Part shown: positions 1 through 64,000 of the stretch, piece after piece | Layout of the letters: each line of letters opens with the position of its first letter | Position numbering within the stretch: position 1 is the first letter of the stretch | Virus record (IMG/VR): IMGVR_UViG_3300029983_000007 | Coordinates: 62,001 to 126,000 of that record | Direction: 5' to 3' (one strand) | Length of the DNA stretch: 64,000 bases | Notes under the pieces: generated by a model | Databases searched by the model: none | The model's input: the letters and a program-made list of their open reading frames with translations, nothing else | Told to the model about the DNA's origin: nothing | Translations under genes and position numbers: made by a program

Positions 1-108
1 ATCGAATAACATTTTTTTAACATCTTCAGCGCATTTAGGTTCCATTGGAAAAATAACTACAAAGCTACTTGATGATGAATTACCAACAAATCCCGTTCTA
101 ATTTTCAT
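1..108 (-). CDS. NSSSSS-leader family protein, N-terminal part (runs off window)
   Basis: Manual translation MKIRTGFVGNSSSSSFVVIFPMEPKCAEDVKKMLFD; not in ORF track. Confidence 0.85.
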   Translation of the reverse strand, partial: MKIRTGFVGNSSSSSFVVIFPMEPKCAEDVKKMLFD

Positions 109-291
109 ATTTTATCTTTTTTATCATTTAAATCTATTGTAATATCAGATTTTCTAAAAATTGCTTTAATTATTTATGTTATTATACCACCAGTAATAGA
201 AATTAATGAAATACAACCTACAAATATCCAAAATCCTGATGTTACATATTTTAAAAATTATAACATATAATTTTATTATTTTTTTTTTTTG

Positions 292-322
292 CAAATTTAC
301 TAAAATTATTTGATAATACAAA
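292..322 (-). promoter_or_regulatory. Bacteroidota-type primary-sigma promoter
   Basis: TTTG-N19-TAAATTTG on minus strand. Confidence 0.65.
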
Positions 323-989
323 AATTTATTGTCAAATAATTATTATGAATTTTTTTTATCTCACACAATTTATCTTTTCTTTTGTATACAGGATTACACA
401 CTAGGCATATAAGACCGTGTTTTTTTGTATTCCACATCATCTGATAATCACCTTTTTGTTTGCATTTAGGACATGATTCGTTACTTTCTGAACCTATAAC
501 TTGATAATCTAATGAATAATAATCATTATCAAAAGAATAAAATTCAGAGTCTCCATCAAGTAAACTGTTTATGCTATACCATCCATCGTCATTATCGTTA
601 TATTTTTGTAGTATAATTTTAAGTTCTGATTTAGCATCTTCTGATAATTTAGTATTATATTTCCATAAATCCCAATCTTCATTATTACATGTTGAAATTA
701 AATAGCAATCTGCAACTTTTTTTATATAAGTATCATAATTGCAACTTTGAAATGTTATTGCCTGATTCTCATCTAAATTTTGTAAAAAATTTAGATATTT
801 ATCGTGCTCATTTTTTCGATATTCATCCTGTTTTTTATCTCCACCTCCATAATCTCCATAATCTCCATATTCATCATATTTTCTATTAATCATATATGTA
901 GCAAGTTCACGTACACTTTTAAAATTCTTATCTGATATTATAAAACTACTTGATGATGAATTACTAACAAATCCAGTTCTTATTTTCAT
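306..989 (-). CDS. NSSSSS-leader family protein with C-terminal Zn ribbon and RxxKL tail
   Basis: MKIRTGFVSNSSSSSF; CPKC...CLVC; KRKDKLCEI. Confidence 0.85.
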   Translation of the reverse strand: MKIRTGFVSNSSSSSFIISDKNFKSVRELATYMINRKYDEYGDYGDYGGGDKKQDEYRKNEHDKYLNFLQNLDENQAITFQSCNYDTYIKKVADCYLISTCNNEDWDLWKYNTKLSEDAKSELKIILQKYNDNDDGWYSINSLLDGDSEFYSFDNDYYSLDYQVIGSESNESCPKCKQKGDYQMMWNTKKHGLICLVCNPVYKRKDKLCEIKKIHNNYLTINFCIIK

Positions 990-1008
990 TTTCTATTATT
1001 TTCTATTA

Positions 1009-1311
1009 TTAACAATATGTCGTACCAGTTATCAATTCAACTTCACTAATATCAACATTTAATGTGTCTGCTACTAATTTAGATTTTTCTATTATATCTG
1101 ATATCGATGTTGCACTATCACTTAACTCTTCACTTCTTGATATTATATAACCAACAATATATTCGTAATTACTATTTTCAACATTAATTACTTCAATATT
1201 ATTGTCAAATCCTTGTTCAATTTCATCTGTAGTGCAATTTGCTCTTTTGATACCAATTACCACAAAGCTACTTGAACTTGAATTACTCACAAATCCTTTT
1301 CTTATTTTCAT
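1009..1311 (-). CDS. NSSSSS-leader family protein
   Basis: MKIRKGFVSNSSSSSF. Confidence 0.85.
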   Translation of the reverse strand: MKIRKGFVSNSSSSSFVVIGIKRANCTTDEIEQGFDNNIEVINVENSNYEYIVGYIISRSEELSDSATSISDIIEKSKLVADTLNVDISEVELITGTTYC

Positions 1312-1324
1312 ATTTTCTTATTTT

Positions 1325-1786
1325 TTATCCATTTCTACCTGCGCCAAAATAAACTTCTGATTTATTTAAGTCTAACCCTGATTTTTCACTATAAAAAGCA
1401 TTATAAACTTTTTTGTCATTATTCTCAAAGAATGACATATCAATATCATAATCAATATCATCATAATCAGATGTCATAAAATCTGAATCACCTTCATTAT
1501 TGCATATATTAACAACTAAAAATAAATCTTCATCTTTACAATCTTTAGTATCTAACGAAGCATTTGTTTGAAATGACTCTACATAAATTTTATTATTGTT
1601 AAAATGTATATCATAATTACCGCTTTCTTTAATATTAGATAACGTTAATACTTTAACATAATAATCCAATTTAATATTATTATCTTTTGTGTATTGTGTA
1701 AATTCGTTGTAATCATTAATCTTGGCTATACCAACAATAAAACTACTTGATGATGAATTACTTACGAAACCATTTCTTATTTTCAT
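1325..1786 (-). CDS. NSSSSS-leader family protein (start corrected to ATG 1786)
   Basis: MKIRNGFVSNSSSSSF begins at 1786; track extension overlaps the upstream gene. Confidence 0.85.
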   Translation of the reverse strand: MKIRNGFVSNSSSSSFIVGIAKINDYNEFTQYTKDNNIKLDYYVKVLTLSNIKESGNYDIHFNNNKIYVESFQTNASLDTKDCKDEDLFLVVNICNNEGDSDFMTSDYDDIDYDIDMSFFENNDKKVYNAFYSEKSGLDLNKSEVYFGAGRNG

Positions 1787-1799
1787 ATTCTTATTTTTT

Positions 1800-2390
1800 T
1801 TACAATAAATGTGGTCTTGCTTCAGCAATTCCAGCATTTGTTACTTGATACCATTTTGGATTGTATTCAGATAGATTGTTAGCTCCTCCATAAGATAATG
1901 CTGAACGAACTCCATAAATTAATCCTTCTATTACAAATCTTACTCCACCTTTGAATGGTATAGTTGTTGACTCTCCTTCTACATTTCTCTCAGCTTGACC
2001 ATGAACAGTTTTAGTTTCCAATGATGCAGAGCCTCTATAGCGTTTATATAAACCATTAGGACTCTCTATAACCTTACCTGGTGATTCTTCTGTTCCTGCT
2101 AATAGAGAACCTAACATGATTGTTGATGATCCTAATGCAAGAGCTTTAGAAATATCTCCACTTGATCTAATTCCACCATCAGCCATAACTGGTACTGTTG
2201 CTACATTTAAAATTTCTATTAAACTTGTCACATTTGGAACACCAAATCCTGTCTTAATCCTTGTTGTACAAAGAGAATTATGAACAACAATACCATTTAT
2301 ATTATACGAATGTGTTTTTTCTACTGTTAAATCATAAACTTTGCCTGTATAATTCTTTTTCTCAATGCTTTTTATTTCTACTAATTTCAT
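1800..2390 (-). CDS. Split intein C-half fused to C-terminal extein of GuaB/GuaC-family (IMPDH/GMP reductase) enzyme
   Basis: VYDLTVEKTHSYNINGIVVHN|SLCTTRIKTGFG; then ADGGI, KALALG, MLGSLLAGTEESPG, YRGSAS. Confidence 0.92.
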   Translation of the reverse strand: MKLVEIKSIEKKNYTGKVYDLTVEKTHSYNINGIVVHNSLCTTRIKTGFGVPNVTSLIEILNVATVPVMADGGIRSSGDISKALALGSSTIMLGSLLAGTEESPGKVIESPNGLYKRYRGSASLETKTVHGQAERNVEGESTTIPFKGGVRFVIEGLIYGVRSALSYGGANNLSEYNPKWYQVTNAGIAEARPHLL

Positions 2391-2512
2391 ATTATATCTT
2401 TTAATTTTTTAATAAAACTTCCATCATTTATCTCATTCTCCCAAATTCTAATTAATTTAAAATTGTGTTCTAATGCAAATTTATTTTTCTTTATATCTTT
2501 TTCAAATTTCAA
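2387..2512 (-). pseudogene. Internally deleted Vsr-like homing endonuclease relic between intein halves
   Basis: 41-aa frame LKFEKDIKKNKFALEHNFKLIRIWENEINDGSFIKKLKDII; overlaps IntN stop and IntC ATG. Confidence 0.7.
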
Positions 2513-3371
2513 CTAAAAAATATTTATCAGTTAAATTTCCTGCTGGTATCCATTCAGCATACTCTTCAATATTTGATGAGTTAACTAAACCTTTATATTT
2601 TATATTTACAACATAAAATTCATGATTTTTTGTGCATTCTATGCCATTTATAATAATAATTTCCTCATTTCTATCAAACTCTAATTTATTTAATACTTTA
2701 TTGAGTTCTCCATTATGACTATAAACTTCATCTCCAATTTTTACATCAATTATATCAATATATCCTTCTGAAGTTTTAACTTTCATGCTAGGTGTAAAAC
2801 AGCCTCCACCAATACCACATCTTAGTCCATCAGCTCCCCAATTTTGTAAATCAATAGCTGCTTCTGATGTAGCAATATTACCTGCAATTATATCCACTCC
2901 TAAATCTAATCCTTTAATTGCTTCGATTGCTTTTTTTACATTTATGTGATGACCATGTGCAACATCAATAAGAATAACATTTACTCCTGCTTCAATTAAT
3001 GATTTGGATCTTTCTAAAAAATCTCCGTTTGAACCTACTGCTGCCATTACTGGAATTTTGTGCCTTATTTTATCTTGATTGAAAGGATCATATGAACTAT
3101 TCTCAATACTTGTAATTAATTTTTTAATTTCATTTGCCTGTTCTTCAATAGACATAAATCTATGAATACATCCTACTCCTCCTAATTGAAACATTTTAAA
3201 TGCCATTTCATGTTCACAAACTGTGTCCATGGGTGATGCTACTAATGGTATCATCAACTCAAAATTTGTCGATAATTTTGTTCTTAAACTAATTTTATTT
3301 CTATGTTTAACTTCACTGTAAAATGGTATGAGTTGAATATCATCATACGTTAACGCTATGTTATTTGTCAT
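2502..3371 (-). CDS. N-terminal extein of GuaB/GuaC-family enzyme fused to split intein N-half
   Basis: LTYDDI, SPMDTV, GGVGCIHR, IDVAHGH, AGNIAT, GIGGG|CFTPSMKV...CTKNHEFYV. Confidence 0.92.
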   Translation of the reverse strand: MTNNIALTYDDIQLIPFYSEVKHRNKISLRTKLSTNFELMIPLVASPMDTVCEHEMAFKMFQLGGVGCIHRFMSIEEQANEIKKLITSIENSSYDPFNQDKIRHKIPVMAAVGSNGDFLERSKSLIEAGVNVILIDVAHGHHINVKKAIEAIKGLDLGVDIIAGNIATSEAAIDLQNWGADGLRCGIGGGCFTPSMKVKTSEGYIDIIDVKIGDEVYSHNGELNKVLNKLEFDRNEEIIIINGIECTKNHEFYVVNIKYKGLVNSSNIEEYAEWIPAGNLTDKYFLVEI

Positions 3372-3390
3372 TCTTTATTTTATTTGTTTT

Positions 3391-3846
3391 TTATTTGTTT
3401 TTTGGTAGTAATAATAACTTTAGATATCTACTATTCAAATCAACACTATTGTTCATGTGTGATAATAATATTGGATGTAATTTATAACTTAAATCTGAAT
3501 CAGATATTACATCAAAGTCACCAATGAATTTTTTAAAGTTTTTCATTACACTTTTACTATCACGTATGTCAGAATTTAATATGAAATTTAGAATATTTAG
3601 AATTTCATATTCATCATTATCAATTTTCCACATTTTACAATATTCTGACCAAAAATCAGCACTATAATCTATTCTTTGTGACCTATATTTATTTTTAACT
3701 TCACTTATAAATTCATTTTTACCCAATTTATTAAAAAAAGATGTAGTCTTTTCTATTAAATAATCAGGTGATGTAGTTATAATTTTATTATCATTTAACA
3801 TAATTCCAAGATAATAAAATACATTATATGCTTGATTTTTAGTCAT
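3391..3846 (-). CDS. hypothetical protein
   Basis: 151 aa ORF in operon-like run. Confidence 0.6.
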   Translation of the reverse strand: MTKNQAYNVFYYLGIMLNDNKIITTSPDYLIEKTTSFFNKLGKNEFISEVKNKYRSQRIDYSADFWSEYCKMWKIDNDEYEILNILNFILNSDIRDSKSVMKNFKKFIGDFDVISDSDLSYKLHPILLSHMNNSVDLNSRYLKLLLLPKNK

Positions 3847-3852
3847 AATTTT

Positions 3853-4245
3853 TTAATAGTTATCGTTACTTACCATTTGAATATATGTGTTAATTACTCC
3901 TGTGATACCATATTTTTCAAATTTTTTACGTAATTCTTCTTCTTGTTCTGATGTACGATCTTTAAATTCAATCACTTCTCCGTCATCTAATCTTCCTAAT
4001 GATTCTCCTACTATAAGAGTATTATAGTCTTTTTCTCCAAAATAATTACCATCTACTTCAACACTAAAATCATTGTCAATTTTATTTGAAAAAAATTCAA
4101 ATTTATCATAATCATCTTCAATGTTATCAAATTCTTCGTCTTTAATGTTTAAGAATTTTGCTAACTCATAAATAGTAAGTTTAATTCCTCTTACAACGAA
4201 AGAAGAACTACTTGAATTGCTTACAAATCCACTTCTAATTTTCAT
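3853..4245 (-). CDS. NSSSSS-leader family protein
   Basis: MKIRSGFVSNSSSSSF. Confidence 0.85.
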   Translation of the reverse strand: MKIRSGFVSNSSSSSFVVRGIKLTIYELAKFLNIKDEEFDNIEDDYDKFEFFSNKIDNDFSVEVDGNYFGEKDYNTLIVGESLGRLDDGEVIEFKDRTSEQEEELRKKFEKYGITGVINTYIQMVSNDNY

Positions 4246-4262
4246 ACTTTTTAATTTATTTT

Positions 4263-4703
4263 TTAATAATTTCCTCCACTTTGTATGTGAATGACATCAT
4301 TGTTTACATTTATTCCTGTTTCACACAAATATCCTTCTAATCCGTCTCCAGAATCATCTGATGCAGAGCCTTCATAATAACGATATTCTTTATTTAATAT
4401 TTTCACTAAATCTTCTCTTGGTATGTGAGGATATCCTTGATCAATTATTTCATCTATCATTTCGTCATCTGATAATTTATTACCTGAATCACAATAATTT
4501 TCAAATATATCTTTAATGCTCATTTCTTTAAGATTTCTAATCATCCAATCTGATAGTCCATTTGCAAAGTCAAATAATATTGAATTTTCATTCAAATCAA
4601 ACAACTTCATAAGAGTATCTTTTGATAATTCTTTTTCATTTTTTACAGTAACAATGAAAGAACTACTACTGCTATTACTAACAAATCCATTTCTTAATTT
4701 CAT
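4263..4703 (-). CDS. NSSSSS-leader family protein
   Basis: MKLRNGFVSNSSSSSF. Confidence 0.85.
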   Translation of the reverse strand: MKLRNGFVSNSSSSSFIVTVKNEKELSKDTLMKLFDLNENSILFDFANGLSDWMIRNLKEMSIKDIFENYCDSGNKLSDDEMIDEIIDQGYPHIPREDLVKILNKEYRYYEGSASDDSGDGLEGYLCETGINVNNDVIHIQSGGNY

Positions 4704-5059
4704 GATTTTTTATTTAATAGTTCTGTTATTTTTTTACTATCAGCGACAACAATTTGACCGTCATCTGGTCCACCTTCTACAGTTGCTATTACATATGCAC
4801 TAATTACATCATTTAAATTATCAAAAAAATCATATTCATGATTTTTATCATACTTTTTTGAATAATCATATATTTCTTCATTGTAGAAACCCCCGTCATC
4901 AACTAGCCTTTTTAACAATTCTTTAAATCCATCTAATGGAAAATCTTCATATTCATCAGTGATCTTTTTATAGTCAACAATATCAAGAAAATTCTCAGGT
5001 AATAGAATTACAAAAGACGAGCTACTTGAGTTGCTAACAAATCCTTTTCTTATTTTCAT
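4700..5059 (-). CDS. NSSSSS-leader family protein
   Basis: MKIRKGFVSNSSSSSF. Confidence 0.85.
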   Translation of the reverse strand: MKIRKGFVSNSSSSSFVILLPENFLDIVDYKKITDEYEDFPLDGFKELLKRLVDDGGFYNEEIYDYSKKYDKNHEYDFFDNLNDVISAYVIATVEGGPDDGQIVVADSKKITELLNKKS

Positions 5060-5098
5060 TTTTCTTATTTTTAATTATTTATATTCAATATTTTATTT

Positions 5099-5740
5099 TT
5101 AGTTTATTAATCTATCTATTCCGATAGCAAATCCAACTCCACCATCATATTCTCCTCCACCACAAATTTGTTTAGATGAACCTAATTTTTCGCAAGTTAT
5201 TTCAAATCCCTTACCATCTTTATAATAATCAAGTCCTCTTCTAACATCGTTATTGACAACATAATCATCAACATTAGTATTGAAATTGTTTGTTAATAAT
5301 TTCATTGCTAAATGTTGCAAGTTTGCTCCATCAGAAAGATAATCATGAGATGGATTTAAAATTTCAACTCCAAGTTGAGTGAATTGCCTATATCTTCCCG
5401 ACTGTGGTTTTTCCCCACGAAAGCATTCACAAACATAGAACAATAATACATCATTTTCATTTTTGTATGTTGTTTTAGATAGTTTTTGCGCTATTGCAGT
5501 ATATTCAGGAGCTAAACACAAATATCTATCTCCTCTATCTTTGAAATTGTACATCATGTTGTTATTTTCTTCTCCTACCTTATCTTTGAATAATTCTTGA
5601 AATTGTATAATAGGAATTTGTATTTCTTCAAAATGATATTCATCAATTAATATTTTAATCATTGAATTTATCAATTCTCTTTTTTCATTACCAACTAAAA
5701 TCCTAGTTCCTTTGTAACAAGTTTCTTTTATTATTTTCAT
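5099..5740 (-). CDS. Histidyl-tRNA synthetase-like catalytic core lacking anticodon-binding domain
   Basis: MYNFKDRG, LAPEYT, FRGEKPQSGRYRQFTQLGVE (motif 2), RGLDYY, GGGEY...GFAIGIDRL (motif 3); only 213 aa. Confidence 0.85.
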   Translation of the reverse strand: MKIIKETCYKGTRILVGNEKRELINSMIKILIDEYHFEEIQIPIIQFQELFKDKVGEENNNMMYNFKDRGDRYLCLAPEYTAIAQKLSKTTYKNENDVLLFYVCECFRGEKPQSGRYRQFTQLGVEILNPSHDYLSDGANLQHLAMKLLTNNFNTNVDDYVVNNDVRRGLDYYKDGKGFEITCEKLGSSKQICGGGEYDGGVGFAIGIDRLIN

Positions 5741-6624
5741 TTATCAATCTCACTCCATTCTTTAAGTAAATTACCATATTTCCAACATTGTACAAGTATT
5801 GATCTAGCTGCATAATACATTGACCCTGATATTCCTAAAAAATCCATTTCAAATGATGTTTTGCTCGCTACTTCTTTAAGTAAATCTAAATCAATTTCTT
5901 TGTTTTTTGATATTGCTTCTGACTGCATTAATTTAGCCCATCCTTCAGCATATTCAAATATACAATTACCATAAGAGTCAGTATTATTGGACTTCCAATC
6001 TTCCCAAGATTTTTCATCTAATAGTTCAATACTAATTCCTTTTATTTTTTCTTTATATTTTCTTTTTGTTTCAACTTCTTTTTTATGTTCTTCAATTCTT
6101 CTTTTTATTGATTCCTCTTCAGATTTTTTTAATTTTTTCTCATAATCATTTTTAGTTTTATCATCATATTCATCATCACATATCGGACCAATTTTAGTCC
6201 ATTTCATAAAATGAGCATCATTATAATACTTATGTAAATTATTGAGATTTGTGTTTTTGTCAATTAAACAAATGATACCATTAAAATCAAAGCTACAAAT
6301 TAAATTGTTTGCAATAGAAAACTTTTTTGCTTCTTTTGAAGTGTAATCAAAATCATATCCTAGCATAACTTGCATTCTCACTCCTGAAGTAGAATTACTA
6401 AGAATTTCTAAAATTTTTTCTTCTTCACTATTGATGATTAAGTTATTAAGAACTTTTAATTTCAATTTTCTATCAATATCATTATTAACACAGAATGTTA
6501 TATACTCTCCATATTCACATTCATAATAACTTGAAAAATTTATATTATTTGATATAAGATATTTAATTAAAATATAATTTTTATCTTTTTTATCTTTTAT
6601 TGTATATGTGAAATATTTATTCAT
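5737..6624 (-). CDS. hypothetical protein; N-domain related to 6912..7355
   Basis: Internal RKLKLKVL...EEKIL shared with neighbour. Confidence 0.7.
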   Translation of the reverse strand: MNKYFTYTIKDKKDKNYILIKYLISNNINFSSYYECEYGEYITFCVNNDIDRKLKLKVLNNLIINSEEEKILEILSNSTSGVRMQVMLGYDFDYTSKEAKKFSIANNLICSFDFNGIICLIDKNTNLNNLHKYYNDAHFMKWTKIGPICDDEYDDKTKNDYEKKLKKSEEESIKRRIEEHKKEVETKRKYKEKIKGISIELLDEKSWEDWKSNNTDSYGNCIFEYAEGWAKLMQSEAISKNKEIDLDLLKEVASKTSFEMDFLGISGSMYYAARSILVQCWKYGNLLKEWSEIDK

Positions 6625-6908
6625 TTAATTTTTGTTTTTATCATTCCTAATGCAGAATCATCATCATTCCATAATTCGTCTTTTAAATTTCTAATACTAA
6701 TAATAGAATCTTTATTGACAATTATATCTTTAATTAAAATATTAATTACATTATCATAAGCATCAGATTGAGCCTTTTTACAAATATAAACTGCATCACT
6801 TCTATCTAAAAATCTTCTATATTCAAAATCATTTTGTAGTAGATTTTTCCAAAATCTACCAGAACCAATTTGTCTAACAAAAACTTCTTTCCATGTATCT
6901 TCTTTCAT
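6621..6908 (-). CDS. hypothetical protein
   Basis: ORF overlapping neighbour by 4 nt. Confidence 0.6.
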   Translation of the reverse strand: MKEDTWKEVFVRQIGSGRFWKNLLQNDFEYRRFLDRSDAVYICKKAQSDAYDNVINILIKDIIVNKDSIISIRNLKDELWNDDDSALGMIKTKIK

Positions 6909-6911
6909 AAA

Positions 6912-7355
6912 TCATTTACGATAGATTCTGTTGTTGTTATATTGTTTTGTCTTTTGACTATACATTTTAGATTGCATCTTATTTGTTATAACTTTACAAT
7001 TCATGTCCATTTCTTTTTTGTATAAATTATCATCAATATTTGTATACCAAAAATAAGAGTCAGGATAATGAAAATCTTTAGTGCTATCAACAATTATAGA
7101 TTTTTCAATAAAACTTAAAATTAATTCTTCTTTACTATTGTGTTTTGTGTTATTAGTTACACTTAATAATTTTAACTTCCTGTATAATTTCTTATCAATA
7201 CTAAAATTTACAATATGTTCATATGAGCTTTTTATGTTCAATCCAGTATAATTCATTTTTATAAACTTACAAATTTCAATATTGTAAAATTTAAGAACTG
7301 CACCATGTTTGCTTGACATATCAAATGTGAATAATATTAAATTATTATCTATCAT
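6912..7355 (-). CDS. hypothetical protein
   Basis: Internal RKLKLLSV...EELIL. Confidence 0.6.
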   Translation of the reverse strand: MIDNNLILFTFDMSSKHGAVLKFYNIEICKFIKMNYTGLNIKSSYEHIVNFSIDKKLYRKLKLLSVTNNTKHNSKEELILSFIEKSIIVDSTKDFHYPDSYFWYTNIDDNLYKKEMDMNCKVITNKMQSKMYSQKTKQYNNNRIYRK

Positions 7356-7654
7356 TTTTCTAAATCTTTTTTAGAAATATATTCAATAACGTCTTTTGAT
7401 TTTTTAATTTCAGAAATAACCAATGAATATAATGAATCTTTAATTATTATTTTGTCATCATTTGAAGAACTTTCTAATATTGCTAATAGATTACTCATAG
7501 GACTTAATTTATTTCTAACATTAGCAAGTTCTTCAATTTGATATTTTTCAATCTCTTTAAGAAGGTCTTGCTTATCATTCCAACTTGATGCTGGTTGTTG
7601 CTCGGAATCAAATTTCCAAAAACTATTTACTAAATTTAAAATTTTGCTTTTCAT
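7352..7654 (-). CDS. hypothetical protein
   Basis: 4-nt overlaps on both sides. Confidence 0.6.
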   Translation of the reverse strand: MKSKILNLVNSFWKFDSEQQPASSWNDKQDLLKEIEKYQIEELANVRNKLSPMSNLLAILESSSNDDKIIIKDSLYSLVISEIKKSKDVIEYISKKDLEK

Positions 7655-7902
7655 AACATTTTCAATTTTTCCAATTTTTCTAATCTTAATATTTTAATTT
7701 TGTAAGTTTTCATTTTATTCAAGAATAAATCTTCATTAGTGAAATCACCTAAGAAAATATCATATCCACCGTAATATAATTTATAATTAGTAAAATATCT
7801 CATTTCTACTTCACGTACCATAAATTTGTGAGTATAACCATACCAAGTACGATCTTCAATATCATATCTAAAATTATTTAATATTAGGGTAGCTTCTGTC
7901 AT
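7651..7902 (-). CDS. RxxKL-tail small protein
   Basis: ends ILRLEKLEKLKML. Confidence 0.65.
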   Translation of the reverse strand: MTEATLILNNFRYDIEDRTWYGYTHKFMVREVEMRYFTNYKLYYGGYDIFLGDFTNEDLFLNKMKTYKIKILRLEKLEKLKML

Positions 7903-7939
7903 TTATATAAAGTTACAAAAATGTTTTGTAATTACCAAA

Positions 7940-8149
7940 TTATTTTTGAATTATTTTAATTTCATAGCCGATATTACTCAATTCCTTGATTATATCTTTC
8001 ACCATCTGTTCAGCTTCTTCAACTTGAAGAACAGCATACATACCTTCACCATTTTCTGTGGTTCTGAATATGTATATTGCCTCCAATAGTGCAAATTTTA
8101 TTTTTTCGTTGTCTTCTTTCAAAGATAATTCTTCTAACTTGTTATCCAT
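7940..8149 (-). CDS. hypothetical protein
   Basis: 69 aa ORF. Confidence 0.55.
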   Translation of the reverse strand: MDNKLEELSLKEDNEKIKFALLEAIYIFRTTENGEGMYAVLQVEEAEQMVKDIIKELSNIGYEIKIIQK

Positions 8150-8151
8150 AT

Positions 8152-8575
8152 TTAATTTAATTCTTTATAGTAACCTTTATATTTTATGTTTGTTGTAGAA
8201 TAGCCAAGTTTTTCCATTTTATCAGGTTTTACTGTTTCAACATAACCATCCAAATAAAGCCAAGTAATACCTATTTCTTTACATTTTTCTTCATAGTGTT
8301 TTAATAATTTAACACCAATTCCAGTATTTTGATATTTAGGTAATACACCAACACTCCATAGCATGGAGCCTTGGCATAATAATTTTTCACCTAATACAAA
8401 TCCAACACATTCTTCATCTAATTCATAGGTGAAAAATAAATCTGTTAGACTTATAAGTTCTAAATACCAATCATAGTAAGATATTCCACCTTCAGTAGAT
8501 GTGTTGCTTAATCCTGGTGCATTTGAAATTTCACAGATTTTTTAATAAATCTTTTTCAATTGTTTTTCTTATCAT
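8152..8575 (-). pseudogene. GNAT acetyltransferase with +1 frameshift in an A6 run
   Basis: MIRKTIEKDLLK then shift at 8538-8543 into ICEISNAPG...CVGFVLG...VGVLPKYQNTGIGVKLL (GNAT motif A). Confidence 0.75.
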
Positions 8576-8594
8576 TTTTAGGTTTAATTATTTA

Positions 8595-8625
8595 CAAATA
8601 TACAAAAAATAATTGACATATCAAA
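8595..8625 (-). promoter_or_regulatory. Bacteroidota-type promoter
   Basis: TTTG-N19-TATATTTG. Confidence 0.75.
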
Positions 8626-8627
8626 AT

Positions 8628-8798
8628 TTATTTGGTTATGTTTTTATCTAAATATTCTTTCCACATCTGTTCAACAAATTCTGAACGATTTATATTGTTA
8701 TCTTTGAGGTATTTATCTATCTTATCAAAAACATCATTATTTATTGATATGCTTATGTTCTTCTTCTTTTCTTCTGTTTCTTTTTTTGGTCTACCCAT
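8628..8798 (-). CDS. Small ribbon-helix-helix DNA-binding protein
   Basis: MGRPKKETEEKKKNISISINNDVFDKIDKYLKDNNINRSEFVEQMW; below track cut-off. Confidence 0.7.
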   Translation of the reverse strand: MGRPKKETEEKKKNISISINNDVFDKIDKYLKDNNINRSEFVEQMWKEYLDKNITK

Positions 8799-8907
8799 GA
8801 TTTATTTTATATTTTACTATTATATATGAAAAAATATTCTTGGTTTAAAAATAGAAAAATATGACTTATTTTTATTTATATATAGATAAAAATGATACAC
8901 AATTATT

Positions 8908-9069
8908 ATGAAAACAGAAAGAAACACAAAAGTAATGTCAATAACTATAGATAAGGATGTATATGACAAAATATCAGAATTAGTTAATAACAAATCCAAA
9001 TTTACTGAATGGCTATTCATTAACTATTTAGATAACATCGGAATTGATGTAAAAAATATAAAATTTTAA
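8908..9069 (+). CDS. Small ribbon-helix-helix protein upstream of homing endonuclease
   Basis: MKTERNTKVMSITIDKDVYDKISELVNNKSKFTEWLF; below track cut-off. Confidence 0.7.
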   Translation: MKTERNTKVMSITIDKDVYDKISELVNNKSKFTEWLFINYLDNIGIDVKNIKF

Positions 9070-9070
9070 A

Positions 9071-9934
9071 ATGGATTATTTAAAAATATATAAAAAATTG
9101 ATAACAAATGCAATAGAAAGGACAATTTCTGATAATGAAGTATATGAAAAACATCATATAATATCAAAATGTATATTCAATGATAACTATTCTATATCAG
9201 TATTTAATGATTATTATAAATTAGTCAAATCAAAATATAGTCTTAGTAATGTAGTTAAATTAACACTAAGAGAGCATTATATTTCACATTTATTGTTGGT
9301 TAGAATTTTTGAAAAAAATAAAAATTGTCATTTTAAATTATTATGTGCTGCAAATTTTTTGACCAACAGAACAAAAAATAATAGGGAATATGAATGGCAA
9401 AAGAAAGAATACATTGAGAAATTAAAAATATCTATGACTGGAAAGCCAAGTAGAGCAAAAGGAAAAAAATGGTCAGAAGAATCAAAGAAAAATAAATCAG
9501 GCACAAATCATTATATGTATAATAAAAATTATGATGAACTTTATGGATTAGAAAAATCTCAAGAGTTGAAAGAAAATAGAAGAAATTCACAATTAGGTAG
9601 AATAAAATCAACTGAAGAAAAAAATAAATTATCTAACAGAATATTCACAGAAGAATGGAAAAATAATATATCAAAAAATAAAAAAGGTAAAAAACTATCA
9701 GAAACAAATAAAGATAATATTAAGAAGTTTATGTTAAATCCAGATTTGAACCCGAATGTGGATCAGACATTATATAAATTTTACCATATAGATGGCAGGG
9801 AAATTATATCAAGAAAAATTGAAATGAAAAAAAATTATAATTGTACAGACATACACAAAATAATAAGCGGTATTAGAAAAATTTCTAAAGGATGGAGGTA
9901 TAAAGGAGAAATAATAAAAAAAAGTGATGAATAA
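9071..9934 (+). CDS. Free-standing HNH homing endonuclease with NUMOD3-like repeats
   Basis: YEKHHII...NVVKLTLREHYISHLLL; KGKKWSEESK and KGKKLSETNK repeats. Confidence 0.8.
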   Translation: MDYLKIYKKLITNAIERTISDNEVYEKHHIISKCIFNDNYSISVFNDYYKLVKSKYSLSNVVKLTLREHYISHLLLVRIFEKNKNCHFKLLCAANFLTNRTKNNREYEWQKKEYIEKLKISMTGKPSRAKGKKWSEESKKNKSGTNHYMYNKNYDELYGLEKSQELKENRRNSQLGRIKSTEEKNKLSNRIFTEEWKNNISKNKKGKKLSETNKDNIKKFMLNPDLNPNVDQTLYKFYHIDGREIISRKIEMKKNYNCTDIHKIISGIRKISKGWRYKGEIIKKSDE

Positions 9935-9951
9935 TCATCACTTTTTAATTT

Positions 9952-11031
9952 TTAAATTTTATATAGAGGACAATCACGATTACAACGAATAAGGTTATTT
10001 CTAAAATTAATAGTCTTTTCGTTATTCCAAATATCATCAATAAAATTACCACATTTTAAAACATTTAGTCCTTCTTTCCAATTTTCTGTATTTGGAGTAA
10101 ATGAGCAAGGAAAATAATTTCCTTTGACATCAATATAGCTACTATAACAACTTGACTCACATGGCTCTACACATTGCTTCATTTTGTTTCTGTATTCATC
10201 TGATAATGAGTTATCTGATTCCAAATATTTTAGAAATTTGTGACTACTGCAACTATCAAATCCTATACTTATTTTTTCATCTAATGCAAATTTGCAAAGT
10301 TCATTAAACTTATCCTGTGGTAAAGGGTGAAATCTATTTTCTGCTCTACCTTTAGTTTTTAAACTTAGTAAAACTAATGCGTTAAGATTTTTTAATCTTT
10401 CATCATTTTTACAATCTTTAATTACTTGCATTGTATAGTCAAAATTTTCCAAGCAAATCATATCGTGAATGTTTACTTGTGTCATTCCTCTATCAGTTAA
10501 TTCTTTTATTGCGTTGTAACTATTGTCTTTATTATAAGATGTACCAACTGATACAGCAACTGCTCCCATTGTTTTTGATAATCTATCATACAATTCTGAT
10601 GTCATTCGTGATCCATTTATTGTTACATTAGGAACAACATCTTGAGAGCGAGTATAATCAAAAATATCCCACATATCTGGATTTGAATCAATGTCTGTTA
10701 TTCCAAATGCTACCTGAGTTACAGTTAAAGGAAGCTTAGAAAAAATGTTTTTATATGTGTCTAATGACATATATTCACCATCTTTATTGTTGCTCTTGTA
10801 GCAAAATGAACAGTTTTGTTTACACGCTGTGTCAATTTCAATATCAGCAATTTCAGGTAATCCTATTTCTAAATCACCATCATCATCTTCTGTTTTACCC
10901 CATCTGGCAAAAAACCCTGTTTTTTTGTTAAATAAGAAATTGTAGTTTTCTGATTTTAAAATTTTAACATCTTTATTATCTACAATTAGTGCTTCTTCAC
11001 CGTTTGAAAGTTTTAATTTAGTTTGTTTCAT
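9952..11031 (-). CDS. Radical SAM enzyme with SPASM/twitch-like C-terminal domain
   Basis: CKQNCSFC (CX3CX2C); C-terminal CES...YIDVKGNYFPCSF...CNRDCP. Confidence 0.9.
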   Translation of the reverse strand: MKQTKLKLSNGEEALIVDNKDVKILKSENYNFLFNKKTGFFARWGKTEDDDGDLEIGLPEIADIEIDTACKQNCSFCYKSNNKDGEYMSLDTYKNIFSKLPLTVTQVAFGITDIDSNPDMWDIFDYTRSQDVVPNVTINGSRMTSELYDRLSKTMGAVAVSVGTSYNKDNSYNAIKELTDRGMTQVNIHDMICLENFDYTMQVIKDCKNDERLKNLNALVLLSLKTKGRAENRFHPLPQDKFNELCKFALDEKISIGFDSCSSHKFLKYLESDNSLSDEYRNKMKQCVEPCESSCYSSYIDVKGNYFPCSFTPNTENWKEGLNVLKCGNFIDDIWNNEKTINFRNNLIRCNRDCPLYKI

Positions 11032-11285
11032 ATTTTGTTTAATTTGTTTAATTTGTCTCTTCTTTCAGATTTTAATGATGATTCAAATAATTCAATATAA
11101 TATAATGTATAGGGTTGTTCTGATATTCCTATACGCAAAATGTCTTTGTTAATAGATGAATATTGTAGTCCATCTACAGTGTAATTTTTATCAAAACTCA
11201 AATCTGATGGTATTCCAATTTGCTCAAATATGTTTGTTGGTTTTTTGAGTATAACTTTATCACCAATTTTCAAGTTTGTTATCAT
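11028..11285 (-). CDS. KIGD-type small protein with RxxKL tail
   Basis: LKIGDKVILK ... ERRDKLNKLNKI. Confidence 0.7.
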   Translation of the reverse strand: MITNLKIGDKVILKKPTNIFEQIGIPSDLSFDKNYTVDGLQYSSINKDILRIGISEQPYTLYYIELFESSLKSERRDKLNKLNKI

Positions 11286-11310
11286 GTTTGATTATTTAAA
11301 ACATTTTAAT

Positions 11311-11565
11311 TTAACACTCAGATATTTCTATTTCATTTGTTTCATTTACATCACAAAAATTCTCATTTAGAATATTCAATGCTTTGTTAAAATTGTTTTC
11401 TGTTGTATCTACAACATCTTTATATTCTGATGAACTATCAGCATATAAAATAGTCCAACCATTTTTTCCTGCTTGAATCGTTACAATTAACTGTCCTGCT
11501 CCAACTCTGAAACTTTTTTCTTTTTCTACCTCACTTGAAGGCATCATCCCACAAAATCTATTCAT
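11311..11565 (-). CDS. hypothetical protein
   Basis: 84 aa ORF. Confidence 0.6.
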   Translation of the reverse strand: MNRFCGMMPSSEVEKEKSFRVGAGQLIVTIQAGKNGWTILYADSSSEYKDVVDTTENNFNKALNILNENFCDVNETNEIEISEC

Positions 11566-11744
11566 ATTATTTTACTGTTATTTTTACTAATTTATTCTTC
11601 TATTTGTTTATCAATCTTTCTTTTTGATGCATTATATAATCCTAATCTTTTAATTTTAATTGTTTTGTTTGTTAACCACCATTTAACAAAATAAGATTTT
11701 TTAATTTTCTTTTTTTGTTTTCTGATGACATAAATTTATTTTTT

Positions 11745-12062
11745 TTAAATAGAATAAACAAAGTCTGCTGACATTCTGTGTTCAACTTGTTCTCCTGAGT
11801 CATTTTGAAAAGTTAAATATAAACTGTGAATATATTCAGTTTTTAGTAATTTGTATGTTTCATCACATACAAATAAGTCATCAACTAGACATGCCTCTTC
11901 TATTAGATGATCAATAACTTCTTTTGACTCTAACTTTTCTTTTATTTCATTATAAGCATCAGAATAAGTGTCTGTATTTTCTACTTTGAAAACAAGTCCA
12001 TTAGATACCCAGTAATCTTCTCTATCCACATTTGAGAATAAAATTGCATTTTTCTTTTTCAT
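11745..12062 (-). CDS. hypothetical protein
   Basis: 105 aa ORF. Confidence 0.6.
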   Translation of the reverse strand: MKKKNAILFSNVDREDYWVSNGLVFKVENTDTYSDAYNEIKEKLESKEVIDHLIEEACLVDDLFVCDETYKLLKTEYIHSLYLTFQNDSGEQVEHRMSADFVYSI

Positions 12063-12074
12063 ATTTTTTATTTT

Positions 12075-12362
12075 TTATTTTTTAAAATCATTCAAAGTTA
12101 TATAGAACACATCAATTAAAAAGTAATAATCTTTATTATATAAATGTTGTTTTGTATAATCGCTATAATTACTTTTCATTGTGCCATACATCATCACACA
12201 AGGATATATTGAAGGCGATTTAAATGTTGATGTTTGGTACTCATATTGTTCTTTTTTTGAACTGTAAATTGCTTTGTTAATATTTTTATTTGGTATAATA
12301 TTATAGATATCATCTAATAATTTATATAAGTATTTTTCAGTTTCTAATAATTGTTTTTTCAT
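12075..12362 (-). CDS. hypothetical protein
   Basis: 95 aa ORF. Confidence 0.55.
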   Translation of the reverse strand: MKKQLLETEKYLYKLLDDIYNIIPNKNINKAIYSSKKEQYEYQTSTFKSPSIYPCVMMYGTMKSNYSDYTKQHLYNKDYYFLIDVFYITLNDFKK

Positions 12363-12364
12363 TT

Positions 12365-12622
12365 TTAAAATAATTTATCTGGAAATATATCTTTATCTAA
12401 TTTATTGAGTCTTTCATTTAACTCATTATATTTATCTATTTTATTTTTGTGAATAATCTTACATACTTTTTCAATTTCTTCTGTTAGATTATTAATAAAT
12501 CCACATTTGATGACTGTTATCGAATCATCATTCTCAATTATTGCTACTATTGAATTTTTTTTATATTTCAATTCAATATCGACATCATATTTATCTATAA
12601 ATTTCAAAATTATACTTTCCAT
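12365..12622 (-). CDS. hypothetical protein
   Basis: 85 aa ORF. Confidence 0.55.
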   Translation of the reverse strand: MESIILKFIDKYDVDIELKYKKNSIVAIIENDDSITVIKCGFINNLTEEIEKVCKIIHKNKIDKYNELNERLNKLDKDIFPDKLF

Positions 12623-12631
12623 TATTATTTT

Positions 12632-13036
12632 TTATTGTATAAATATTTGTTTAATCATATTCAATCTTTCTTCATCTGTCATTGGCTTATTCATTTCATA
12701 TGAATATTTTTCAGATATCAATCTCAATCTTTCACTTTCAGAATAATCAAATAAATTATCTATATTTGAACAATCAGCTATGATATTATCTTTGTCATCA
12801 TAAATTATATAATTATCTTTATTCTGTTCTAATTCATCATATATACTATCAGATATAAAATCATTTATTATATTAGCTGTAGATACACCATAAATAGAAT
12901 TTAATAAAATAATATTAATCTTATTATAAGTTTCTAAAAAATCAAATAAATCTAATCCATTTTCATGAATACACTTCTCTTTTTTTCCTTCTTCTATAGA
13001 AAGTTCAACAAATTTTGTAAATGTGTATTTTTTCAT
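12632..13036 (-). CDS. hypothetical protein (start probably MKKYTF at 13036)
   Basis: ATG directly after upstream stop. Confidence 0.55.
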   Translation of the reverse strand: MKKYTFTKFVELSIEEGKKEKCIHENGLDLFDFLETYNKINIILLNSIYGVSTANIINDFISDSIYDELEQNKDNYIIYDDKDNIIADCSNIDNLFDYSESERLRLISEKYSYEMNKPMTDEERLNMIKQIFIQ

Positions 13037-13037
13037 A

Positions 13038-13841
13038 CTATTTTTTATTTTTGTCAATATCAGGAAATATGTATTCCAAGTAATATCTTGTTAATGAATA
13101 TACATCAGCCCATTCAGATTTGCTACCAGAAAAATTTGTATTGATGAATGACAAACCAGTATTATAAAAATATTCTTTATTTATCTCTTTTTTAACATCT
13201 GTTATTATATAGGCATCACCCAATTTATCACCAACTTTAAAATCAGCTATTTTATTAGCCATATCGTTTTCAGCAAACAATTCACAATGTTTACTGAAAA
13301 CTTCATCACAGGCAAATAATAACAAATCTAAACTGTATATGGTTTCACCTATTTGAGCCATTTTAACCTCAGTGAATTTAGGACGAACAAATGAAAGAGT
13401 ATTCCAAATAGCATGAACGTTATCTTTTTCAATAATTTCAATTAGTGAAGGAAGAATTTGTTTCATTGTTAAAAATTTGTCATCAACATGTGCATCAGAG
13501 GTTTCATCATCCATTTTGTCACGGTCATCACTTATTGTGAAAACAGACATTCTATCTCGATATGAAATTTCTTTATCTTTGTTAATAGATATAAATGTGA
13601 AATGACTACTATATTGTCTTACTAATAGTTGAACATTATCCTTAACTAAGAAAAACCAATCATAGTTTTTTCCCTCACTAAATTTTAAATCGTCAAAGGT
13701 AAATTTATCATCAACAGTATTGATAGGTATATATTTTAACAAATATTCAAAACTATATTTTAATTTTTGTATCAGCTTATTTTCATAAACTATGTGTTGT
13801 TTAAAATTGCTTTCTTCAAACTTGAAAATATCTTTTTCCAT
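13038..13841 (-). CDS. hypothetical protein
   Basis: 267 aa; TATCTTTG promoter element at 13865-13872. Confidence 0.7.
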   Translation of the reverse strand: MEKDIFKFEESNFKQHIVYENKLIQKLKYSFEYLLKYIPINTVDDKFTFDDLKFSEGKNYDWFFLVKDNVQLLVRQYSSHFTFISINKDKEISYRDRMSVFTISDDRDKMDDETSDAHVDDKFLTMKQILPSLIEIIEKDNVHAIWNTLSFVRPKFTEVKMAQIGETIYSLDLLLFACDEVFSKHCELFAENDMANKIADFKVGDKLGDAYIITDVKKEINKEYFYNTGLSFINTNFSGSKSEWADVYSLTRYYLEYIFPDIDKNKK

Positions 13842-14221
13842 ATTGTTTTTATTTTTTAATTACACAAAGATACTAATTAATTTGATGATTATATTAATCA
13901 AGAGCTATTTTTTATTTATTTTTAACTATTTAACTAATATCGTGATTATTAGTTAGTTATAAATAAAAATAAACTATTTGTTTATTTAAGTCTATACAAT
14001 AACATACTAAGTTAATTTATGGTAACTATTTATTACTATATAATAATATAACTAATAATTATAAATCAAATTAGATAATCTAATTTTATAATTAATTGAT
14101 GATTTAATCTGCTGATTTCCTTACTGTGAATCATATCTTATAGGCAGATTTTACTTTTTTACTTTGAATTTATACAATAATTCTACTTTTTAAAATCATC
14201 AATCAAAAACAAATTAAAGAC

Positions 14222-14689
14222 ATGAGAAAAATTATAATAAGCATAATAATTATGCTATTGACTTTTAGTGCTTATACTAATGCACAAAATGAACAAAAAA
14301 AATTCATAAATAAATTTGATGAATTATCTATATCACTAAGTAATGAATTTAAAATACCAGTCAGCGTAATACTTGCTATTTCATTGTGGGAAAGTGGTTC
14401 TGGTACAAGTAGATTAAGTAGAACTAAACATAACTATTTTGGAGTAAAACAAGGAAAAAATTATAAACGTTATGATAATGATTCTGTATCATTTAGACAT
14501 TTTTGTGAATTCATTTCAAAAAGAAAATATTATAAAAAATTAACATCTAACAATGTAACTGATTATCATATATGGGTACTCAATATCAAAAGAGGAGGAT
14601 ATTCAGAAACAAAAACATGGGACAAACATGTTATCTCTATGATTGAAATATATAATTTAACTATGATTGATGATAAATCTGAAGAATAA
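14222..14689 (+). CDS. Secreted GH73 glucosaminidase/muramidase (peptidoglycan hydrolase)
   Basis: Signal peptide; IPVSVILAISLWESGSG, HNYFGVK, GYSE. Confidence 0.85.
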   Translation: MRKIIISIIIMLLTFSAYTNAQNEQKKFINKFDELSISLSNEFKIPVSVILAISLWESGSGTSRLSRTKHNYFGVKQGKNYKRYDNDSVSFRHFCEFISKRKYYKKLTSNNVTDYHIWVLNIKRGGYSETKTWDKHVISMIEIYNLTMIDDKSEE

Positions 14690-14690
14690 T

Positions 14691-14846
14691 TTATAGATTA
14701 TTTAATCTATTTAACTTTTCAGTTCTATCATTTTTTAATTTCTTTCTTTCTTCTTCTCTATCAAATATCATTTTAAATGTATAGTTATAAAATGCAGGAT
14801 TTGCTACTAAGTCGTAGCTGAAAAGTTTACTTGATTTTATTTCCAA
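14691..14846 (-). CDS. Small protein: prohead-protease-like peptide fused to RxxKL tail
   Basis: Manual translation LEIKSSKLFSYDLVANPAFYNYTFKMIFDREEERKKLKNDRTEKLNRLNNL (TTG start). Confidence 0.55.
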   Translation of the reverse strand: MEIKSSKLFSYDLVANPAFYNYTFKMIFDREEERKKLKNDRTEKLNRLNNL

Positions 14847-15138
14847 TTTGCTTCAATTTCTTTTTTCTTAGATGCTTAACATATTCATTAGGAAAGTTAT
14901 CATAGTCCAATACAGGCTTGTTTGAAGCTTCCTTTATGACATCTAATTGCCATTGTATTGACTCAACTGGATCATCACATTCACTTTCATAAGATATTAT
15001 AGTAATTGGATTTTCAGTACAAGCTTCAGGTAAGTCCGTTTCATCGTTATAATATACTTCATAAATACTAAAATGAACATCAGAGTATAAATCTGTTGTT
15101 ATTCTTTTTGCTAAAATTCTATAATTCCAATGTGTCAT
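14827..15138 (-). CDS. hypothetical protein with RxxKL tail
   Basis: WNYRI...IYEVYY; ends HLRKKKLKQI. Confidence 0.7.
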   Translation of the reverse strand: MTHWNYRILAKRITTDLYSDVHFSIYEVYYNDETDLPEACTENPITIISYESECDDPVESIQWQLDVIKEASNKPVLDYDNFPNEYVKHLRKKKLKQIGNKIK

Positions 15139-15172
15139 AATAATTATATATCTATAAGATAAAATAGTTTAT

Positions 15173-15206
15173 AAAAAAAGTCAGAATAATTATTCTGACT
15201 TTTTTT
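15173..15206. terminator. Bidirectional intrinsic terminator
   Basis: A-tract GTCAGAATAATTATTCTGAC T-tract; same core at 20815-20848. Confidence 0.8.
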
Positions 15207-15215
15207 ATTGTTGTG

Positions 15216-15416
15216 TTATATCATAACATTTAACCAATTTGCTATTGGAATCATTACATAAATAGCCAATAAACATATAATCAATACTATTATTGAAGTT
15301 ATTGGATATAATCTCCAATAAAATTTTATTCCAATAATAACAGATGATAAATGACAAAAAGCACACACAATGAGTGAAATTATTTGTAAAAAAATAAGAA
15401 AATTTATATTTACCAT
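15216..15416 (-). CDS. small two-TM membrane protein
   Basis: two hydrophobic stretches. Confidence 0.55.
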   Translation of the reverse strand: MVNINFLIFLQIISLIVCAFCHLSSVIIGIKFYWRLYPITSIIVLIICLLAIYVMIPIANWLNVMI

Positions 15417-15429
15417 GATAATTTTTAAT

Positions 15430-15723
15430 TTATTGAATTGAATTTAATTTGTTTAATTTATTTTTTCTTGATAAATTTTTGATAGCATTATCAATTAGGT
15501 TATCTGTAATTTCTTTTTTATAATATCTGAAATTATAAGAAGACTTCATTATTTCTAATTGATGTTCATTTGCATTCATTAATTTATTTAAAATACCCTC
15601 TTCTAATTCTTTATAGAATAGCATTTGACCTACCACTTGAATATCCTTATATTTTAATGTGAGTTCTGAAATTAATTCTAAGTTATCACAACTTTTTTTT
15701 AATTGTTCAATTAATTCCTCCAT
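15430..15723 (-). CDS. RxxKL-tail small protein
   Basis: ends LSRKNKLNKLNSIQ. Confidence 0.65.
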   Translation of the reverse strand: MEELIEQLKKSCDNLELISELTLKYKDIQVVGQMLFYKELEEGILNKLMNANEHQLEIMKSSYNFRYYKKEITDNLIDNAIKNLSRKNKLNKLNSIQ

Positions 15724-15731
15724 TTAATTAT

Positions 15732-16064
15732 TTAGATTAAACTTATTTTATATCCTAATTTTTTTAGACATCTATAAAAATTGTCAATATCTAAAACTCC
15801 ACTATTTTTTAGTAAAATATTAATATTATCTGTTTCCTTTTTTTCTTCAATTTCAAAATCTAATTGTCCTTTTACAAATCTCTCGACATCTGAATCATTA
15901 GGATAAGAATCTACAATTTCTTGTAAATCTTCAGTAGATAAATCATACCTATTCATCATCTCACCTATTTCTGATAAATAATCTGACATTGTGTAACTAC
16001 AATAATCATCATCATTTACGAATTTTTTCATTTCAATGTAGAATTTCTCTAATTTTGTTTTCAT
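15732..16064 (-). CDS. hypothetical protein
   Basis: 110 aa ORF. Confidence 0.6.
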   Translation of the reverse strand: MKTKLEKFYIEMKKFVNDDDYCSYTMSDYLSEIGEMMNRYDLSTEDLQEIVDSYPNDSDVERFVKGQLDFEIEEKKETDNINILLKNSGVLDIDNFYRCLKKLGYKISLI

Positions 16065-16065
16065 G

Positions 16066-16560
16066 TTACATTATTTTTTTAGTTAATTTATTGAATATTG
16101 GAGCACAGTGTTTTAATTTGCACCACTGGACAGATTTTAATGTTTTTGTGTCATATAAGCTTCCTGTCATTTCTCCATTATATGAAATATCATGATAATA
16201 AACTTTACCCCAATGATACACAAGAACCATATTTCTTTTGTTCTCTGAATTGTGATATGGTACTTCTTTACCAAGAATATAATTATCTGATAATTTATAA
16301 TCCTTATATTCAAAGTTATCTAAGCTTTGATATTCTGTACCATCAAACACCCAAGAATCTTTAATACTATTGAAGTAAATATTCATTAATCTACTGAACT
16401 CTTGAGATTTAATTATAGTAGAGTTAAGAAGAAGAAATTCATTGAATGATATTCTTTTATCTACTAACTTTATATCATTCCTTATAGAAAATGTGTCTGT
16501 ATTTTCATTGTATTGCACTAATTTACCACAATCAGTTTTATAATACACTTTCTTATTCAT
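16066..16560 (-). CDS. hypothetical protein
   Basis: 164 aa ORF. Confidence 0.6.
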   Translation of the reverse strand: MNKKVYYKTDCGKLVQYNENTDTFSIRNDIKLVDKRISFNEFLLLNSTIIKSQEFSRLMNIYFNSIKDSWVFDGTEYQSLDNFEYKDYKLSDNYILGKEVPYHNSENKRNMVLVYHWGKVYYHDISYNGEMTGSLYDTKTLKSVQWCKLKHCAPIFNKLTKKIM

Positions 16561-16563
16561 GAT

Positions 16564-16896
16564 TTATTTTTTAAGAGTAAGTAAATAATATTCATCTTTA
16601 TTTATCATAGATTTATATGATAATTCAGATTTACATTGATAATTACCAGACGGTAACATCATCAATATATCTTGTTCTTCAATAGGTAAATCAAGTTGTC
16701 CATAATCGCCATCTAAGAAACATGGAATATCAAATTCTGCTAATTCCTCAGCATCATCGTGTATATAAGCTCCTTTTCCTATTGGAAGATTAATAAGTTT
16801 ACCTAAATTAATATTCTCAGTGGATATTAATAATTCACTTTGTTCAGAAGAAAACATTCCATGCGGATTTGTTGTAGTAAATCTTAATTGCTTCAT
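16564..16896 (-). CDS. hypothetical protein
   Basis: 110 aa ORF. Confidence 0.6.
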   Translation of the reverse strand: MKQLRFTTTNPHGMFSSEQSELLISTENINLGKLINLPIGKGAYIHDDAEELAEFDIPCFLDGDYGQLDLPIEEQDILMMLPSGNYQCKSELSYKSMINKDEYYLLTLKK

Positions 16897-17014
16897 AATT
16901 ATTTTTAAAATATAAAAAATCTTATAACATTACATAAAGATATCAAAAGACATATTAGTATAAATTTCATTTCTTTTTTCATATGATTTTTTATTAGTAT
17001 ACATTTTTCACATA

Positions 17015-17554
17015 TTATTTAATATCTACAAATTGATGTAAGTTTAAACCAACACTGATTCCTTGTTCTCTTATTCCACACGTATATTTAATGTCAATTT
17101 TTTTGAATGATGAACAGATTATAATGCCTGTATTATAATATGAACTAGAACTACCCAATTTAATATGTCCATATTCCATATCACTATATAATTGTGATTT
17201 AGAAACAAGCCCCACAAATGGTATGACATATAACCATTTGTTTGTTGTAATACAATATCCAACTTTGAAACTTTCAAGTAATTCTTTATCTGTTAAATAT
17301 CCTTCACCATATACATTTTCTGGACTCGAACCATAATTACTACCATATGAAAAATAACAATTAAGAAAAGTAATACCAAATGATAATACGATAGGAGAAG
17401 AATAATTTGTGTTTAAATATGACACTCCTAAATCAAACGTGTTAATACCAAATGGATATTTACCAGTGTATGGTTTTTTAAAACTCCAATCTGATTTAGA
17501 TTGTGAAAACACACTCACAGAAACAATCAACATTAACAATGATATTTTTTTCAT
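17015..17554 (-). CDS. Exported protein, probable small outer-membrane beta-barrel
   Basis: Signal peptide ending VFS|Q; alternating amphipathic strands, YVIPFVG, GISVGLNL. Confidence 0.55.
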   Translation of the reverse strand: MKKISLLMLIVSVSVFSQSKSDWSFKKPYTGKYPFGINTFDLGVSYLNTNYSSPIVLSFGITFLNCYFSYGSNYGSSPENVYGEGYLTDKELLESFKVGYCITTNKWLYVIPFVGLVSKSQLYSDMEYGHIKLGSSSSYYNTGIIICSSFKKIDIKYTCGIREQGISVGLNLHQFVDIK

Positions 17555-17565
17555 ATAATTTTTTA

Positions 17566-17982
17566 TTAGTATACATTTACTTCAGAAAATTTGCAAATAT
17601 TTAGTATTTCTATATCTTTTGATACATCATTACCTATACTTCTATTATATGGTATATCAACAGTGAAAAAATAATCTTTCCTGATGTTCCACATTTTTGA
17701 TTCTCTGTTACCCCAGAATATCACAAAATATGAGCTATCTGATTTCAATTTAATTGTCATGTCAGTATAATAGCTATCTTTGAAGTACATTTTAAATGTT
17801 GTGTCATTAAAACTAGCATACTCACTTAATGACAGATAATCTTTATTCTCGATGATACAATCTTTAAAATTGTCTTTTCTGAAATCTGATTTTTCTGATA
17901 TTTTAATAGCAAATTGATATATTAATGCTGAATATAAACTGAATATCAGTATAAACCATAATGCAACTAATGTTTTTTTCAT
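17566..17982 (-). CDS. membrane-anchored protein, paralog of 18487..18807
   Basis: shared YYT..TIKL...WGNR.S..W....D.FF. Confidence 0.65.
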   Translation of the reverse strand: MKKTLVALWFILIFSLYSALIYQFAIKISEKSDFRKDNFKDCIIENKDYLSLSEYASFNDTTFKMYFKDSYYTDMTIKLKSDSSYFVIFWGNRESKMWNIRKDYFFTVDIPYNRSIGNDVSKDIEILNICKFSEVNVY

Positions 17983-17990
17983 ACTTTTTA

Positions 17991-18506
17991 TTATTCTTCT
18001 ATAAAATTACCAATTAAATTATCACTAAATAGACTATCTGATTTGATAAAAATAGTATAACCATTTTCATATTTTTCTATGAAATTTTCATAATTATCAT
18101 CAATTGTTCCTTTGAGTTCTTTAAGTTCAAGACAATCAAAAACTTTAAATGCATTATAATCATACTCTTTTGATTTTTTACTCAGCCAGTCCTTTCTTTC
18201 TTCTTTTGTTTTAAAAGACTCAACGCCATGCCTATGTTCATATGCAATAAAATCATGCTCTACTATTACCACATTTCCGTCGTCAATTATAATGTATGAT
18301 TTCTCAGATAATTTAGATTTTGTTATACTTTTATCATATTCATATAACAATGAATCAACATCACCCTTATTTTCAACAAAACTGGATAACCAATAGTCAT
18401 TGAATTTATTTTTATCATTAGATTTTTTAAATTCTTCAATGAGTTCTTGCCTAATGGACAAATATCTTGAAATTAAATCATTATCTTTATTTACTATTGG
18501 TTTCAT
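17991..18506 (-). CDS. hypothetical protein
   Basis: 171 aa ORF. Confidence 0.6.
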   Translation of the reverse strand: MKPIVNKDNDLISRYLSIRQELIEEFKKSNDKNKFNDYWLSSFVENKGDVDSLLYEYDKSITKSKLSEKSYIIIDDGNVVIVEHDFIAYEHRHGVESFKTKEERKDWLSKKSKEYDYNAFKVFDCLELKELKGTIDDNYENFIEKYENGYTIFIKSDSLFSDNLIGNFIEE

Positions 18507-18807
18507 AATAATGAGTTTTTGATTTAAGAATGTTCAAAATATGAGTATCAATATCTGTGTGTTTGGTTTTACTGACAATGTTAGCACAAAAAAAGAAATC
18601 TTCTTTAAAATACCATAACCATGATTTTCTATTACCCCAGTAACACACACAATAAAATCTATCATCATTCCCACATTCAGATAGTTTAATAGTTAACATG
18701 GTATAATAACTATTTTTTATAGGCATAAAAAAATGATGATTAATACTATCATATTCAAACTTATCAAAGTTTTTTAGTATGAAATCTTTACATTTTGATT
18801 TTCTCAT
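18487..18807 (-). CDS. paralog of 17566..17982 lacking N-terminal TM
   Basis: WGNRKSWLW motif. Confidence 0.65.
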   Translation of the reverse strand: MRKSKCKDFILKNFDKFEYDSINHHFFMPIKNSYYTMLTIKLSECGNDDRFYCVCYWGNRKSWLWYFKEDFFFCANIVSKTKHTDIDTHILNILKSKTHYYETNSK

Positions 18808-19178
18808 GATTCAATTTTTAAATCACCAAAAATATCTTTATTGTCATTCACCATCTCTTGTAGCTGTTTTGATCTTGGTGCCATTTTAAATACATTTAAA
18901 TAAAGTTGAGCAACATCATTTAAATCTATTATGATCAAGTGAGTATATAACAAGTCGATTGTCATTTCTTCTATGTTCCAACCTTCTTTTTCCCTAATAC
19001 CATCAGATAATTCTTCAATTAATGCAAAATCTCCACAGATTAACTTAATTAATCTTGAAACTTCAGAATTATACTTTTTTTCTTTGTGACATATTGTAAT
19101 TACTTTATCAGATTTTTTTCTAATTTTTTTCAATATTTCCTCAAAATTACCAAGTGGCTTTATATCTTCTATTTTCAT
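18804..19178 (-). CDS. hypothetical protein
   Basis: 4-nt overlaps. Confidence 0.6.
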   Translation of the reverse strand: MKIEDIKPLGNFEEILKKIRKKSDKVITICHKEKKYNSEVSRLIKLICGDFALIEELSDGIREKEGWNIEEMTIDLLYTHLIIIDLNDVAQLYLNVFKMAPRSKQLQEMVNDNKDIFGDLKIES

Positions 19179-19411
19179 ATCTTAGATTCTTCTTTTGTCT
19201 TTTTTAATTCTATTTCTTTGAATTTCTTCTTTGTTTCTTCAATGTTTTTATTCATTTTTCTGATAATTGAACGAATTTCATCTTCTCTTTGTTCAGCTAA
19301 ACTATCTTCACTCCATTGTTCGTACCTAAAATGATATTTTGGATGATAAATTTTAGCAATACTATTCAATGCTTCACTTTTATACTGTCGTATGATTTCA
19401 TTTTTTGTCAT
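19175..19411 (-). CDS. hypothetical protein, tandem paralog A
   Basis: EALNSIAKIYHPKY...EQRE. Confidence 0.65.
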   Translation of the reverse strand: MTKNEIIRQYKSEALNSIAKIYHPKYHFRYEQWSEDSLAEQREDEIRSIIRKMNKNIEETKKKFKEIELKKTKEESKI

Positions 19412-19449
19412 TGCCTTATAATTTAGATTGTTTTATATTTTCTCTTTGT

Positions 19450-19656
19450 TTACTCAATGTCTTTATGCATCTGTTCAATGATAGAACTTATTTTATGCTC
19501 CCTTTGTTCAGAACAACTTACATCATCACCAAAGTCATAGTAATCTCCTATATCATCCCTGTCATAGTAGTCAAACTTATATTTTGGATTATAAATTTTC
19601 GCAATATTATTCAATGCCTCATTTCTAATTTGTTGTAATATTTGATCTCTTGTCAT
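19450..19656 (-). CDS. tandem paralog B, prematurely terminated
   Basis: EALNNIAKIYNPKY...EQRE; reads KDIE*TKRKYKTI vs KNIEETKKKFKEI in paralog A. Confidence 0.6.
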   Translation of the reverse strand: MTRDQILQQIRNEALNNIAKIYNPKYKFDYYDRDDIGDYYDFGDDVSCSEQREHKISSIIEQMHKDIE

Positions 19657-19676
19657 TGAATTATATTTTAGAATGT

Positions 19677-19856
19677 TTATTCATTAAGTCCAGATAGTTC
19701 AATAACAATATCTTCTTTTAATTTACCAGTACAAATTGCAAGAACCTCACTAATTTCAAAAATTGAAATTTGGTTTTCAACGTCTGCTTGATTTTTGTTT
19801 GATCTAACAAATGCTCTTGCATTATTAATCATCATTTGATAATAAGGATTTTCCAT
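19677..19856 (-). CDS. hypothetical 59-aa protein
   Basis: MENPYYQMMINNARAFVRSN...; below track cut-off. Confidence 0.55.
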   Translation of the reverse strand: MENPYYQMMINNARAFVRSNKNQADVENQISIFEISEVLAICTGKLKEDIVIELSGLNE

Positions 19857-19857
19857 T

Positions 19858-20064
19858 TTATTTAGTTTTTATTGATAATTCATTAACTATAGTATTCATG
19901 TCCTCAACTATTGGAACAATCTTGGCTCTTACTTCTTCTGATAGAATATAGTCCTTTACAAATAACAATTGGCACGAAATAGAGTCAAACTCATTCTTCA
20001 ATTTGTTTAGTTCCTCAGATATTTTTCTGTACTTTTCTTTTTGATCTGGATTAAGCTGTTTCAT
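19858..20064 (-). CDS. hypothetical coiled-coil protein (start MKQLN)
   Basis: TATCTTTG promoter element at 20090-20097 lies upstream of this ATG. Confidence 0.55.
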   Translation of the reverse strand: MKQLNPDQKEKYRKISEELNKLKNEFDSISCQLLFVKDYILSEEVRAKIVPIVEDMNTIVNELSIKTK

Positions 20065-20107
20065 TTTATTTAGTTTTATAATTATGATACAAAGATACAA
20101 CTATTTT

Positions 20108-20410
20108 TTATGATTCAAGTAAAATATTATTATTTTTTGTGATTTTTTGTGATTCTTCTATTTGTTTTAATTTTACTTTCCTTTCTTCTTTCTCAGAATA
20201 AAAAAATCTATTAAAATTAGGAAGTTCTTCATAATCTTTTTCTAATGAGAAACAATAATAAGTATATCGATTATTTTCATTAATATTACGCATCTCAACA
20301 AAATATCTAAATAACTCATTCATAACATAATAATTACCTCTAACGAAATCATATATTGATTCTTTACAACAATATTTCCTTTTTGTGTTTTTAATTCTAC
20401 TATCCAACAT
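20108..20410 (-). CDS. RxxKL-tail protein, paralog of 20400..20648
   Basis: KYCCKESIY...FYSEKEERKVKLKQI. Confidence 0.65.
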   Translation of the reverse strand: MLDSRIKNTKRKYCCKESIYDFVRGNYYVMNELFRYFVEMRNINENNRYTYYCFSLEKDYEELPNFNRFFYSEKEERKVKLKQIEESQKITKNNNILLES

Positions 20411-20648
20411 TATTGAGGCTTTCTAATTTTAACATTCTTTCTTCTTTTTCACTGTAAAAATAATCATAAAAATAAAAATAGTAAGTTGTATATTTAAATA
20501 TACAGAAAATTTCATCAAACTCTATTCCATCCACTATCAAACGTAATATAACATCACTGTTGCTACACCAAGTTGTGTAATAACTATGCCCTTTTTCAAA
20601 TCTATATATTGACTTCTTACAAAGATACTTTGTACCTATTTTCAACAT
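20400..20648 (-). CDS. KIG-type RxxKL-tail protein
   Basis: MLKIGTKYLCKKSIY...FYSEKEERMLKLESL. Confidence 0.65.
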   Translation of the reverse strand: MLKIGTKYLCKKSIYRFEKGHSYYTTWCSNSDVILRLIVDGIEFDEIFCIFKYTTYYFYFYDYFYSEKEERMLKLESLNNVG

Positions 20649-20663
20649 TGTTTATATTTTTTA

Positions 20664-20693
20664 CAAAGATAATAAAAATATTTTATATGACAA
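20664..20693 (-). promoter_or_regulatory. Bacteroidota-type promoter
   Basis: TTG-N19-TATCTTTG. Confidence 0.7.
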
Positions 20694-20814
20694 TTTTTTT
20701 ATATAAGAGAAATAAAAAAATTAAATATGAAATATGCAAAAATATTTGAATTGTATCATGAGTATGATATAAATTATGTGGGTACTCGTGGTGGCTCTCC
20801 TAATAATAAAAAAT

Positions 20815-20848
20815 AAAAAAAAGTCAGAATAATTATTCTGACTTTTTT
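20815..20848. terminator. Intrinsic terminator after dnaK
   Basis: Same palindrome as 15173-15206. Confidence 0.8.
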
Positions 20849-20867
20849 ATGTTAATTATGTTAAATA

Positions 20868-22742
20868 TTATTTTATTTCCTCAAAATCCACGTCTGTTAC
20901 ATTTTCAGAATCATCTTTTTTGTCAGATGAATTGCTTTCATTCGTTGACTGATTTTTTGATTCTTCATAAAGTTTACCACTAATGTTTTGCCAAACATCA
21001 TTAAGTTCTTTGGTGTATTTATCAATATTATCAACATTTTGAGTTTTGTGAGCTTCTTTAAGATTATCAAGTTTAGAATTCAATTCAGTTTTGTTTTCTT
21101 CATTCAATTTATCACCAAATTCTTCAATTTGTTTTTCAGTTTGAAAAATCATTGAGTCAGCTTGATTCAACTTATCAACTTTTTCTTTTTCTTTCTTATC
21201 AGCATCAGAATTTTGTTCAGCTTCCATTTTCATTCTTTCAATCTCTTCTTTTGTTAGAGATGAATTACCTTCAATCCTAATGTCATTCTTTTTTCCTGTT
21301 GCTTTATCAACTGCAGTAACTGTCAAAATATTATTTGCATCAATTGAAAACGAAATTTCTATTTGCGGTACTCCTCGTCTGGCTGGCATAATTCCATCTA
21401 AATTAAAAGTTCCCAACATTTTATTATCCTTAAACATACTTCTATTTCCAGTTGAAACATTAATCTGAACACCAGGCTGATTGTCAGTGGCTGTACTGAA
21501 TATTTGTGTCTTAGTTGTAGGAATTGTTGTATTAGCCTCTACCATGACACTGGCTACACCGCCCATACTCTCCAGTGAGAAGTTTAAAGCTGTAACATCG
21601 AGTAATAAGATGTCAGTTGTATCACCAGCAAGAACAGATGCTTGTATAGCTGCACCTGATGCAATTGCAGTATCAGGATTAAGTGACTTATTCGCTTTCT
21701 TACCAAAATATTTTTCAATACTTTCTGACAAATATGGAATTCTAGTGCTACCTCCAACAAGTACAATTTCGTCAATATCTGAAACTTTCTTACCACTTTT
21801 ATTCATTGATGATTGAATCAATGATATTGTTTTATCAACATAGAATTGAATCAATTGTTCAAATTTAGATCTTGTTAATTTTTGAACCAAATGTTTAGGT
21901 TGTCCATCTACAGCAGTGATGTATGGTAAATTTATTTCTGTTTGTGTAGTATTAGACAATTCTATTTTTGCTTTTTCTGATGCTTCTGTAACACGTTGTA
22001 GAGCCATTGGATCTTTACGAATATCAACGCCTGTTTCTTTTAAAAATTCATCAGATATAAAATTCACAAGTGCGTCATCAATTAAATTACCACCTAAATC
22101 TAAATCACCATCAGTTCCAATAACTTCAAATAATCCGTCCTCTATATCTAAAACTGAAAAATCACTTGTACACCCACCACTATCAACTATCATATAAAGT
22201 TTACCAGTTTTATCTTTAATATTTAATGATGCTGCTGTTGGTTCAGATATAATTCTATCAACAGTAAATCCTGCTATTTCACCTGCAACTTTTGTACTGC
22301 TTCTTTCATCTGAATTGAAATATGCTGGAGTTGTTATGACCGCATTGGTTACATTTGTTCCAAGGTAATCTTCTGCTGTTTTTTTCATTTTTTGAAGGAT
22401 CATTGCAGAAATTTCTTCTGGTGAATATATTCTTTCACCAATTTTTACACCAGCCTTACCATTATTATCAACTATATCATAAGGACGTTTAAGATGTTTA
22501 ACTTCCTCATAAGTTCTACCAATAAGTCTTTTGATATTAAAAATTGTGTTTTTTGGATTTAATGCTGCTTGTCTTTTTGCAGATTCACCAACTTTAATTT
22601 CTCCTGTTTTTTCATCAAATGATACAATTGAAGGAGTTGATAGCGATCCTTCTGAATTAGGTATGACAATTGTTTGTCCACCTTCTACTATAGATACGGC
22701 TGAATTGTATGAACCTAAATCTATTCCAATAATTTTTCCCAT
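20868..22742 (-). CDS. dnaK: Hsp70 chaperone DnaK
   Basis: IIGIDLG, TPAYF, LVGGSTRIP, GVPQIEISF, C-terminal DVDFEEIK. Confidence 0.97.
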   Translation of the reverse strand: MGKIIGIDLGSYNSAVSIVEGGQTIVIPNSEGSLSTPSIVSFDEKTGEIKVGESAKRQAALNPKNTIFNIKRLIGRTYEEVKHLKRPYDIVDNNGKAGVKIGERIYSPEEISAMILQKMKKTAEDYLGTNVTNAVITTPAYFNSDERSSTKVAGEIAGFTVDRIISEPTAASLNIKDKTGKLYMIVDSGGCTSDFSVLDIEDGLFEVIGTDGDLDLGGNLIDDALVNFISDEFLKETGVDIRKDPMALQRVTEASEKAKIELSNTTQTEINLPYITAVDGQPKHLVQKLTRSKFEQLIQFYVDKTISLIQSSMNKSGKKVSDIDEIVLVGGSTRIPYLSESIEKYFGKKANKSLNPDTAIASGAAIQASVLAGDTTDILLLDVTALNFSLESMGGVASVMVEANTTIPTTKTQIFSTATDNQPGVQINVSTGNRSMFKDNKMLGTFNLDGIMPARRGVPQIEISFSIDANNILTVTAVDKATGKKNDIRIEGNSSLTKEEIERMKMEAEQNSDADKKEKEKVDKLNQADSMIFQTEKQIEEFGDKLNEENKTELNSKLDNLKEAHKTQNVDNIDKYTKELNDVWQNISGKLYEESKNQSTNESNSSDKKDDSENVTDVDFEEIK

Positions 22743-22760
22743 AATTTTTTAATTTATTTT

Positions 22761-22994
22761 TTATTTTTTATTAATTTTTATTAATTGTAATTTTCTATAT
22801 TCTTTTAGTGATATGAATCTGTTAGCATCAAATCTACCTTTTATATTAGTTAATCCTACACTATTAACATTATAACTATAACAATACTCATCTATGACAT
22901 ACGTAGAATATTTTTTTAAATTCTTATATGGTTCAAAAGTAGTAGCATCATCACCATCATCAATACAAACAACTATATCTCCTATTTTAAACAT
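22761..22994 (-). CDS. KIGD-type RxxKL-tail protein
   Basis: MFKIGDIVVCIDD...RFISLKEYRKLQLIKI. Confidence 0.7.
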   Translation of the reverse strand: MFKIGDIVVCIDDGDDATTFEPYKNLKKYSTYVIDEYCYSYNVNSVGLTNIKGRFDANRFISLKEYRKLQLIKINKK

Positions 22995-23019
22995 ATAATA
23001 TTTAATTACTTATTATTAA

Positions 23020-23084
23020 TCAATAGTCATGCCAAAACAATGATAGTGTCATTGAGTCATAATATATGACAAATTGACACTATC
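23020..23084 (-). promoter_or_regulatory. Putative sigma54-like promoter with upstream TGTCA/TGACA inverted repeat
   Basis: TGGCATG-ACTA-TTGA at 23034-23020; GATAGTGTCA...TGACACTATC at 23042-23084. Confidence 0.5.
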
Positions 23085-23093
23085 TTTATTTTT

Positions 23094-23372
23094 TTAACTG
23101 TCAAACACGATCATCATTTTATTTATCCAAGGATGTGCTTCAAAAAAAGCTAATATCCAATAATATGCTTCTGGATCATAATCATCTTTATTTTCTTCAA
23201 TTAATTCTGATTTTCTCCAATGAGATTTACCTTCGACTGATGATATATGATGTTCTCTTATATAATCACAACATTTGTTCCATTCCATATTAGAATTTAT
23301 TGTTATAAATTCTATAATATCACATTCATCCACATAATGTATCTGTTGAGTTTCGTCTAATACTTGTTTCAT
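23094..23372 (-). CDS. hypothetical protein
   Basis: 92 aa ORF. Confidence 0.6.
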   Translation of the reverse strand: MKQVLDETQQIHYVDECDIIEFITINSNMEWNKCCDYIREHHISSVEGKSHWRKSELIEENKDDYDPEAYYWILAFFEAHPWINKMMIVFDS

Positions 23373-23381
23373 ATTTTATAT

Positions 23382-23564
23382 TTAATAATACCAACAATTT
23401 AAACAAGCTTCAACATTATCATCAATTTGAACTAATGATTCTAAATCTTGACTTCCATGTGGAAAATCCTCATTGCTTGAAATCTTTTCTCTCAAATCAT
23501 CAATATGTTTTAATAGATTTTCTCTAAGAGTTACTTCATATTTTTTTCTATCTTCTTCTGTCAT
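23382..23564 (-). CDS. hypothetical protein
   Basis: 60 aa; promoter directly upstream. Confidence 0.6.
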   Translation of the reverse strand: MTEEDRKKYEVTLRENLLKHIDDLREKISSNEDFPHGSQDLESLVQIDDNVEACLNCWYY

Positions 23565-23578
23565 TTTTATATTTTGTG

Positions 23579-23610
23579 CAAAGATAATAAAAATATTTGT
23601 ATCTTACAAA
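23579..23610 (-). promoter_or_regulatory. Bacteroidota-type promoter
   Basis: TTTG-N20-TATCTTTG. Confidence 0.7.
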
Positions 23611-23617
23611 TTTTCGC

Positions 23618-23653
23618 AAAAAAAGGATGAAAATAATTTTTTCATCCTTTTTT
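23618..23653. terminator. Intrinsic terminator after rtcB
   Basis: AAAAAAGGATGAAAA...TTTTCATCCTTTTTT. Confidence 0.75.
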
Positions 23654-23655
23654 AA

Positions 23656-24528
23656 TTAAAACTTTTTCATTTTTTGGTAAGAAATTTCATTTCTTTCGTT
23701 ACTACGTTGCTTATCTTTCTTTTTTTGTTCTTTCTTGTCCTTCCAAGATGTACCTTCAGATTTATCTTTGATATTTAAGATTGGTTTGATTTTATCAAGA
23801 ATCAAAGCAGTAGGTCCAATTGCTTTTTCAATCATTTCAGAGTTTTTGTAAGCAAATGGTGATTCATCAATTGTACTTTTACATACAGAAGTTGAATATA
23901 TACCTTTCATTACTCTCTGAAAGTCTTTTAAATCAACTGACTCTTTTGCTTTTGATCTTGACATCAAACGACCAGAACCATGTGGAGCTGAGTTATTCCA
24001 ATCTTCATTTGATTTACCTTCACATATAAGTATTCCATCTCTCATATTGAATGGTATAATCATTTTTTCTCCAACATATGAAGATATAGCACCTTTTCTT
24101 ATGATAAAGTCTTTGAAATCCACATAGTTATGTATTGAATGAATTTCTTCATCAAATTTTTTGATATTCAATGCTTTTTTTATCAAAGACAACATAGTTT
24201 TTCTGCTCCATAGAGCATATTGTTGAGCAAAAATCATATCAAATAGATAACCAATAAGATATTCTCCGTCTAAATATTCTTTGCCAATATTAAGACTGTA
24301 TCTTGTTCTCAATTCTTTTATTTTTTTATCAATATCAGATTTTGGATAAGTATTCATAGTAATGTCATCCAATTCCATGTTATATTCTTTGGTTGCAACA
24401 AATACTTTACCATTTGCTACTTTAGTCCAGTGTTCAGCTATTTTCAAACCAAAGTTTCTTGAGCCAGAGTGAACTGTTACCCAATAATCATTAGTCTTAT
24501 CTGACTTACCAAGTTCAATAAAGTGATT
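23656..24528 (-). CDS. rtcB: RtcB RNA ligase, 3' exon
   Basis: NHFIE, VHSGSRNFG, HNY, RKGA, SAPHGSGR, IDESPFAYK. Confidence 0.93.
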   Translation of the reverse strand, partial: NHFIELGKSDKTNDYWVTVHSGSRNFGLKIAEHWTKVANGKVFVATKEYNMELDDITMNTYPKSDIDKKIKELRTRYSLNIGKEYLDGEYLIGYLFDMIFAQQYALWSRKTMLSLIKKALNIKKFDEEIHSIHNYVDFKDFIIRKGAISSYVGEKMIIPFNMRDGILICEGKSNEDWNNSAPHGSGRLMSRSKAKESVDLKDFQRVMKGIYSTSVCKSTIDESPFAYKNSEMIEKAIGPTALILDKIKPILNIKDKSEGTSWKDKKEQKKKDKQRSNERNEISYQKMKKF

Positions 24529-25622
24529 CAATTTTGTTACTATTATTTTAATTTCAATCTAAATAACCTCATTTTTATAGATTGCTTTGTTCTTTTAAGA
24601 TTTTCTATTGATTCAGATATATCATTATTTATAATATAATTATCTTCATAGTCTGTCCATATTTTACGTTCAAAATCTATTTTTTTGATATTAATTGGTC
24701 TTTCCCAATTTAATATTTTTTGAGCAGAATCATATTTTCTATTTATACTCATACAATCTTTATAATATAATATTTCAATTATTTTTTGAGAATTTTCATT
24801 CATCACCATTATATTATATAAGTTATCTCTTTTATTTTTATTTGTTATTTTTTTATATCCAATAATGTTAGATAAAAAAACAACAAATTGTTCAGCAAGT
24901 TTACTAGAACATGTAACTAAAGATATGAAAGGTAATCCTTTTTTTGTAAATCCTAATGATCCATCGCCATCTATAACTCCTCTCCAGTAATCAATTTCTA
25001 TTATATTATCTGGTTTCTGAATTGTGTGTGATTTTTTACCAACAGGTAAATACTTTTTAAATTCATTTCTTGTTTCTAATTCAAATATTTTTAATGCTGA
25101 TGTATTTGAAATATATTTGTATTCTTTAATATTAATATTTCTTGTTCTTTCAGTTATTGAAACATTACAATTAAGAATAGATTTTATATATTTTAATATA
25201 TTATCATCACTTTTATTTATTTCAAGTGTGATTCTTCCTCTATTTCTAGTTGATTCGTATAAATTACCATCAGTTTGTAATAAACCTATAATGTATGCAT
25301 GTTTCTTATTTAAAATGTCTATTTTCATAATGTGTTTTTATTTGTATATATAATTTCACTTTATTGAAAATTTACATTTCATTGAAATTGTAATAACGAG
25401 ATAGACATTTCTGCTATCTTCAATATCTTCTTATTAAATATTGTTCAGAATGTACCTTTTACCTTTGTGTATTACAGTGAGATAAAACAAGTCCCTCCAT
25501 TCGTTACAGGGTGTTATCTAAAATGACAGAGCACTTCCCTCGGTATTAGCATCACAGCCGTCCACCGATTTGGACGATTTTAACTACTATTAGCTATTAA
25601 CTAATACGGTGGCAATCAATTC
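24529..25622 (-). mobile_element. Group I intron in rtcB carrying a LAGLIDADG endonuclease
   Basis: Interrupts GGG|NHF; exon GGTGGT pairs with IGS GCCACC (U.G at splice site); TGATT/AATCA P10; AAATCGGT/ATACCGAG P4; GAATG/CATTC P7; terminal G. Confidence 0.9.
24543..25328 (-). CDS. Intron-encoded double-motif LAGLIDADG homing endonuclease
   Basis: YIIGLLQTDGNL and YWRGVIDGDGSL; own late-type promoter at 25345-25353. Confidence 0.9.
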   Translation of the reverse strand: MKIDILNKKHAYIIGLLQTDGNLYESTRNRGRITLEINKSDDNILKYIKSILNCNVSITERTRNINIKEYKYISNTSALKIFELETRNEFKKYLPVGKKSHTIQKPDNIIEIDYWRGVIDGDGSLGFTKKGLPFISLVTCSSKLAEQFVVFLSNIIGYKKITNKNKRDNLYNIMVMNENSQKIIEILYYKDCMSINRKYDSAQKILNWERPINIKKIDFERKIWTDYEDNYIINNDISESIENLKRTKQSIKMRLFRLKLK

Positions 25623-26144
25623 ACCACCGCCTAACGTTCCAATTGATTTATAAAATTTACCTTCGTCAATACCTATATCTTTCAATTTTGATGTTAGCCA
25701 TTTTTCATTGTATGTAGGTGATTCATAAGAAGTTCCAAATTTTTCATTAAATTTTACAATGAAATTATCCGCAATTACTTGAACATCGCCAAACGGTATA
25801 TTTTTAAATTTAATATCTTCGTGCATACCAAATCCCATAGGAACATTTTCACGTATAAGATTGTCAATTTTCTCTAAATCTAATGAAGTCTTACCTGAAA
25901 AACTTGCGCTAAGCATCCCGCAGCCCAAATCTACTCCGATCGTCGACGGCTTAATGTATTTACCTAATTCTTGTGTATATCCGATTACGCATCCCGATCC
26001 AACATGTGTATCTGGCATTATTCTGATTTTCAATCCTTTAGATGTCTCAGAATTAATACTATCATATATTTGAGTATATACTCCTTCTTCAACTTCATCG
26101 ATAAATATTTTAGCGTCAGTATATTTACCTTTTAATTCAATCAT
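25623..26144 (-). CDS. rtcB: RtcB RNA ligase, 5' exon
   Basis: IMPDTHVG, IGVDLGCGM, SIGTLGGG; spliced product 464 aa. Confidence 0.93.
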
Positions 26145-26195
26145 AATTTACCTCCTTTTTTTAATTGATTTTAATTATTATTTTAATATATTTTG

Positions 26196-26226
26196 CAAAT
26201 GTACTACATTTATTTTGATTGACAAA
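26196..26226 (-). promoter_or_regulatory. Bacteroidota-type promoter for rtcB
   Basis: TTTG-N19-TACATTTG. Confidence 0.7.
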
Positions 26227-26467
26227 ATATTTCATTCAATTTATTTATTTTATTTATTTTATTCATTCTTAAAACTCTTTTACTAATGAAAAATGATCCA
26301 TAACTTATATAACATATAACTCCAGCATCTGTCATTATTGATATAGCTCCAAGCATTATTTCTAATACTTTATAATCTTTGCCTACTGAAATAAGGTGAT
26401 CATTTGTGTTATCAATTTTGATGCAAGTAACAATTTCACCAATTTTATATTTATTTATTTTTTTCAT
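26210..26467 (-). CDS. KIG-type RxxK-tail protein
   Basis: YKIGEIVTCI...VLRMNKINKI. Confidence 0.65.
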   Translation of the reverse strand: MKKINKYKIGEIVTCIKIDNTNDHLISVGKDYKVLEIMLGAISIMTDAGVICYISYGSFFISKRVLRMNKINKINKLNEIFCQSK

Positions 26468-26789
26468 TTATTTTATTAAGTTTCAATGTTCTATATTCTT
26501 TTACCCCAATGAATCTTTTCATATCAAAAACAGTATGTCCATGTATCTTTTCAACTTCATCTAATATATATGATGTGTTTTCATATGTACTACTGGTATT
26601 ATCAATTTTGTCTCCACAATTTCCATCATCTCCCCAATATGTATGAATTTCTTTAATTGTATAATATTTATACTTTTCTAATGGATTTATTTTATGATAT
26701 TCTAAAATACAAGAAGAATAATCATAAAATATTTCCTTTGAGTAAGGTTTATCATCAATACAAACCATAATATCACCTACTTTGTACAT
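26451..26789 (-). CDS. KVGD-type RxxKL-tail protein
   Basis: MYKVGDIMVCIDD...KEYRTLKLNKI. Confidence 0.7.
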   Translation of the reverse strand: MYKVGDIMVCIDDKPYSKEIFYDYSSCILEYHKINPLEKYKYYTIKEIHTYWGDDGNCGDKIDNTSSTYENTSYILDEVEKIHGHTVFDMKRFIGVKEYRTLKLNKINEKNK

Positions 26790-27017
26790 ATCTTATTAAG
26801 TTTTTCTAATTTCATTTTTCTATAATAAGAAGTTTTAATAAAATATGATGATTTAAACCATAATACAATATTTCTTGTTTCAATACGAATGTAGATTGAA
26901 TAAAAAAGATGATTTGTTGATTTTATTTTATATCTTTCTCATTTTTTTTAGATATTCACGAGAAAGGTAATCTCCATCATCATTAATAAAAGTAACAGAA
27001 TCACCTACTTTGAACAT
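26777..27017 (-). pseudogene. Disrupted KVGD-type RxxKL-tail gene
   Basis: MFKVGDSVTFINDD...; break at A8 run near 26942-26949; resumes to YYRKMKLEKLNKICTK. Confidence 0.65.
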
Positions 27018-27274
27018 ATTTTATTGAGTTTTTCTAATTTCATTTTTCTAATTGATTGATCATCTGTGAAAAATTCTATCGGTATAAATTGGGAAAATCT
27101 TTTTGTGTCAGTTTTTATACAAATTTTATTAAAAAAATGATAATCTAAATCATTGATTTTATATTTTTTGCCTATTGTTAAATGTTGTTCCCAGTAATCA
27201 TCATTGTCATATTTTACGCAAGTAACAACTTGTCCAATTTTAAAATCTTGATAAGTCAATTCTTTATTTTGCAT
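27005..27274 (-). CDS. KIG-type RxxKL-tail protein
   Basis: FKIGQVVTCV...SIRKMKLEKLNKICSK. Confidence 0.7.
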   Translation of the reverse strand: MQNKELTYQDFKIGQVVTCVKYDNDDYWEQHLTIGKKYKINDLDYHFFNKICIKTDTKRFSQFIPIEFFTDDQSIRKMKLEKLNKICSK

Positions 27275-27543
27275 AATTTATTGAGTTTTATTTTTCTTAA
27301 AATTGAAATCAATTCTCTTTCAGTTATAAAATGATTACTTATTGATTGTCTGCATATATTTCCATTGATATTAGATTTAATAATTATTCCATATTTTGAA
27401 TTATTATTGTTATAACTTATTGAAAGTATATCTACATCATGTGAAATATTTAAATTAAATTTTTTGTTATAATATTGTCTTAATTCTCTTAATAAGAGTA
27501 AATATGATTTAATGTCTAAGTTTGAAACTATATTGTCTGACAT
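27256..27543 (-). CDS. RxxKL-tail protein
   Basis: ends ILRKIKLNKLCKIKN. Confidence 0.6.
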   Translation of the reverse strand: MSDNIVSNLDIKSYLLLLRELRQYYNKKFNLNISHDVDILSISYNNNNSKYGIIIKSNINGNICRQSISNHFITERELISILRKIKLNKLCKIKN

Positions 27544-27866
27544 AATTTTACAAGTTTTTGTTTTCTCAAAAAAATATTATGTTCTTTATCATCAACAAAT
27601 TGATATAGCACATCACCTATAACTTCATGATTAGAATACATAAGTGTATATATTTTGTGTTCAAACCTAATAGAAAAAGATGTTTCGCATGAATAGAAAA
27701 TTTCAAACCTTCTATTGTATCTTTCATTAAGTAATGTTATTGCAGCAGACCTAATTATTTCTTTTCTTTCATCTTTTGTAATAAAATTATCCATTTGATA
27801 ACAATTACGAGGCATACCCCATAATCCATTATCTTGTTTTTTTGATTTTATTGGTATTATATCCAT
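27528..27866 (-). CDS. RxxKL-tail protein
   Basis: ends FLRKQKLVKLCQTI. Confidence 0.65.
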   Translation of the reverse strand: MDIIPIKSKKQDNGLWGMPRNCYQMDNFITKDERKEIIRSAAITLLNERYNRRFEIFYSCETSFSIRFEHKIYTLMYSNHEVIGDVLYQFVDDKEHNIFLRKQKLVKLCQTI

Positions 27867-27876
27867 GATAATTTAA

Positions 27877-28383
27877 TTATAATTTGCCTAAACTATTCAG
27901 TTCATTATTCAGTTTAGATCCAAGCAGTTCCAAATTTTTCAGTTGATTTTTTACTTGATTTATACTATCATTAAAATCTTCTTTGATATTATTATTAAAT
28001 TCTTCTATATCATCTTTATTTATTAACTCATCTAATTTTTTATACAATTCTTCACGTTCCATATTGTTTGCATTATAATCAAATTCATCATTTTCAGTAT
28101 CTTTTTCATATTGAGATTCATTTTCAGATATCTTTTTGTTTACAGATAGTATATCATCTTTTGTTTTATTAGATAATTCTTTAAATTTGAAAGTATATTC
28201 TTCAGTTATAAGAGGACACCATTTTGGTTTATATTCATTCTCATCTAACTCGATATAATGTTCATTTAATTTTAAATAATTTGATAATACGCATATATTT
28301 GTGTCTGGATTTACTGTTGCATCATAGTCATATTCTGTGTGACAAAAAGGGCAATTCAAGCAACCATTTACTGTTTTTTTCAT
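27877..28383 (-). CDS. Cys-rich N-domain plus coiled-coil protein
   Basis: CLNCPFC...C...PKWCPL. Confidence 0.65.
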   Translation of the reverse strand: MKKTVNGCLNCPFCHTEYDYDATVNPDTNICVLSNYLKLNEHYIELDENEYKPKWCPLITEEYTFKFKELSNKTKDDILSVNKKISENESQYEKDTENDEFDYNANNMEREELYKKLDELINKDDIEEFNNNIKEDFNDSINQVKNQLKNLELLGSKLNNELNSLGKL

Positions 28384-28550
28384 TTTAAGTTATTTATTTT
28401 TTCTATCTTTTTCTTTCTTTCTATTTTTGTTATTTTTCTTTTTAGTTCAGCAGCTAATTTTTCATCTATATCAAAAGATTCTGGATATAAACTTGCATAA
28501 TCAAAATTAGATATACTATATAAATCTTCAAATTTCAGATTCTTCTTCAC
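28380..28550 (-). CDS. Small protein: PolB motif-A-like peptide fused to RxxKI tail
   Basis: Manual translation (GTG) MKKNLKFEDLYSISNFDYASLYPESFDIDEKLAAELKRKITKIERKKKIEKINNLK; ATGA-coupled to next gene. Confidence 0.6.
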   Translation of the reverse strand: MKKNLKFEDLYSISNFDYASLYPESFDIDEKLAAELKRKITKIERKKKIEKINNLK

Positions 28551-29187
28551 TACAATTTATTTTATTTAATTTTATTTTTCTATTGAATTTTATCAATAGT
28601 TCAGTATCCTTATATCTTAATATAGACAATTCAAATCCGTTATTATTATAATGATTTTCTAATTTAGATATAAATAATTCAAAATTTTCAGATAGAACTC
28701 CATTTTTTTCAAATATTTTTGGCTTGTTATTTTTATTTTCATATATTCCTCTAATTAGAACCTTATTTATACGTGTTGAAAAATTTATATAATCTTGGTC
28801 ATTGCATAATTTCCAATTTTGATTTAATATTAATTTTTTAATTTTTTTATATTGTTCATCTATGATACCCCAATAGTGATATTCATTTTCACTGTCAGCT
28901 CCTTTGTTATAGCTACTTATAAATATTACATATGGAGTATCTTTATATAAAGTTTTGAATAATTCATATTTAGATTTGCAATCTAAATCAAACACTGGAT
29001 AAATAACATTTTTAAATTTTGACTCAATTAAAACTTCACAATATCTATCAATATTAATCATAGTTCTGAAGTATTTCATTATACTACCAATAGATTTATA
29101 TTTTAGTTTTGATGTTGTATCATAACTTCCATAATGTGTTGTTTGATGTAGATATATTAATTCATTTTTATTTTTAAATAAAATCAT
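28528..29187 (-). CDS. hypothetical protein, possible AEP primase-like fold, RxxKL tail
   Basis: VFDLD, SS...HYW, D.DY; ends FNRKIKLNKI. Confidence 0.55.
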   Translation of the reverse strand: MILFKNKNELIYLHQTTHYGSYDTTSKLKYKSIGSIMKYFRTMINIDRYCEVLIESKFKNVIYPVFDLDCKSKYELFKTLYKDTPYVIFISSYNKGADSENEYHYWGIIDEQYKKIKKLILNQNWKLCNDQDYINFSTRINKVLIRGIYENKNNKPKIFEKNGVLSENFELFISKLENHYNNNGFELSILRYKDTELLIKFNRKIKLNKINCSEEESEI

Positions 29188-29199
29188 ATTATTTTTTAA

Positions 29200-29418
29200 T
29201 TATTTATACTGATGATTTCTGTTATGTTTCCAAGTTTTATACATTCTTATTTGGTACATTAACAATTGTTTCTTTTTATATTTCCTTGTTAATCTTGAGC
29301 ATTCTGGATAAAAGTGTAAACCCTCATCCCAATAAGGATCAGTATTATCGTTAGTTATAATATTGTAGGTTTTGTTGTCAGTTACTACTTCTGATTTCGG
29401 ACATTTTATTCTTTTCAT
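29200..29418 (-). CDS. small basic protein
   Basis: ends YKTWKHNRNHQYK. Confidence 0.6.
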   Translation of the reverse strand: MKRIKCPKSEVVTDNKTYNIITNDNTDPYWDEGLHFYPECSRLTRKYKKKQLLMYQIRMYKTWKHNRNHQYK

Positions 29419-29606
29419 TTCTATTTGATTATTTTTTAATAATCTAATAGTTATCTAATTTTTTCTTCATTTTGTATATTATGTCATCTTTAAATTTTAT
29501 ATATATGTTTTTTAATTAAATGTTTTTTAAAAATATAAAACTTTTTTTATTTATATGATATAAGTGATATAATTTTAAATTGATTCTATACTCAAATAGA
29601 TTTTTA

Positions 29607-29636
29607 CAAAGATAACAAAAATATTCAATAAAACAA
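29607..29636 (-). promoter_or_regulatory. Bacteroidota-type promoter
   Basis: TTG-N19-TATCTTTG. Confidence 0.7.
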
Positions 29637-29643
29637 TTTTTAT

Positions 29644-29934
29644 ATGGTAAATAATAAAGTTGAAAGACTTTTAGCAGGAGAAACAATTATTAGTAAAGAA
29701 CCTGGTAACTCAATGCTTCCATTAATTAAATCAAAACAACCTGTAACATTAGAACCAGCAACTTGGGAATCAGTTGAAGTAGGTGATATAGTTTATGCTA
29801 AATATCACGGAAAATTATACACTCACATAGTAAAATCAAAAAATTCAGAACAAGGAGTTCAAATTGGAAACAATAAAGGACATATCAATGGATGGACAAA
29901 GAATGTCTATGGAAAAGTCATAAATATATCATAA
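29644..29934 (+). CDS. S24/S26 peptidase-like protein
   Basis: GNSMLPLI...VGDIVY. Confidence 0.6.
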   Translation: MVNNKVERLLAGETIISKEPGNSMLPLIKSKQPVTLEPATWESVEVGDIVYAKYHGKLYTHIVKSKNSEQGVQIGNNKGHINGWTKNVYGKVINIS

Positions 29935-29953
29935 AAAATAAATAACAAAATAT

Positions 29954-30142
29954 ATGAGAGCTACATGCAAGCTAGATTACGGACAGTTTGAAAACAACAA
30001 AACCTACAATTATTCATACACTAAAGACAACAAATACCACGTCGATGGACAATATGGAAAAACAGAATTCAATAAAAGACAATTTGGTGCACTATTCACA
30101 TCAGAAAAAATAAAAAACCCAAACAAATCATTTAATTTTTAA
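29954..30142 (+). CDS. hypothetical protein
   Basis: 62 aa ORF. Confidence 0.55.
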   Translation: MRATCKLDYGQFENNKTYNYSYTKDNKYHVDGQYGKTEFNKRQFGALFTSEKIKNPNKSFNF

Positions 30143-30152
30143 TATCTAAGAA

Positions 30153-30410
30153 ATGAAATATCATGTCGGTGATAACGTTGTGTTCATAAATAATTCCAAA
30201 AATGCTTACGATTGGAACATAACTGAGTATAAAATCTATAAAATTTATGGATATTCAATTCATAAATCTCAAATTGTATATTCTGTCAAATTTGGAACAA
30301 CTATTCAAAGTTGGTACAGTGAATGTGACTTCATGTCATTAAAAGAATATAGAAAATTGAAAATAGAAAAAATAAATAAACTAAAAAATGGGTATATTGG
30401 AGATAGATAG
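30153..30410 (+). CDS. VGD-type RxxKI-tail protein
   Basis: YHVGDNVVFI...FMSLKEYRKLKIEKI. Confidence 0.65.
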   Translation: MKYHVGDNVVFINNSKNAYDWNITEYKIYKIYGYSIHKSQIVYSVKFGTTIQSWYSECDFMSLKEYRKLKIEKINKLKNGYIGDR

Positions 30411-30623
30411 TGAATATATACAGAAAGAAGAATTGACTACATTAGGATTAGTTTGTCACTGAGTAAAGACAGTCAATAATAAATTTTATTATCACATTAT
30501 GAATATTGGTGATAGTAAAAAAATAGACATTTATGTTACACAGCAAGAACTTAATAATATTGAAGAATATATGAAAAATTATTATAAAGAAATTAGATTA
30601 AAAAATTAAAAAAATTAAAATGA
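30388..30623 (+). pseudogene. Disrupted RxxKL-tail gene
   Basis: MGILEID...VCH*VKT... in-frame TGA, plus a missing A in the IRLKKLKKLK tail. Confidence 0.5.
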
Positions 30624-30937
30624 AAAAAATTAAAAAAATAATAATTTTTTTAAATAAGTCATTTAATCCATATTATGAATTAAATAAACAGGCAAAAACA
30701 ATTGAAAATATATATGAAAAACTTATATCAAGTCAATTAGATAGTAGACTGAATGAACTTGAAAGACTTAGAAATATGAGTGAAGAAGATATAAAAAATG
30801 AGAAAGAAAAAATCTTAAATATAGAGGCAACTAAAATATTAACTCAGTTAGAATGTAATCCAGAATTATATAGAGTATTTAATAATATATTAAGAATAAA
30901 TAAATTTAAAAAAATAGAAGATAGTAAAAATGAGTAA
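30620..30937 (+). CDS. RxxK-tail protein
   Basis: ends ILRINKFKKIEDSKNE. Confidence 0.6.
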   Translation: MKKIKKIIIFLNKSFNPYYELNKQAKTIENIYEKLISSQLDSRLNELERLRNMSEEDIKNEKEKILNIEATKILTQLECNPELYRVFNNILRINKFKKIEDSKNE

Positions 30938-31514
30938 TTTAATAGAACATGCAAAAAAAGAATTTATAGCATTAGGATATAAACCAGTTGATGAATGTGA
31001 AGAAGGACCAAATAGATGGGTACAAGAAAATGTATTGGAATTACTTGAGATGTTTTCTAAACAAGGACATTCAGGATTTTCAGCAAAAATTGTTATTGAC
31101 TATTTTAAAAAATTAGCAAATTTTAAACCAATTGCGCCAATTATGTGTACTGATGATGAATGGATCGATGTTTCTATATATAATAATGATGTGACTTATC
31201 AAAATACTCGTTGTTCTGCTGTTTTTAAAAATTCAATAAATGACTCACCATATTATTTGGATGCAATAGTTTTTGTTGAAGATGGAAATTCATCTTATAC
31301 TGGAGGTGCTTTTAATAAGAAGCATGAACGTATCACAAGTAGTCAAGAAATAAAAATTCCGTTTATTCCAAAATCTTTTTATGTCGATGTTGTAGATATT
31401 GATGGAGAACATCACATTAAAGATGAATCTCAATTAAAGGAAATTTGGGAATATTATGAGCATCAAGAAACAAAATCATTTATTAGATTACAAAAATTAA
31501 AAGCATTAAAATGA
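30930..31514 (+). CDS. phage protein with RxxKL tail
   Basis: QGHSGFSA motif; ends FIRLQKLKALK. Confidence 0.7.
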   Translation: MSNLIEHAKKEFIALGYKPVDECEEGPNRWVQENVLELLEMFSKQGHSGFSAKIVIDYFKKLANFKPIAPIMCTDDEWIDVSIYNNDVTYQNTRCSAVFKNSINDSPYYLDAIVFVEDGNSSYTGGAFNKKHERITSSQEIKIPFIPKSFYVDVVDIDGEHHIKDESQLKEIWEYYEHQETKSFIRLQKLKALK

Positions 31515-31729
31515 AAATAACAATAGATGAATCACAATTTGATGTCAAATGGGATTTTGGAGATTTACCAGATAATCCCAGTAAAAGTTTGACTATTGAT
31601 ATGTTAAATAGGTGGCAAGAATTTATAAATTATGACAAAATAAATGAAGCAAGAAAAGAAGCAAGAAAATTAAGAATTGATAAATTAAATGAAATAATTT
31701 CAAAATCAAATGACAATACAGAATTATAA
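31511..31729 (+). CDS. RxxKL-tail protein
   Basis: KLRIDKLNEI. Confidence 0.6.
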   Translation: MKITIDESQFDVKWDFGDLPDNPSKSLTIDMLNRWQEFINYDKINEARKEARKLRIDKLNEIISKSNDNTEL

Positions 31730-32030
31730 GAAGAAATATTTAATATGTAAAGATGACTTTTATAAAAATATATATGCTGGCGATACAGTTGAATTGTATT
31801 GTCCAACGGAAATATCAACTACATGGAATTCAATAGTTTATTGGAATATGTTAGATGGTGCTTTTATTCATTCTCATCAGGTTGGTAAACTGTTGTATGG
31901 AGAAAATAGTATGACTAAATTATCTTCAATGATTAATCAACAAGAATTGAATATTTGTGATGTTGGAAGTGATATTCCAATCAAATATAAGGGATATTGT
32001 AAAAAAATTAAATCTTTTTATCAAGAATAA
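31710..32030 (+). CDS. hypothetical (YopX C-terminus-like) protein
   Basis: KD...KNIYAGDTV. Confidence 0.5.
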   Translation: MTIQNYKKKYLICKDDFYKNIYAGDTVELYCPTEISTTWNSIVYWNMLDGAFIHSHQVGKLLYGENSMTKLSSMINQQELNICDVGSDIPIKYKGYCKKIKSFYQE

Positions 32031-32080
32031 CATATAAAATAATATAAAATAATAGAATAATATAAAATAATAGAATAAGA

Positions 32081-32824
32081 ATGTTAAATATAAATGAAAT
32101 TTATTTAGGAGATTGCCTTGATGTTATGAAAGACATTGATGACAAATCTGTTGATATGATATTAGCGGATTTACCTTATGGTACAACAAAATGTAAATGG
32201 GATTCTCAGATTGATTTAGATAAATTATGGGTTCAATATAATAGAATAATTAAAGATCATGGAGTAATTGTATTGTTTTCTCAAACTCCTTTTGATAAAG
32301 TTCTTGGAAGTAGTAATTTAAAAATGTTAAGATATGAATGGATATGGGAAAAATCTCAATCAACTGGACATCTAAACGCAAAAAAAATGCCAATGAAGTC
32401 TCATGAAAATTTGCTAGTATTTTATAAAAAGTTACCAACATTTAATCCTCAAAAAACATTTAATCATAAAAGAAAAATTTCTACAGCTTTTCACAAAAGA
32501 AATACAAATACAGGAGAAATATATGGTAAATGTGATGTATTTTCTGATTATGATTCAACAGAAAGATATCCTAGAAGTATTCAGTTGTTTCCTAGTGATA
32601 AACAAAAATTAAATCTACATAGCACACAGAAACCTTTGTCCTTATGTGAATATTTGATAAAAACTTACACGAACGAAAATGATTTAGTTCTTGATAATGT
32701 TTGTGGAAGTGGAACCACTGGGGTAGCTTGCTCAAAATTAAATAGAAATTTTATCATGATAGAAAAAGATTTGACTTTTTTTAATACCTCTACAGAAAGA
32801 TTAAAAAAATTTCCTTTGGAATAA
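32081..32824 (+). CDS. Orphan N6A/N4C DNA methyltransferase (beta class)
   Basis: GDCL, DLPY, HSTQKP, VLDNVCGSGTT. Confidence 0.9.
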   Translation: MLNINEIYLGDCLDVMKDIDDKSVDMILADLPYGTTKCKWDSQIDLDKLWVQYNRIIKDHGVIVLFSQTPFDKVLGSSNLKMLRYEWIWEKSQSTGHLNAKKMPMKSHENLLVFYKKLPTFNPQKTFNHKRKISTAFHKRNTNTGEIYGKCDVFSDYDSTERYPRSIQLFPSDKQKLNLHSTQKPLSLCEYLIKTYTNENDLVLDNVCGSGTTGVACSKLNRNFIMIEKDLTFFNTSTERLKKFPLE

Positions 32825-32853
32825 AAAAAGCTTCATTAAAAATGAAGCTTTTT
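32823..32853. terminator. Bidirectional terminator between convergent genes
   Basis: AAAAAGCTTCATT-AA-AATGAAGCTTTTT. Confidence 0.8.
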
Positions 32854-32858
32854 TGTTT

Positions 32859-33236
32859 TTAATTTATAGTTGGATCAGTAGTACCAGGATCTCCAGTAGA
32901 ATTAGTTTTAGTTGTTATGATGTCTGTTTTATTATCATTGGAATCAATTGCACTAATATTTGTTGTATTTGTTTGAGTTTTCTCTTTTTGAATTTGAAAA
33001 AGAATAAATCCAGCCAGTGTAAATTGTATACCAGCCCAAATTGCGAAATCTCCAGCAGAGATTTTACTAATATTCACAATTAAAAAATAAATCATACCCC
33101 ATTGTCCTATAACAAATGCGAAAAATTCTTCAATTCTTTTTCTAGAAAAAAATGAACTTTTATCTGAGAATGTTTTTAACAATTCAGTAATGAATTTTTT
33201 TATATTTGTCCAGCCAAAAAAATAATTCTTTCTCAT
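32859..33236 (-). CDS. Membrane protein, holin-like
   Basis: SRKRI followed by two TM helices. Confidence 0.5.
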   Translation of the reverse strand: MRKNYFFGWTNIKKFITELLKTFSDKSSFFSRKRIEEFFAFVIGQWGMIYFLIVNISKISAGDFAIWAGIQFTLAGFILFQIQKEKTQTNTTNISAIDSNDNKTDIITTKTNSTGDPGTTDPTIN

Positions 33237-33239
33237 AAT

Positions 33240-33782
33240 TTATTTACCTTGTCTTTTTAAAATAGCTTTTTGTAAGCCTTCTGGTAATTTTTTTTGAGAT
33301 GCGGACAATCCTTTTTTGTCTTCTTCATCATCTTCATCATCATCATCATCATCATCTTTTTTAGATTTGCTCATTGGTTTTTTCTTTTCATCTTTATCTT
33401 TCTTATCATCATCTTTCATCTTTTTTACAACTTTGCCTTTCTTTTCACTCTTTTCATCATCGTCATCATCGTCTTCATCTTTGATGTTTTTGAATTCTTT
33501 AAGAATATCTTTTGCTACATCAGTACGTTTAGTTGGTCCTGATTTTTTAAACAAGTCTTTTTCAGAAAAATCATTAAGACAACAAAGATTGTTTAATTTA
33601 CCATATGAGTTTTCTTCTTTGCTCTTTGATTTTTCTGTGATGTTTTTTCCGCCAGATTCTTCTTTGTTTTCAAAAATATCTTTTGCAACTTCAGTTCTTT
33701 TCGTAACTTTTGCGTTTTTGAATACTTCTTTTTCTGAAAAATTATCCATGCTAAGTAGATTATTTAATTTAGTATCTTTCAT
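33240..33782 (-). CDS. Late, highly charged protein with two TKRT(D/E)VAKD repeats; probable prohead core/internal protein
   Basis: internal duplication; D/K-rich tail; late-type promoter at 33808-33817. Confidence 0.6.
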   Translation of the reverse strand: MKDTKLNNLLSMDNFSEKEVFKNAKVTKRTEVAKDIFENKEESGGKNITEKSKSKEENSYGKLNNLCCLNDFSEKDLFKKSGPTKRTDVAKDILKEFKNIKDEDDDDDDEKSEKKGKVVKKMKDDDKKDKDEKKKPMSKSKKDDDDDDDEDDEEDKKGLSASQKKLPEGLQKAILKRQGK

Positions 33783-33815
33783 GTGTTTTTATTTTATTTT
33801 TATATTGTATATATA

Positions 33816-34082
33816 TTATTTTTTATTTACTTTTTCTTCACCGCAAATGTCAATTTTTATTTTATCTAAATCTTTCGTTGCACCTTTTCCTTTAGTCCAA
33901 TATTTGTTTATATTATCAAAAAATTCACTTTTCTTTTCATCTGATAATTTTGCAGGAGATTTAACATCATAGCAATCAAGTATAAATTTAAAATATTCTC
34001 TATACTCTATTTGTAAATCTGATAATTTTTCATTTAAAGATAAACTTTCATTATATTGTTTAAAATCTTTGATTTTATTCAT
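33816..34082 (-). CDS. Late protein, prohead-core-like
   Basis: MNKIKDFKQYNESL; EYREYFK..L..YDVKSPAKLSDEKKSEFF. Confidence 0.6.
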   Translation of the reverse strand: MNKIKDFKQYNESLSLNEKLSDLQIEYREYFKFILDCYDVKSPAKLSDEKKSEFFDNINKYWTKGKGATKDLDKIKIDICGEEKVNKK

Positions 34083-34102
34083 GCGTATATTTTCTTTTTT
34101 TG

Positions 34103-34129
34103 TATATATTAAATAATAAAAATCATTTT
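34103..34129 (-). promoter_or_regulatory. Putative late promoter
   Basis: AAAATGA-N10-TTAATATATA. Confidence 0.65.
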
Positions 34130-34335
34130 TATTTTAATGTAAATTGTCTTTTGATTAAATTACCTTTTAACTTAACTATTTTCTTAGATCCATCTTCAAA
34201 ATATATAGTAATCTCAAAATTATCAAATATTAAGCCAAAATCTTGATATTCAATATTATCATATGAATTTGATATAATAATTACATTTTTGTTGTGATAA
34301 AAACCTTTTCTTCCTACATAATATTCTTTAAACAT
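34129..34335 (-). CDS. hypothetical protein
   Basis: 68 aa ORF. Confidence 0.5.
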   Translation of the reverse strand: MFKEYYVGRKGFYHNKNVIIISNSYDNIEYQDFGLIFDNFEITIYFEDGSKKIVKLKGNLIKRQFTLK

Positions 34336-34361
34336 TTATATATTAAATTTTTGATATTTTT

Positions 34362-34850
34362 TCATCTTGGATTAATTCTATTTGCAACCTGCATCATTGA
34401 ATTGTATCTTGCCTTTTCAAACATTTCTAAAGATATATAATCAGAATTTGAGAAATCAATATTTTCATTTAATCTTTGACGTTCCTGAGTTTGTTTTATT
34501 TCATTTAATCTTTCGTCACGAAGTTTTTGCATAACTTCATTTAACTTATTTTCTCTTTCTTCTTGTTTAACTTCATTGATAATCTGTCCATTTACTCTTT
34601 TCTCAATGTTAAATTCATTAATGTTAAAATCTTGTGAGTATTCTTGTCTTCTTACTTCATTTATATTTTGAGTTTTAAAATTACTATAATTATCGTTATA
34701 ATTAGTATAGTCAGTAGTTTCTTTTAACATTTGAGTGTTGTATGAGTTGTCGTTACCTCGTAATTGCTCATATGCATAATTTGTTGATTCTGATTTTTGT
34801 GTATTTACTTGTTTAAACAAGTCTAAATACGATTGATCGTAATATTCCAT
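34362..34850 (-). CDS. hypothetical protein rich in (I/L)NE/LKE sites
   Basis: 162 aa; repeated INE/LNE. Confidence 0.6.
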   Translation of the reverse strand: MEYYDQSYLDLFKQVNTQKSESTNYAYEQLRGNDNSYNTQMLKETTDYTNYNDNYSNFKTQNINEVRRQEYSQDFNINEFNIEKRVNGQIINEVKQEERENKLNEVMQKLRDERLNEIKQTQERQRLNENIDFSNSDYISLEMFEKARYNSMMQVANRINPR

Positions 34851-34900
34851 TCTATTGTATTGTTTTTGTTATATATTATTATGATGAGTATATATTAATA

Positions 34901-35848
34901 TTACAAGTTAAATTTGGTTATATCTTCATAAAATGGATTTTCCTTTATAAAATCAGCAAATCTCTCATAAAAAAGTTCTCCATTATTCTTTTTTAACATA
35001 TTATAAAATTTAGGATATGCACCCAATCTCAATAATTTTGTTGATATGTCAATACCTCCTAATCCAGATTCATAATATAATCTATTGTATATTAAAATAA
35101 CAAAATCATCATACATATATTTTTTAAGTGGAGTCATAAAATCATCTATTATATTAAAATTTTTCTCAATCATTGGTAACATATTTGAAAATGTTTTCAT
35201 ATCTTGAATTATCACACCATTATCAAATAGAGTTTTAAATATATTTATTACTATATTTTTACTTTTATCACTATAATGTCTTAGTTGATAAGTCAAAGGA
35301 TATAAATAACTTACTTGGTCCTTACCATTTAAATTTACATTGTTTTTTATTAATAATTCTAATATTTTTTTATTTAATATGGATCCTGTGAGAACTGATT
35401 GAGAATTGATATCTATTTTATTTATATCTACTCCATCGTTAATTATTTTTTGATATAACTCAACATTGAACAACTTCTTTATTGCTAATGTAATTAGTGT
35501 TGTTCTATTAATTTTGGTTACTTGATTAATATTAGCTCCTAAATCATACAATTTTTTGAATACTTTAAGACTCTTGCAAAAAAATAACACATTCTCGCCT
35601 GTAGATTTTACTACTTGATTTAAGTCAACTTTAAATTTTAAAATATAATCAATCAAATCTTCATTATTAGATGAAACTACACTCATTAATACGTTTTTAC
35701 CACTTTTATCACTATAATTAACTAATCTATTAATTAATGCTGAGTTTTTGTTGTCTTCTGTTTCTAATGATTTTAATATTTCAATTATATCTTCATTAGA
35801 CATTGATATGTTTTCATTTAATAGAAACATGTTATATTTTTTTATCAT
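34901..35848 (-). CDS. Ankyrin-repeat protein with CTS-like N-terminus and KFNL end
   Basis: GKNVLM, GENVLF, GANIN, GVDIN repeats; MIKKYNMFLLNE...ITKFNL. Confidence 0.75.
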   Translation of the reverse strand: MIKKYNMFLLNENISMSNEDIIEILKSLETEDNKNSALINRLVNYSDKSGKNVLMSVVSSNNEDLIDYILKFKVDLNQVVKSTGENVLFFCKSLKVFKKLYDLGANINQVTKINRTTLITLAIKKLFNVELYQKIINDGVDINKIDINSQSVLTGSILNKKILELLIKNNVNLNGKDQVSYLYPLTYQLRHYSDKSKNIVINIFKTLFDNGVIIQDMKTFSNMLPMIEKNFNIIDDFMTPLKKYMYDDFVILIYNRLYYESGLGGIDISTKLLRLGAYPKFYNMLKKNNGELFYERFADFIKENPFYEDITKFNL

Positions 35849-35849
35849 A

Positions 35850-36236
35850 TTATATATTGAATTTATTTGAGTTTTTATAAAATTCTAAGTTTTCTGGATG
35901 TTCTAAAAAAGAAACATTGTTATATCCTATAATTATTCCATAATCGTCTATTAATAATCCACAATTTTTTGCATATTTCTCAGCCTCAATATCATCTTTA
36001 ATTAAAATTGAGTCATCATCTTTTTGTATTTGCCAATAATCTCCATATTTATTTGTATATGGTACATTATATTCATTTGGAATATTCAATCCTGATGCAT
36101 GTGAAATAAGCCAACCTTCTTTTTTCATTATATCATCATAAAGATTACAAAACCATTCAATGAAGGGCTGAAATAAATCTATTGGATATATTTTCTTATT
36201 ATCTTTAATATTTTCATATTTTTTGATATATTTCAT
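35850..36236 (-). CDS. Putative internal head protein
   Basis: MKYIKKYE...YKNSNKFNI; late promoter at 36257-36283. Confidence 0.65.
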   Translation of the reverse strand: MKYIKKYENIKDNKKIYPIDLFQPFIEWFCNLYDDIMKKEGWLISHASGLNIPNEYNVPYTNKYGDYWQIQKDDDSILIKDDIEAEKYAKNCGLLIDDYGIIIGYNNVSFLEHPENLEFYKNSNKFNI

Positions 36237-36284
36237 TTATAACATATATTTATTTATATATATTAAAAAATTAAAGTTATTTTT

Positions 36285-36911
36285 ATGAGCAAAAGTGAAA
36301 CACCAACAGAGAAAGATTATAGAGAATCATTTCAATCAAATATAGACAAATTAAAAACTGAAATTGAAGATGCACAAGAAGAATTGGATTTTGATCCATC
36401 AGAATTTTTTCCAGTTAATAATAACATAGATTTAAATTTCAAAATTGAAATGCATGATTATGAAAAAGATTTGGAAGTAATAAGAGAAGAATCTAAAGAA
36501 ACACTTGAATGCATAGCAAATTTATATTTATCAGAAGATATTATGTTAAATAAAAATATAAATAACATAATAAAAAATGATGCACTTGCAATTTCTGATT
36601 TAAAATTTTCAATTTCATGTTCAAAAAGAGGATTAATAAATCTGATGAAGCAAATAGATAATGGCAGTTCAGACGCTGATTTATTTCAGGCTGTTTCTAT
36701 GTTTCAAAGAGAAATGAAAGATTGTATTGAAACTTTATATAAATTACAAAAAAGTATGAAAGAATTTTTTAAAGATTTAAAAGAAGAATTAAAGGAAATA
36801 AACATAGGTGATAGTGAAGTAGAAATACACGATAAGTATAAAGATATGAGAATTTCAGATAGAGATATTAACAAATCAATTGATATTATATTAGCATCTA
36901 AAAAGAAATAA
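36285..36911 (+). CDS. hypothetical helical protein
   Basis: 208 aa ORF. Confidence 0.7.
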   Translation: MSKSETPTEKDYRESFQSNIDKLKTEIEDAQEELDFDPSEFFPVNNNIDLNFKIEMHDYEKDLEVIREESKETLECIANLYLSEDIMLNKNINNIIKNDALAISDLKFSISCSKRGLINLMKQIDNGSSDADLFQAVSMFQREMKDCIETLYKLQKSMKEFFKDLKEELKEINIGDSEVEIHDKYKDMRISDRDINKSIDIILASKKK

Positions 36912-36943
36912 AAAAATCAGTAGATATTCTACTGATTTTTTTT
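36910..36943. terminator. Bidirectional terminator
   Basis: AAAAAAATCAGTAGA-TAT-TCTACTGATTTTTTT. Confidence 0.8.
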
Positions 36944-37213
36944 AAATGTTTCTGATTTAATTTTTTCTATTGCTACTATCACTATGCTAACGTACACTTT
37001 CTTTTTTTCATCTAAAAGTTCACACATATGCTTTGTACTATCAGACAATCCTTTTAATTTATCATATTCTTCATCAGTTAAATAAACAGTTTTATTATTA
37101 TTTCTTCTTGTTGAATATTCCTGAGTTTTAGTTAACTCTCCATTTTCACTCAACTCATAAGGATTTCTAAATTTATCCTTATCAACTTCTTCATTAAATT
37201 TTTCTATTTTCAT
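36929..37213 (-). CDS. Putative internal head protein, paralog of 37228..37512
   Basis: MKIEKFNEE; NGEL...LTDEEY. Confidence 0.65.
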   Translation of the reverse strand: MKIEKFNEEVDKDKFRNPYELSENGELTKTQEYSTRRNNNKTVYLTDEEYDKLKGLSDSTKHMCELLDEKKKVYVSIVIVAIEKIKSETFKKNQ

Positions 37214-37227
37214 ATTACTTTTTATTT

Positions 37228-37512
37228 TTATAAATTAAATTTATTAGTTGTTCTCATAAATTCAGAGTCATCTTTAACTTTTGATATTGCAGTTCTTAGT
37301 CTTAATATCTGTGTTTCTTTCATTGCATTATAATTCTCACAAGATTTTTTTATATTATCAGCTAAATCTTTTATTCTACTATACTCATCATCAGTTAAGA
37401 AAATATTAGAACTCATGGTGTTGCCAAGTTTCAATTCTCCATTTTTAGGTTCAATAAAATATCCTTTTTCTCTTGAACTTTCGTTTATTTCTTCAAATTT
37501 ATTCACCTTCAT
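37228..37512 (-). CDS. Putative internal head protein
   Basis: MKVNKFEEINE...TNKFNL. Confidence 0.65.
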   Translation of the reverse strand: MKVNKFEEINESSREKGYFIEPKNGELKLGNTMSSNIFLTDDEYSRIKDLADNIKKSCENYNAMKETQILRLRTAISKVKDDSEFMRTTNKFNL

Positions 37513-37513
37513 A

Positions 37514-37855
37514 TTATATGTTAAATTTTTTTGAATTTTTATACACCTCAGGATTGTCTACAAATTTCATTATATCATCAAATTCACTTTGATTTATAAT
37601 ATCACAATATTTTTTTTTAGAACTAGATTCTATAATAATCATAACAGAATAAAAATATCCGTTATTTTCAAAATCTTTCTCAATAGTCTTTTCTATACTA
37701 ATTGCTTTAACTTTTTTAAGTCCATATCCATAATGATTTATTCTAAATTGATCATTGAAATTATAATAATCACTTATGAGATTCATAATATCTAACCTTA
37801 TTCTTTCACACTCATGGTTTAATTTTAAATATTCATCATATTTATTTACCTTCAT
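37514..37855 (-). CDS. Putative internal head protein (start corrected), paralog of 37857..38186
   Basis: MKVNKYDEYL...NPEVYKNSKKFNI. Confidence 0.7.
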   Translation of the reverse strand: MKVNKYDEYLKLNHECERIRLDIMNLISDYYNFNDQFRINHYGYGLKKVKAISIEKTIEKDFENNGYFYSVMIIIESSSKKKYCDIINQSEFDDIMKFVDNPEVYKNSKKFNI

Positions 37856-37856
37856 A

Positions 37857-38186
37857 TTATATGTTAAATTTTTTTGAGTTTTTATATACATCAGGATTTT
37901 CTATAAATTTAATCATATCATCATATTCACTTTGAGTTAACTTATCATAATTTCTACCTCCTGGTACATAATATTCTATCCAATAAAAATATTCTCCTGA
38001 ATCATAATCTATTTCATCAGACTTACTAACATTTAAGACAATTTTAATATTATTATCTCCAATATGAGTTATTCTGAAATCATCATTCAAATTATAATAA
38101 TCTTGAATTAGACTCATAATATTACTTCTTTCGATATCGTATTTATCTTTCAACTTTAAAAATTGTTCATATCTAGTTACTTTCAT
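37857..38186 (-). CDS. Putative internal head protein
   Basis: MKVTRYEQFL...NPDVYKNSKKFNI. Confidence 0.7.
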   Translation of the reverse strand: MKVTRYEQFLKLKDKYDIERSNIMSLIQDYYNLNDDFRITHIGDNNIKIVLNVSKSDEIDYDSGEYFYWIEYYVPGGRNYDKLTQSEYDDMIKFIENPDVYKNSKKFNI

Positions 38187-38192
38187 GCCAAT

Positions 38193-38498
38193 TTAATTCA
38201 TTTTGAAATATTTATCATAAACAAACTCAGCGGTATATTCTTTTCTTTTATCTTTAAGATTATTTATTTCTTCTAATATTTCTGGATTGTTATCAAACAT
38301 ATTTTTTAGATAAGATTCCGCTTCATCTAATTGATTAAAAGACTTTTCACTTATATGTTTTTCATTACAATATATGTGTGATATGTGATCAAATACATCA
38401 TCAACATAATTTCTTACTGGAAATTTCCATCCAAATGAATTTATTTCATATTCTGGATTTTTATTGTACATTTCCGTTATTAATTTAACGTGATTCAT
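38193..38498 (-). CDS. Late hypothetical protein
   Basis: MNHVKLITEMY; TTTATATATA at 38520-38529. Confidence 0.6.
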   Translation of the reverse strand: MNHVKLITEMYNKNPEYEINSFGWKFPVRNYVDDVFDHISHIYCNEKHISEKSFNQLDEAESYLKNMFDNNPEILEEINNLKDKRKEYTAEFVYDKYFKMN

Positions 38499-38540
38499 TT
38501 AAATATATTTATTTTTCAGTATATATAAAAAAAAATACAC

Positions 38541-40400
38541 TTAAATAAGTGTATTTTTTAATAATATTTCAAACTTTATATTTGTATCATTTTTAATATA
38601 TACTCTATTCATTATATTGAAAATATATTTAAATATTCTTTTAAGTTCTTTTCTTTGAGTTTTTCTTGCATCTATTAGAGTGCTACTGTAAATATCATTC
38701 AATTCAAATTTTGTATAAATTTTTTCAAATAGTATACTATTTTCAATGTCTTTATTTCTTTTGAAATATATTTTTTCTAAATCATTTGATTTTACTGTTC
38801 TACATTTAATTTCATTAAAGTCTGTATCTAGCCAAATATCATATATTTTTCTGATAGTATCATTTTTGAATTTTGAAATTATATTTTCATCTTTAATACT
38901 ATTTGTAATAATATAATTTAATATTTCTATTTCATCATTTTCAACTTTAATATCATTTTCACTACTAATATTATTAATATCCATTAATTTTTTATTGACT
39001 TCATCAGGTGCAAAAACTTTGCCTTTTTCATCTGATTCATTCCAAGCCATTGTGATACCCCACTTAACTCCTGAAATATCATTAATAATTTTATTTCTTA
39101 ATAAATCTAAAAATTTAATATTTTTATAATTTTCTTTTTTGCATTTTTTGAAAATATTAGATATTGAACCAATACCAGTATGTCCACCTGCAACTGTTCT
39201 ATCATCATCATATTCTAAATGTTGTTTGAAGTTTTTTAATAAACCATCCATATATGAACCTAAATTATCAATTGGTATACCATTCTTATCTTTTGGTAAA
39301 TCATCTGGCGACATATCAGACATTTTAGTTGTCAAATTTGCAATTTGAAGTGTATTACCATATTGTAACAGAACGAAATTTAATTTAGTATTATACTGAA
39401 TAATACCTGATTCAACATCTTGTGAAAAAATAGCCTTAGCTCTTAATGCATTCGCCCAAGTTCCTGACGGTACATACATTAAATTTCCTATTATTTGATA
39501 TACAACAGGCTTAACTTGCCATTTTAATTCATCAGTATTTATTACATTACCTTCATCATCATGATCTATGTATGGAATTTTTTGTGCAAATTTTTTCCAA
39601 AATTCATCTTGTGATGAAAATATTATTTTTTTACCATCTTCTGTGAACCCTTGTGATTCATTTCCAATACCTTTTGTTTTTGATTTCATTTGTTCTAATC
39701 TTAAATATGCATCAGATACAAATTCAGGTTCATCACCATTTTTGAAATTAGGATTATTTTTAGGATAGAATATTTTAAATAATCTGAAAATGTTATATAT
39801 TGATGGTTCTTGAGATGCATTTATAACTTCAATAAATGTTTTATGGTCAGAACGCTTGAGCATTTGATTAAATGATGCTGCAAAATTTAACTTTGCATTA
39901 TCACTATTGATAATATTATTTAAATCAAAATCTAATATACCTTTGATGTCTACATGATACTCATCATATTTTGCAGAATCAATCATGTCTATCCAATCTT
40001 TTGTGTCATTTGAAAATGGTATGCCTAATTGTTGAGCTAAACCTTCAGCTGCAGAACCAGTATTTGTTTTTATACTACCTTTCTTTTGTGCTATTATTTT
40101 CTCTTCTTCAGAAAAAATTCCATGGTGGTCGACATAATAATTAAATGACTCATCATCCGAAGAAAAATCTAATGTTATATTAATCAGTGAGTTATCTAAT
40201 TTGAATGCATCAACACCTTCTTGGTAATCAATCAAACCATATCTAAGAATTTTAAAATCATGATTAATTAAATAATTCTTCATTATTATTGCGGAAACTA
40301 TTCCGTCTAAATCATTGTGTGTAATTAAACATACATTTTTTCCAGATTTGCCTTTTTTTAGCCAATAATTTATATCATTTGGAAGTCTTGGTGCAGCCAT
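38541..40400 (-). CDS. DHH-family phosphoesterase
   Basis: HNDLDG, LDFS, VDHH, AGGH. Confidence 0.8.
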   Translation of the reverse strand: MAAPRLPNDINYWLKKGKSGKNVCLITHNDLDGIVSAIIMKNYLINHDFKILRYGLIDYQEGVDAFKLDNSLINITLDFSSDDESFNYYVDHHGIFSEEEKIIAQKKGSIKTNTGSAAEGLAQQLGIPFSNDTKDWIDMIDSAKYDEYHVDIKGILDFDLNNIINSDNAKLNFAASFNQMLKRSDHKTFIEVINASQEPSIYNIFRLFKIFYPKNNPNFKNGDEPEFVSDAYLRLEQMKSKTKGIGNESQGFTEDGKKIIFSSQDEFWKKFAQKIPYIDHDDEGNVINTDELKWQVKPVVYQIIGNLMYVPSGTWANALRAKAIFSQDVESGIIQYNTKLNFVLLQYGNTLQIANLTTKMSDMSPDDLPKDKNGIPIDNLGSYMDGLLKNFKQHLEYDDDRTVAGGHTGIGSISNIFKKCKKENYKNIKFLDLLRNKIINDISGVKWGITMAWNESDEKGKVFAPDEVNKKLMDINNISSENDIKVENDEIEILNYIITNSIKDENIISKFKNDTIRKIYDIWLDTDFNEIKCRTVKSNDLEKIYFKRNKDIENSILFEKIYTKFELNDIYSSTLIDARKTQRKELKRIFKYIFNIMNRVYIKNDTNIKFEILLKNTLI

Positions 40401-40425
40401 ATTTTTTATTTTTATAATTAGATTA

Positions 40426-40455
40426 CAAAGATAACAAAATATTTCTAATATACAA
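40426..40455 (-). promoter_or_regulatory. Bacteroidota-type promoter
   Basis: TTG-N19-TATCTTTG. Confidence 0.7.
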
Positions 40456-40467
40456 CCATTTGACTGT

Positions 40468-40953
40468 TTAATTTTTCTTGGAGAGTAGAGATGTTATATC
40501 ACTAATAAACTTATCAGAATGTTTTGGATTCATATTTTCAACAATTGAAAAATTACCATTCCCTTTTACTTTTATTCCTTCTGTGATTTTTCTAAGTTCT
40601 GGCTTAGTTGAATAGTATTTCAATAAACTATTAACAAATTCATTAATATTCATTTTTAATTTTTCATTGTACTTAACAATGTGTAATTGATTATCTTTCT
40701 TTCTGATAAAATAATCAGTATCAGAATATTTATTTTTAATTGTTTCAAGTATATCAGTTATATTACCGTTATTGAATTTGATAATTCTTTCTTCTAATAT
40801 TTCAATTGTTGAAGTAGAATCATCTTTAGGAGTCAATAAAACTTCTTCTTTTATAGGTTCATCTTCAATATAAGTATTAATTGAAATTTTAGATTCAGTA
40901 GGTATGTTTTGTACATTTAATGTATCAAAATCACTATAGCGTTTTATTGGCAT
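40468..40953 (-). CDS. Late protein, paralog of 54902..55306
   Basis: KYN.K...N...F...L..Y...GN..FSI shared. Confidence 0.65.
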   Translation of the reverse strand: MPIKRYSDFDTLNVQNIPTESKISINTYIEDEPIKEEVLLTPKDDSTSTIEILEERIIKFNNGNITDILETIKNKYSDTDYFIRKKDNQLHIVKYNEKLKMNINEFVNSLLKYYSTKPELRKITEGIKVKGNGNFSIVENMNPKHSDKFISDITSLLSKKN

Positions 40954-40984
40954 ATTTTTTTATTAATTTTATATTAATTTATAT

Positions 40985-41011
40985 TATATATTAATAAATT
41001 AAAGTCATTTT
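40985..41011 (-). promoter_or_regulatory. Putative late promoter
   Basis: AAAATGA-N10-TTAATATATA. Confidence 0.65.
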
Positions 41012-41073
41012 ATTTTTATTGACAAATAAATGTTATTTGTAGTTAAATAAATACCTTATTCATTCAAATTGTA

Positions 41074-41103
41074 TTGTATATTTATGATAATGTTGTATCT
41101 TTG
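41074..41103 (+). promoter_or_regulatory. Bacteroidota-type promoter
   Basis: TTG-N19-TATCTTTG. Confidence 0.7.
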
Positions 41104-41213
41104 TATTCAAATTAATTGAAATGATGAAAGAATAAATTAAAATAGACTGAATTTGCACTACAATATGACGGAGATTATTCATTTAAAGTATTTAAAATTT
41201 AATAAAAAACATT

Positions 41214-41528
41214 ATGAACTTGGAACAAATCGAATTTAAAACAATTGAAGATTTTGATAGTATTAAAAATTCAAAATTTTATGACATTCTTAAAGATTTT
41301 GATATTCTCAAAATGACATCTGAACAGGAAGAAGAACTTAAGATTTTTATTCTTAGTTTATCTGATGAAGAAATTGACTCTGTTATGATTAAAATTATTG
41401 ATGATGATTATTGTAATTGTTCCACTATTTATGAGCACAAAAAAAATAAAAAGATGAAAGAATTCTTATCAGATTTAAGATTTGAAAAAATTTTAGAAAG
41501 AATATTATATGTACCTAAGAATTATTAA
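41214..41528 (+). CDS. hypothetical acidic protein
   Basis: 104 aa ORF between promoter and terminator. Confidence 0.6.
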   Translation: MNLEQIEFKTIEDFDSIKNSKFYDILKDFDILKMTSEQEEELKIFILSLSDEEIDSVMIKIIDDDYCNCSTIYEHKKNKKMKEFLSDLRFEKILERILYVPKNY

Positions 41529-41544
41529 ATATTAATAAATTCGC

Positions 41545-41584
41545 AAAAAAAAAGATTATTACTATTAAGTAATAATCTTTTTTT
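41545..41584. terminator. Bidirectional terminator
   Basis: AAAAAAAGATTATTACT...AGTAATAATCTTTTTTT. Confidence 0.8.
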
Positions 41585-41597
41585 GTTTAAAAATTAA

Positions 41598-42110
41598 TTA
41601 GATTTCTTGTGCTGGAACTTGTGCAGCAGCAGATTGAGCACTTGGTTGAATAGTTGCCTGAACTTGTGCCTGAGCACTACCTGCAGGTTGAGCTTGTGCT
41701 GTACCTGGCTGAACTTGTGCTTGTGCCTGTGCTCCTTGTGCTGGCTGAACTTGTGATTCATCACCATACTCATCTTGTGCACCTTGTGCCTGTGGTTGTG
41801 CTTGAACTGGTCCTTTATCAGATCCTGTTACTATTTCAACTGGAAGATTTTCAATATTCAAATAGTTTTCATTAGCCCATTGTACTAATCTTTCAGCTAA
41901 TCTTTTTTCACCCATTTCTGCTCTCAAATCTTTTCCTGTACTTTCTTTAACTTTCTTAATGAATGAGCCAACTAAAGATTTTGGAAGATCGACATCAACA
42001 CTTACACGATAAAAATCGTCAATTGCGTCTACCATTTCATTTACTGCTGATACTTGTGTTGTAGATTTCTTACCTTTGAAATCATTTAAACTTAAAATAT
42101 TTTTTGTCAT
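41598..42110 (-). CDS. Late protein with Q/A/P low-complexity tail
   Basis: MTKNILSLNDF; AQAQ repeats. Confidence 0.7.
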   Translation of the reverse strand: MTKNILSLNDFKGKKSTTQVSAVNEMVDAIDDFYRVSVDVDLPKSLVGSFIKKVKESTGKDLRAEMGEKRLAERLVQWANENYLNIENLPVEIVTGSDKGPVQAQPQAQGAQDEYGDESQVQPAQGAQAQAQVQPGTAQAQPAGSAQAQVQATIQPSAQSAAAQVPAQEI

Positions 42111-42150
42111 TTTTTCAATATTATTTTTTTTGTATATTAATTTTGTATAT

Positions 42151-42178
42151 TATATATTAAAATTCATATGTTCATTTT
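42151..42178 (-). promoter_or_regulatory. Putative late promoter
   Basis: AAAATGA-N11-TTAATATATA. Confidence 0.65.
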
Positions 42179-42291
42179 TATTCAATCATATATATTAAAT
42201 AAAAAATATGAATTTTTGTATTTTTACTAATTATTATTTATTAAACTTTAAATGAAAATTTTTATAAATAAATTAAATTAAATTAGAAAAC

Positions 42292-42795
42292 ATGAAAATA
42301 AATATAATTGTAGCAGTATCAGAAAATTGGGTAATTGGAAAAGATAATAAATTATTATGGAGATTGAGTAACGATCTTAAAAAATTCAAAGAATTAACAT
42401 TAAATAAGCCTATTATTATGGGTGACAAAACTTTTTATTCTTTACCAAAAGGAGCATTACCAAATAGAACTAACATTATTTTGACATTAGACAAGAGTTT
42501 TAATGAACCTGATACTATTCCAGTATATTCAATAGAAGATGCTTTAAAAACAGCCGAGATGTATGGTGATGATGTGTTTATAACAGGAGGAGGAAGTATA
42601 TATAAACAATTCTTAGATATATCAGATACTGTGTATTTAACTGTAGTTCATACAATTATAGATGGAGATACTATATTTCCAGAACTTGATGATAAATGGA
42701 TTTGTATATCAGAAGAATTTAAATCAAAAGATGAAAAGAATGATTATGACCATACTTATAAAATATATAATAAAAAATATGATAATGTTAAATAA
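42292..42795 (+). CDS. folA: Dihydrofolate reductase
   Basis: IVAVSENWVIG, LLWRLSNDL, IIMG, LPNRTN, GGGSIY. Confidence 0.95.
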   Translation: MKINIIVAVSENWVIGKDNKLLWRLSNDLKKFKELTLNKPIIMGDKTFYSLPKGALPNRTNIILTLDKSFNEPDTIPVYSIEDALKTAEMYGDDVFITGGGSIYKQFLDISDTVYLTVVHTIIDGDTIFPELDDKWICISEEFKSKDEKNDYDHTYKIYNKKYDNVK

Positions 42796-42850
42796 TATAT
42801 AAAATAACAAATCATAAAATTAACAATCAAACAAAAAATAATTAAAATAA

Positions 42851-44191
42851 ATGGCTAAAAAAGAAAAAAGTGATAAAATATTTGTACTTGATACAAGTGT
42901 AATACTTTATGATCACAATGCAATTTACAATTTTGAAGAAAATGATGTTGCAATTCCTATTACAGTATTCGAAGAATTAGATGATTTCAAAAAGGGTAAT
43001 GACACAATTAATTATGAGGCAAGAGAATTTATTAGAAAAACAGATAAATTAGCATCTAAATGTAATTTGAGCGATTGGATTCCTATTGGTAAAGGAAAAG
43101 GTAGAGTTAAGGTTGTGATGAATGAAACAACTGGAACAACTGATGCTTGTTTAGTTTTTAAATCTACAAAGCCAGATCATTTAATTTTAAATACTGCGTT
43201 GTCATTGGTAGAAGAATATCCTGACAAAAAGATTATACTTGTATCAAAAGATATAAATTTAAGATTGAAAGCTAAATCTTTAAATGTTAATTCTGAAGAT
43301 TATTTAACAGGTAAAATTAAAGATACTGATAAATTATTTACAGGTAGATCAACAATTGAATTAGATACAGATGATATAATTACTAAACTATATCAAGATA
43401 ATGTTTGTACACCACAAGAACTTGGTATTACAGATTTATTAAATAATAAATATTTAATTATTAAATCATCTATTTCTGCTGCATCAGCTTTAGCATATTA
43501 TAATTCATCAAAACAGCAAGTGGAAAGAATAGATAAAGAAACATGTTATAAAATAACACCAAGAAATTCTGAACAAGTATTTGCGTTACATGCATTATTA
43601 AATCCTGATGTTAAATTAGTATCATTACAAGGAGTTGCAGGAACAGGAAAAACATTGTTAGCTTTGGCTGCTGCACTTAGTCAGAAGAGAAATTTTAAAC
43701 AAATATTTTTGGCGAGACCAATTGTGCCATTAAGTGGAAAAGACATAGGCTATCTTCCTGGCGATGTTGATCAGAAGACATCAGTGTACATGATGCCTCT
43801 GTTCGATAATCTAAAATTTATACAAAGTCAGTTTAAAGATACTGATAAGGAATATAAATTCATTCAAGATTGTATTAAAGACGAAAAAGTAATAATAACT
43901 CCTTTGACATATATTCGTGGACGTAGTATTTCAAATGTTTTTTTTATTGTTGACGAATCTCAGAACCTTACTCCTCATGAAATAAAAACTATTATAACAA
44001 GAGCAGGAGAAGGTACAAAGATTGTGTTCACTGGAGATATAAATCAGATCGACACACCTTATTTAGATGCTCAAAGTAATGGATTATCACATTTAATTGC
44101 TAAAATAAAAGGACAACCTATTTATTCTCATGTGACTCTTGAAAAAGGAGAACGTTCTGAATTAGCAAATATTGCAAATGAATTACTTTAA
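42851..44191 (+). CDS. phoH: PIN-PhoH (PhoH2/YlaK-like) protein
   Basis: N-terminal VLDTSV PIN domain; GVAGTGKT, YIRGRS, DESQN, GDINQID. Confidence 0.92.
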   Translation: MAKKEKSDKIFVLDTSVILYDHNAIYNFEENDVAIPITVFEELDDFKKGNDTINYEAREFIRKTDKLASKCNLSDWIPIGKGKGRVKVVMNETTGTTDACLVFKSTKPDHLILNTALSLVEEYPDKKIILVSKDINLRLKAKSLNVNSEDYLTGKIKDTDKLFTGRSTIELDTDDIITKLYQDNVCTPQELGITDLLNNKYLIIKSSISAASALAYYNSSKQQVERIDKETCYKITPRNSEQVFALHALLNPDVKLVSLQGVAGTGKTLLALAAALSQKRNFKQIFLARPIVPLSGKDIGYLPGDVDQKTSVYMMPLFDNLKFIQSQFKDTDKEYKFIQDCIKDEKVIITPLTYIRGRSISNVFFIVDESQNLTPHEIKTIITRAGEGTKIVFTGDINQIDTPYLDAQSNGLSHLIAKIKGQPIYSHVTLEKGERSELANIANELL

Positions 44192-44219
44192 TCTATCCCT
44201 TTTAAAATTATTATAAACT

Positions 44220-44251
44220 AAAAAAGCTACTCATTATGAGTAGCTTTTTTT
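44220..44251. terminator. Bidirectional terminator
   Basis: AAAAAGCTACTCAT-T-ATGAGTAGCTTTTT. Confidence 0.8.
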
Positions 44252-44924
44252 ATTCCTTTTTTTCTTTTTTAAGTTTAACTGCATCTTTTATGCTAAATTT
44301 CTTTATTACCATTGGTTCATCTACTGATTCTACATAAACATCTCTACCATTTATTCTATTGACATATCCTTTAACTATATCATTATCAATAAATACACCA
44401 GCATTTAGTATAGGTCTTTCTTTTGGTGTTTGTGGGTCAATAATATTAAAGTCTGAAATCTTCTTTATTTCTTGTGCTTTAACTGCTCCAATACCAAAAA
44501 GAGGATTTGATTTGTATTCTTTTTCTTGACCTAACATTGTATATTTAGGCATTTCATTAGACTCTTTTACCACATCTTTTGCAACATCTGTTCTTTTAGT
44601 TTTTGTAGATTCTAAATCTTTCCAATTTTCATCAAAATCTTTAAATTTCAAAACATTTTTTATATCTTTCATATTACTATATTTATTTTCTTTTACTGTT
44701 TTATTTACTAATTTAGATTTGAATGCTATAGTTTGTAGTTTACTATCTTTAGCAGCAAATTCTTCCCAACTACTGATATGATTATCAACAGGATTTCCTA
44801 TATATTGAAGATTTGGTATACCTTTATTCAATCTATCATTTGTTGTTAAATCTCCAATGTCTTTTCCTTTTGTTTCTTTTCTTAACTTTTTTAATTGTTT
44901 AATTGTAGTATCTCTGGGTAACAT
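44250..44924 (-). CDS. Late protein with TKRTDVAKD motif
   Basis: NVLKFKDFDE...TKRTDVAKDVVKE; TTAATATATA at 44946-44955. Confidence 0.65.
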   Translation of the reverse strand: MLPRDTTIKQLKKLRKETKGKDIGDLTTNDRLNKGIPNLQYIGNPVDNHISSWEEFAAKDSKLQTIAFKSKLVNKTVKENKYSNMKDIKNVLKFKDFDENWKDLESTKTKRTDVAKDVVKESNEMPKYTMLGQEKEYKSNPLFGIGAVKAQEIKKISDFNIIDPQTPKERPILNAGVFIDNDIVKGYVNRINGRDVYVESVDEPMVIKKFSIKDAVKLKKEKKE

Positions 44925-44997
44925 ATTAATTAGTTATTTTTTATGTATATATTAAATATCATTTTCCGTTTTTTTATATAAAAAAATGTTGTGAAAA

Positions 44998-45501
44998 TTA
45001 ATCCACAACATTTTTATTTTCTTTATTCATTTTTTCTAATAATTCAAGAATTTTTGTTTTCTCTGTGAAGGTTTGAATTTTTTCATCTGAAATTTCTAAC
45101 GGTATAAAATGTAAAACTATTTCACCTCCTGCCAATTTATGTAATTTACCTTCAACAGTATGCCAATCTAAAATTCTATGTATTCCTTTTATAGGTGGAA
45201 TAACATTAACATTTTTTGAAATTTTAATAGCATGTTTTTTGAGTCTTTTATAAATTTCAATGCTAGGTGTTCCTTGATTGCTAATAACTCCAATCTCTTT
45301 ACCATTCTCATCAAATAGTTTAGAATAAACAGTAAAATCAATATTACAACGTGTTACTGTATATCCAAGTTCTATACATATATCTTCCATGAATCCAACA
45401 TTAAATATATCGCTTATTACATAGTAAGCTATTATACCATATTTTTCAATTATTGGATTTTTAATGTTGTTGTTTTTTTCTATGAATTCTTCTTTTGTCA
45501 T
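44998..45501 (-). CDS. hypothetical protein (start probably MTKEEF)
   Basis: long ORF. Confidence 0.55.
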   Translation of the reverse strand: MTKEEFIEKNNNIKNPIIEKYGIIAYYVISDIFNVGFMEDICIELGYTVTRCNIDFTVYSKLFDENGKEIGVISNQGTPSIEIYKRLKKHAIKISKNVNVIPPIKGIHRILDWHTVEGKLHKLAGGEIVLHFIPLEISDEKIQTFTEKTKILELLEKMNKENKNVVD

Positions 45502-45511
45502 TTTGATATTT

Positions 45512-45730
45512 TTACCAACAGTCATAATCAGTTATATTTTTTTCTTCTTTAAGATAATTATCTATTATAGTTACTGCTGTTGCTATTCCTGTTGGAGTAA
45601 ATCTATAACTAAATCTACCACCTATTCCTGTTTGTGGAGATTTTTTTATTTTTTTTTGTTTTTCCATCCACTCATTTGCGGATTTTTCTTCTTTCTCTGT
45701 TAAATCAAATTTAATCATATTTTTAATCAT
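45512..45730 (-). CDS. small phage protein
   Basis: IGGRFSYRFTPTGI...ITDYDCW. Confidence 0.65.
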   Translation of the reverse strand: MIKNMIKFDLTEKEEKSANEWMEKQKKIKKSPQTGIGGRFSYRFTPTGIATAVTIIDNYLKEEKNITDYDCW

Positions 45731-46592
45731 TTGGTTCTATGTGAATATAAATTTCACTTCTCTTTATTTTATTTTTTATTTCATTCTCAATTTTATCACA
45801 GACAGAATGAGCTTCTAATAAAGTTAATTCAGAATTTAAATGTAAGTCAAATTTTATAAATGTATCTGCACCTGAGCTTCTAACTTTTAAATCATGAAAT
45901 AGTTTTACATCTTCACAACTATTTAATATATCTACTATAATATCACTCACACCTACTGGTGCTTTATCTAACAGAACATCAATTGCATTTTTAGCTAATC
46001 TATAAGAAACTAATATAATTATAAAGGCAACACCTAATGCAGCAACAGAATCAGCCCAATAAACATTAAAATTTATAAGAATCAAACCAACTAATACAAC
46101 ACATGAACTCCATATATCTGTTTTAAAATGAATAGAATCTGCTTCTAATGCTTGACTGTTATATTTTTTTGCTACTTTTTTTAACATTCTTGAACGATTT
46201 ATATCAATTATAATAGATGATATAATAACCACATAACTCCATATAGTTACTTCAACATCAAAATCGTTAGAAATTAATTTTGATAATGATTCTGAAATTA
46301 TCCAAATGCTTGTAACACCTAATAACATTGCTTCTGCAAATGCTGATAAATTCTCTACTTTACCGTGCCCATAATTATGTTTATAATCTGCAGGTTTATC
46401 TGATACTCTAACAGAAAAATATGTAATAATAGCAGCAACCATATCCAATGTTGAATGTAATGCTTCTGATAATATTCCTAAACTGCCTGTCATCAATCCA
46501 ATTATAAGCTTGAATAATGTCAATGCTCCTGATGCAATAACAGATAAAAAAGCTGCTTTCTTTTTTTCAGTTGTGTCTAATTTTTGTTCCAT
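45723..46592 (-). CDS. Cation diffusion facilitator (FieF/YiiP-like) metal transporter
   Basis: SEALHSTLD, KPADYKHNYGHGKVE, ADSIHFKTD, IHIEP. Confidence 0.92.
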   Translation of the reverse strand: MEQKLDTTEKKKAAFLSVIASGALTLFKLIIGLMTGSLGILSEALHSTLDMVAAIITYFSVRVSDKPADYKHNYGHGKVENLSAFAEAMLLGVTSIWIISESLSKLISNDFDVEVTIWSYVVIISSIIIDINRSRMLKKVAKKYNSQALEADSIHFKTDIWSSCVVLVGLILINFNVYWADSVAALGVAFIIILVSYRLAKNAIDVLLDKAPVGVSDIIVDILNSCEDVKLFHDLKVRSSGADTFIKFDLHLNSELTLLEAHSVCDKIENEIKNKIKRSEIYIHIEPND

Positions 46593-46603
46593 TTTTCTTA
46601 TAA

Positions 46604-46846
46604 TTAATTTACTTCACTAAGAGTTTTGAGTTTTTGTTTACGAATCATTTTTTTTACAAATAAATGATAATCATATAGTTTTATTGATATTTTAATATTT
46701 CTATATTTTGCCAATTCCATATCAAAATACTTTACTGTGTAGCAAGCTACTTCATCAGAGTAAGAGTGTATTTTTATATCTTCTATTGTATTTTCCCCTA
46801 ATGCATTTATAGATAATAAATAACTCTTTACTGTTGGATTTTTCAT
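46604..46846 (-). CDS. RxxKL-tail protein
   Basis: ends MIRKQKLKTLSEVN. Confidence 0.65.
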   Translation of the reverse strand: MKNPTVKSYLLSINALGENTIEDIKIHSYSDEVACYTVKYFDMELAKYRNIKISIKLYDYHLFVKKMIRKQKLKTLSEVN

Positions 46847-47259
46847 GGTTTTAGTTTACCTATTGTTTCAATTTTTATATTAATTAATGATACTAATCTA
46901 TTTATTTCTTGTGAATGTATACCTCCCTGTGACATAGTCCACATTTTTTTTATTTCTACATCAAACAAATCTTTCAATTCTTTAACTGTATCAGTATCAT
47001 TTATCAAAGATTCAACTTTATCACGATAATCAAAAAATACATCACTTTTTCTACTTATATTAAATGAAAATGTTATTAAAATTGAAAACATAAATGACAA
47101 ACCAACAGAGAATTTCAACATAACATTATGAATCCTAATATCATCATTAGGAATAACATAATAGAATAATAGATAACAAAAACTAACAAAAAATACAAAT
47201 GATAACACAAAAACAATCCATAAAGAACATGTATCAAAATACTTACTTAATGTTTTCAT
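46843..47259 (-). CDS. two-TM membrane protein (start MKTLSK)
   Basis: two hydrophobic helices. Confidence 0.55.
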   Translation of the reverse strand: MKTLSKYFDTCSLWIVFVLSFVFFVSFCYLLFYYVIPNDDIRIHNVMLKFSVGLSFMFSILITFSFNISRKSDVFFDYRDKVESLINDTDTVKELKDLFDVEIKKMWTMSQGGIHSQEINRLVSLINIKIETIGKLKP

Positions 47260-47317
47260 AATTTTTATTTTTATAAGTGTAAATAATAAAGAATTGACCA
47301 CAATAAAATTGATATTT

Positions 47318-47650
47318 TCATAATCCTATGCTTATAAATAACATTATACAATTACTTTTAAAAATGCTAGAAAAAATACAATATGCATTTAAAAATTCAG
47401 CAAATTCAGATGTGATTTCCCTATATTTTATGTCAGCATCTTTTTGAGATATTTTTTTATCAAGTAATTTATTTTTTATATCAATCATTCTGATAGCAAG
47501 GCTAAATACTTTTTTAACCAATTTATCTGAAAAAACTCCAACAAATTCAAAAGTTTCCATTAATTTATTGAATGCTTTATAATTATCAATATTATTCTCG
47601 TTTATCCAAGAATTTTCTAAGTCATATCCATATTCTGATTTCATGCTCAT
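47318..47650 (-). CDS. hypothetical protein (start MSMKSE)
   Basis: TATCTTTG at 47678-47685 upstream. Confidence 0.55.
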   Translation of the reverse strand: MSMKSEYGYDLENSWINENNIDNYKAFNKLMETFEFVGVFSDKLVKKVFSLAIRMIDIKNKLLDKKISQKDADIKYREITSEFAEFLNAYCIFSSIFKSNCIMLFISIGL

Positions 47651-47734
47651 TTTATTTAGTTTTTTATAATTATTGTACAAAGATAATAAAAAAATGAGCT
47701 ATAATAATCTATAGCTCATTTTATTTTTAATGAT

Positions 47735-48025
47735 TTAATGTTTTTTGTGTTTATAATATAATTTTTTACTATATTTTTCTTCTTGTTTTTTTCTTTCTTC
47801 TAATTTTTTATTAATTTCATTATAAGTGTTATTGGATAATTTTTCCAAGTATTTCAACTTTTTCTTTCTATCTTCTTTTTTCCTTACTTGTGATTCGTAT
47901 TTTTCTATTATTTTAGCAGTAATAGAATCAATAATTACATAATTACCAGATCCGTTCAAATTTTTCTGGTGAATAATATTCGCAGCATTTAGTATTTTTT
48001 GATATAGTTCACTGTTTTTTGACAT
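47735..48025 (-). CDS. Small protein: major-capsid-like segment fused to RxxKL tail
   Basis: LYQKILNAANIIHQKNLNGSGNYVIIDSITAKII then EDRKKKLKYLEKL. Confidence 0.6.
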   Translation of the reverse strand: MSKNSELYQKILNAANIIHQKNLNGSGNYVIIDSITAKIIEKYESQVRKKEDRKKKLKYLEKLSNNTYNEINKKLEERKKQEEKYSKKLYYKHKKH

Positions 48026-48068
48026 GTTACATTTTTAATAAAAAAAGTCTCATAAAGAGACTTTTTAT

Positions 48069-48140
48069 TTGAGCAAGAGGTCTGATTTGAACAGAATCTT
48101 TTTACTGGAAGTAAAAAGCATTAACATATGCTACCTCTGC
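48069..48140 (-). tRNA. Degenerate tRNA-Gly(TCC)-like gene
   Basis: GCAGAGG/CCTCTTGC bulged acceptor; GCAT/ATGC D-stem; TTTTA-CTTCCAG-TAAAA anticodon arm; TCTG-TTCAAAT-CAGA T-arm; ends TCAA; terminator follows. Confidence 0.6.
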
Positions 48141-48311
48141 ATTTTAATAATATAGTAATAAAAAAAATTATAGTTTATAAATTATATATAAATTTTAAAT
48201 TACCAGAATCAAAAATTCTATATATTTTTCTATCTAACATAATTTGTCAATTAATTGGTATCAAAAAATTAATAAATACCACCTTTTTATTTTTATATAT
48301 AAAAATAAAAA

Positions 48312-48464
48312 ATGAAAAACAAATCAAAAATTTCGATATCATTAAAAAATGAATTGATAGATTATTTAAATGACTTGAGTTTAAATAAATCTAAATTTAT
48401 AGAAAAATTAATAGAAGAGTATAAAATAATAAAAATAAATAATGATAATAACAAAAAAAGTTAA
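48312..48464 (+). CDS. Small ribbon-helix-helix protein upstream of endonuclease
   Basis: MKNKSKISISLKNELIDYLNDLSLNKSKFIEKLIEEY; below track cut-off. Confidence 0.7.
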   Translation: MKNKSKISISLKNELIDYLNDLSLNKSKFIEKLIEEYKIIKINNDNNKKS

Positions 48465-49431
48465 AATTCATATTAAAGGAATATCAATAAAAAGATATAA
48501 AAAATTAGGTTATAATGTTGATACTAAAGGATTAAATACTATTAATGTTGAAGATCTTCCTAAATGTAGTAATATTAAAGTCATGGTGAAATGTGATAAT
48601 TGTGATTATGAAAAAGAATTAAAGATTCAAGATTATTATTTATCTTTTAAAAATAATAAATATTGTTGTAATAAATGCTCATATGAAAATTATAAAAAAA
48701 CAATGTTAGAAAGATATGGAGTTGAAAATGGATTTCAATATAAAGACATAAAAGAAAAATCTAATAGCACTAAAATAAAATTATATGGAGATGAAAATTA
48801 CAATAATAGAGAAAAAGCGATAGAAACATGTTTAGATAAATATGGTGTTGAAAATCCTAATCAAAATTATAAAATAAAAAAAAAATCTAATAATACTTGC
48901 TTAGAAAAATATGGATTTGAAACAGCATCTAAAAATGAAAAAGTAAAGGAAAAAATAAAAAAAACAAATTTGAAAAGATGGAACAGTACATGTACATTAC
49001 ATTCAGAAAAACAAATTGATAAAATTAAACAAATATTTATTGATAAATATGGAGTTGATAATCCTATGAAGAATTTAGAAATATTTTTAAAAGCCCAAAA
49101 AACAGCTCTAAATCGTAAAAAATTTAAAGAAACTGAATTATTATATCAAGGTACATATGAATTAGATTTTTTAAATAATTATTATGAAAAAATTAATATT
49201 GAAAATGGTAAATCAATAAAAATAATTTATAATAATAATAAAACTGTGTATCATTCTGATTTTTTTTTATCTGAAAAAAATTTAATTATAGAAATAAAAT
49301 CATCATATTGGTATAATAGATATTATGATAAAAATATAATTAAACAAAAAGAATGTGAAAAATTAGGATATAATTATATCATAATAATAGATAAAAATTA
49401 TAATGATTTTAATAAATTAATAATGATTTAA
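48442..49431 (+). CDS. Putative homing endonuclease: Zn-finger, KYGVEN repeats, PD-(D/E)XK nuclease
   Basis: CDNC/CNKC; several (K/R)YGV(E/D)N repeats; YHSDFFL...IIEIKS. Confidence 0.75.
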   Translation: MIITKKVKIHIKGISIKRYKKLGYNVDTKGLNTINVEDLPKCSNIKVMVKCDNCDYEKELKIQDYYLSFKNNKYCCNKCSYENYKKTMLERYGVENGFQYKDIKEKSNSTKIKLYGDENYNNREKAIETCLDKYGVENPNQNYKIKKKSNNTCLEKYGFETASKNEKVKEKIKKTNLKRWNSTCTLHSEKQIDKIKQIFIDKYGVDNPMKNLEIFLKAQKTALNRKKFKETELLYQGTYELDFLNNYYEKINIENGKSIKIIYNNNKTVYHSDFFLSEKNLIIEIKSSYWYNRYYDKNIIKQKECEKLGYNYIIIIDKNYNDFNKLIMI

Positions 49432-49432
49432 A

Positions 49433-49470
49433 ATAAAACAACTTAGATTTTAATCTAAGTTGTTTTATTT
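49433..49470. terminator. Bidirectional terminator
   Basis: AATAAAACAACTTAGATT-TT-AATCTAAGTTGTTTTATT. Confidence 0.8.
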
Positions 49471-50952
49471 TTATATATTTGTTTCTTCTAATTTTTTTAA
49501 TTCATCTTTTAACTTTTCAAGTTCTTCGTGTTTTTGATTCATTACTTTCTTCCATTTTTTTCTATCAGAATAAACTTCTCCCATTACTTGAGTAACAACA
49601 CCATCTTCATTCTTAAATACTGATCCATTGAGAGTTACAATATCATCAGGTTCAATTGTTAATTGATGTCCATTAAATAATGAGTAATCTTTACCTTTTA
49701 CTTTTTGTCCTTTATATGAGTCTGCTGATATGTTAAATTCTCTCATTGTGGTAGGATACAGGGATGCGAAGTCAAAACAACAAGTCCATGTTGCCATTCC
49801 TCTCACTGGATCTTTAACCCATCCACCTTTAATAGATTCAGATTCAGAATCACTATATTCACTATCTTCATTTCTTACAAGTACAATATTCTTTTGATCT
49901 CTTAATTTTTCTCTTAAAATTCCTTCTGTCAGTGCAAGTGTTGAAATTGCATCTTTAATTTTAATTTTACCTAATACAGCCATACCATAAAGAATATCTA
50001 CATATTTCATTTTAACGTGAATTCTTTGTACCAGACAACTATCTACAGCATTATAAAAAACGAATTTCTTAAAATCTTCTCTATGTAATCTTTTTAAATC
50101 TCCATCATAGTTAATTTTCTTGACTTCTTTACCAAGAATTTTTTCTGATGCAAAATCAAGAGATAAACTTTCTTTAACTTTAACAGATTGATCCCATTTC
50201 TTAAATAATTCCATATAATCCACTATAACTCTATGAGCTGGTAATTCAGCATAATCTAAATGTATTGCATTAGGAGGATTGAATGGTTTGTTAAGTTTCT
50301 TTGTGAAAGATGCTACTTCAGGTTCTAGTCCTAATTTTCTTGCCCTTGCAACTAAGAATGTCCAGTCATATGCAATAAAATTCCAGCCAGTCATTACTGG
50401 CATTTTTGGAACTAATTTATTGAAAAATGCATGAAGCATATCAAATTCAGTTTTATAATGAACATATTTAAATTTATAATCAGTATCAAATTTTTTGAAG
50501 TGAGTATTTAAATCTGATTCAATGTTTTCAATTTGTTTTGAATCCAGTGATTCTGTTCCAATTACTAACACTTTATTCTTATTTACAATTGATATTGTTT
50601 GAATCGCACTTTCTGCTAAATGAGGTTCAGGTTTTTTATCTAATATTTCATTTTCAATATCGACAAAGAATATATCTGGTTCATTATAACTATATATTTC
50701 ATTTTTTTCATCTTCATCAAAACTATCAATAAAATCATAAATAGAATATCTATTAGGATATTTTGTGAATATTTCTTTTACAGCACTACCATCCCATGTA
50801 ACATATCTACCAGATTTTTCTGAATCATCATCAGTAGTTTTTATGAATTTTGTACATCTTGCCCAAGGTTTATATTTTAATTTTATTTGACCTGATTTAT
50901 CTATGTAACTTATTATAAGGTTATTATTTCTGTATTCTGTGTCTATAAGCAT
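49471..50952 (-). CDS. Family B DNA polymerase, N-terminal subunit (exonuclease plus motif A) of a split gene
   Basis: FVDIE, TGWNFIAYD, YNAVDS, GGWV, FDFASLYP; ends in the fingers helix; no KxxxNSxYG or DTDS. Confidence 0.88.
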   Translation of the reverse strand: MLIDTEYRNNNLIISYIDKSGQIKLKYKPWARCTKFIKTTDDDSEKSGRYVTWDGSAVKEIFTKYPNRYSIYDFIDSFDEDEKNEIYSYNEPDIFFVDIENEILDKKPEPHLAESAIQTISIVNKNKVLVIGTESLDSKQIENIESDLNTHFKKFDTDYKFKYVHYKTEFDMLHAFFNKLVPKMPVMTGWNFIAYDWTFLVARARKLGLEPEVASFTKKLNKPFNPPNAIHLDYAELPAHRVIVDYMELFKKWDQSVKVKESLSLDFASEKILGKEVKKINYDGDLKRLHREDFKKFVFYNAVDSCLVQRIHVKMKYVDILYGMAVLGKIKIKDAISTLALTEGILREKLRDQKNIVLVRNEDSEYSDSESESIKGGWVKDPVRGMATWTCCFDFASLYPTTMREFNISADSYKGQKVKGKDYSLFNGHQLTIEPDDIVTLNGSVFKNEDGVVTQVMGEVYSDRKKWKKVMNQKHEELEKLKDELKKLEETNI

Positions 50953-51060
50953 ATATTATATATTTTTATTTTATTATCTAATAAAGTTTCAATGAACTTT
51001 TACTTATTTAGTCCAATTCATATTAAAGGTTTAATAAAAATATCATAAAAAATATCATAA

Positions 51061-51090
51061 AAAATGTGCATCGTTTAACGATGCACATTT
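51061..51090. terminator. Intrinsic terminator
   Basis: AAAATGTGCATCGTT-T-AACGATGCACATTTT. Confidence 0.8.
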
Positions 51091-51111
51091 ATATTTTAAT
51101 TGTCAATTTAT

Positions 51112-54687
<3,576 letters not shown>

Positions 54688-54849
54688 TGTTATTTAATTG
54701 TTTTTTTGATATTATATAGAATTATCATTTTTATTTATGATATATATTAAAATAAAAATGTATTTAAGACTAATCAGAAGCATTTTTTGATAAAATGTCA
54801 AGTTTTAACTTTTTTTAACTTCAAAATAAAAATAAATATATTTTAATCA

Positions 54850-54877
54850 AAAATGAACCATTTAATGTTAATATATA
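54850..54877 (+). promoter_or_regulatory. Putative late promoter
   Basis: AAAATGA-N11-TTAATATATA. Confidence 0.65.
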
Positions 54878-54901
54878 GATGTATAAAAATAAATATATTT
54901 A

Positions 54902-55306
54902 ATGATAAATAATCAAGAGAATGATAACGATAAAATTGTTCAATTTACTGGAAAAGTAGCTAAAATGCCAAGAAACACTAAAGCTAAAAGTGCATATACT
55001 TTTTTGGAAAATATAAAAGTGAGTAAAAGCAAGTTGTGGTATATTCTCATTGAAAAGGATGAGAATGAACTTCAGTGCATTAAATATAATAATAAGATGG
55101 GTGTAAATTTGAAAGTTTTTATTGAAGAATTGATGGAATATCATAAGAAAGACGATAAGCTATCTGAATATATGAAAAAACTCACGATTGAAGGTAATCA
55201 GATTTTTTCAATAATAAAGGGTATATCCGATGTAGAAGTTAAAGATGGTAAGAAAATGATTACATTTTTAACAGAAGAACTTATACAACTACTAAAAGAT
55301 AAATAA
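54902..55306 (+). CDS. Late protein, paralog of 40468..40953
   Basis: see paralog. Confidence 0.7.
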   Translation: MINNQENDNDKIVQFTGKVAKMPRNTKAKSAYTFLENIKVSKSKLWYILIEKDENELQCIKYNNKMGVNLKVFIEELMEYHKKDDKLSEYMKKLTIEGNQIFSIIKGISDVEVKDGKKMITFLTEELIQLLKDK

Positions 55307-55310
55307 TATT

Positions 55311-56009
55311 ATGAGAATAAATAAAGTAGATAATAACAAATATGCAAAAGAATATAGAAATAAAAATTCTGAAAAAATAAAAGAGTATAGAAATAAAAAT
55401 TCTGAAAAAAATAAAGAATATCAAAAAAAATATTTCAATGATAACAAAGAAATAATTAAAGAGAAACAAAATAAATATAATATTGAGAATAAAGAAAAAA
55501 TAAAAGATACCAAAAAATTATATTCAGAAAGCAACAGAGAAACAATATTAGAAAAAAAGAAAGAATATTATAATAACAATAAAGAAAAAATCAAAGAATA
55601 TAATAAAGAATATTTTAAAAATAATAAACCTGAACTAAATAAAAAAAGAAATATTTATTTGAAAAATAAAATATCAACTGATGATTTATTCAAATTGAAA
55701 ATAAAGATAAGAACAATAATTTATAAATCTTTAAAAAAAAAGAAATATATTAAAAAAGAAAGTACTGAAGAAATACTTGGTTGTTCGTTTGAAATTTTTA
55801 AAAATTATATTGAATATCAATTCGAATCTTGGATGAATTGGGCTAATTATGTGAAATATAATGGAAATTATAAATATGGTTGGGATATTGACCATATAAT
55901 AGAACTAAAAATAGCAGAAACAGATAGTGATATATTAAAATTAAATTATTATACAAATCTAAGAACATTAGATTCTAAAATAAATAGGGTGGATAGAAAT
56001 TTTCTGTAA
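55311..56009 (+). CDS. HNH/EndoVII-like homing endonuclease with KEY repeats
   Basis: EILGCS, MNWANY, WDIDHII, YTNLR. Confidence 0.75.
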   Translation: MRINKVDNNKYAKEYRNKNSEKIKEYRNKNSEKNKEYQKKYFNDNKEIIKEKQNKYNIENKEKIKDTKKLYSESNRETILEKKKEYYNNNKEKIKEYNKEYFKNNKPELNKKRNIYLKNKISTDDLFKLKIKIRTIIYKSLKKKKYIKKESTEEILGCSFEIFKNYIEYQFESWMNWANYVKYNGNYKYGWDIDHIIELKIAETDSDILKLNYYTNLRTLDSKINRVDRNFL

Positions 56010-56087
56010 TAAAAAATATACCTGATGTAGAAATAACTCCAGGTAAATCTAATTAAGTTCATATTTTTAAATATGAACATTTTTAAT

Positions 56088-56705
56088 TTATTTTAAAACC
56101 TCTATAATTTTATCTATCCATAAAAATTTAGTAACATCAGATGTGTAATCATTTTGAAAAAAATATGGACCATCCTTAGGAGTTAAAAAAATATTTTCGT
56201 TAGAAGATAATGCTAAATATATATCACTAAACTCAGATTTTTCTATTGATTTTTTCATTATAGTTATATATAATTTTGCATTTTTTAGATTAGTAATTAG
56301 AATTGAGTGAGATGATAGCATATTATAAACTCTATAATAATTTTCATTATAATTTTCAATATACATATCATATTTTATGCCTCCACAATTATATAAGCTA
56401 CCTCCTAAATATATAAGATCAGATTCATCTGGAATATCAAAAAATTCTGGAAAATCATTTATTAAAGTTGCATCATCTTCAAATATAATAAATGGAAAAT
56501 TATTATCACTTATAGCATTTTCAACCGCTGCTATGTGAGCATTGGCTATTGTTTCAGTTCTAATTGTAGATATATCATCAAATGTAATACGAGTAAATGA
56601 TGATAAATTAAGACTTTTTAATGTATTTGTGATATCATTTAACCTATGAGAAAATTTTTCAGGATTAATAAAATATCCATGAATGTCGGTATTTTTAAAT
56701 TTCAT
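56088..56705 (-). CDS. Glycosyltransferase, GT25-like
   Basis: FINP..R, AH, IIFEDDA, LIYLG. Confidence 0.7.
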   Translation of the reverse strand: MKFKNTDIHGYFINPEKFSHRLNDITNTLKSLNLSSFTRITFDDISTIRTETIANAHIAAVENAISDNNFPFIIFEDDATLINDFPEFFDIPDESDLIYLGGSLYNCGGIKYDMYIENYNENYYRVYNMLSSHSILITNLKNAKLYITIMKKSIEKSEFSDIYLALSSNENIFLTPKDGPYFFQNDYTSDVTKFLWIDKIIEVLK

Positions 56706-56719
56706 ATTTTTTTATTTTT

Positions 56720-57451
56720 TTAATAATATTTTAATCTAGATTTATTTAAACTTATATTTCTCACTAAAGTAGAATAAGTTAAATTTAAATCTTTTGAGGC
56801 TTGTCCTATGGTATCATAAATTTTAGAAGTTAATGTATCAATAACTTTTTTTAATTTTTTGTGATTTTTACCAGATCTTTTTTCAATTTGATCAAAAGAT
56901 TGAGTTATTCCAAAAAAATGAGAAGTTGTTCCTGTTTTTCCATACCAATAATTATTTTCTCCACTAGTTTTTAATTTCCTTTCTATGCTTTGTTTTTTTC
57001 CAAAATTAGGATTTTTTTCTCCTTTATTGCCAAAATTTGCATTGCCTTCACCTTTAATTTTTTCACAAAATTCTTTAGATCTTTTTTTACCATAAGAAGG
57101 ATGCAATGTTCCTTTTATTTTTCTTAATTTTTCTTTAGTTTCTTCACTATGTTTACCTTTACTACCACCTGATGCTAAATTCATCATTTCAAATCCATTT
57201 TTTTTATACTCATTTATATAAAAAATTTCTTTTTGATCTAATATATCTTGTGTAACATCATCACAATTAAATTCGCATATTATTTCTATTGTGTGATTGT
57301 CAAAACCATATTTTACTAAAGAATTAAATATTTTTGGTTGACGTTCACATTTTAAATTTTTATATTTTCTAAAACGTTTTTTTAAATCCCAACTTTGTCC
57401 TATATAAATTTTATCAGATGGACTTGTTATTTTATATATTCCAATATTCAT
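56720..57451 (-). CDS. GIY-YIG homing endonuclease with NUMOD3 repeats
   Basis: GIYKIT...IYIGQS...R; KHSEETKEKL. Confidence 0.88.
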   Translation of the reverse strand: MNIGIYKITSPSDKIYIGQSWDLKKRFRKYKNLKCERQPKIFNSLVKYGFDNHTIEIICEFNCDDVTQDILDQKEIFYINEYKKNGFEMMNLASGGSKGKHSEETKEKLRKIKGTLHPSYGKKRSKEFCEKIKGEGNANFGNKGEKNPNFGKKQSIERKLKTSGENNYWYGKTGTTSHFFGITQSFDQIEKRSGKNHKKLKKVIDTLTSKIYDTIGQASKDLNLTYSTLVRNISLNKSRLKYY

Positions 57452-58202
57452 AAGTTAATTTGTTGTTTTGTATATTTATTGAATTGTTTTTATGTATTAA
57501 CAATTCATTTTTTATATCATTAACATCTAAATCAGTGTATCTAGTTTCGCCTATACCACCTTTATCACTAATCGCAAATGCAAAATCTTTACATGAAACT
57601 ACTTTTGTAGGTGGATTGAAATGAAAATAACCATTAATATAACTTTCGTCATTTACGCCGGGCTCATATGGTATTTTTTTATCTTCAAGTTGATAAAATA
57701 ACATAATATTACAAAATTTTATCATGTTTTCAGAATTACCTCCAAAAAATGCACCGTAGTAATACATTTGAGGTAATTTAGTATCAAGTGGTACATATGC
57801 TTTTGATAATGGATTTCTATCGAATCCTTTTTCATTTTTCATCCAATCTTGATCTGCATAATGTTGTCCTCCAACCAAATCACCAACAAACCATTCTTCT
57901 GTAAAATCAGTATTTACATTAGTATCAGCATCAAAATAAAACAAGTAATCACTTTTTAATTTATTTTTTATTGATAATATTGATGTAAATTTCAAATTAG
58001 TACCATCAACCCAATTGCTATTAGATGCATAAAAATATTCTACATCTATATCATCAGGAATATAATCTTTTGGATTATTATCAGAGAAAAAATAAAATGT
58101 TATATTTTTATCTCCTTTATAAAAATTCATAAATCTTTTAATAAATCTCACACCCAATACAAAATATGCATTTGTTGCTAATACTACTATTCCTATATTC
58201 AT
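57432..58202 (-). CDS. GT6 (ABO-type) glycosyltransferase
   Basis: IGIVVLATNAY, FYFFSD, YFDAD, YYYGAFFGG, NDESYIN. Confidence 0.8.
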   Translation of the reverse strand: MNIGIVVLATNAYFVLGVRFIKRFMNFYKGDKNITFYFFSDNNPKDYIPDDIDVEYFYASNSNWVDGTNLKFTSILSIKNKLKSDYLFYFDADTNVNTDFTEEWFVGDLVGGQHYADQDWMKNEKGFDRNPLSKAYVPLDTKLPQMYYYGAFFGGNSENMIKFCNIMLFYQLEDKKIPYEPGVNDESYINGYFHFNPPTKVVSCKDFAFAISDKGGIGETRYTDLDVNDIKNELLIHKNNSINIQNNKLTYEYWNI

Positions 58203-58220
58203 TTAATTATATTTAATTTT

Positions 58221-59132
58221 TTACCAGATGATATCTTTGAAATTCTCTTCTGTTTCTTTTATTTCTTGTACATAATTATATGTACAATTATCAGTATCAA
58301 CTTTTATATCTTTATTAAATGGTGAAACTTGATATTCAATTTTACTAAAGTGAGTATCACTTTTACCTACTATTCCTGCATTATGAAAAATATAAGTTTC
58401 ATCCCATCTGTTTATATTATCAGTAGCCCAACTAAATTCTAACTCTTTGTTAATCTCAACTTCATGATTAAAATAAACTGCATTCCATAGAACTGCCCAC
58501 ATATCAGACGTCCATGATTGAATAGGATGCTCAGGATTATATATACTTTCTGTGCTTTTCATATGAGAATATAATTTTTCACAATCATTATACACTTTTT
58601 TCCAATATTCAGAATTTATTCCTTTCATTAGATATTGTGCTCCTCCTGCATTTTCATCAATTGCTACTATATCTTCTGGTTTTACTTTAGATATTTCACA
58701 CATCTCATTAAATAATTTTTCACTTTTACTTTTTATATACACTGTATCAATATAAGATCTAGTGTCACTCAAATGCCATTTATTGTCGTTTTCCATTTCA
58801 GTGAAATCTATTTTTTTAGTAAAAATCATATCTGGATCACAATAAAAAAATGTTTCATTATTATACTCAGGATGTTCTAAAAACATTTTTTCTAATATGT
58901 GAGGTCTTAATGAAGATGGATATTTTGGATTTATTCTTTCATCTTTATAGATGAAAAATTTAGATTTAATTTTATCATTATTCATTATTGATTTTAGAAC
59001 TGGACTAGGACTTGAAGTTGATATTACATATATTGTATCATCGTCATATCCGTATTTCATAAAATTGTTAATTTGTACAAGAACTTGCCACAAATAATAA
59101 TTATGATCAAAAGTTGCTACTAATATTTTCAT
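58221..59132 (-). CDS. GT-A glycosyltransferase resembling peptidyl-Ser/Hyp O-glycosyltransferases (GT96/GT95-like)
   Basis: YYLWQ, YP...RP, YCDPDMIF, GGAQY, WTSDMWA. Confidence 0.55.
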   Translation of the reverse strand: MKILVATFDHNYYLWQVLVQINNFMKYGYDDDTIYVISTSSPSPVLKSIMNNDKIKSKFFIYKDERINPKYPSSLRPHILEKMFLEHPEYNNETFFYCDPDMIFTKKIDFTEMENDNKWHLSDTRSYIDTVYIKSKSEKLFNEMCEISKVKPEDIVAIDENAGGAQYLMKGINSEYWKKVYNDCEKLYSHMKSTESIYNPEHPIQSWTSDMWAVLWNAVYFNHEVEINKELEFSWATDNINRWDETYIFHNAGIVGKSDTHFSKIEYQVSPFNKDIKVDTDNCTYNYVQEIKETEENFKDIIW

Positions 59133-59191
59133 TTTTATATTTTTTATTTGATTATTGTATATAAAAAATATCTAAATGTTTATAATTTATA

Positions 59192-59228
59192 AAAAAATAA
59201 CTGATTACATTGATAATCAGTTATTTTT
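59192..59228. terminator. Intrinsic terminator
   Basis: AAAAATAACTGATTA...TAATCAGTTATTTTT. Confidence 0.75.
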
Positions 59229-59246
59229 AATCATATACTTAATGAA

Positions 59247-61277
59247 TTATGGATAAACATATAAATTCGGTTCTTGATCAATTCCAGCAGATGTTACAAC
59301 TTTAATACTAGAAGGACCAGTATATCCAAGAGTATTAGGAATGATTCCTTTTATTTCTGACTCAGATACATATTCTTGTGAATCTAAATATATATATTCT
59401 ACATTACCTGTATTTCCAGATGGTATTACACTAATGTAAGCATCTGTATAATATTTAACAAAATTTTGTCCTGATATAGTAATTAAAGATCCTTCTGAAT
59501 AAGTAGAACCTGTTACATAAGTTATAGGATATGATAGTAATGATGGTGGCAAAGATGCTTGAATATAAGATTCAAATGGAGAATGTGATATGGTTCCATT
59601 TAATGTAGTAGCATAAATATTCATAATTTCATTCGTACCAGAATGTGTTATTCCAGATGGTACAATCACTCTCAAATGATTGTTATTTATAGTCGTTGTT
59701 GTGCCATAAGTACCTGGATAAGATACACCAAAACTAATTGTACCTCCAGATAGAAGACTACCATATATGTTAATAACATCGCCATATTTTCCAAATATAG
59801 GACTTATTTTTGATATTATAGGTTCATTTACAGAATCAACAGTAAATCCGCTCATAGTATAATTACCATTTGTACTTTCTACTCTAATATCAACATCACC
59901 TGTAGGTATGATATCAGTTGTTGATGCTGCATTTAATATTTGTACAGTTAATCCTGATGCGCTGTTATATGAAAATCTAGACAACACATTTCCGACATAT
60001 ACACTCATTGAAGGATTGGTTATAAATCCAGTACCATATAAACCTATTGAATGTAGTCCTCTTTGTGAATGAGTAGTACTAAAACTTGTTATAGATAATG
60101 GTTTGTTAGATAGTACGTCGTAAGAATAAGATAATGATGAGCCATATTTATTTATTACTATTACAGTATTTTTACCTGGTATTACATCATTTCCTATATG
60201 AATATCGCAAGTTGTTGAACTAATTATAGTATAATCACATATTACTCCACTAAATGTAATTGTTAAAGGTATATTAAAATTTGTACCTATCATTGTTACT
60301 GTGTTTCCTGGATAAACTGACGGACTTATACTTGATATTGTTGGAATTATACTATTAGTAACTCCGCAAACTGTGAATCCAGATAATGATGTATCATCTA
60401 CTTTTATTGATGTGTCTCCTATTGGTGTTTCATTTGAAATAACTGCTGTCATATAACCAGAATTGTGTACAGTTACATTTGTTGATTGAGTTGGACCAAA
60501 ACGTATTAATGTTGTGCCAGTATTAAAATTTGCACCAAATATATCAATTGTGTCTCCTATATTGGCATATGTAGGATTAAAACTATCAAATAATGGAATT
60601 AAGCCATTATCAATAGTTATATTTTTGAATAAACTTTGACCAATATTTGTTTGTATATATAATTGAGTAGGTCCAAGTGCCAATAAAGGTACCTTTGCAG
60701 TCAATTTAGTTGAGCTAATTACAGTTGTAACAACCTCAATTGATGGTACAAAATATAATTTTGTTTTTCCAGCTATGAAATATAATCCTTCTATAGTTAT
60801 TGTAGAATTAATACTTGCAATAGAAGGACATATTGTTATTATTGGTTTATTAATTTGATTATAAACTCTATATTTTACTGCTGGCCCAAATCCAAATGGT
60901 GATGTTAATATGACATCAACTTCATTGTCATAATTTGATAGTTCAGGTATTATAACTGTTAATTGATTTGGTGAAAATATTGTTGTTACTCCTGTTACTC
61001 CACTAAATGATGCTACAGTATCATTAACAAAATTTATTCCATATATTGTTATAGAATCTCCATTATATGCACTAGTTGGATTGAAGTTTAATATGGTTGG
61101 TACATTTGAATATCCTGCTAATAAATATGTAGAATCACTACCATTATCATCTTTTATCCAAAATCCTTTAGTATCTCCACTACTTACAGTAGAATCATCA
61201 TAACCAAAATAAACATAACCTTTTTCAGGCGTTTCAACCTCTTCTTTAAGTATTTTTTTAATTTTAATATAACTCAT
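59247..61277 (-). CDS. Virion protein with tandem IPT/TIG (Ig-like) repeats
   Basis: about 7 P.I..F.P...G..ITI.G.NF repeats; late promoter at 61300-61309. Confidence 0.8.
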   Translation of the reverse strand: MSYIKIKKILKEEVETPEKGYVYFGYDDSTVSSGDTKGFWIKDDNGSDSTYLLAGYSNVPTILNFNPTSAYNGDSITIYGINFVNDTVASFSGVTGVTTIFSPNQLTVIIPELSNYDNEVDVILTSPFGFGPAVKYRVYNQINKPIITICPSIASINSTITIEGLYFIAGKTKLYFVPSIEVVTTVISSTKLTAKVPLLALGPTQLYIQTNIGQSLFKNITIDNGLIPLFDSFNPTYANIGDTIDIFGANFNTGTTLIRFGPTQSTNVTVHNSGYMTAVISNETPIGDTSIKVDDTSLSGFTVCGVTNSIIPTISSISPSVYPGNTVTMIGTNFNIPLTITFSGVICDYTIISSTTCDIHIGNDVIPGKNTVIVINKYGSSLSYSYDVLSNKPLSITSFSTTHSQRGLHSIGLYGTGFITNPSMSVYVGNVLSRFSYNSASGLTVQILNAASTTDIIPTGDVDIRVESTNGNYTMSGFTVDSVNEPIISKISPIFGKYGDVINIYGSLLSGGTISFGVSYPGTYGTTTTINNNHLRVIVPSGITHSGTNEIMNIYATTLNGTISHSPFESYIQASLPPSLLSYPITYVTGSTYSEGSLITISGQNFVKYYTDAYISVIPSGNTGNVEYIYLDSQEYVSESEIKGIIPNTLGYTGPSSIKVVTSAGIDQEPNLYVYP

Positions 61278-61312
61278 ATATAACGATTTTTCTTTTCGTT
61301 ATATATAAATAT

Positions 61313-63775
61313 TTAAATTTCATATTGTATTTCCAATATTTTATTTCTTTCATAAAATACTATTAGCAATTTGTTTGTATCTTCAAATAATTTTATTTTC
61401 GGAATACACCAACTTACACTATTTTTATTTAAAGATATTTCAGATATTGTGTAATATGTTTTATTAGTATTTAAATCTTTAATGTCAATATTTAATGACT
61501 GCAAATCATCACCATTATAATATATCATCAATTTATTTTCATTTCTATCATAACTTATTTTTATGTTATTTTTATCTAAATTGTAATCAATTATATATTT
61601 TTTAAAATCAAATAATTTAGGATTTTCTACCAATTTTGATTCAATTATTCTATCAGTTATCATTTCAGGAGTTATGTTAATAGAACATTCAAATTGTTTA
61701 TCTGTATCTTTATGCATAGGACACCAATTCCAATCACCTGGATCAAATTTATGAGTATTAAAACATCCATTACAAACATTAAAATTGTGTATATTTATGT
61801 TATTAGTTTTAAACTCACAAAAAGGATTAGAAAAACCTGACATCATTACTACTTTTTTACCTACAGCCCATGCCAACCAACTCAATCCTGAACCAATTCC
61901 AATATAGAATTCACACCATTTTAATTGATTTATTCTGTGCTCAATAGGAAAATCACCAGTGTTATCTATAATATTTTTTAGATTTGTTGATTGCTTACTT
62001 ATTGTCATAACTTTATACCCTTGCGTATTAAGCCAATCAACTAAAATTTGCCATCCTTTATTACTATCTTTACAAGGATAATGCCAATGTTTAGAGTTCG
62101 CAGTTGAGAATTGCCCAATACAAATATATTTTTCTTTAATTGGTCTAACGCCTTCAGGAATTTCAATCTTTGGTATTATTTCTTCATATTCTAATCCAAG
62201 AATATCACTTGCTGTTTTTTGTAATGGTATGGTTTTATAATCAATCGGATTTTTATTACTATCAAATGGTGAATACCATCCAATTTTATATTTAGCATAT
62301 AAATTTTCTGTGTTTGCTTTTCCTGGATCAACAAATGTTATTTCTGGGTATTGTTTTATAAACCAACTATTCCAAAATGTTGAGCACTGAATATTACAAT
62401 TATGTTTTTTTCTAAATTCTTCTACATATGGAAACCATGCTAATGTATCTCCAATTGATTTACTTTCTATTGTTATTAAAACATTTCTATTTGTTAAATC
62501 AAAATCATGTGTAATTAATTCGTTATTATGAAATATATTAATTTTATACTCCTTATAACATTCATTATTTGTACGACACCAATTATTGTTATTTAATGTT
62601 TTTTTGTATATAATTTCTTTTGTATTTTTATCTATTATTTCAACATCAAACTCAGATTTTACATCTCCAAGAATTTCTACATTTGCACCGTTAATAAAAC
62701 TAATATTATAATCATATTGTGGTTCTATTAATTTTTGAATTGTTTTATTAAGATTAAGTGTGTCATTATATTCTGTTGTTAATCTTGATTCAAATGTTAC
62801 ATTATTATCTATTCTTTTAATATTAAAATTATCCAAAATTCTTTTAGAATCTTTATCAACATTCATTGTTAAATATTTAATATTTTTGCATGAATCATAA
62901 GTATCTAAATATGTATTAAGATTATTTAAATAAATAGGCATATTATATGATGTTGCTTCTTTAACAGCTAACGGGTTCAACTCTAATATAGAAGAATGAA
63001 TTAACAAATCAGATGCTTGGTAAAATGTATCAACGTCACTTCTTTCTCCATGTATTATACAATTAATTGGTTTATTATTTAACAAAGGTTTCCAATAATC
63101 TTCAAAATTTTCTGCTTGATTACCAACAAAGTGAAATTGTATTTTATAGTCTTTTAATTTTTCAGCTATTTCAAATACATATCCTTGATTTTTTCCTTTT
63201 GTGAATAACCCAACATTTAAAACATGAAAATACTCAGAATCAAATTTTAATTCGTCAATAGCTAATCCTTTATTTGCTATTAATTTTTCAGATGGATATT
63301 CAATAATAGAAGATGGAATATTGAATTTGTTATATTGTAGTTGTGAATATTTTGATACAAATAAAAATTTATCTGGGAAATATTTTTTTTTGCTAATATC
63401 AAAAGTTGAAGTATGAGTAGTTTCTATTATTTTATATGGTCTGTCATTTCTATATAACCAATTTATATGCTCATTTCTCATTCCAAAAATAAATATTTCT
63501 GGTATTTCTTCCATATGAATAATATCAGGATTGATATTATTAATTATATCTTCAAACAAATCACGCTTTGTTTCATTTTCATTATCTCCAAGCGAAATGA
63601 ATTTATCTCCTAATAACTCAATAAGTCTATTCCTCTGCACAACAAAACTCCAAGAAATTTGTCTATATTCAATAAGATATACATCATTTGTTTTTATTAA
63701 ATATTCTACTCTTTTAAGAGCTACCATCGGAAGTCCTCCTGTAGATCCGTGAGGAATTATTATAAGTATTTTCAT
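61313..63775 (-). CDS. Bifunctional GT4 plus autotransporter O-heptosyltransferase-like (TibC/Aah) glycosyltransferase
   Basis: NVGLFTKGKNQ, ELNPLAVKEA (GT4); SIGDTLAWFPY, SGLSWLAW, CNGCF...WCP...FECS. Confidence 0.8.
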   Translation of the reverse strand: MKILIIIPHGSTGGLPMVALKRVEYLIKTNDVYLIEYRQISWSFVVQRNRLIELLGDKFISLGDNENETKRDLFEDIINNINPDIIHMEEIPEIFIFGMRNEHINWLYRNDRPYKIIETTHTSTFDISKKKYFPDKFLFVSKYSQLQYNKFNIPSSIIEYPSEKLIANKGLAIDELKFDSEYFHVLNVGLFTKGKNQGYVFEIAEKLKDYKIQFHFVGNQAENFEDYWKPLLNNKPINCIIHGERSDVDTFYQASDLLIHSSILELNPLAVKEATSYNMPIYLNNLNTYLDTYDSCKNIKYLTMNVDKDSKRILDNFNIKRIDNNVTFESRLTTEYNDTLNLNKTIQKLIEPQYDYNISFINGANVEILGDVKSEFDVEIIDKNTKEIIYKKTLNNNNWCRTNNECYKEYKINIFHNNELITHDFDLTNRNVLITIESKSIGDTLAWFPYVEEFRKKHNCNIQCSTFWNSWFIKQYPEITFVDPGKANTENLYAKYKIGWYSPFDSNKNPIDYKTIPLQKTASDILGLEYEEIIPKIEIPEGVRPIKEKYICIGQFSTANSKHWHYPCKDSNKGWQILVDWLNTQGYKVMTISKQSTNLKNIIDNTGDFPIEHRINQLKWCEFYIGIGSGLSWLAWAVGKKVVMMSGFSNPFCEFKTNNINIHNFNVCNGCFNTHKFDPGDWNWCPMHKDTDKQFECSINITPEMITDRIIESKLVENPKLFDFKKYIIDYNLDKNNIKISYDRNENKLMIYYNGDDLQSLNIDIKDLNTNKTYYTISEISLNKNSVSWCIPKIKLFEDTNKLLIVFYERNKILEIQYEI

Positions 63776-63835
63776 TGTACATTATTTATTTTTAATTTTT
63801 ATTCTAACTTTTATGATAAGTTTATAATTTTAATA

Positions 63836-63872
63836 AAAAAAGCATCATTGACAAATCAATGATGCTTTTTTT
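63836..63872. terminator. Intrinsic terminator
   Basis: AAAAAAGCATCATTGA-CAAA-TCAATGATGCTTTTTT. Confidence 0.8.
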
Positions 63873-63886
63873 AAAAATTTAATATA

Positions 63887-64000
63887 TTAATCAATTGAAA
63901 CGTTATTAACAGGCTTGTATTTGTTAATTAATGTTTCTCTATTACTAAATCCTCTGCTTCTTGGACTCATGATAACAATAGGAGAACTTTGAGCAGCTTT
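63887..64000 (-). CDS. C-terminal end of a gene starting beyond the window
   Basis: KAAQSSPIVIMSPRSRGFSNRETLINKYKPVNNVSID*. Confidence 0.6.
   Translation of the reverse strand, partial: KAAQSSPIVIMSPRSRGFSNRETLINKYKPVNNVSID

Follow-up and report, generated by a model that had tools for sequence, protein, structure and literature searches.

The anaerobic sulfatase-maturing enzyme (anSME, AtsB) belongs to the radical SAM enzymes and carries a SPASM-type auxiliary-cluster domain. Its targets are whole proteins, in which it oxidizes, prior to folding, a Ser or Cys side chain near the N-terminal region. The radical SAM maturases of RiPP pathways share a genetic logic in which the substrate gene lies beside the enzyme gene and the substrate carries a conserved N-terminal recognition sequence. 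In the prochlorosin/ProcM and Nif11/NHLP systems, one maturase serves many leader-sharing precursors, which are paralogous and combine an invariant N-terminal segment with a hypervariable remainder. A short N-terminal sequence is also found on the T4 internal proteins IPI to IPIII, where it targets the proteins to the capsid and is removed by the prohead protease.

Here, we analyzed a 64,000-nucleotide stretch of viral DNA (positions 62,001 to 126,000 of IMG/VR record IMGVR_UViG_3300029983_000007; referred to as the window), which encodes a putative radical SAM maturase together with a set of proteins that begin with a common Ser-rich sequence, referred to as the tag. We propose, with a probability of roughly 0.7, that the radical SAM enzyme acts on the tagged proteins and does so within the tag itself. 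This proposal is based on the two families (enzyme and tag), which co-occur, are syntenic, and covary, and on a model of the complex; from these, we infer catalysis, its site, its chemistry, and its role.

Radical SAM enzyme of the window

The window enzyme is recognized by the Pfam Radical_SAM model (PF04055) with 31.1 bits, above the cutoff of 29.5, and its score on the Pfam SPASM model falls just below the cutoff (20.0 versus 21.5 bits). Among phage protein families, its best match is phrog_7293 (function unknown; E = 4e-82), and a database search retrieved 2,327 homologues. NCBIfam gave sub-threshold matches only, for example, to mycofactocin, tungsten-cofactor maturase, and SkfB models, and a PDB sequence search with the radical SAM profile returned just spurious pentatricopeptide-repeat (PPR) matches. 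The AF2 model of the enzyme (pLDDT, 93.9) consists of alternating beta and alpha elements that form a partial TIM barrel, preceded by an N-terminal stretch of 60 residues with five beta strands and no helices. When this model was queried with Foldseek, the best PDB matches were SkfB (top; E = 6.5e-11), SuiB (TM score, 0.69), TigE, CteB/Tte1186, BlsE, anSME (TM score, 0.57, with an rmsd of 4.4), EpeE, and BtrN. More than 200 fold matches were obtained at an E value of ≤0.001, the best 50 of which are all radical SAM enzymes or the related NifB.

Across 32 homologues, C70 and C77 of the predicted SAM-binding cluster are invariant and C74 is conserved in at least 90%. The cluster loop of the family follows the pattern CXnCX2C, with n ranging from 3 to 20, and a conserved CYK[SG]N comes directly after it. 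In the N-terminal beta domain, residues S27, Y30, N31, F34, G39, R43, W44, and G45 are invariant or almost so in the same 32 homologues. A PqqD-like RRE was not detected in the window enzyme, for which Pfam at an E value of ≤1 gave Radical_SAM and SPASM only.

The C-terminal part of the protein (...EPCESSCYSSYIDVKGNYFPCSF...CNRDCPLYKI) is rich in cysteines, arranged as GFDSC261, EPC291ESSC, GNYFPC309SF, and C350NRDC354PLYKI. C261, C291, C309, and one C-terminal Cys (C354 here) are invariant across the family. These four noncatalytic cysteines fit one auxiliary cluster, and the window protein has four further, lineage-specific cysteines in this domain (C287, C295, C327, and C350). The segment C291-X12-G304-X4-C309 fits the SPASM hairpin CX9-15GX4C, with G304 nearly invariant. 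The rest of the seven-Cys SPASM motif, CX2CX5CX3C, which together with a distal Cys would hold a second auxiliary cluster, is complete in a cellular clade and one group of phages (L150). In the large-phage clade to which the window enzyme belongs, it is reduced, leaving CX3C (C350-X3-C354-PLYKI) in the window enzyme itself. Since the full motif occurs in both the cellular clade and a phage group, the ancestral enzyme was probably a full SPASM protein. Pfam SPASM gives 34.1 bits for a bacterial homologue, and on TIGR04085 (cutoff, 27) homologues from bacteria reach 35 to 38 bits. The window enzyme is SPASM-derived and may be twitch-like. An earlier interpretation of this DNA, made from its letters only (the sequence-only reading), had described a radical SAM/SPASM enzyme that combines a CX3CX2C motif and a Cys-rich C-terminal region, which sequence, Pfam, and fold matches bear out. 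Its SPASM assignment stands for the first half of the motif, but the second half is reduced in this phage.

TABLE 1 Features of the putative maturase and the tagged genes, with positions in the window
Feature	Position	Strand	Basis or remark
Putative maturase gene, radical SAM/SPASM-like, 359 aa	9952..11031	-	ORF, Pfam, phrog, AF2 model
C70-X3-C74-X2-C77, predicted SAM-binding [4Fe-4S] ligands	10801..10824	-	Sequence CKQNCSFC
N-terminal beta-domain segment, residues 27-51, S-x-NYN-x-x-F...G-x-F-x-RWG, predicted tag holder	10879..10953	-	Conservation and predicted interface
SPASM-like C-terminal domain, residues 257-359	9955..10263	-	Auxiliary-cluster Cys C261, C291, C309, C354
Tagged gene, 119 aa, MKIRKGFVSNSSSSSF...	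4700..5059	-	Residues 1-32 are the partner in the complex model
Tagged gene, 146 aa, MKLRNGFVSNSSSSSF...	4263..4703	-	ORF and tag
Tagged gene, 130 aa, MKIRSGFVSNSSSSSF...	3853..4245	-	ORF and tag
Tagged gene, 153 aa from the tag Met, MKIRNGFVSNSSSSSF...	1325..1786	-	phrog_7397, E = 1.2e-5 over residues 1-127
Tagged gene, 100 aa, MKIRKGFVSNSSSSSF...	1009..1311	-	ORF and tag
Tagged gene, 227 aa, MKIRTGFVSNSSSSSF..., C-terminal four-Cys motif	306..989	-	Zinc-ribbon matches weak
Seventh tagged gene, 5' end (36 codons of 172 aa; G000 61590-62108), MKIRTGFVGNSSSSSF...	1..108	-	Conserved phrog_7397 subfamily

Tagged genes and the tag family

Seven ORFs of the window, all on the minus strand, start with MK[IL]RxGFV[SG]NSSSSSF (Table 1). 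The radical SAM gene is located on the same strand and, following transcription, precedes the first tagged gene by 4.9 kb, a distance that includes approximately 11 ORFs. Immediately upstream of the tagged array is a gene whose product has a Tad4 (Thoeris-inhibitor) domain. The other phages with the system carry one to eight tagged genes each. The T4 capsid protein Gp23 and terminase families were not found in the 330-kb record, which is approximately 46% complete, so that their absence is uninformative on the lineage of this phage.

Within the wider family, the tag follows the consensus M-K-[IVTL]-R-x-G-F-V-[ST]-N-S-S-[ST]-[ST]-S-F-[IV]-[IV]. A tblastn query with one tagged protein against the phage collection returned zero matches, because low-complexity filtering hides the tag and the remaining sequence has diverged too far; tagged genes were instead located with degenerate DNA patterns and a tag HMM. 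Among the distinct tagged ORFs collected from the fetched loci, 257 of 260 have the tag at the initiator Met. Conservation ends at residue 18 in 238 full-length tagged proteins. An HMM of the first 32 residues recovers at least 25,581 cluster representatives at 50% identity among 1.84 billion proteins, and nearly all of these matches begin at residue 1. All six Ser codons, AGY as well as TCN, are in use at every Ser position of the tag. Selection therefore acts on the peptide, which rules out a motif read at the DNA or RNA level.

The remainder of the tagged proteins is largely without annotation. Pfam domains are absent from 29 diverse long representatives, a sulfatase domain was not found with Pfam, and NCBIfam, PADLOC, and the ESM Atlas gave zero matches. 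In the AF2 model of the phrog_7397 subfamily (172 aa), residues 1 to 10 are disordered, and hence accessible, and residues 13 to 20 form strand beta1, which means that modification would have to precede folding. A fold search with a tagged-protein model gave no PDB match and, in the AlphaFold DB, just uncharacterized relatives. Full-text literature searches retrieved no description of the tag or of its pairing with a radical SAM enzyme. Judged from these sequences, the tag family is very large and undescribed, and its protein bodies are mutually unrelated.

The tag has no signal-peptide character, and neither a conserved cleavage site nor a protease for it was found; for this reason, the tag is probably retained and not cleaved off. 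What the sequence-only reading had called a leader is thus a genuine shared N-terminus, present on real genes, but it is a tag on proteins of approximately 90 to 300 aa (median, approximately 130; longest, 390 aa) rather than a cleavable leader of short peptides.

Two other functions of the tag were considered and rejected. Glycyl-radical activation was suggested by a resemblance of K-I-R-x-G-F to RVxG[YF], but the Arg register differs, the motif is N-terminal in small proteins, and the enzyme is SPASM-type, not PflA-type. A PP-loop or HAD-like catalytic motif was ruled out, as the protein bodies are mutually unrelated.

Co-occurrence and synteny of enzyme and tag

In the sequence-only reading, the link between one enzyme and many substrates with a Ser-rich leader relied on proximity. 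It is now supported by co-occurrence and synteny in phages, by overlapping genes in bacteria, and by the model of the complex. A degenerate pattern scan of IMG/VR for the tag gave at least 119 stretches. Among the matches listed, the radical SAM family (phrog_7293, E ≤ 1e-10) is present in all 15 tag-bearing records that are at least 90% complete and in 34 of the 38 that span at least 100 kb, the other four being 26 to 40% complete; genomes with the tag thus do not lack this enzyme clade, as they might have done if the two were unconnected. As a base rate, a homologue of the enzyme occurs in 173 of 50,697 phage records.

The reverse sampling, starting from 80 radical SAM loci, gave a matching picture. 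Strict tags lie within 10 kb of the enzyme gene in 63 loci, a number that rises to 74 when alternative starts and a Phe16-to-Tyr change are allowed. Two more loci have tags elsewhere in the record, for a total of 76/80, and the other four are small fragments. All 231 strict tags are on the strand of the radical SAM gene, at a median gap of 662 nt, and in many records the first tagged gene begins within 50 nt of the radical SAM stop codon. The nearest tag is downstream of the enzyme gene in 53 loci and upstream in 10. No other gene family, including a protease, a transporter or exporter, or a nucleotide-metabolism partner, was found to be conserved beside the enzyme gene. The two genes are nonadjacent in the window and in Slopekvirus, where approximately 20 kb separates them; these Klebsiella and Enterobacter T4-like phages (KP15, Matisse) carry one radical SAM gene and two tagged genes.

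In 50 T4-like genomes sampled via gp23, enzyme and tag are both present in 6 and both absent in 44, with no discordant genome; the 6 positives belong to one (Slopekvirus-like) clade and therefore represent one event, and close relatives lack both the enzyme and the tag. The pair extends well beyond this clade, as 7 of the 15 complete records that carry it are Gp23 positive and 8 are Gp23 negative, the records range from 100 to 548 kb, and the GC content of the loci ranges from 22 to 54%. Moreover, the tag variant tracks the enzyme clade, with T9/T14 accompanying full-SPASM enzymes and S9 accompanying those with a reduced SPASM domain. A control that used the PhoH protein of the window for sampling did not extend beyond close relatives and was left out.

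Bacterial version of the module

In GTDB genome contigs, the tag was found in 69 stretches, and in 36 of these the enzyme is encoded within the 8 kb that was retrieved. The bacterial arrangement consists of a single 137-aa tagged gene directly upstream of the radical SAM gene and overlapping its start. Examples of this arrangement, all on isolate or megabase-scale contigs, come from Acetatifactor muris DSM 23669, Veillonella parvula, Lachnobacterium bovis DSM 14045, Sulfuricurvum, and an Acidobacteriota contig of 1.47 Mb. The cassette has the order A, tagged B, radical SAM, D, in which A and D are lineage specific, and it adjoins Avs-like, SIR2-HerA, and NACHT genes. With PADLOC v2, the radical SAM core alone gave weak matches to pVip models (E = 1.4e-5 for the window enzyme and 4e-14 for the bacterial enzyme), and cassette genes A, B, and D gave zero matches. 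The defense-island neighbors in bacteria, together with the Tad4 neighbor in the window, suggest that the module has a role in phage-host conflict, and the tagged proteins are likely effectors in this conflict.

Model of the enzyme-tag complex and alternative explanations

The radical SAM enzyme was modeled together with two 4Fe-4S clusters, SAM, and residues 1 to 32 of the 119-aa tagged protein, in line with a check that the sequence-only reading had put forward. Three runs scored 0.84, 0.83, and 0.85, compared to 0.02 for the best control; this score is the model's own confidence. Solved complexes attained the mark in 58 of 80 cases and mismatched pairs in 2 of 110, counts that are only a rough guide here given the use of our own alignment and of small molecules. 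In the model, tag residues 1 to 21 and 24 touch the enzyme at an N-terminal hairpin (residues 38 to 51) and at the barrel, with enzyme residues 38 to 45 and 48 to 51 being part of the predicted interface. This interface contains 23 of the 32 family-invariant enzyme residues (odds ratio, 20), an overlap that is expected in part, since conserved barrel residues line any substrate site.

Because the model places the tag in the active site and nothing is conserved downstream of it, the modification would lie inside the tag. The same observations bear on the possibility that the tag is a docking leader only and that the enzyme modifies the variable body behind it, in the style of a RiPP maturase. 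Such a layout of conserved leader and variable body is established for one-enzyme, many-precursor RiPP systems, and co-occurrence and synteny fit it equally well. We nevertheless regard it as improbable: it is tag residues 1 to 21 themselves that occupy the conserved barrel, the 238 full-length proteins offer no common acceptor residue past residue 18, the enzyme is without an RRE-type leader-binding domain, and the substrates are full-size proteins, not peptides.

The binding predicted by the model, and a layout that resembles the T4 internal-protein capsid-targeting sequence, would also be consistent with a sorting or stability signal (capsid packaging, export, or degron), with the radical SAM-like protein as its receptor or gatekeeper and chemistry as a secondary matter. 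This explanation appears less probable still, as the cysteines that would ligate the Fe-S clusters are all invariant, even in the reduced-SPASM clade, which favors catalysis, and the pair also resides in bacterial chromosomes and defense islands, where there is no capsid; the lack of signal-peptide character argues in the same direction.

The poorest fit is a non-protein substrate (nucleotide, DNA hypermodification, or cofactor) for an enzyme that only shares an accessory region with the tagged genes, which would accord with the use of radical SAM enzymes by phages in thymidine hypermodification (PMC8989533), an unknown DNA modification reported for Slopekviruses (PMC5219037), weak matches of the enzyme to viperin and MoaA-type models, and the 4.9-kb distance in the window, but is very hard to reconcile with a nearly perfect two-way co-occurrence across unrelated phages and bacteria, an adjacency that is always same-strand and becomes gene overlap in bacteria, the lack of a conserved nucleotide-metabolism partner nearby, nearest folds that are peptide maturases, a complex model specific for the tag, and a DNA modification that differs between KP15 and KP27 and does not track the radical SAM gene, present in both (PMC5219037).

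Proposed mechanism

We propose that the window protein, predicted to be an active radical SAM enzyme, has as its dedicated substrates the proteins that start with MK[IVTL]RxGFV[ST]NSS[ST][ST]SF. In a first step, a freshly translated tagged protein would bind with its still unfolded N-terminus (residues 1 to approximately 21) along the N-terminal beta domain of the enzyme, after which the tag would thread into the partial TIM barrel. The cluster held by the CX3CX2C motif would then cleave SAM to give a 5'-deoxyadenosyl radical, and this radical would abstract a hydrogen inside the tag. Candidate positions are the invariant N10, S11, S12, and S15, or F7 and F16. The reaction would be completed with the help of one or more auxiliary Fe-S clusters (C261, C291, C309, and C354). 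In this manner, a single enzyme could mature a whole set of unrelated, fast-evolving proteins.

The composition of the tag limits the chemistry. It contains no Cys, which rules out a thioether as the general product, and it likewise lacks the Trp or Lys-Trp pair on which characterized SPASM crosslinkers act. Known SPASM chemistry therefore does not map onto the tag. Possible products are formylglycine from Ser (by dehydrogenation of the anSME or BtrN type), a C-C or C-O crosslink within the tag (involving F7, F16, N10, or Ser), or an epimerized residue (compare EpeE).

As to function, we tentatively suggest, while considering it doubtful, that the feature made by the radical SAM enzyme (an aldehyde, a strained crosslink, or D-residues) arms or activates an open-ended, hypervariable set of conflict proteins that comprises at least 25,000 sequence clusters, with the phage arrays probably serving in counter-defense and the bacterial single-substrate version acting as an as yet uncatalogued immune module in defense islands.

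Significance

If the pairing is real, it provides a first functional handle on the protein clusters recovered by the tag HMM, which are without family assignment and make up a very large share of viral dark matter. It would add a further radical SAM enzyme that matures whole proteins, beside anSME and QhpD, in this case a phage-encoded one that acts alone on many substrates unrelated to one another. Many large phages, as well as defense islands of bacteria, carry the pair, and the module may represent a missing defense or counter-defense system. Should the arming of conflict proteins also prove true, it would constitute a new class of post-translational licensing common to both sides of the phage-host conflict. 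In addition, a short tag that is recognized and modified by an enzyme could serve as a handle in protein engineering. The system is directly testable, as the Slopekvirus phages KP15 and Matisse can be cultivated.

Comparison with known systems

Like anSME, the window enzyme pairs a radical SAM domain with a SPASM-type auxiliary-cluster domain and is proposed to act on the N-terminal region of whole proteins before they fold. The Ser-rich target in the tag makes anSME chemistry conceivable. However, the tag does not contain the anSME motif (C/S)-x-(P/A)-x-R, as neither P nor R occurs in GFVSNSSSSSF. anSME models are not among the listed NCBIfam matches of the enzyme, and no NCBIfam equivalog reaches its cutoff. 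The enzyme further differs from anSME in its extra N-terminal beta domain, the reduced second half of its SPASM domain, and its non-sulfatase substrates. By its sequence, the window enzyme is not an anSME.

The best structural neighbors of the enzyme are SkfB, SuiB, CteB/Tte1186, and EpeE (YydG). The genetic logic of RiPP radical SAM maturases also applies here, in that substrate genes neighbor that of the enzyme and share a conserved N-terminal sequence for recognition. In contrast to those maturases, the system lacks an RRE/PqqD-like domain as well as a conserved gene for a protease or exporter. Modification is likely to fall within the conserved part itself, which offers neither Cys nor Lys-Trp. 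It likewise departs from a RiPP biosynthetic cluster in that its products are full-size proteins with no cleavable-leader site and no conserved protease or transporter nearby.

The overall organization, in which one maturase faces many substrates with an invariant N-terminal segment and a hypervariable rest, is shared with the prochlorosins/ProcM and the Nif11/NHLP families. Unlike ProcM, the enzyme is a radical SAM protein and not a lanthionine synthetase. Compared to all of these systems, the carriers are phage genomes and defense islands, and the tag comprises only 16 to 18 residues, counted from Met1, on full-size proteins. The likeness to T4 IPI to IPIII, a short invariant N-terminus on clustered, fast-evolving small proteins, is one of architecture only, as the sequences are unrelated and the T4 sequence functions independently of a radical SAM enzyme; the tag is also missing from those T4-type genomes in which the enzyme is missing. 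The system described here works like a radical SAM maturase with many shared-leader substrates, outside anSME, the RRE-dependent RiPP maturases, and canonical RiPP clusters.

Bacterial chromosomes carry a tagged gene-rSAM cassette

On bacterial chromosomes, overlapping genes form a compact cassette that includes both a protein with the shared N-terminal tag (MKIRxGFVSNSSSSSF) and the radical SAM/SPASM-like enzyme (rSAM) proposed as its maturase. The cassette encodes a ~140-aa protein, a 137-aa tagged protein, and an rSAM with the full SPASM motif, to which the Firmicutes versions add a ~310-aa protein whose C-terminal domain is integron-cassette-protein-like (PF21648). Its neighbors are Avs-like MBL and protease/STAND genes, SIR2 and HerA genes, or NACHT genes. 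PADLOC v2 has no catalogue entry for any of the cassette proteins.

Features of the phage and of related loci (window coordinates unless another record is named)
Feature	Location	Strand	Remarks
Tagged gene of the conserved subfamily	phage record (G000) 61590-62108; 5' end, 1-108		alignments A2/A3
IMPDH/GMP-reductase-like gene, intein-interrupted	1800-3371	-	two ORFs ~110 nt apart
ORF with C-extein	1800-2390	-	
ORF with N-extein	2502-3371	-	
Class II HisRS-like core	5099-5740	-	truncated, 213 aa
295-aa protein gene, Tad4 at C terminus	5737-6624	-	Pfam
Two-gene islet	8908-9934	+	reversed GC skew
Hsp70/DnaK	20868-22742	-	full-length, 666 bits
Collagen-repeat protein	51112-54687	-	1191 aa
G035 rSAM gene	G035, 92715-93864		frame-shifted
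Cassette, Acetatifactor muris	L291, 1064-3865		
Cassettes, Veillonella parvula	L311/L337/L304		
Cassette, Lachnobacterium bovis	L331		
Cassettes, Sulfuricurvum	L325/L330		
Further bacterial cassettes	L359; L336		

Tagged genes and their neighborhood

A single tagged subfamily is conserved along the entire protein, in a range of phages that extends from this one, with 25% GC, to Klebsiella phage Matisse. Its alignments (A2 and A3) show D146, L155-E156-H157, and the C-terminal residue, His172, to be invariant, and these residues look like a putative metal or active site. Among the database proteins matched by a profile of the first 32 residues, a few, among the top hits P0144 to P0152, carry two copies of the tag or an internal tag start (residue 119 or 144, for instance). 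Probably these are tandem genes, either fused or mis-called.

The tagged-gene array has an intein-split IMPDH/GMP-reductase-like gene in its central part. One ORF encodes the N-extein and the start of the intein (CFTPS...), and the other encodes the end of the intein (...VVHNS) and the C-extein; the intein could be split (trans-splicing) or else decayed. Directly upstream of the array lies the Tad4-domain gene, in which Pfam Tad4, an inhibitor of type I Thoeris, scores 76 bits over the last 90 residues.

The rSAM protein of the window has an identical copy on the record for a 711-kb contig, and the virus is therefore probably a megaphage.

Sequence variation and flanking genes at rSAM

Across the rSAM family (alignment A1; loci L122 to L146), n in the CXnCX2C motif is 3, 8, 9, 13, or 20. 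Such variability in the first spacing of the radical SAM cluster motif is unusual for a single family and stems from a variable loop inserted behind the first Cys. In a complete T4-like genome (G035; IMGVR_UViG_638276010_000001), the rSAM gene is frame-shifted within the SPASM region, with three in-frame TAA stops and the C-terminal 56 residues read in a different frame, and may represent a pseudogene or a sequencing error. Both tagged genes of this genome are intact.

The + strand islet adjoins the rSAM gene of the window at its stop codon. Its 287-aa ORF has no match in Pfam and contains an EKHHI motif reminiscent of HNH homing endonucleases. Slopekviruses likewise have an HNH gene flanking the rSAM gene, and in one phage a GIY-YIG gene splits the rSAM gene (PMC9960720).

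Follow-up and report, generated by a model that had tools for sequence, protein, structure and literature searches.

A conserved 51-codon gene of a huge phage combining a head-maturation protease-derived segment with a predicted C-terminal helix shared by many of its genes

Genomic context and organisation of the locus

The window analysed in this study is a stretch of 64,000 nucleotides corresponding to the positions 62001-126000 of a linear IMG/VR virus record of 330,208 bp (IMGVR_UViG_3300029983_000007), rated as 46% complete by CheckV. The G+C content is about 24%. The standard bacterial code fits this record, since ORFs of at least 100 codons cover 87% of the sequence and the reading through of TAG or TGA adds little. 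The gene content points to a huge tailed phage, with a T4-type split topoisomerase II, a Cas3-like HD-helicase, HSP70, PhoH, a collagen-like protein and glycosyltransferases. The presence of HSP70, collagen, ankyrin and PolB could suggest a giant eukaryotic virus, but this was rejected considering the split topoisomerase II, Cas3 and the absence of an NCLDV capsid in the record. The Cas3-like protein (HD, DEAD and Cas3 C-terminal domains) and a 361-aa unknown ORF upstream (L008:14291-16564, genome 199291-201564, and L008:10238-11323, L008 being a segment of the record) may represent a phage-borne CRISPR-Cas remnant. The collagen-repeat protein of 1191 aa (window 51112-54687, minus strand) is found in the only stretch with a raised G+C content (0.33). 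The locus studied here is composed of the following features (coordinates of the window):

14691-14846, minus strand: ORF51, a 51-codon gene including the TAA stop (14691-14693)
14844-14846, minus strand: TTG start codon of ORF51, inside the last codons of the upstream gene
14769-14843, minus strand: residues 2-26 of ORF51 (EIKSSKLFSYDLVANPAFYNYTFKM), homologous to the last beta-strand region of gp21/S77-S80 prohead proteases
14694-14759, minus strand: residues 30-51 of ORF51, a predicted C-terminal helix whose last 11 residues (RTEKLNRLNNL, 14694-14726) are the clade-wide tail
14827-15138, minus strand: upstream gene ORF103 (phrog_21321 family), with its own tail (R91-I98, 14845-14868)
15171-15208, no strand assigned: strong 17-bp hairpin with T runs on both sides, just upstream of ORF103
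14222-14689, plus strand: convergent glucosaminidase-domain gene (PF01832, E 1e-21), ending 1 nt before the ORF51 stop

ORF51 overlaps by 20 nt the 3' end of ORF103, a gene of 103 aa that also ends in a tail (HLRKKKLKQIGNKIK), and the two genes are probably translationally coupled. The hairpin (2 terminator-like sites found against 0.2 expected) probably separates the ORF103-ORF51 pair from the preceding genes, and no same-strand gene follows ORF51. A full-length HSP70/DnaK homologue (window 20868-22742, minus strand; E 5e-200) is localized about 6 kb from ORF51 and is again near the mini-gene in a distant relative (contig L032, positions 1867-3759). The original prediction described ORF51 as unannotated, which is only partly true: JGI gene calls in the public collection already list this 51-aa product on 13 contigs, the longest being of 711,471 bp. 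All the runs that hold this DNA are peat or lake metagenomes.

Conservation of the reading frame

The open frame of ORF51 comprises 53 codons from stop to stop, a length that is not remarkable by itself at 24% GC. To determine if it is a real gene, IMG/VR was searched with the ORF103 protein, and loci were found at 100, 82, 76, 42 and 34% identity. In the 82% and 76% relatives, the ORF51 frame is open over the same span, with 75% and 61% amino acid identity, respectively. Many differences are synonymous or conservative (for example TAC>TAT, GAC>GAT, CCT>CCA and TTA>CTT). The Nei-Gojobori dN/dS values are of 0.27-0.40 overall and of 0.20-0.33 for the part that overlaps nothing, with dS reaching about 1, whereas all five other frames contain several stops in every lineage. 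Contigs from four further metagenome runs show substitutions but no insertions or deletions. The contig L032, in which the upstream protein is only 54% identical, keeps the arrangement composed of a tail-bearing upstream gene, a TTG start with a 20-nt overlap and a convergent gene, but its product is of 74 aa. The three nucleotides of the TTG (T55, T56 and G57) are invariant in the DNA alignment and this start, which was considered as uncertain in the original prediction, is conserved in four lineages. In contrast, the homologues of ORF103 at 34-42% identity, found in higher-GC phages, end just before the tail and have no ORF51. We conclude that ORF51 is a real gene.

The possibility that ORF51 is a +1 frameshift extension of ORF103 was considered, because its frame opens only 26 nt before the ORF103 stop and because an A-AAA-AAG run and an AAAA run lie nearby. 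However, no conserved slip site was detected in either the +1 or -1 direction. The A-AAA-AAG site is followed by a stop in the frame it would shift into, and the AAAA run is not conserved in the related loci L017 or L021, while the TTG is conserved. In another locus (L031), a family member overlaps its upstream gene by 14 nt, which fits coupling rather than one fixed slip site, and ORF103 already ends in its own tail. This explanation is thus very unlikely.

Relationship to the head-maturation proteases

The direct scans of the 51-aa peptide against Pfam, PHROGs and PDB detected nothing. A single-sequence hit to a contractile-injection-system protein (7b5h, E 0.25) vanished with the profile, tblastn hits in Lak phages at E=9 lie outside any ORF and are due to chance, and the search of paralogues in the same genome gave nothing significant apart from the tails. 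An exhaustive HMMER search with the profile of four orthologues revealed 28 small proteins of 42-86 aa at E<=1e-3 among 1.8 billion representatives. Thirteen of them are long forms of about 75 aa, displaying the layout M-x(2-8)-(G)-I-S-S-R-x-x-G-x-V, then G-x-V-x-V-x-K-L-L-S-Y-D-I-V-x-x-P-G-F-x-x-A, then a charged helix and finally R-R-E-K-I-N-R-L-N-N-L. When scanned one by one, 12 of these 13 long forms hit phrog_207 ("head maturation protease") at the profile positions 136-195, with a best E-value of 2.7e-5.

A tblastn search with a long form hit a 735-kb uncultured phage (LR756501.1) and T4-like gp21 genes. In the 735-kb phage, the match is included in an 807-aa ORF directly after a portal-like gene, and the family of this protease-scaffold protein (1,597 proteins) carries precomputed Peptidase_S80 (PF20034) and S77 (PF03420) domains. 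Using hhalign, the profile of ORF51 and its orthologues was aligned over 25 columns, residues 2-26 of ORF51 corresponding to residues 144-168 of this protein (probability 94.9%, E 4.7e-8). The long forms were aligned to residues 129-169 of the gp21-like protease of the Campylobacter phage CPt10, annotated with PF03420 (probability 96.1%, E 2.9e-9). In addition, tblastn of eight protease domains against the genome gave 55-69% identity over 13-18 aa in the ORF51 segment. All of about 200 protease-scaffold proteins that were read share the motif KKLFTYD[AIL]VADPGF. In the orthologues of ORF51, Tyr11, Asp12, Val14 and Pro17 are invariant; in 26 family members, Asp and Pro are invariant, and Tyr, Asp, Val, Pro and Phe are invariant or nearly so. 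The Asp would be the catalytic one in the proteases (PMC7411985).

The original prediction, which proposed a fragment of a gp21-type prohead protease followed by an RxxKL tail, is thus supported for this segment, by comparison with proteases of other phages. Indeed, no full-length protease was found with PF03420, PF04586 and phrog_207 in the 330-kb record nor in five related records, and no portal or protease-scaffold protein was found in the record by tblastn. Pattern scans of IMG/VR returned many protease-scaffold genes but none could be assigned to this phage. An apparent synteny of head loci with the record turned out to be due to a multi-copy DUF7487-type gene. This family has at least seven copies (window 48442-49431, plus strand, and 49471-50952, minus strand; genome 22-25.9 kb, 32-34 kb, 150-152 kb, 170-171.5 kb and 211.8-212.4 kb), one of which lies beside a 493-aa ORF that holds only parts of a family-B DNA polymerase; copies also flank head genes in other huge phages, and it is probably a mobile gene. 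The alternative that the protease likeness is a chance motif in a spurious AT-rich ORF could be based on the empty single-sequence searches and on the fact that the pattern L..[YV]D.V..P[SGA] was fitted to the ORF after the fact, although it occurs once in all six frames of the record against about 0.01 expected. This alternative is refuted by the profile-profile alignments, the phrog_207 hits and the purifying selection.

ORF51 does not reach the curated Pfam cut-off for PF03420, PF20034 or PF04586, and neither do its orthologues; only one of 26 relatives hits PF20034, at E 0.043. The catalytic His motif (G-E-x-x-H-P region) is absent, as the ORF begins after this region, and no His-motif fragment was found anywhere in the 330 kb. 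The catalytic Ser motif (G-[IV]-S-S-R-x-x-G) is absent from ORF51 and its three close orthologues, and is present but not strictly conserved in the long forms (for example GIASR and GISAR). The product of ORF51 is therefore not a protease but a protease-derived mini-protein. AF2 models the long form as a beta-hairpin (9-19, 25-37) followed by a long helix (48-73) with pLDDT of 80-93, and Foldseek found no match to this model below E 1. ORF51 keeps only the second strand and the helix, predicted from residue 30 to 50 with a pLDDT of about 80, the model being weak before residue 30. It represents the N-terminally shortened orthologue of the family of about 75 aa.

This shortening (about 23 residues lost compared to the 74-aa orthologue, including the Ser-motif strand), the non-ATG start and the absence of a direct family hit could indicate a decaying remnant of a duplicated protease-scaffold gene, kept open by chance. 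We consider this highly unlikely regarding the dN/dS values, the conservation of the frame, start and stop region in lineages down to 54% neighbour identity, the conserved residues in 26 members and the absence of indels in population variants.

A second protease fragment is encoded by a 53-aa ORF at genome position 239071-239232 (plus strand), flanked by two further tailed ORFs. It is composed of the N-terminal N-x-N-G-R-I-Y-P strand/helix of the same protease family and of a tail. It matches PF03420 positions 51-77 (E 0.07), phrog_207 positions 51-77 (E 0.0025) and the CPt10 protease with 56% identity over 23 residues, and its first 27-32 residues match 169 viral loci. No other fragment was found in the record.

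The C-terminal tail

ORF51 ends with DRTEKLNRLNNL, with 3 residues after the motif [RK]-x-x-[KR]-[LIMV]-x-[KREQN]-[LIMV], which is the commonest layout; this motif is usually followed by N and ends 0-8 residues before the stop. In a six-frame scan, R/K-x-x-K-[LIM]-x-x-[LIM] is found within 8 residues of a stop in about 80 of 108 hits. A looser form gives 83 hits in the last 18 residues of ORFs and 18 hits in all internal residues, an enrichment of about 23-fold per residue. In a crude gene set, 81 of 592 genes are tailed (about 14%), such as those at window positions 7651-7902 (minus), 11028-11285 (minus), 15430-15723 (minus), 26210-29187 (minus) and 30153-30410 (plus). The 85-aa tailed ORF at 11028-11285 overlaps by 4 nt a radical SAM/SPASM enzyme gene (9952-11031, minus strand), being directly upstream of it. 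The Lys and Arg of the tail are invariant or nearly invariant in 26 members of the ORF51 family.

The Leu and Ile residues of the tails are encoded by TTA, TTG, CTN and ATH, indicating that the peptide is conserved and not a DNA word; a promoter or repeat at the DNA level was rejected on this basis. After removal of the tail, the 83 proteins fall into 65 BLAST clusters. One cluster is a tandem array of about 15 overlapping paralogues of 80-101 aa (L008:5969-9836, genome 190969-194836), with the consensus G-D-K-L-L-C-K-K ... Y-F-Y-T-x-x-E-x-R-K-x-K-L-x-K-L. Each next start codon lies inside the previous tail, and the family has 64 metagenomic homologues and no Pfam or PHROG family. As the distant homologues of ORF103 lack the tail, it behaves as an added module.

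Concerning the role of the tail, 58% of tailed genes overlap the start of the next same-strand gene, against 27% of untailed genes, and downstream ATG or TTG codons sit inside tail codons. Part of the prevalence of the tail may therefore reflect translation-initiation constraints. It is possible, though we consider it unlikely, that the tail is not a capsid address but a general oligomerisation or hub-binding helix, or partly a by-product of the A-rich translation-initiation region of the next gene. ORF51 would then act elsewhere, for example as a dominant-negative regulator of the protease or as a decoy for a host sensor of the protease, as phage proteases are sensed by a defence system (PMC12991175). 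The heptad-like spacing L5/L8/L12 fits a coiled coil, and the tailed genes cluster in arrays of small genes typical of early or host-interaction regions. Moreover, a profile of 81 tails does not pick out the C-termini of 119 protease-scaffold proteins, the best hits being internal with scores below 0. These fusions of huge phages (570-830 aa) end in a few recurrent short basic amphipathic motifs (ERFKNL, FDKLNS, LKRLQR, KFRLGR, NRINNL) that may be their capsid-binding ends, but the visual likeness of endings such as NRINNL or ERFKNL to NRLNNL is unproven. On the other hand, the codons vary synonymously and conservatively at the Leu/Ile positions, 26 of 81 tails, including that of ORF51, have no adjacent downstream start, tails occur at operon ends and before convergent genes, and two protease fragments carrying the same tail are hard to explain without a head-related link.

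Possible function and comparison with known systems

The function of ORF51 is only inferred. With moderate confidence and in the absence of expression or virion data (no RNA run was listed), we propose that it acts as a small structural or adaptor protein of the prohead core. The protease-derived strand would dock by strand addition onto the protease-scaffold core, and the C-terminal helix would be a docking or targeting element of the kind that proteases and scaffolds use to enter procapsids. The same tail on about 14% of the ORFs would then mark a large set of small proteins for one common partner, most plausibly the procapsid interior. Scaffold C-termini contact the N-arm of the capsid protein (PMC12749128), and T4 loads core and injected proteins through a short targeting peptide, its core holding hundreds of copies of small proteins (PMC9958956). 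One relative (P0086, 245 aa) has the strand at the N-terminus of an unrelated body, as expected for a docking element. However, ORF51 is localized among small unknown genes and not in a head module, the head module being absent from the 330-kb record. More speculatively, and rather unlikely at this stage, the tail could be a C-terminal capsid-targeting signal inherited from the protease-scaffold protein, through which this phage of roughly 700 kb would load on the order of a hundred different small proteins into its head for delivery to the host, including fast-diversifying tandem families and protease-derived adaptor mini-proteins such as ORF51.

Little is known about how the largest phages build and fill their heads. 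The conserved mini-protein shows that pieces of the assembly machinery have been reused as separate small genes. If the tail is an address label for the procapsid, it would name the candidate injected proteins of a megaphage and give a portable tag for loading cargo; if not, it still defines a large, unexplained class of small proteins with one common partner.

Compared with the T4 gp21-type prohead proteases (S77, PF03420; phiKZ/SPN3US type S80, PF20034), here the protease-scaffold fusions of huge phages, ORF51 shares almost letter for letter the strand K-L-F-(S/T)-Y-D-x-V-x-x-P-x-F, and its long-form relatives also share the Ser-motif strand. It differs by its length (51 aa against a domain of at least 170 aa), by the absence of the His motif, the Ser motif and the scaffold coil, and by its localization outside any head module. 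The capsid-targeting peptides, such as the T4 N-terminal CTS, the C-terminal signals of the HK97 and SPN3US proteases and the encapsulin cargo-loading peptides, are also short terminal peptides shared by unrelated proteins. The protease C-terminus serves as a packaging signal in SPN3US (PMC7411985) and probably in HK97 (Duda et al. 2013). Here the putative signal is C-terminal and is present on about 81 ORFs, without demonstrated packaging. The nested or shortened scaffold products of protease genes (lambda C/Nu3, P2 gpO) and the small T4 core proteins gp67/gp68 (PMC9958956) would be small proteins related to, or encoded with, the protease-scaffold gene that share its C-terminal end and enter the prohead core; contrary to the nested products, ORF51 is a separate gene at a distant locus and not an in-frame internal start. 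Finally, residues 1-80 of ORF103 match the phrog_21321 family (E 2e-9), of which only the members in this low-GC clade carry the added tail and the downstream mini-gene.

What the first reader, a model, noticed from the sequence alone, without database searches (positions are those of the whole stretch)
26772..27050. Gene-junction direct repeats suggest cassette shuffling of the KIGD...RxxKL family
Seen: a roughly 50-bp near-identical repeat at about 26772-26822 and 27000-27050. It encodes the tail of one gene (RKMKLEKLNKICxK*) overlapping the head of the next (M(F/Y)KVGD). At least nine genes (11028, 20108, 20400, 22761, 26210, 26451, 26777, 27005, 30153) share a similar head and tail around a hypervariable middle that looks like a small SH3/KOW-like barrel. 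Inference: conserved ends serve as recombination joints for expansion, contraction and swapping, which could also explain how foreign fragments acquire the tail.
Basis: partly seen in the sequence, partly recalled or inferred. Interest (0 to 1): 0.65.

Follow-up and report, generated by a model that had tools for sequence, protein, structure and literature searches.

The report
Megaphage gene family with recombining junctions
A roughly 0.7-Mb phage from peat bogs carries dozens of tiny, fast-evolving SH3-like genes, plus unrelated genes, that all end in the same basic peptide (R-K-x-K-L-x-K-L-N), and the DNA for that shared ending, overlapped by the next gene's start, is where whole genes have been gained and lost between related phages.

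Summary
The repeat is real. From the Arg codon, 27049-27000 and 26821-26772 (minus strand) agree at 47 of 50 bases. That is the best of 1,891 tail-junction pairs in the 330-kb record.

Each copy holds one gene's tail (RKMKLEKLNKICxK, stop) overlapped by the next gene's head (M-F/Y-KVGD). The 228-bp unit between the copies is a frameshifted family member. Two related phage lineages have a single junction copy and lack this unit.

Other gene-sized differences also end inside tails. One left an in-register chimeric tail in the window.

The family is large. A body-only profile finds 29 members, and the fold model gives an SH3/KOW-like barrel plus a C-terminal helix. The tail also ends about 30 unrelated ORFs, so roughly 10% of ORFs carry it.

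Conservation acts on the peptide. Synonymous sites and codon usage in tails match the genome, and there is no promoter, terminator or RNA structure.

Best reading: a conserved peptide written in a 24%-GC codon dialect creates many direct DNA homologies, and recombination uses them for cassette gain and loss. This is a coding analogue of T4 PeSL shuffling. The tail's function is unknown. No circles or deletion forms could be tested, because only contigs were available.

The parts
27000..27050 (-). Junction copy J1: tail of gene 27005-27274 (RKMKLEKLNKICSK, stop) overlapped by the head MFKVGD of the broken gene
26772..26822 (-). Junction copy J2: tail of the broken gene (RKMKLEKLNKICTK, stop) overlapped by the head MYKVGD of gene 26451-26789. 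This copy matches the single junction of relative L016 at the amino-acid level
26777..27017 (-). Frameshifted family member between J1 and J2. The head frame stops after 29 codons, and the tail lies in another frame beyond the A8 run at 26942-26949. It is absent from both related lineages
27005..27274 (-). 89-aa SH3-like member with tail. This is the protein that was modelled
26451..26789 (-). 112-aa member with a long variable insert and the tail
26210..26467 (-). 85-aa member with a degenerate tail (KINKINKLN)
22761..22994 (-). 77-aa member directly upstream of the phage DnaK. Relative L011 has an extra 115-aa member here, bounded by a tail repeat
30153..30410 (+). 85-aa member on the other strand
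11028..11285 (-). 85-aa member
20400..20648 (-). 82-aa member (head MLKIGT, tail RMLKLESLN)
20108..20410 (-). 100-aa weak member. It has no KIGD head and the tail motif lies 15 aa before the stop
27528..27866 (-). 112-aa protein with an unrelated body. Its tail RKQKL-VKLCQTI is an in-register hybrid of two tails that are separated by a 96/98-aa gene in both relatives
27256..27543 (-). 95-aa protein with an unrelated body, carrying the tail
28528..29187 (-). 219-aa protein with an unrelated body, carrying the tail. It is present in L016 and absent at this place in L011. Its indel is not tail-bounded
28380..28550 (-). 56-aa ORF ending RKKKIEKINNLK
15430..15723 (-). 97-aa helical ORF with an unrelated body, carrying the tail
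31511..31729 (+). 72-aa ORF with the tail motif 12 aa before the stop

Best explanation
The window comes from a 330-kb fragment of a huge phage of about 0.7 Mb from peat (24% GC). The two 50-bp copies are gene junctions of a large, previously undescribed family of 75-115-aa proteins. Each protein has a conserved first strand (K-I/V-G-D-x-x-x-C), a hypervariable SH3/KOW-like barrel, and a conserved C-terminal basic helix ((F/Y)-F-Y-T-x-x-E-x-R-K-x-K-L-x-K-L-N). The same helix also ends about 30 ORFs with unrelated bodies.

Shown:
- The tail is kept by selection on the peptide.
- Because the genome uses almost one codon per residue, the same peptide is written as nearly the same 27-50 nt about 60 times per 330 kb. 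The copies sit at gene ends and are often overlapped by the next gene's start.
- Gene-sized gains and losses between related lineages end inside these tracts and in register.
- One such event placed a family member, now frameshifted, between J1 and J2.

Inferred:
- These tracts act as passive substrates for homologous or short-homology recombination. That could be unequal exchange between neighbouring tails, or exchange with a co-infecting relative or another array.
- This recombination adds, removes and re-joins whole cassettes while keeping frames intact. It gives birth-and-death evolution of the arrays and can put the tail on other bodies.
- The tail is a common docking or localisation helix, and the variable barrel is a target-binding surface of early host-takeover or anti-defence proteins.
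For: Repeat and its rank.

Peptide-level conservation:
- The DNA pattern for the tail core occurs 33 times against 0.2 expected.
- 31 of those 33 lie 10 codons or fewer before an in-frame stop.
- Orthologous tails use CTC, CTG, CTA and CTT for the same Leu.
- Tail pS is 0.355, against 0.3-0.47 in most gene-wide comparisons, with pN 0.158.
- Tail codon usage equals the genome's.

Family:
- The body-only profile finds 29 members, 27 with the tail.
- A second tandem array of 13 copies has a period of 232-298 bp.
- Fold model. Barrel matches.
- No Pfam or PHROG family matches.
- The nearest Atlas clusters are virus-only hypotheticals.

Breakpoints:
- Both relatives have one junction copy and no 228-bp unit. 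At the two informative variable sites, J1 matches the ancestral-like junction on its left and J2 on its right.
- Hybrid in-register tail where the 96/98-aa gene is missing.
- Extra 115-aa gene in L011 bounded by a tail repeat of about 40 nt.
- Three extra members in L011.
- Array 2 has 13 copies against 15 in relative G005, without collinear orthology.
- A run of neighbouring G005 copies (six analysed) shares near-identical tail DNA, most with a rare CTT Leu codon. Their bodies are only 33-45% identical, with tail pS 0.21 against body pS 0.39.

The arrays are the most diverged stretch between lineages. dN/dS is 0.24-0.93 for members against 0.04-0.08 for RtcB.
Against: - Only three lineages exist in the collections searched, and they cannot be rooted with confidence (dS values are similar). 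Gain versus loss is therefore inferred by parsimony.
- Gene-sized indels that survive selection will tend to end at gene boundaries whatever the mechanism.
- Three of the indels in the same 9 kb are not tail-bounded.
- All contigs of the window's own lineage, from ten or more samples, are 99.8-100% identical with the same array. Shuffling is therefore not frequent on that time scale.
- No donor for the inserted body was found in the 330 kb or in IMG/VR.
- No deletion or circle junction was seen in contigs of four peat runs.
- General tails are not homogenised. Their synonymous sites are as diverged as the genome's.
- No RecA-type recombinase is present in this 46%-complete fragment.
- The function of the tail is not shown by anything here.
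Confidence: 0.6

Rival explanations
1. The repeats are only the trace of protein conservation in a tandemly duplicated family. They have no part in recombination. Gene-sized indels end at gene boundaries because only such indels leave working neighbours.
For: Conservation acts on the peptide and tails are not homogenised in general. Some indels are not tail-bounded. Close relatives are invariant.
Against: - Endpoints lie inside the 9-codon motif and in register, giving a hybrid tail.
- The inserted unit is a broken gene, so selection for an intact cassette does not explain its exact one-junction period.
- Three independent cases have a near-identical repeat flanking exactly one member.
- There is local sharing of a rare synonymous codon among neighbouring tails.
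Confidence: 0.25
2. The junction is a regulatory DNA or RNA cassette, such as a promoter, terminator or translation re-initiation site, like the PeSLs of T4-type phages. The peptide is incidental.
For: The tract is A-rich and lies just upstream of, or over, the next start codon in many cases. The host may use non-sigma-70 signals that the scan cannot see.
Against: - 31 of 33 pattern hits are in frame at ORF ends, and none lie in intergenic DNA or other frames beyond chance.
- Synonymous sites are free to vary.
- The distance to the next start varies from overlap to more than 10 nt, and some tails have no following gene.
- There is no excess of promoter-like sites (41 against 39.2) and no terminators.
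- The junction RNA is unstructured (z 0.04 and +2.09).
Confidence: 0.04
3. The unit between J1 and J2 is an old member that is decaying in place in the window's lineage and was deleted in the other two. Alternatively it is still expressed through slippage at the A8 run. The near-identity of J1 and J2 then reflects only dual-frame constraint.
For: - The J sequence is also 47/50 identical between the window and L016, so this tract evolves slowly.
- The best relative of the unit's C-terminal half is the upstream neighbour (41% over 53 aa, mostly tail).
- A8 runs are known sites of polymerase slippage (general knowledge).
Against: - This needs two losses if the window and L016 are sisters, as the flanks suggest.
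- The pseudogene's own tail in J2 is under no peptide constraint if it is untranslated, yet it is 26/27 identical to J1's tail.
- The losses would themselves be tail-to-tail deletions, so this supports the joint idea anyway.
Confidence: 0.1
4. Assembly artefact: a collapsed or mis-joined repeat in a metagenome assembly.
For: Short direct repeats in AT-rich DNA can mislead assemblers.
Against: The same arrangement, base for base, appears in independent assemblies from several samples (L001, L003, L015, L161). A 511-nt contig from another run spans 26541-27051 without a difference.
Confidence: 0.01

Closest known systems
PeSL (promoter-early stem-loop) cassettes in hyperplastic regions of T4-type phages (Arbiol et al. 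2010, PMC2839356; Comeau et al. 2014, PMC4122927)
   Same: Short repeats of about 50 nt flank small non-essential ORFs in variable regions of a large phage. Insertions, deletions and replacements between related phages end in the repeats.
   Different: PeSLs are non-coding regulatory units (a sigma-70-like promoter plus a terminator hairpin), and mini-circles were shown physically. Here the repeat is coding: one gene's C-terminal peptide overlapped by the next gene's start. It has no promoter, hairpin or structure, and no circles have been shown.
Polymorphic toxin loci (CDI/Rhs and others), where conserved coding motifs before the variable C-terminal domain let stand-alone cassettes recombine in (Zhang et al. 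2012, PMC3482391 abstract; details from general knowledge)
   Same: A conserved peptide-coding tract serves as the homology for swapping variable coding cassettes in frame.
   Different: There the constant part is a large N-terminal delivery protein and the cassette is a toxin tip with its immunity gene. Here whole tiny genes are the cassettes, the constant tract is at the 3' end, and nothing indicates toxins.
Tandem paralogue arrays or 'gene accordions' of large DNA viruses (poxviruses, giant viruses; general knowledge)
   Same: Lineage-specific expansion and contraction of tandem copies under an arms-race-like regime. Body dN/dS here is 0.24-0.93 between lineages and about 1 between paralogues.
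   Different: Accordions amplify one gene as near-identical copies. Here neighbours are only 30-45% identical in the body, while the junction stays alike.
SH3-like small beta-barrels (SH3, KOW of NusG/Spt5, ribosomal L24, chromo/Tudor, PsaE)
   Same: The predicted fold has four to five strands in a small barrel. The best matches are Spt5 KOW (Z 6.8, rmsd 2.2, 59 aa), SH3 domains and NusG KOW. The head K-I/V-G-D-x-V resembles the first strand of KOW/Tudor-type barrels.
   Different: No sequence membership was found (Pfam gives no hit at E of 1 or less). The scores are middling. The conserved basic C-terminal helix is not part of those families.
Integron gene cassettes
   Same: Single promoterless ORFs in arrays, each with a recombination site at its 3' end.
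   Different: attC sites are imperfect inverted repeats that fold and are cut by an integrase. The junction here has no inverted repeat or fold, and no integrase link is seen.

Membership tests
PeSL regulatory cassette (T4-type phages) | Strong sigma-70-like early promoter inside the repeat | tested here: not met
   41 promoter-like sites in 26000-29500 against 39.2 expected, and none tied to the junctions. Caveat: promoters of non-sigma-70 type are not covered.
PeSL regulatory cassette (T4-type phages) | Stem-loop terminator next to the promoter | tested here: not met
   No terminator-like sites. Junction RNA folds no better than shuffles (z 0.04 and +2.09).
PeSL regulatory cassette (T4-type phages) | Non-coding, intergenic position | tested here: not met
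   31 of 33 pattern hits are in frame within 10 codons of a stop. Synonymous variation is as in the genome.
PeSL regulatory cassette (T4-type phages) | Indels and replacements between related phages end in the repeats | tested here: met
   The 228-bp unit, the 96/98-aa gene, the 115-aa gene and the three extra L011 members all end in tails or junctions. Three other indels do not.
PeSL regulatory cassette (T4-type phages) | Mini-circles formed by exchange between neighbouring repeats | not testable with these tools
   Only Logan contigs of the peat runs were available, and they drop rare forms.
SH3-like small beta-barrel fold | Five-stranded small barrel | tested here: inconclusive
   The AF2 model (pLDDT 80.7) has four strands of three or more residues, a bridge at 69-70 and a C-terminal helix at 72-88. 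It is a model only, built from 26 related sequences.
SH3-like small beta-barrel fold | Significant structural match to solved members | tested here: inconclusive
   All top hits are SH3, KOW, chromo, L24 or PsaE. Foldseek E is 0.03-0.1 and Z is 5.2-6.8, which is in the range the tool calls middling.
Pfam SH3 / KOW / Tudor sequence families, or any Pfam or PHROG family | Profile match above the curated cut-off | tested here: not met
   No Pfam family at E of 1 or less for eight members. Only PHROG hits of unknown function at E 0.003-0.1. Atlas neighbours have no Pfam family.
Integron cassette (attC) | Imperfect inverted repeat that folds as single strand | tested here: not met
   No inverted repeat at the junctions and no structure.
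Tandem multigene family evolving by birth and death | Copy number and orthology differ between related genomes, and pseudogenes are present | tested here: met
   - Array 1 has 4 members plus 1 pseudogene in the window, against 3 in L016 and 6 in L011.
- Array 2 has 13 copies against 15, with non-collinear best hits.
- One frameshifted and one truncated member are present.

The most novel reading that the evidence does not exclude
The C-terminal R-K-x-K-L-x-K-L-N helix may be a proteome-wide address tag of this megaphage clade. About one ORF in ten, with many unrelated bodies, would use it to dock to one shared machine or place. Candidates are a phage compartment, the packaged DNA or capsid for co-injection, a chaperone, or a protease. 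The hypervariable SH3-like family would then be a diversifying library of binders delivered through that tag. On this reading, in-frame recombination at the tag is how the phage recruits new proteins to the pathway.
Probability: 0.25. Interest if true: 0.85.

Novelty: new variant of a known kind. Interest (0 to 1): 0.55.

Why it matters
Huge phages carry hundreds of small genes of unknown function, and how they gain and turn over this content is poorly understood. Three points follow from this locus.

- It shows a simple route for that turnover. A conserved peptide ending, in a genome with almost one codon per residue, automatically creates dozens of frame-preserving recombination sites. Between three related phages, whole genes come and go exactly there.
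- It extends the PeSL idea from regulatory repeats to coding repeats.
- It defines a large, fast-evolving, virus-only family (an SH3-like barrel plus a basic helix). It also shows a C-terminal tag shared by about 10% of the ORFs, which suggests a common partner that could be searched for experimentally.

Tried and rejected
- **Donor of the inserted body.** tblastn and blastn against the 330-kb record and an IMG/VR scan (one search failed because the query was too short) found only the unit itself and the neighbour's orthologues.
- **More lineages.** IMG/VR and the JGI metagenome scan gave only the same three lineages. The two largest relatives' records are not held for genome search.
- **Reads.** All 16 runs are peat metagenomes kept as contigs. 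The tool itself flags such joints as cross-matches. There was no 228-bp deletion and no circle junction.
- **Homodimer of the 89-aa protein.** No verdict (score 0.01). This is not evidence either way.
- **GenBank phages.** tblastn with a member found no match.
- **Genetic code.** A recoded stop was considered because relatives of huge phages sometimes recode. It was rejected: table 11 gives dense ORFs, and all three stop codons terminate long ORFs (TAA 153, TGA 47, TAG 9 for ORFs of 150 aa or more). No other code was used.
- **Capsid and RecA family searches in the fragment.** No hits. This is uninformative in a 46%-complete record.
- **Rfam search for an intron in the RtcB insertion.** No hit.
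- **The large all-against-all protein search** was not run, because the pattern scan already showed the family's range.
Full report
**Source of the window.** The window is positions 62,001-126,000 of a 330,208-bp IMG/VR virus record with 24% GC, which CheckV rates 46% complete. One of its proteins is also on record on a 711-kb contig. Identical contigs come from many peat or fen metagenomes. Its DnaK is closest (53-57%) to those of the 630-735-kb 'uncultured phage' records LR7565xx. Other genes include PhoH-PIN, a family-B polymerase fragment, RtcB, and Tad3- and Tad4-like proteins. I take it to be a fragment of a huge phage of about 0.7 Mb. Table 11 was used throughout. Long ORFs end in TAA, TGA and TAG, so nothing points to another code.

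**The observation.** The repeat finder reports a 72-nt direct repeat, 26751-26822 / 26979-27050, at 85% identity and 228 bp apart. From the Arg codon the two copies agree at 47 of 50 bases.
- On the minus strand each copy encodes RKMKLEKLNKIC(S/T)K-stop. It contains the ATG of the next gene, which reads M(F/Y)KVGD in another frame.
- I anchored 50 nt at every tail of this kind in the 330 kb (62 tails, 1,891 pairs). This pair is the most alike (mean 27.7, sd 3.7). The runner-up (45/50) is again a pair of neighbours, in a second array.

**The unit between the copies.** The stretch 26777-27017 is not an intact gene.
- The head frame (MFKVGD...) stops after 29 codons.
- The tail lies in a different frame beyond an A8 run at 26942-26949.
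- Contigs from other samples are identical here. A 511-nt contig from a run not flagged as the source spans 26541-27051 without a difference.
- The frameshift is therefore real in the population and not a one-off error.

**The family.**
- A profile of the listed genes finds about 40 ORFs in the record.
- With the tail removed from both profile and targets, 29 ORFs still match at E below 1e-3, and 27 of them carry the tail.
- Thirteen sit in a head-to-tail array at record positions 191.3-195.0 kb with a period of 232-298 bp. Pairwise DNA identity there is 0.71-0.87 over the 45 nt of the tail and 0.4-0.5 in the bodies.
- The conserved columns are the head (K-I/V-G-D-x-x-x-C), a central G-x-x-Y strand, and (F/Y)-F-Y-T-x-x-E-x-R-K-x-K-L-x-K-L-N.
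- An AlphaFold2 model of the 27005 protein built on this alignment has mean pLDDT 80.7. It has four strands, a bridge, and a C-terminal helix at 72-88 that is the tail.
- Foldseek's best solved matches are Fyn and Lyn SH3, PWWP, chromo, FeoA and Spt5 KOW (E 0.03-0.1).
- VIA-align puts Spt5 KOW first (Z 6.8, rmsd 2.2, 59 residues). SH3 domains, NusG KOW, L24 and PsaE follow at Z 5.2-6.5.
- These scores are middling, but every top hit is a small SH3-like barrel.
- Pfam has no hit at E of 1 or less, and PHROGs has only unknown families at E 0.003 or more. The nearest Atlas clusters are virus-only hypotheticals without Pfam. GenBank phages give no tblastn hit.

**The tail is wider than the family.**
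- A peptide pattern for R-K-x-K-L-x-K-L-N hits 49 times in 604 ORFs. Of these, 40 lie within 10 residues of the C-terminus. A looser pattern gives 62 ORF ends, about one ORF in ten.
- The carriers range from 32 to 293 aa and include bodies with no likeness to the barrel. Examples are the 219-, 112- and 95-aa proteins next to the finding, and a protein whose first 88 residues are a DUF6794 domain.
- An exact-pattern scan of IMG/VR found the tail at ORF ends in many AT-rich contigs. Most are from the same peat series, but some come from unrelated samples. In one set of proteins the motif is internal and followed by a further 90-170 residues.

**Peptide or nucleic-acid signal?** Several results point to the peptide.
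- The degenerate DNA pattern that encodes the core occurs 33 times against 0.2 expected from a third-order Markov model. Of these, 31 lie 10 codons or fewer before an in-frame stop, and 29 are at the end of an open frame of 40 codons or more.
- In six sets of orthologous tails from the three lineages, the fixed positions have pS 0.355 and pN 0.158. Gene-wide pS in the same comparisons is mostly about 0.3-0.47. One Leu is written CTC, CTG, CTA and CTT in four copies.
- Codon usage at the motif's Leu, Arg, Lys and Asn positions equals the genome's.
- The distance from the motif to the next start codon varies from overlap to more than 10 nt, and some tails have no gene behind them.
- There is no excess of promoter-like sites and no terminator. 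The junction RNA folds no better than shuffles.
- The tail is therefore kept as a peptide. The DNA likeness follows because, at 24% GC, each residue is written with nearly one codon (TTA 61%, AGA 77%, AAA 89%, AAT 86%).

**Relatives.** Only three lineages could be found in IMG/VR, the JGI metagenomes and the protein-contig index.
- The window's own lineage: all contigs are 99.8-100% identical.
- The L016-L019/L163 lineage.
- The L011/L162 lineage.
- Synonymous divergence between lineages is about 0.4-0.7.

The region is syntenic from the Tad3-like gene to DnaK, but its content differs:
1. Both relatives go straight from the orthologue of 27005 to the orthologue of 26451 through a single junction. 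The 51 nt of L016 at that junction align to both J1 and J2 of the window. The window therefore has exactly one extra period of 228 bp. Of the three sites that differ between J1 and J2, one is uninformative. J1 agrees with L016 at the left informative site and J2 at the right one, as expected if a cassette was joined in through the junction.
2. Both relatives have a 96/98-aa gene between the orthologues of 27528 and 27256, and the window does not. The window's tail, RKQKL-VKLCQTI, matches the upstream tail on its left and the lost gene's tail on its right. The switch lies inside the nine-codon motif and in register.
3. L011 has an extra 115-aa member before DnaK. It is bounded by two tail tracts of about 40 nt that are near-identical, where the window and L016 have one.
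4. L011 has three more members (84, 74 and 80 aa) before RtcB. Two of the junctions are near-identical.
5. The second array has 13 copies in the window's record and 15 in relative G005. Four window genes share one best hit, and best-hit identities are only 42-59%, although the flanks are 75-85% identical in DNA.
6. In G005 a run of neighbouring copies (six analysed) has near-identical tail DNA, most with a rare CTT Leu codon. Their bodies are 33-45% identical, with tail pS 0.21 against body pS 0.39. This is a modest sign of local homogenisation or serial unequal exchange.

**Exceptions.** Some indels do not end in tails.
- The 219-aa gene is absent at this place in L011 and has no repeat at its left end.
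- The 92-aa gene also has no tail at its ends.
- A 1,094-nt insertion with a LAGLIDADG ORF splits RtcB in the window only.

**Rates.** Members have dN/dS of 0.24-0.93 between lineages. RtcB has 0.04-0.08 and the 72-aa neighbour has 0.07-0.16. A sliding comparison with L016 shows the array as the most diverged stretch (0.65-0.80), against 0.91-0.97 in RtcB-C and its neighbours. The bodies therefore evolve fast, and the genome is a mosaic.

**Interpretation.**
- Shown: the repeat; the family and its fold class as a model; peptide-level conservation of the tail; the tail on unrelated bodies; array differences between lineages, with several endpoints inside tails, one of them an in-register hybrid.
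- Inferred: the tracts act as passive recombination substrates. Events could be unequal exchange between neighbouring tails for losses and tandem gains. Gains like the 228-bp unit, whose body has no relative in the 330 kb or in IMG/VR, could come from exchange with another array or a co-infecting relative.
- Parsimony favours gain of the unit and loss of the 96-aa gene in the window's lineage, if the window and L016 are sisters as the flanks suggest. The rooting is weak.
- The main rival is that selection alone places surviving indels at gene ends. It cannot be excluded with three lineages. It explains less well a broken cassette with an exact one-junction period, the in-register hybrid, and the repeated pattern of a near-identical tract on both sides of one member.
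- A regulatory-cassette reading of the PeSL type is largely excluded.

**What the tail does is open.** It is a basic helix with Leu/Ile three residues apart, preceded by a T/S-x-x-E cap. About a tenth of the ORFs carry it, in regions rich in small early-type and anti-defence-like genes. My working guess is that it is a shared docking or localisation helix and that the barrel is a variable binding surface. This is inference only. A homodimer test gave no verdict.

**Comparison with known systems.**
- The nearest mechanism is PeSL-mediated modular shuffling in T4-type phages (PMC2839356, PMC4122927). Three of its defining features (promoter, hairpin, non-coding position) were tested and not met. 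This locus therefore works like a PeSL region without being one.
- Polymorphic-toxin loci offer a coding analogue, with conserved peptide motifs as in-frame recombination sites (PMC3482391).
- I rate it a new variant of a known kind, resting on a new and large protein family.

- Read laying was given 2,801 letters.
- No alternative code was named.
- The broken gene was only read frame by frame.
- The large representative search was not used.

Noticed in passing
window 23656-26144 (insertion 24529-25622; LAGLIDADG ORF 24543-25328): RtcB is split into a 184-aa and a 291-aa ORF by a 1,094-nt insertion that carries a free-standing LAGLIDADG endonuclease ORF. Both related lineages have an intact 464-aa RtcB. 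No Rfam intron family matched at E of 0.1 or less. It could be an unrecognised intron or a gene split by a homing endonuclease. This is open.
   Followed up: partly
window 30930-31514 and 5737-6624: A Tad3-like protein (PF25185, from precomputed hits) and a Tad4-like protein (PF25186, E 2.7e-21), both anti-Thoeris families, lie near the arrays. The Tad3-like protein ends in a weak version of the tail (FIRLQKLKALK).
   Followed up: no
G000:C1:191300-195000 (outside the window; locus L025): A second tandem array of 13 members plus a 50-aa truncated one. Relative G005 has 15 copies with non-collinear best hits. A run of neighbouring G005 copies (six analysed) shares near-identical tail DNA, most with a rare CTT Leu codon.
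   Followed up: yes
loci L052, L058, L069, L084, L100 (IMG/VR relatives): These proteins have the motif F-Y-D-E-K-x-I-R-K-x-K-L-x-K-L-N-N in an internal position, followed by a further domain of 90-170 residues. The helix is therefore not always terminal in this clade.
   Followed up: no
window 20868-22742: A phage-encoded DnaK/Hsp70 (624 aa), 53-57% identical to those of the 630-735-kb LR7565xx phages. Family members sit directly upstream of it in all three lineages.
   Followed up: partly
window 49471-50952 and 51112-54687: A family-B DNA polymerase ORF of only 493 aa (exonuclease plus the start of the polymerase domain), possibly split. Next to it is a 1,191-aa protein with collagen triple-helix repeats.
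   Followed up: no
window 19175-19411 and 19450-19656: Two adjacent paralogous small genes (78 and 68 aa) share a 106-nt stretch at 80% identity. This is another small local duplication, without the tail.
   Followed up: no
L030 = G000:C1:244806-245204: A 132-aa protein whose first 88 residues match DUF6794 (E 5e-19) and whose C-terminus carries the tail. It is an example of a recognisable foreign domain with the tag.
   Followed up: partly
window 23029-24525 versus 26325-27835: Mosaic divergence from relative L016: 91-97% DNA identity over RtcB-C and the next two genes, against 65-80% over the array. This suggests different histories for neighbouring segments.
   Followed up: partly

Follow-up and report, generated by a model that had tools for sequence, protein, structure and literature searches.

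A conserved 56-codon gene of a huge peat-bog phage encodes a mini-protein with a polymerase motif A-like block

Main finding and genomic context

A GTG-initiated ORF of 56 codons (ORF56) in a huge peat-bog phage is a real, conserved gene, whose predicted product is little more than a block resembling the active-site motif A strand of the phage's own family-B DNA polymerase (polB), joined to a basic helical tail that is shared by many small proteins of this phage. It belongs to a family of mini-proteins that has not been described, and it may work by imitating the polymerase strand, although this function is only inferred from sequence. The DNA analysed (the window) is a stretch of 64,000 nt, positions 62,001 to 126,000 of the 330-kb IMG/VR viral contig IMGVR_UViG_3300029983_000007, and it is also found in peat metagenomes. 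It has 25% G+C, and encodes Hsp70, a collagen-repeat protein, PhoH-PIN, a radical-SAM enzyme and ankyrin repeats, while its polB N-terminal protein is 55% identical to that of the 735-kb uncultured phage LR756501 and more distantly related to the polymerases of T4-like and Lak phages, indicating that it derives from a huge phage. The relevant features, all on the minus strand, are as follows.

28380..28550 (-): ORF56, with a GTG start (28548..28550) and a TGA stop (28380..28382)
28482..28505 (-): codons F16-P23 (FDYASLYP), the polB motif A-like core
28386..28463 (-): residues 30-55, predicted as one long alpha-helix
28383..28418 (-): codons R45-K56 (RKKKIEKINNLK), the generic C-terminal tail R-K-x-K-[LI]-x-K-[LI]-N
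28528..28550 (-): 23-nt overlap, in different frames, between the end of the upstream 219-aa gene and the start of ORF56
28528..29187 (-): upstream 219-aa gene without assigned function, which ends with its own tail (NRKIKLNKINCSEEESEI)
27877..28383 (-): downstream 168-aa gene with a Cys-rich N-terminus followed by an acidic helical region, whose ATG overlaps the stop of ORF56
26210..27866 (-): run of five small tail-bearing genes (26210..26467, 26451..26789, 27005..27274, 27256..27543 and 27528..27866), immediately downstream in the same gene array
49471..50952 (-): polB subunit A (493 aa), comprising the exonuclease domain, motif A (FDFASLYP, 49753..49776) and the first finger helix; the likely evolutionary source of the motif

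The product of ORF56 reads MKKNLKFEDLYSISNFDYASLYPESFDIDEKLAAELKRKITKIERKKKIEKINNLK; it includes NFDYASLYPES and the stretch FDYASLYPESFDIDEK, and continues into a helix ending ERKKKIEKINNLK. ORF56 and its two neighbours belong to a long same-strand array of small genes, and the ATGA coupling with the downstream gene, as given in the original prediction, was confirmed; the strand, which had not been stated there, is minus. The observation made in that prediction, an unannotated 56-aa ORF whose FDYASLYP matches seven of eight residues of FDFASLYP in the window's polymerase and which carries a basic tail, was correct, with the single correction that 49471..50952 encodes only the N-terminal subunit of a split polB and not a whole polymerase.

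The motif within the window

FDYASLYP and FDFASLYP are the only two octamers in the six frames of the window with at least 6/8 identity to the polymerase motif, and the only two instances of DxxSLYP. Whether such a match is expected by chance had been named beforehand as a test: for this particular motif, 6e-4 to 1e-3 matches of at least 7/8 are expected per window in six frames, and none of 300 Markov-3 simulations gave one. However, in an all-against-all comparison of residue-shuffled ORFs, about nine ORF pairs with an isolated 7/8 octamer are expected, and BLASTP of ORF56 against polB aligned only 10 residues. The octamer alone was therefore suggestive but not decisive, and it was the comparative data that settled the question.

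A recent or local capture from the window's polB was excluded, since only 15 of 24 nucleotides of the motif are identical, the Ser codons belong to different families (TCC against AGT) and the flanks are unrelated. ORF56 is thus neither a pseudogene nor a recent duplicate of this polB, and it is one diverged member of an old family spread over many phages. Nor was concerted evolution seen, as the mini-protein does not co-vary with the polB motif of its own genome.

Evidence that ORF56 is a gene

A Logan contig from another sample (L004) carries the same three genes at about 80% nucleotide identity, and there the syntenic orthologue of ORF56, 73% identical, has the same GTG, the same length and the same stop. 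None of its 33 substitutions disrupts the frame, and NFDYASLYPES is untouched apart from three synonymous changes. The dN/dS value is 0.38, against 0.28-0.78 for six neighbouring genes. Among the other related loci, L012 has the same arrangement, including the 23-nt overlap that is also present in L004, whereas in L016 the 219-aa gene is absent and the mini-gene, now starting with ATG, follows the preceding gene directly; in both L012 and L016 the start is conserved as GTG or ATG with MKKN following. In L008, L009, L019 and L048 the mini-gene has entirely different neighbours. In L046, a phage from a different sample that also carries Hsp70, DUF7487 and radical-SAM genes, it sits between genes of 246 aa and 177 aa, which are comparable, in size alone, to the 219- and 168-aa genes of the window. 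A more distant relative (L003) lacks the gene at the syntenic place, so that it is accessory and dispensable.

The possibility that this is a chance ORF, or a conserved DNA or RNA element between two genes, rests on its short length, the GTG start, the overlap with the upstream gene and the lack of expression evidence. This reading is contradicted by the comparative data and is very unlikely. The antisense ORF 28339..28500 (+) was rejected as the real gene because antisense frames are interrupted by stops in relatives. A frameshift fusion with the upstream 219-aa gene was rejected as well, since that gene ends with its own tail and the mini-gene exists without it in L016.

The mini-protein family

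Megablast of the region and tblastn of ORF56 against deposited phage genomes gave no match, Pfam and PHROGs returned nothing meaningful for ORF56, the ESM Atlas returned no informative neighbour, and Foldseek of the ORF56 model against the PDB gave no hits. In contrast, an exhaustive HMMER search of 1.8 billion representatives found 17 representatives at 50% clustering, and a profile search of the 90% clusters found 62. In total 67 proteins were obtained, mostly of 43-70 aa, of which 65 keep D-x-x-x-L-Y-P, followed 15-25 residues later by the tail, ...ERK(E/K)KLEKINN(L). In a 53-member alignment D17, L21, Y22 and P23 are invariant, and S20, R45 and K48 are at least 90% conserved, while everything else has diverged almost beyond alignment. 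ORF56 has the features by which the family is defined here, namely a length of about 43-70 aa, a D-[FY]-x-[STN]-L-Y-P block near residues 10-25, a charged helix and the C-terminal R-K-x-K-[LI]-x-K-[LI]-N, and it matches a profile built without it with E 7e-25.

Relation to the polymerase

The modal sequence of the family around the block is NFDFASLYPTTMKDF, and the polB of this phage clade reads CFDFASLYPTTMREF, almost invariantly across 23 relatives. The modal residues after LYP (T-T-M-K/R-D-F) match this clade's polB (T-T-M-R-E-F) and not the general SLYPSII of the solved family-B polymerases or the SLYPSL of more distant phage polBs. The similarity in the family extends over 13-17 residues, including clade-specific ones and the F-A at the 'x' positions of the motif. 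ORF56 itself reads S-I-S-N ahead of FDYASLYP and E-S-F after it, and has lost the T-T-M-R-x-F extension (ESFDID).

A profile built without the window's own protein found the window's polB as the best non-self hit among 402 ORFs (E 2e-5, at motif A), and the next hits were tail-bearing ORFs matched through the tail. Profile-profile comparison by hhalign gave E 8e-7 against the single polB, and a probability of 96.3% and E 1.7e-9 over 35 columns against an alignment of the polB clade. Against the PDB the family profile had a best E of 0.0021, and 59 of the 60 listed hits were family-B polymerases at motif A. Nineteen of 53 members individually hit Pfam DNA_pol_B (PF00136; best E 7e-6, an E-value and not a bit score against the 23-bit gathering cut-off), and apart from the related DNA_pol_B_2 (five members) no other Pfam family was hit by more than one member. 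The JGI pipeline had automatically named two members 'DNA polymerase elongation subunit (family B)'. Tblastn with a family member against 50,697 phage genomes hit only polB motif A regions, with huge phages as the best hits, and found no mini-gene in any deposited phage.

ORF56 is not a polymerase: it carries motif A, in the form NFDYASLYPES, but motif B (K-x3-N-S-x-Y-G) and motif C (Y-G-D-T-D-S) were both absent by a regex scan, and it gave no PF00136 hit even at E 10. With one carboxylate and without these motifs it cannot be an enzyme. The block appears to be motif A of this lineage's polymerase, acquired long ago and held under polymerase-like constraint, or it is held to the same shape, although homology as against convergence cannot be proved over 13-17 residues. 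A convergent or meaningless resemblance, on what would be one more small, basic, helical tail protein such as a nucleic-acid binder whose N-terminal block has another role, would fit the short span of similarity, the lack of a Pfam hit for the window's member alone, the roughly nine isolated 7/8 octamers expected per window, and the predicted SH3/Tudor/PWWP-like barrels of other tail-bearing proteins, which suggest that the class binds nucleic acid. The profile-level statistics, the absence of a competing Pfam family and the shared clade-specific residues make it unlikely.

The C-terminal tail

The tail, searched as R-[K..]-x-K-[LIVM]-x-[KRTQ]-[LIVM] within 14 residues of the C-terminus, ends at least 14 ORFs in the window, against one internal occurrence; two further cases were seen, and it recurs in every related locus with small-gene arrays. 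Its Leu/Ile positions use TTA, TTG, CTT, CTC, ATA and ATT, its Arg uses AGA or CGT, and between orthologues I-to-L and K-to-R replacements involve two or three base changes. The tail is therefore selected at the protein level, and a DNA-level signal was rejected. No Pfam or PHROG family matches the tail, and literature searches for it, as well as for motif A small proteins, found nothing relevant.

AF2 predicts a confident helix at residues 30-55 of ORF56 (pLDDT 90-95), the end of which is the tail, while the N-terminal motif region is predicted mostly as coil (pLDDT 58-71), as might be expected for a segment that folds on a partner. It was also considered that the tail might be the first finger helix of polB left after an internal deletion, but the similarity was not significant (hhalign E 0.2, probability 0.3%), and the tail is the generic one.

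The original interpretation, that ORF56 is a captured catalytic-motif peptide and the second member of a fragment-plus-tail class, was partly supported. The gene is genuine and its motif-plus-tail composition is real, but the capture was neither local nor recent. The N-terminal parts of the tail-bearing ORFs are diverse, and the others that were examined carry whole small domains, several of them predicted SH3-like barrels followed by the tail as a C-terminal helix, and are not recognisable fragments of larger proteins, so that a general fragment-plus-tail class is not shown.

Possible origin

Tail-coding DNA seems to act as a junction for cassette insertion. The gap 26790..27004 holds a decayed SH3-plus-tail gene and ends in a 43-nt, 93% duplicate of the tail end of the gene at 27005..27274, whereas in L012 the two flanking genes abut. 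Some family members have two motifs (P0038), two tails (P0030), or an upstream tail read into the ORF (P0041, P0043 and P0044), pointing to ongoing rearrangement. A polB fragment joined to such a junction is a plausible birth for the family. The same observations might suggest that the gene persists only as a selfish or neutral passenger of cassette shuffling, but this is unlikely, as a neutral fragment would not keep D, L, Y and P invariant across 67 proteins while the rest diverges beyond alignment, nor keep its length of 43-70 aa, nor show a dN/dS of 0.38 with synonymous changes inside the motif.

Split polymerase and possible mechanism

In this clade polB is made as two polypeptides. The 493-aa product of the window ends after the first finger helix, at the same point where the annotated subunit A of cyanophage S-CREM2 ends, and the same holds in LR756501 and in all 23 relatives fetched. 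Subunit B was not found in the window with motif regexes or by tblastn with MA9V-2 and S-CREM2 proteins, and was not located in a relative; the gene next to polB in MA9V-2 is not polB.

In the general palm fold, motif A is the central strand (beta-1) plus the start of helix A, packed between strands that follow motif B/C. In a split polB this element would therefore have to be donated by subunit A to subunit B. It is proposed that the mini-protein is a microprotein copy of the donated element that binds free subunit B, or whatever else motif A packs against, and thereby modulates or blocks assembly of the replicase, either the phage's own (timing) or that of a co-infecting relative. The tail would act as a generic helical handle, most plausibly a contact with nucleic acid or with a common partner. 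The reality of the gene, the family, the resemblance to polB, the modularity and the protein-level selection on the tail are established by the analysis, whereas expression, the binding to subunit B, any effect on the polymerase, the role of the tail and the mechanism as a whole are inferred. Gene reality and the polB-plus-tail composition are held with high confidence, but the specific mechanism, although preferred, remains doubtful, and the explanation taken together is tentative. Several points speak against it: strict conservation of the catalytic Asp and the steric-gate Tyr is not obviously required for a pure binding mimic, the mini-protein does not co-vary with the polB of its genome, the window's own member has lost the clade-specific extension, and the gene is dispensable.

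Alternatively, the mini-protein might supply motif A (metal-ligand Asp, steric-gate Tyr) in trans to subunit B, giving the phage a second polymerase form without exonuclease and hence without proofreading, for example for error-prone or specialised synthesis; more broadly, active-site strands could be exchangeable 'plug-in' microproteins. The most strictly kept residues (D, L, Y and P, and S at 90%) are exactly the active-site residues of motif A, motif A and motifs B/C lie on different polypeptides, and the motif is followed by a basic helix, as in subunit A. However, the mini-protein lacks the rest of palm part 1 and the finger helix, its tail is not detectably homologous to that helix and is shared with unrelated proteins, and its conserved R and K are spaced R-x-x-K, whereas the polB finger reads R-K-K-W-K, i.e. 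R-x-x-x-K. This reading is unlikely.

It is also possible, but unlikely, that the peptide is a decoy that titrates away something recognising motif A from outside the polymerase, such as a host defence sensor, a protease or modifying enzyme, or a factor of a competitor phage. In its favour, the gene lies in an array of small, fast-evolving, dispensable genes, typical of host-takeover or accessory regions, and the strict conservation of a short linear block on a flexible N-terminus would suit a displayed bait. On the other hand, motif A is a buried central strand in folded polymerases and a poor epitope for a sensor, no defence or anti-defence family matched in Pfam and PHROGs, and no conserved partner gene lies next to ORF56 in the loci compared.

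If the preferred reading is right, phages have turned the most conserved strand of their replicative polymerase into a free-standing microprotein and kept it under selection in dozens of lineages, which would be a new way of regulating, sabotaging or re-purposing a split replicase, and would give a compact natural peptide targeting the palm of family-B polymerases. Independently of function, the analysis provides an undescribed small-protein family that gene callers with length cut-offs miss and that is absent from 50,697 deposited phage genomes by tblastn, and a protein-level C-terminal tag (R-K-x-K-L-x-K-L-N) on more than 10% of the genes of these huge phages, whose coding DNA also seems to serve as a junction for gene-cassette insertion.

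Comparison with known systems

The closest known element is motif A (DxxSLYPS) of family-B DNA polymerases (PF00136), in particular of the split T4-like polB of huge phages related to LR756501, LR745206 and the Lak phages. The mini-protein family shares with it the hydrophobic strand, the catalytic Asp, S-L-Y-P and the clade-specific T-T-M-R/K-D/E-F continuation, and solved polB structures are hit only at motif A. ORF56 has 56 residues instead of about 900, without exonuclease domain, motifs B or C, fingers or thumb, and carries a tail that polB lacks. The two-subunit gp43 polymerases of some T4-like phages, such as S-CREM2 'DNA polymerase subunit A / subunit B', provide the context in which a free motif A strand would be meaningful, and the split point is the same in the window's polB, but ORF56 is neither of the two subunits and is a third, tiny gene 21 kb away.

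The neighbours that share the tail, though not ORF56, which has no barrel, are comparable to small SH3/Tudor/PWWP-like barrels with a C-terminal helix, such as the Bacillus subtilis prophage protein YorP (2HEQ), as they are predicted to form a small barrel followed by a basic C-terminal helix; the Foldseek matches are weak (E about 0.06-0.3).

MicroProteins (miPs) and dominant-negative single-domain paralogues, such as Id proteins and LITTLE ZIPPER, are likewise very small proteins that consist of one interaction element of a larger protein and are thought to occupy the binding site of its partner. The miPs described derive from dimerisation domains of eukaryotic transcription factors, whereas here the element is an enzyme's active-site strand, in a phage, and the interaction is only inferred. 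Finally, phage T4 Srd and Srh are small early proteins reportedly named for similarity to segments of host sigma-70 and sigma-32 and proposed as decoys. As in ORF56, a small phage protein encoded among small early or accessory genes resembles a conserved segment of a large essential enzyme subunit; Srd and Srh, however, resemble host proteins, while ORF56 resembles the phage's own polymerase, and its resemblance is to a catalytic motif and is much sharper.

Small genes sharing a C-terminal motif

More than 10% of the genes in the window end with the same C-terminal motif, R-K-x-K-[LI]-x-K-[LI]-N, with 14 C-terminal occurrences against 1 internal one. The genes concerned are:
7651..7902
11028..11285
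14691..14846
14827..15138
15430..15723
22761..22994
26210..27866 (five genes)
28528..29187
30153..30410
31511..31729
46604..46846

This motif is selected at the protein level and sits on unrelated N-terminal parts. No Pfam or PHROG family and no literature describes it, and it is possibly a helix that binds a common partner or nucleic acid. One of these genes (14691..14846, minus strand) is another very short tail-bearing ORF of 51 aa with a non-ATG start, which overlaps the next gene and reads ...FDREEERKKLKNDRTEKLNRLNNL. It was the second-best tail match to the profile of the mini-protein family (E 2e-4), and its N-terminal part matched nothing in the window.

The 'intergenic' gap at 26790..27004 (minus strand) holds a decayed small gene, which reads MFKVGDSVTFINDDGDYLSREYLKKMRKI, then a stop and NKINK.... 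The gap ends with a 43-nt, 93% duplicate of the tail end of the gene 27005..27274. In the relative L012 the two flanking genes abut. The gap looks like a gene cassette inserted by recombination within tail-coding DNA.

Variant architectures were also observed in the mini-protein family, among members from other metagenomes (proteins P0038, P0030, P0013, P0041, P0043 and P0044). They include two motif A blocks in tandem (P0038), two tails (P0030), and forms of 80-125 aa, the N-terminal extension of which itself contains a tail-like ERRK..RLN segment. These appear to be fusions with the preceding gene.

Other genes of the window

At least six neighbouring genes within 306..5059 (minus strand), namely 306..989, 1009..1311, 1325..1837, 3853..4245, 4263..4703 and 4700..5059, share an N-terminal block of the type MKIR-x-GFVSNSSSSSF, and form a local paralogue family of unknown function. 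The window also encodes the following proteins:
51112..54687, minus strand, a 1191-aa collagen-triple-helix-repeat protein
20868..22742, minus strand, a full-length Hsp70/DnaK
9952..11031, minus strand, a radical-SAM/SPASM enzyme
42851..44191, plus strand, a PIN-PhoH protein
34901..35848, minus strand, an ankyrin-repeat protein

The repeat region of the collagen gene creates long shadow ORFs on both strands (52086..53254).

The polB gene (49471..50952, minus strand) is split, and only subunit A, comprising the exonuclease, motif A and the first finger helix, is present, while subunit B is not in the window. The split point is the same as that between subunits A and B of cyanophage S-CREM2. Next to polB, on the other strand, lies a DUF7487 / treble-clef zinc-finger gene (48442..49431, plus strand) that looks like a free-standing homing endonuclease. 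A similar gene lies beside polB in the phage LR756501, and DUF7487/DUF723 genes lie in L046, a phage from a different sample.

Follow-up and report, generated by a model that had tools for sequence, protein, structure and literature searches.

A conserved microprotein of an uncultured giant phage that joins a major capsid protein segment to a scaffold-like tail

Why would a giant phage keep a 40-residue piece of a major capsid protein (MCP) as a small gene of its own? The question is raised by a 96-codon open reading frame (ORF) in the 64,000-nt stretch of phage DNA analyzed here (the window), for which the initial annotation, made from the sequence alone, had recognized a gp23-type capsid fragment fused to a short tail shared with other small ORFs. 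That observation is confirmed by our analysis. The same annotation inferred that capsid-, protease- and polymerase-like mini-proteins form a library of decoys that titrate host sensors, or of dominant-negative fragments that act against competing phages, and this interpretation is only partly supported.

The window has about 25% G+C and is densely packed with small minus-strand genes. Its family-B DNA polymerase is split, and the 493-aa N-terminal half (49471-50952; exonuclease domain plus motif A) is 55% identical to that of the 735-kb uncultured phages LR756501 and LR756503, indicating that the window comes from a relative of the largest known "megaphages." This half ends at 49471 and is followed on the other strand by a DUF7487 homing-endonuclease gene (48442-49431), an arrangement that is also seen in the syntenic metagenomic contig L001, while the C-terminal half is not in the window. 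A megablast search of the region against 50,697 deposited phage records found no match at the DNA level.

A capsid protein segment fused to a conserved tail

The ORF starts with ATG and is organized together with its flanking elements as follows.

47735..48025, minus strand: complete ORF, 96 aa, an MCP-derived microprotein with a scaffold-like tail
47894..48013, minus strand: residues 5-44, segment homologous to the helix-loop-strand-helix of gp23-type MCPs, corresponding to Microcystis phage Mel-JY01 MCP 400-439 and to mature T4 gp23 about 289-328
47831..47878, minus strand: residues 50-65, conserved tail block, with the core motif R53-x-x-K56-L57-x-x-L60 at 47846-47869
47738..47830, minus strand: residues 66-96, Lys/Glu-rich C-terminal extension, probably dispensable
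47691..47722, minus strand: intrinsic-terminator-like hairpin 13 nt after the stop codon, with a 14-pair stem followed by a T run (3 such sites in the 3 kb scanned against 0.1 expected)
48040..48066, minus strand: short GC-cored hairpin plus T run between tRNA-Gly (48071-48140) and the ORF start, read directly from the sequence and not reported by the terminator scan

The gene therefore looks like a self-contained cassette. Homologues with 99%, 65%, 63% and 70% identity lie in syntenic metagenomic contigs, where the gene is somewhat less conserved (65%) than its neighbors (68 to 85%).

The resemblance to the capsid protein is real and specific. The top Pfam hit is Gp23 (PF07068, E 0.0033, aa 5-45 against profile positions 222-262), with a score of 17.3 bits that is below the gathering score of 24.4, as are those of other family members (14 to 23 bits), and the top PHROG hit is phrog_138 major head protein (E 0.014), with both hits falling on equivalent parts of the two profiles. 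BLASTP against the Mel-JY01 MCP aligns aa 7-41 with MCP 402-436 (15/35 identities, 43%), and through that MCP the segment corresponds to the helix, Gly-rich loop, strand and helix that follow the long spine helix of gp23. Four MCPs searched with phmmer against all 255 window ORFs of at least 30 aa hit only this one (E 1.6e-7 to 7.5e-4), a profile of 51 family members aligns to a profile of four MCPs over 40 columns with 97.3% probability (hhalign, E 1.8e-11), and a hidden Markov model (HMM) of the family recovers 82 full-length MCP-type proteins in 80 independent MCP loci. The resemblance is therefore homology and not a consequence of AT-rich composition, and the initial annotation had the gp23 motif right. 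A PDB sequence search with the family profile found only coiled-coil hits through the tail and neither gp23 nor gp24.

The protein is nevertheless far too short to be a shell subunit, since only about 40 of the 400 to 570 residues of an MCP are present and the N-arm, E-loop, P-domain and the rest of the A-domain of the HK97 fold (at least about 350 aa) are missing. The AlphaFold model built on 51 sequences is confident (pLDDT 92.8) and shows helix 3-23, a loop at 24-33 where the MCP has its strand, and one long helix 34-94 that carries the tail. A Foldseek search with this model gave no meaningful match in the PDB and no capsid match, as expected for two helices.

With respect to selection, the MCP-like segment evolves under constraint, with dN/dS of 0.18 to 0.19 at dS of about 1.0 against the 65%-identical syntenic homologues (contigs L001 and L006), whereas the C-terminal extension is less constrained (0.5 to 0.7). 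Lack of a profile match to gp23-family MCPs, or homologues that evolve neutrally and are not expressed, had been named in advance as grounds for rejecting the observation; we find a profile match, and the segment does not evolve neutrally. The tail block is invariant in the five close homologues. In this ORF the tail sits 35 residues from the end, but in a homologue (L008) a stop codon follows the tail immediately and the downstream frame has decayed, and the extension is absent from most family members. This is an indication that the extra 31 residues are dispensable and that the functional unit is segment plus tail.

A large family and its arrays in other uncultured phages

The gene is not a one-off. 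A profile of the first 47 residues, scored against 1.84 billion representative proteins, gave 70 representatives at 50% identity with E<=1e-3, nearly all of them 51 to 91 aa long and aligned from their own second or third residue, with a few genuine MCPs at E of about 2e-4. A second search found at least 125 clusters at 90% identity, all of 45 to 105 aa and named "hypothetical protein," some of them on contigs of 215 kb and 658 kb, that share the same N-terminus, the same MCP segment and the tail R-x-x-K-[LI]-x-x-[LI], with start position and segment boundaries conserved at 27 to 75% identity. We define the family by a length of 45 to 105 aa, an MCP segment starting 2 to 8 residues from the N-terminus and a R-x-x-K-[LI]-x-x-[LIMF] tail after residue 35, criteria that the window ORF fulfills, differing only by its 31-aa extension. 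The strict motif is carried by 172 of the 186 small family proteins collected. L7, I18 and N28 in the capsid-like part and R53 and K56 in the tail are nearly invariant across 51 members, and nearly all residues that MCPs themselves conserve are kept. tblastn with three family members against all deposited phage genomes found only full-length MCPs and never a mini-gene, no Pfam or PHROG family matched other than the MCP itself, and literature searches found no description of such proteins.

The tail is likewise real. The motif R..K[LI]..[LIM] lies in the last 30 residues of 19 of 107 window genes (about 18%), whereas shuffles give 0.3 to 0.6 on average and at most 4 in 1000. These 19 genes lie between 306 and 46846 (for example 7651-7902, 11028-11285, 14827-15138, 20108-20648, 26210-27866, 28528-29187 and 46604-46846), and several are tandem paralogues, although their N-terminal parts are otherwise unrelated. 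Codons at the fixed positions vary synonymously (AGA/AGG/CGT for Arg; TTA/TTG/CTT/CTC for Leu), so the motif is selected at the protein level. In 8 of 20 tail-bearing genes the next start codon lies 23 to 37 nt after the Arg codon, but 8 of 20 tails, including this one, have no downstream start within 90 nt, and together with the synonymous variation this leads us to reject the tail as a by-product of an overlapping translation-initiation region.

We asked whether other tail-bearing ORFs of the window also carry fragments of core genes, as the initial annotation had proposed for a polymerase-like and a protease-like mini-protein. Three tail-bearing ORFs are relevant here.

30930..31514, plus strand: gene with a Tad3 (type I Thoeris inhibitor) domain at residues 2-125 (Pfam PF25185, E 3.3e-34), followed by a linker of about 60 aa and the tail at the extreme C-terminus
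15430..15723, minus strand: 97-aa ORF, the only weak candidate for a protease-like mini-protein in this window
12632..13057, minus strand: ORF with a PolB motif-B-like string and a variant tail, probably the PolB-like mini-protein of the initial annotation

The PolB-like reading is not supported, since it rests on a regular-expression hit and the ORF has no DNA_pol_B profile hit at E<=1. The protease-like one is weak, since phmmer with a protease-type mini-protein from another uncultured phage (contig L020) gives E 3e-4 against the window ORFs, but the alignment covers residues 61-93 and runs mostly through the tail region, without Pfam or PHROG support. Pfam and PHROG searches of the other tail-bearing ORFs at E<=1 gave nothing apart from Tad3, and phmmer against 130 large ORFs gave nothing convincing.

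Outside this window, however, mini-proteins that carry segments of several essential head proteins on the same tail do exist as tandem arrays. In several uncultured jumbo and mega-phage lineages (L011:1319-2008; L020 and L021:7001-7461; L022:7001-7210, on contigs up to 215 kb and 658 kb) we observe overlapping genes of 44 to 69 aa that always follow a NusG-like gene and a conserved HNH-like gene of about 260 aa, and that precede dCMP deaminase or a 4HBT thioesterase. The capsid-type mini-gene heads these arrays and is followed by up to three more mini-genes. One carries the MCP spine-helix segment (top Pfam and PHROG hits Gp23 and major head protein), one carries an N-terminal segment of the prohead protease and belongs to a family of 54 clusters (hhalign against a prohead protease, 94.3%, E 1.1e-7), and one carries a C-terminal portal segment (Pfam Portal_T4 E 0.013; PHROG portal E 0.021; phmmer against the S-RIM2 portal E 1e-4), all with the same tail. 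PDB searches with the protease-like and portal-like mini-proteins found nothing. The number of mini-genes per array varies between lineages (1, 1, 3, 4), as accessory genes do. Neither the NusG nor the 260-aa HNH-like neighbor has a homologue in the window.

The window encodes further functions. A 291-aa ORF matches only the C-terminal two-thirds of RtcB RNA ligase (profile 154-425) and is preceded by a LAGLIDADG endonuclease ORF (23656-25328, minus strand), which may reflect a split gene or a gene invaded by an intein or homing endonuclease. A radical-SAM/SPASM protein and a GIY-YIG-type homing endonuclease (9952-11031 and 56720-57451, both minus strand) are present, and with DUF7487 and LAGLIDADG this makes at least three kinds of homing endonuclease in 64 kb. 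A cation-diffusion-facilitator transporter (Cation_efflux plus ZT_dimer, E 7.5e-46) and a PhoH-like protein (45723-46592, minus strand, and 42851-44191, plus strand) are encoded as well, with the transporter present in L006 and L008 but absent from the same position in L001. A 1191-aa collagen-repeat tail-fiber-like protein (51112-54687, minus strand) lies in a local G+C peak (33%) and is overlapped on both strands by several spurious repeat-derived ORFs.

Resemblance of the tail to scaffold C-termini

To find out what the tail resembles, we examined the C-termini of head proteins directly. The gene just upstream of the MCP occupies the gp22 scaffold position, and its product is acidic, rich in coiled coil and, where seen, encoded between protease and MCP. 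In Mel-JY01, Flavobacterium phage immuto and LR756508 this protein ends in R-x-x-K-L-x-x-I two to three residues before the stop. In 80 IMG/VR loci with related MCPs (L027-L106), 67 of 75 upstream proteins have the motif, with 0 to 6 (mostly 1 to 3) residues after it, and a second MCP clade has R-M-Q-[KQ]-L-A-G-I. Among 1,532 small ORFs of those loci only 4 carry the motif at the C-terminus, and all 4 are truncated scaffolds. The scaffold-position proteins of this large MCP clade (the genes upstream of each MCP in L027-L106; L019:5371-6471; L026:1489-2730; L009:57-1736) share a strongly conserved C-terminal peptide (consensus about R-F-K-K-L-A-G-I-I-K) that, to our knowledge, has not been described, and the immuto protein is annotated as "DNA polymerase phi-like protein," which looks like a misannotation.

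This likeness rests on four positions only. A profile of 164 tails scores scaffold ends at noise (0.6 bits) and a profile of 57 scaffold ends does not find the tails, with positions 2, 6 and 7 differing systematically (F/W/M, A and G/N in scaffolds against K/R, any residue and K/R in tails). The scaffolds are one homologous family and in effect one evolutionary observation, LR756511 and the T4-type and cyanophage gp22 proteins (S-RIM2 and CC31) lack the motif, and the comparison does not include this phage's own MCP and scaffold, which are not in the window. We consider the link between tail and scaffold about as likely as not. With respect to a possible pairing of mini-protein and MCP, identities to 11 MCP types differ by only 2 to 4 residues of 37, and no contig examined held both a mini-gene and an MCP. 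One mini-protein (P0084) shares the exact 8-residue word MVVSPAVA with one freshwater MCP clade (53 loci, among the IMG/VR loci L107-L162), which hints that a mini-protein tracks a particular MCP lineage, although identities differ too little to prove it.

Possible roles of the microprotein

Our analysis establishes the homology of the segment, the two-module architecture, the size of the family, the purifying selection, the arrays elsewhere and the occurrence of the four-position motif in scaffold-position proteins, whereas the helical face, binding to the capsid, location in the procapsid and any effect on assembly are inferred from sequence and a predicted structure. The first module (aa 5-44), judged by HK97-fold topology alone, is probably from the A domain, and the second is a C-terminal helix with four fixed positions, R1, K4, L5 and [LI]8. 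These positions would lie on one face of an alpha-helix, with the differing positions 2, 6 and 7 on the other faces, and the same four, at the same distance from the C-terminus, end the scaffold-position protein in the phage clades whose MCPs resemble the first module most. We propose that the tail is a scaffold-type MCP-docking peptide that would bring the microprotein to the inner face of the assembling procapsid, at or next to the scaffold-binding site, where the MCP-derived segment would offer a second, capsomer-type contact.

We hold this reading tentatively, at a probability of roughly 0.4, of which about 0.25 falls on an auxiliary or competing internal scaffold for the phage's own very large capsid and about 0.15 on an assembly poison against co-infecting relatives. 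The protease- and portal-segment mini-proteins would work the same way on their own partners. The genomic context speaks against it, since the mini-genes sit among replication and nucleotide-metabolism genes (next to NusG, 5'-3' exonuclease and dCMP deaminase, or next to PolB) and not in head modules, with none within 5 kb of 80 MCP genes, and the Tad3 homologue fits cargo or counter-defense better than assembly. The resemblance of the tail to the scaffold C-terminus points toward the procapsid rather than toward cytosolic host sensors. The dominant-negative alternative of the initial annotation remains compatible with a procapsid-directed role.

The closest precedent is SaPI1 CpmB, a helical protein of 72 aa that shares only a short RIIK motif near its C-terminus with the 80alpha scaffolding protein, forms the same helix-and-hook and competes with it for one site on the capsid protein (PMC5644958). 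That motif is likewise a basic/hydrophobic amphipathic helix, docking on the inner face of an HK97-fold capsid protein, and the N-terminal part does something else. There is no sequence homology (RIIK there, R-x-x-K-L-x-x-I here), CpmB is encoded by a satellite and not by the phage itself, its N-terminal module is a dimerization domain and not a copy of a capsid-protein segment, and docking is only inferred here. The T4 Gol peptide, which acts with the Lit protease, is also a short piece of a gp23-type MCP with biological activity of its own, but Gol is a region of gp23 itself near the N-terminus, the segment here maps about 200 residues further on and so does not correspond to Gol, and we found no link to Lit or EF-Tu. 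Eukaryotic microProteins are dominant-negative single-module derivatives of an interaction segment of a larger protein, kept under selection and presumed to engage the parent's partners, but they belong to a different kingdom and have different targets, and here a common, putatively docking tail is added and several parent proteins are sampled in one array. T4 internal proteins with a capsid-targeting sequence and encapsulin cargo with C-terminal loading peptides share with our family a short terminal peptide, common to unrelated proteins, that directs proteins into an HK97-fold shell, a role that is hypothetical for the tail; the T4 signal is N-terminal and cleaved off, and there is no sequence similarity.

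Among the alternatives, the cytosolic decoy of the initial annotation survives as an unlikely but possible reading, in which the microproteins would display the most conserved epitopes of MCP, protease and portal and occupy host pattern-recognition sensors without activating them, with the tail serving for oligomerization or stability. It is favored by the copying of the most conserved motifs of three head proteins, by early-type neighborhoods or a stand-alone cassette with its own terminator, by the variable number of mini-genes and by the Tad3 anti-Thoeris homologue with the same tail. Host sensors of MCP, portal and other core proteins are widespread (10.64898/2026.01.04.697583). Short MCP peptides can be recognized, as in the case of Gol and Lit. 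However, no sensor is identified, a fragment that binds a sensor would more likely trigger it, fold-recognizing sensors would not see a 40-residue piece, and the reading does not explain why the tail copies the scaffold C-terminal face. There is also a detection bias, since only fragments of conserved motifs can be recognized at all, and a 2025 compendium of 268 anti-defense proteins shows no such class in the passages searched.

Equally doubtful, though not excluded, is that the tail has nothing to do with the scaffold and is a generic docking or oligomerization helix for some other hub (membrane, clamp, chaperone or nucleic acid), with the MCP-like segment re-used for an unrelated function. 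The reciprocal profile searches at noise, the basic and amphipathic character of the tail, which it shares with many docking helices, the coiled-coil-only PDB hits and the nonstructural genomic context are in line with this. Against it stand the specificity of the motif in MCP loci, the shared positions that form exactly one helical face at the same distance from the C-terminus, and the MCP-conserved residues of the first module, which suggest that it still makes MCP-type contacts.

Somewhat less likely still is that the tail is a cargo-loading peptide that packs many small proteins into the giant capsid for co-injection, this ORF being one cargo that would act in the next host or inside the head. 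The reading uses the same scaffold-like docking evidence and fits a tail that sits on very diverse N-terminal domains, including a Tad3 sponge homologue, and injected anti-restriction proteins are documented (PMC12373910). It does not explain why head-protein segments are the cargo, sponge-type proteins need high copy numbers, we see no protease-site pattern upstream of the tail in the sequences inspected, and the docking itself is unproven. Finally, a nonfunctional remnant of a partial MCP duplication, for example one dragged along by the DUF7487 homing endonuclease that lies 400 nt upstream on the other strand (HNH-like genes also precede the arrays elsewhere), is essentially ruled out, as is chance, by the dN/dS of about 0.18, by the conserved start and boundaries in at least 125 clusters, by synteny in phages from 215 kb to 658 kb and by the synonymous codon variation in the tail.

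A broader reading, possible but less likely than not, is that uncultured jumbo and mega-phages with T4-type heads carry a modular system in which a scaffold-derived C-terminal docking helix is attached to copies of the most conserved segments of their own head proteins (capsid, prohead protease and portal) and, in this phage, to about a fifth of its small genes, including the anti-Thoeris homologue. The helix would act as a general address label for the inside of the procapsid, and the head-protein fragments would be a previously unseen class of assembly modulators, or of inter-phage or anti-sensor weapons, built by sampling one's own structural proteins.

The finding is much broader than the initial annotation could show, and as an architecture it has no close precedent. 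Both the capsid-type and the protease-type families are entirely unannotated and absent from cultured phages, so they would otherwise stay invisible to standard annotation. The head-protein-fragment microproteins would be the first case of phages keeping short, selected copies of their own capsid, protease and portal segments as separate genes, which opens direct tests of how very large capsids are sized, or of how phages interfere with rivals or with host sensors of structural proteins. If the tail is a capsid-docking label, it gives a sequence rule for predicting which proteins giant phages load into or attach to their procapsids, a question that is otherwise inaccessible for uncultured megaphages.
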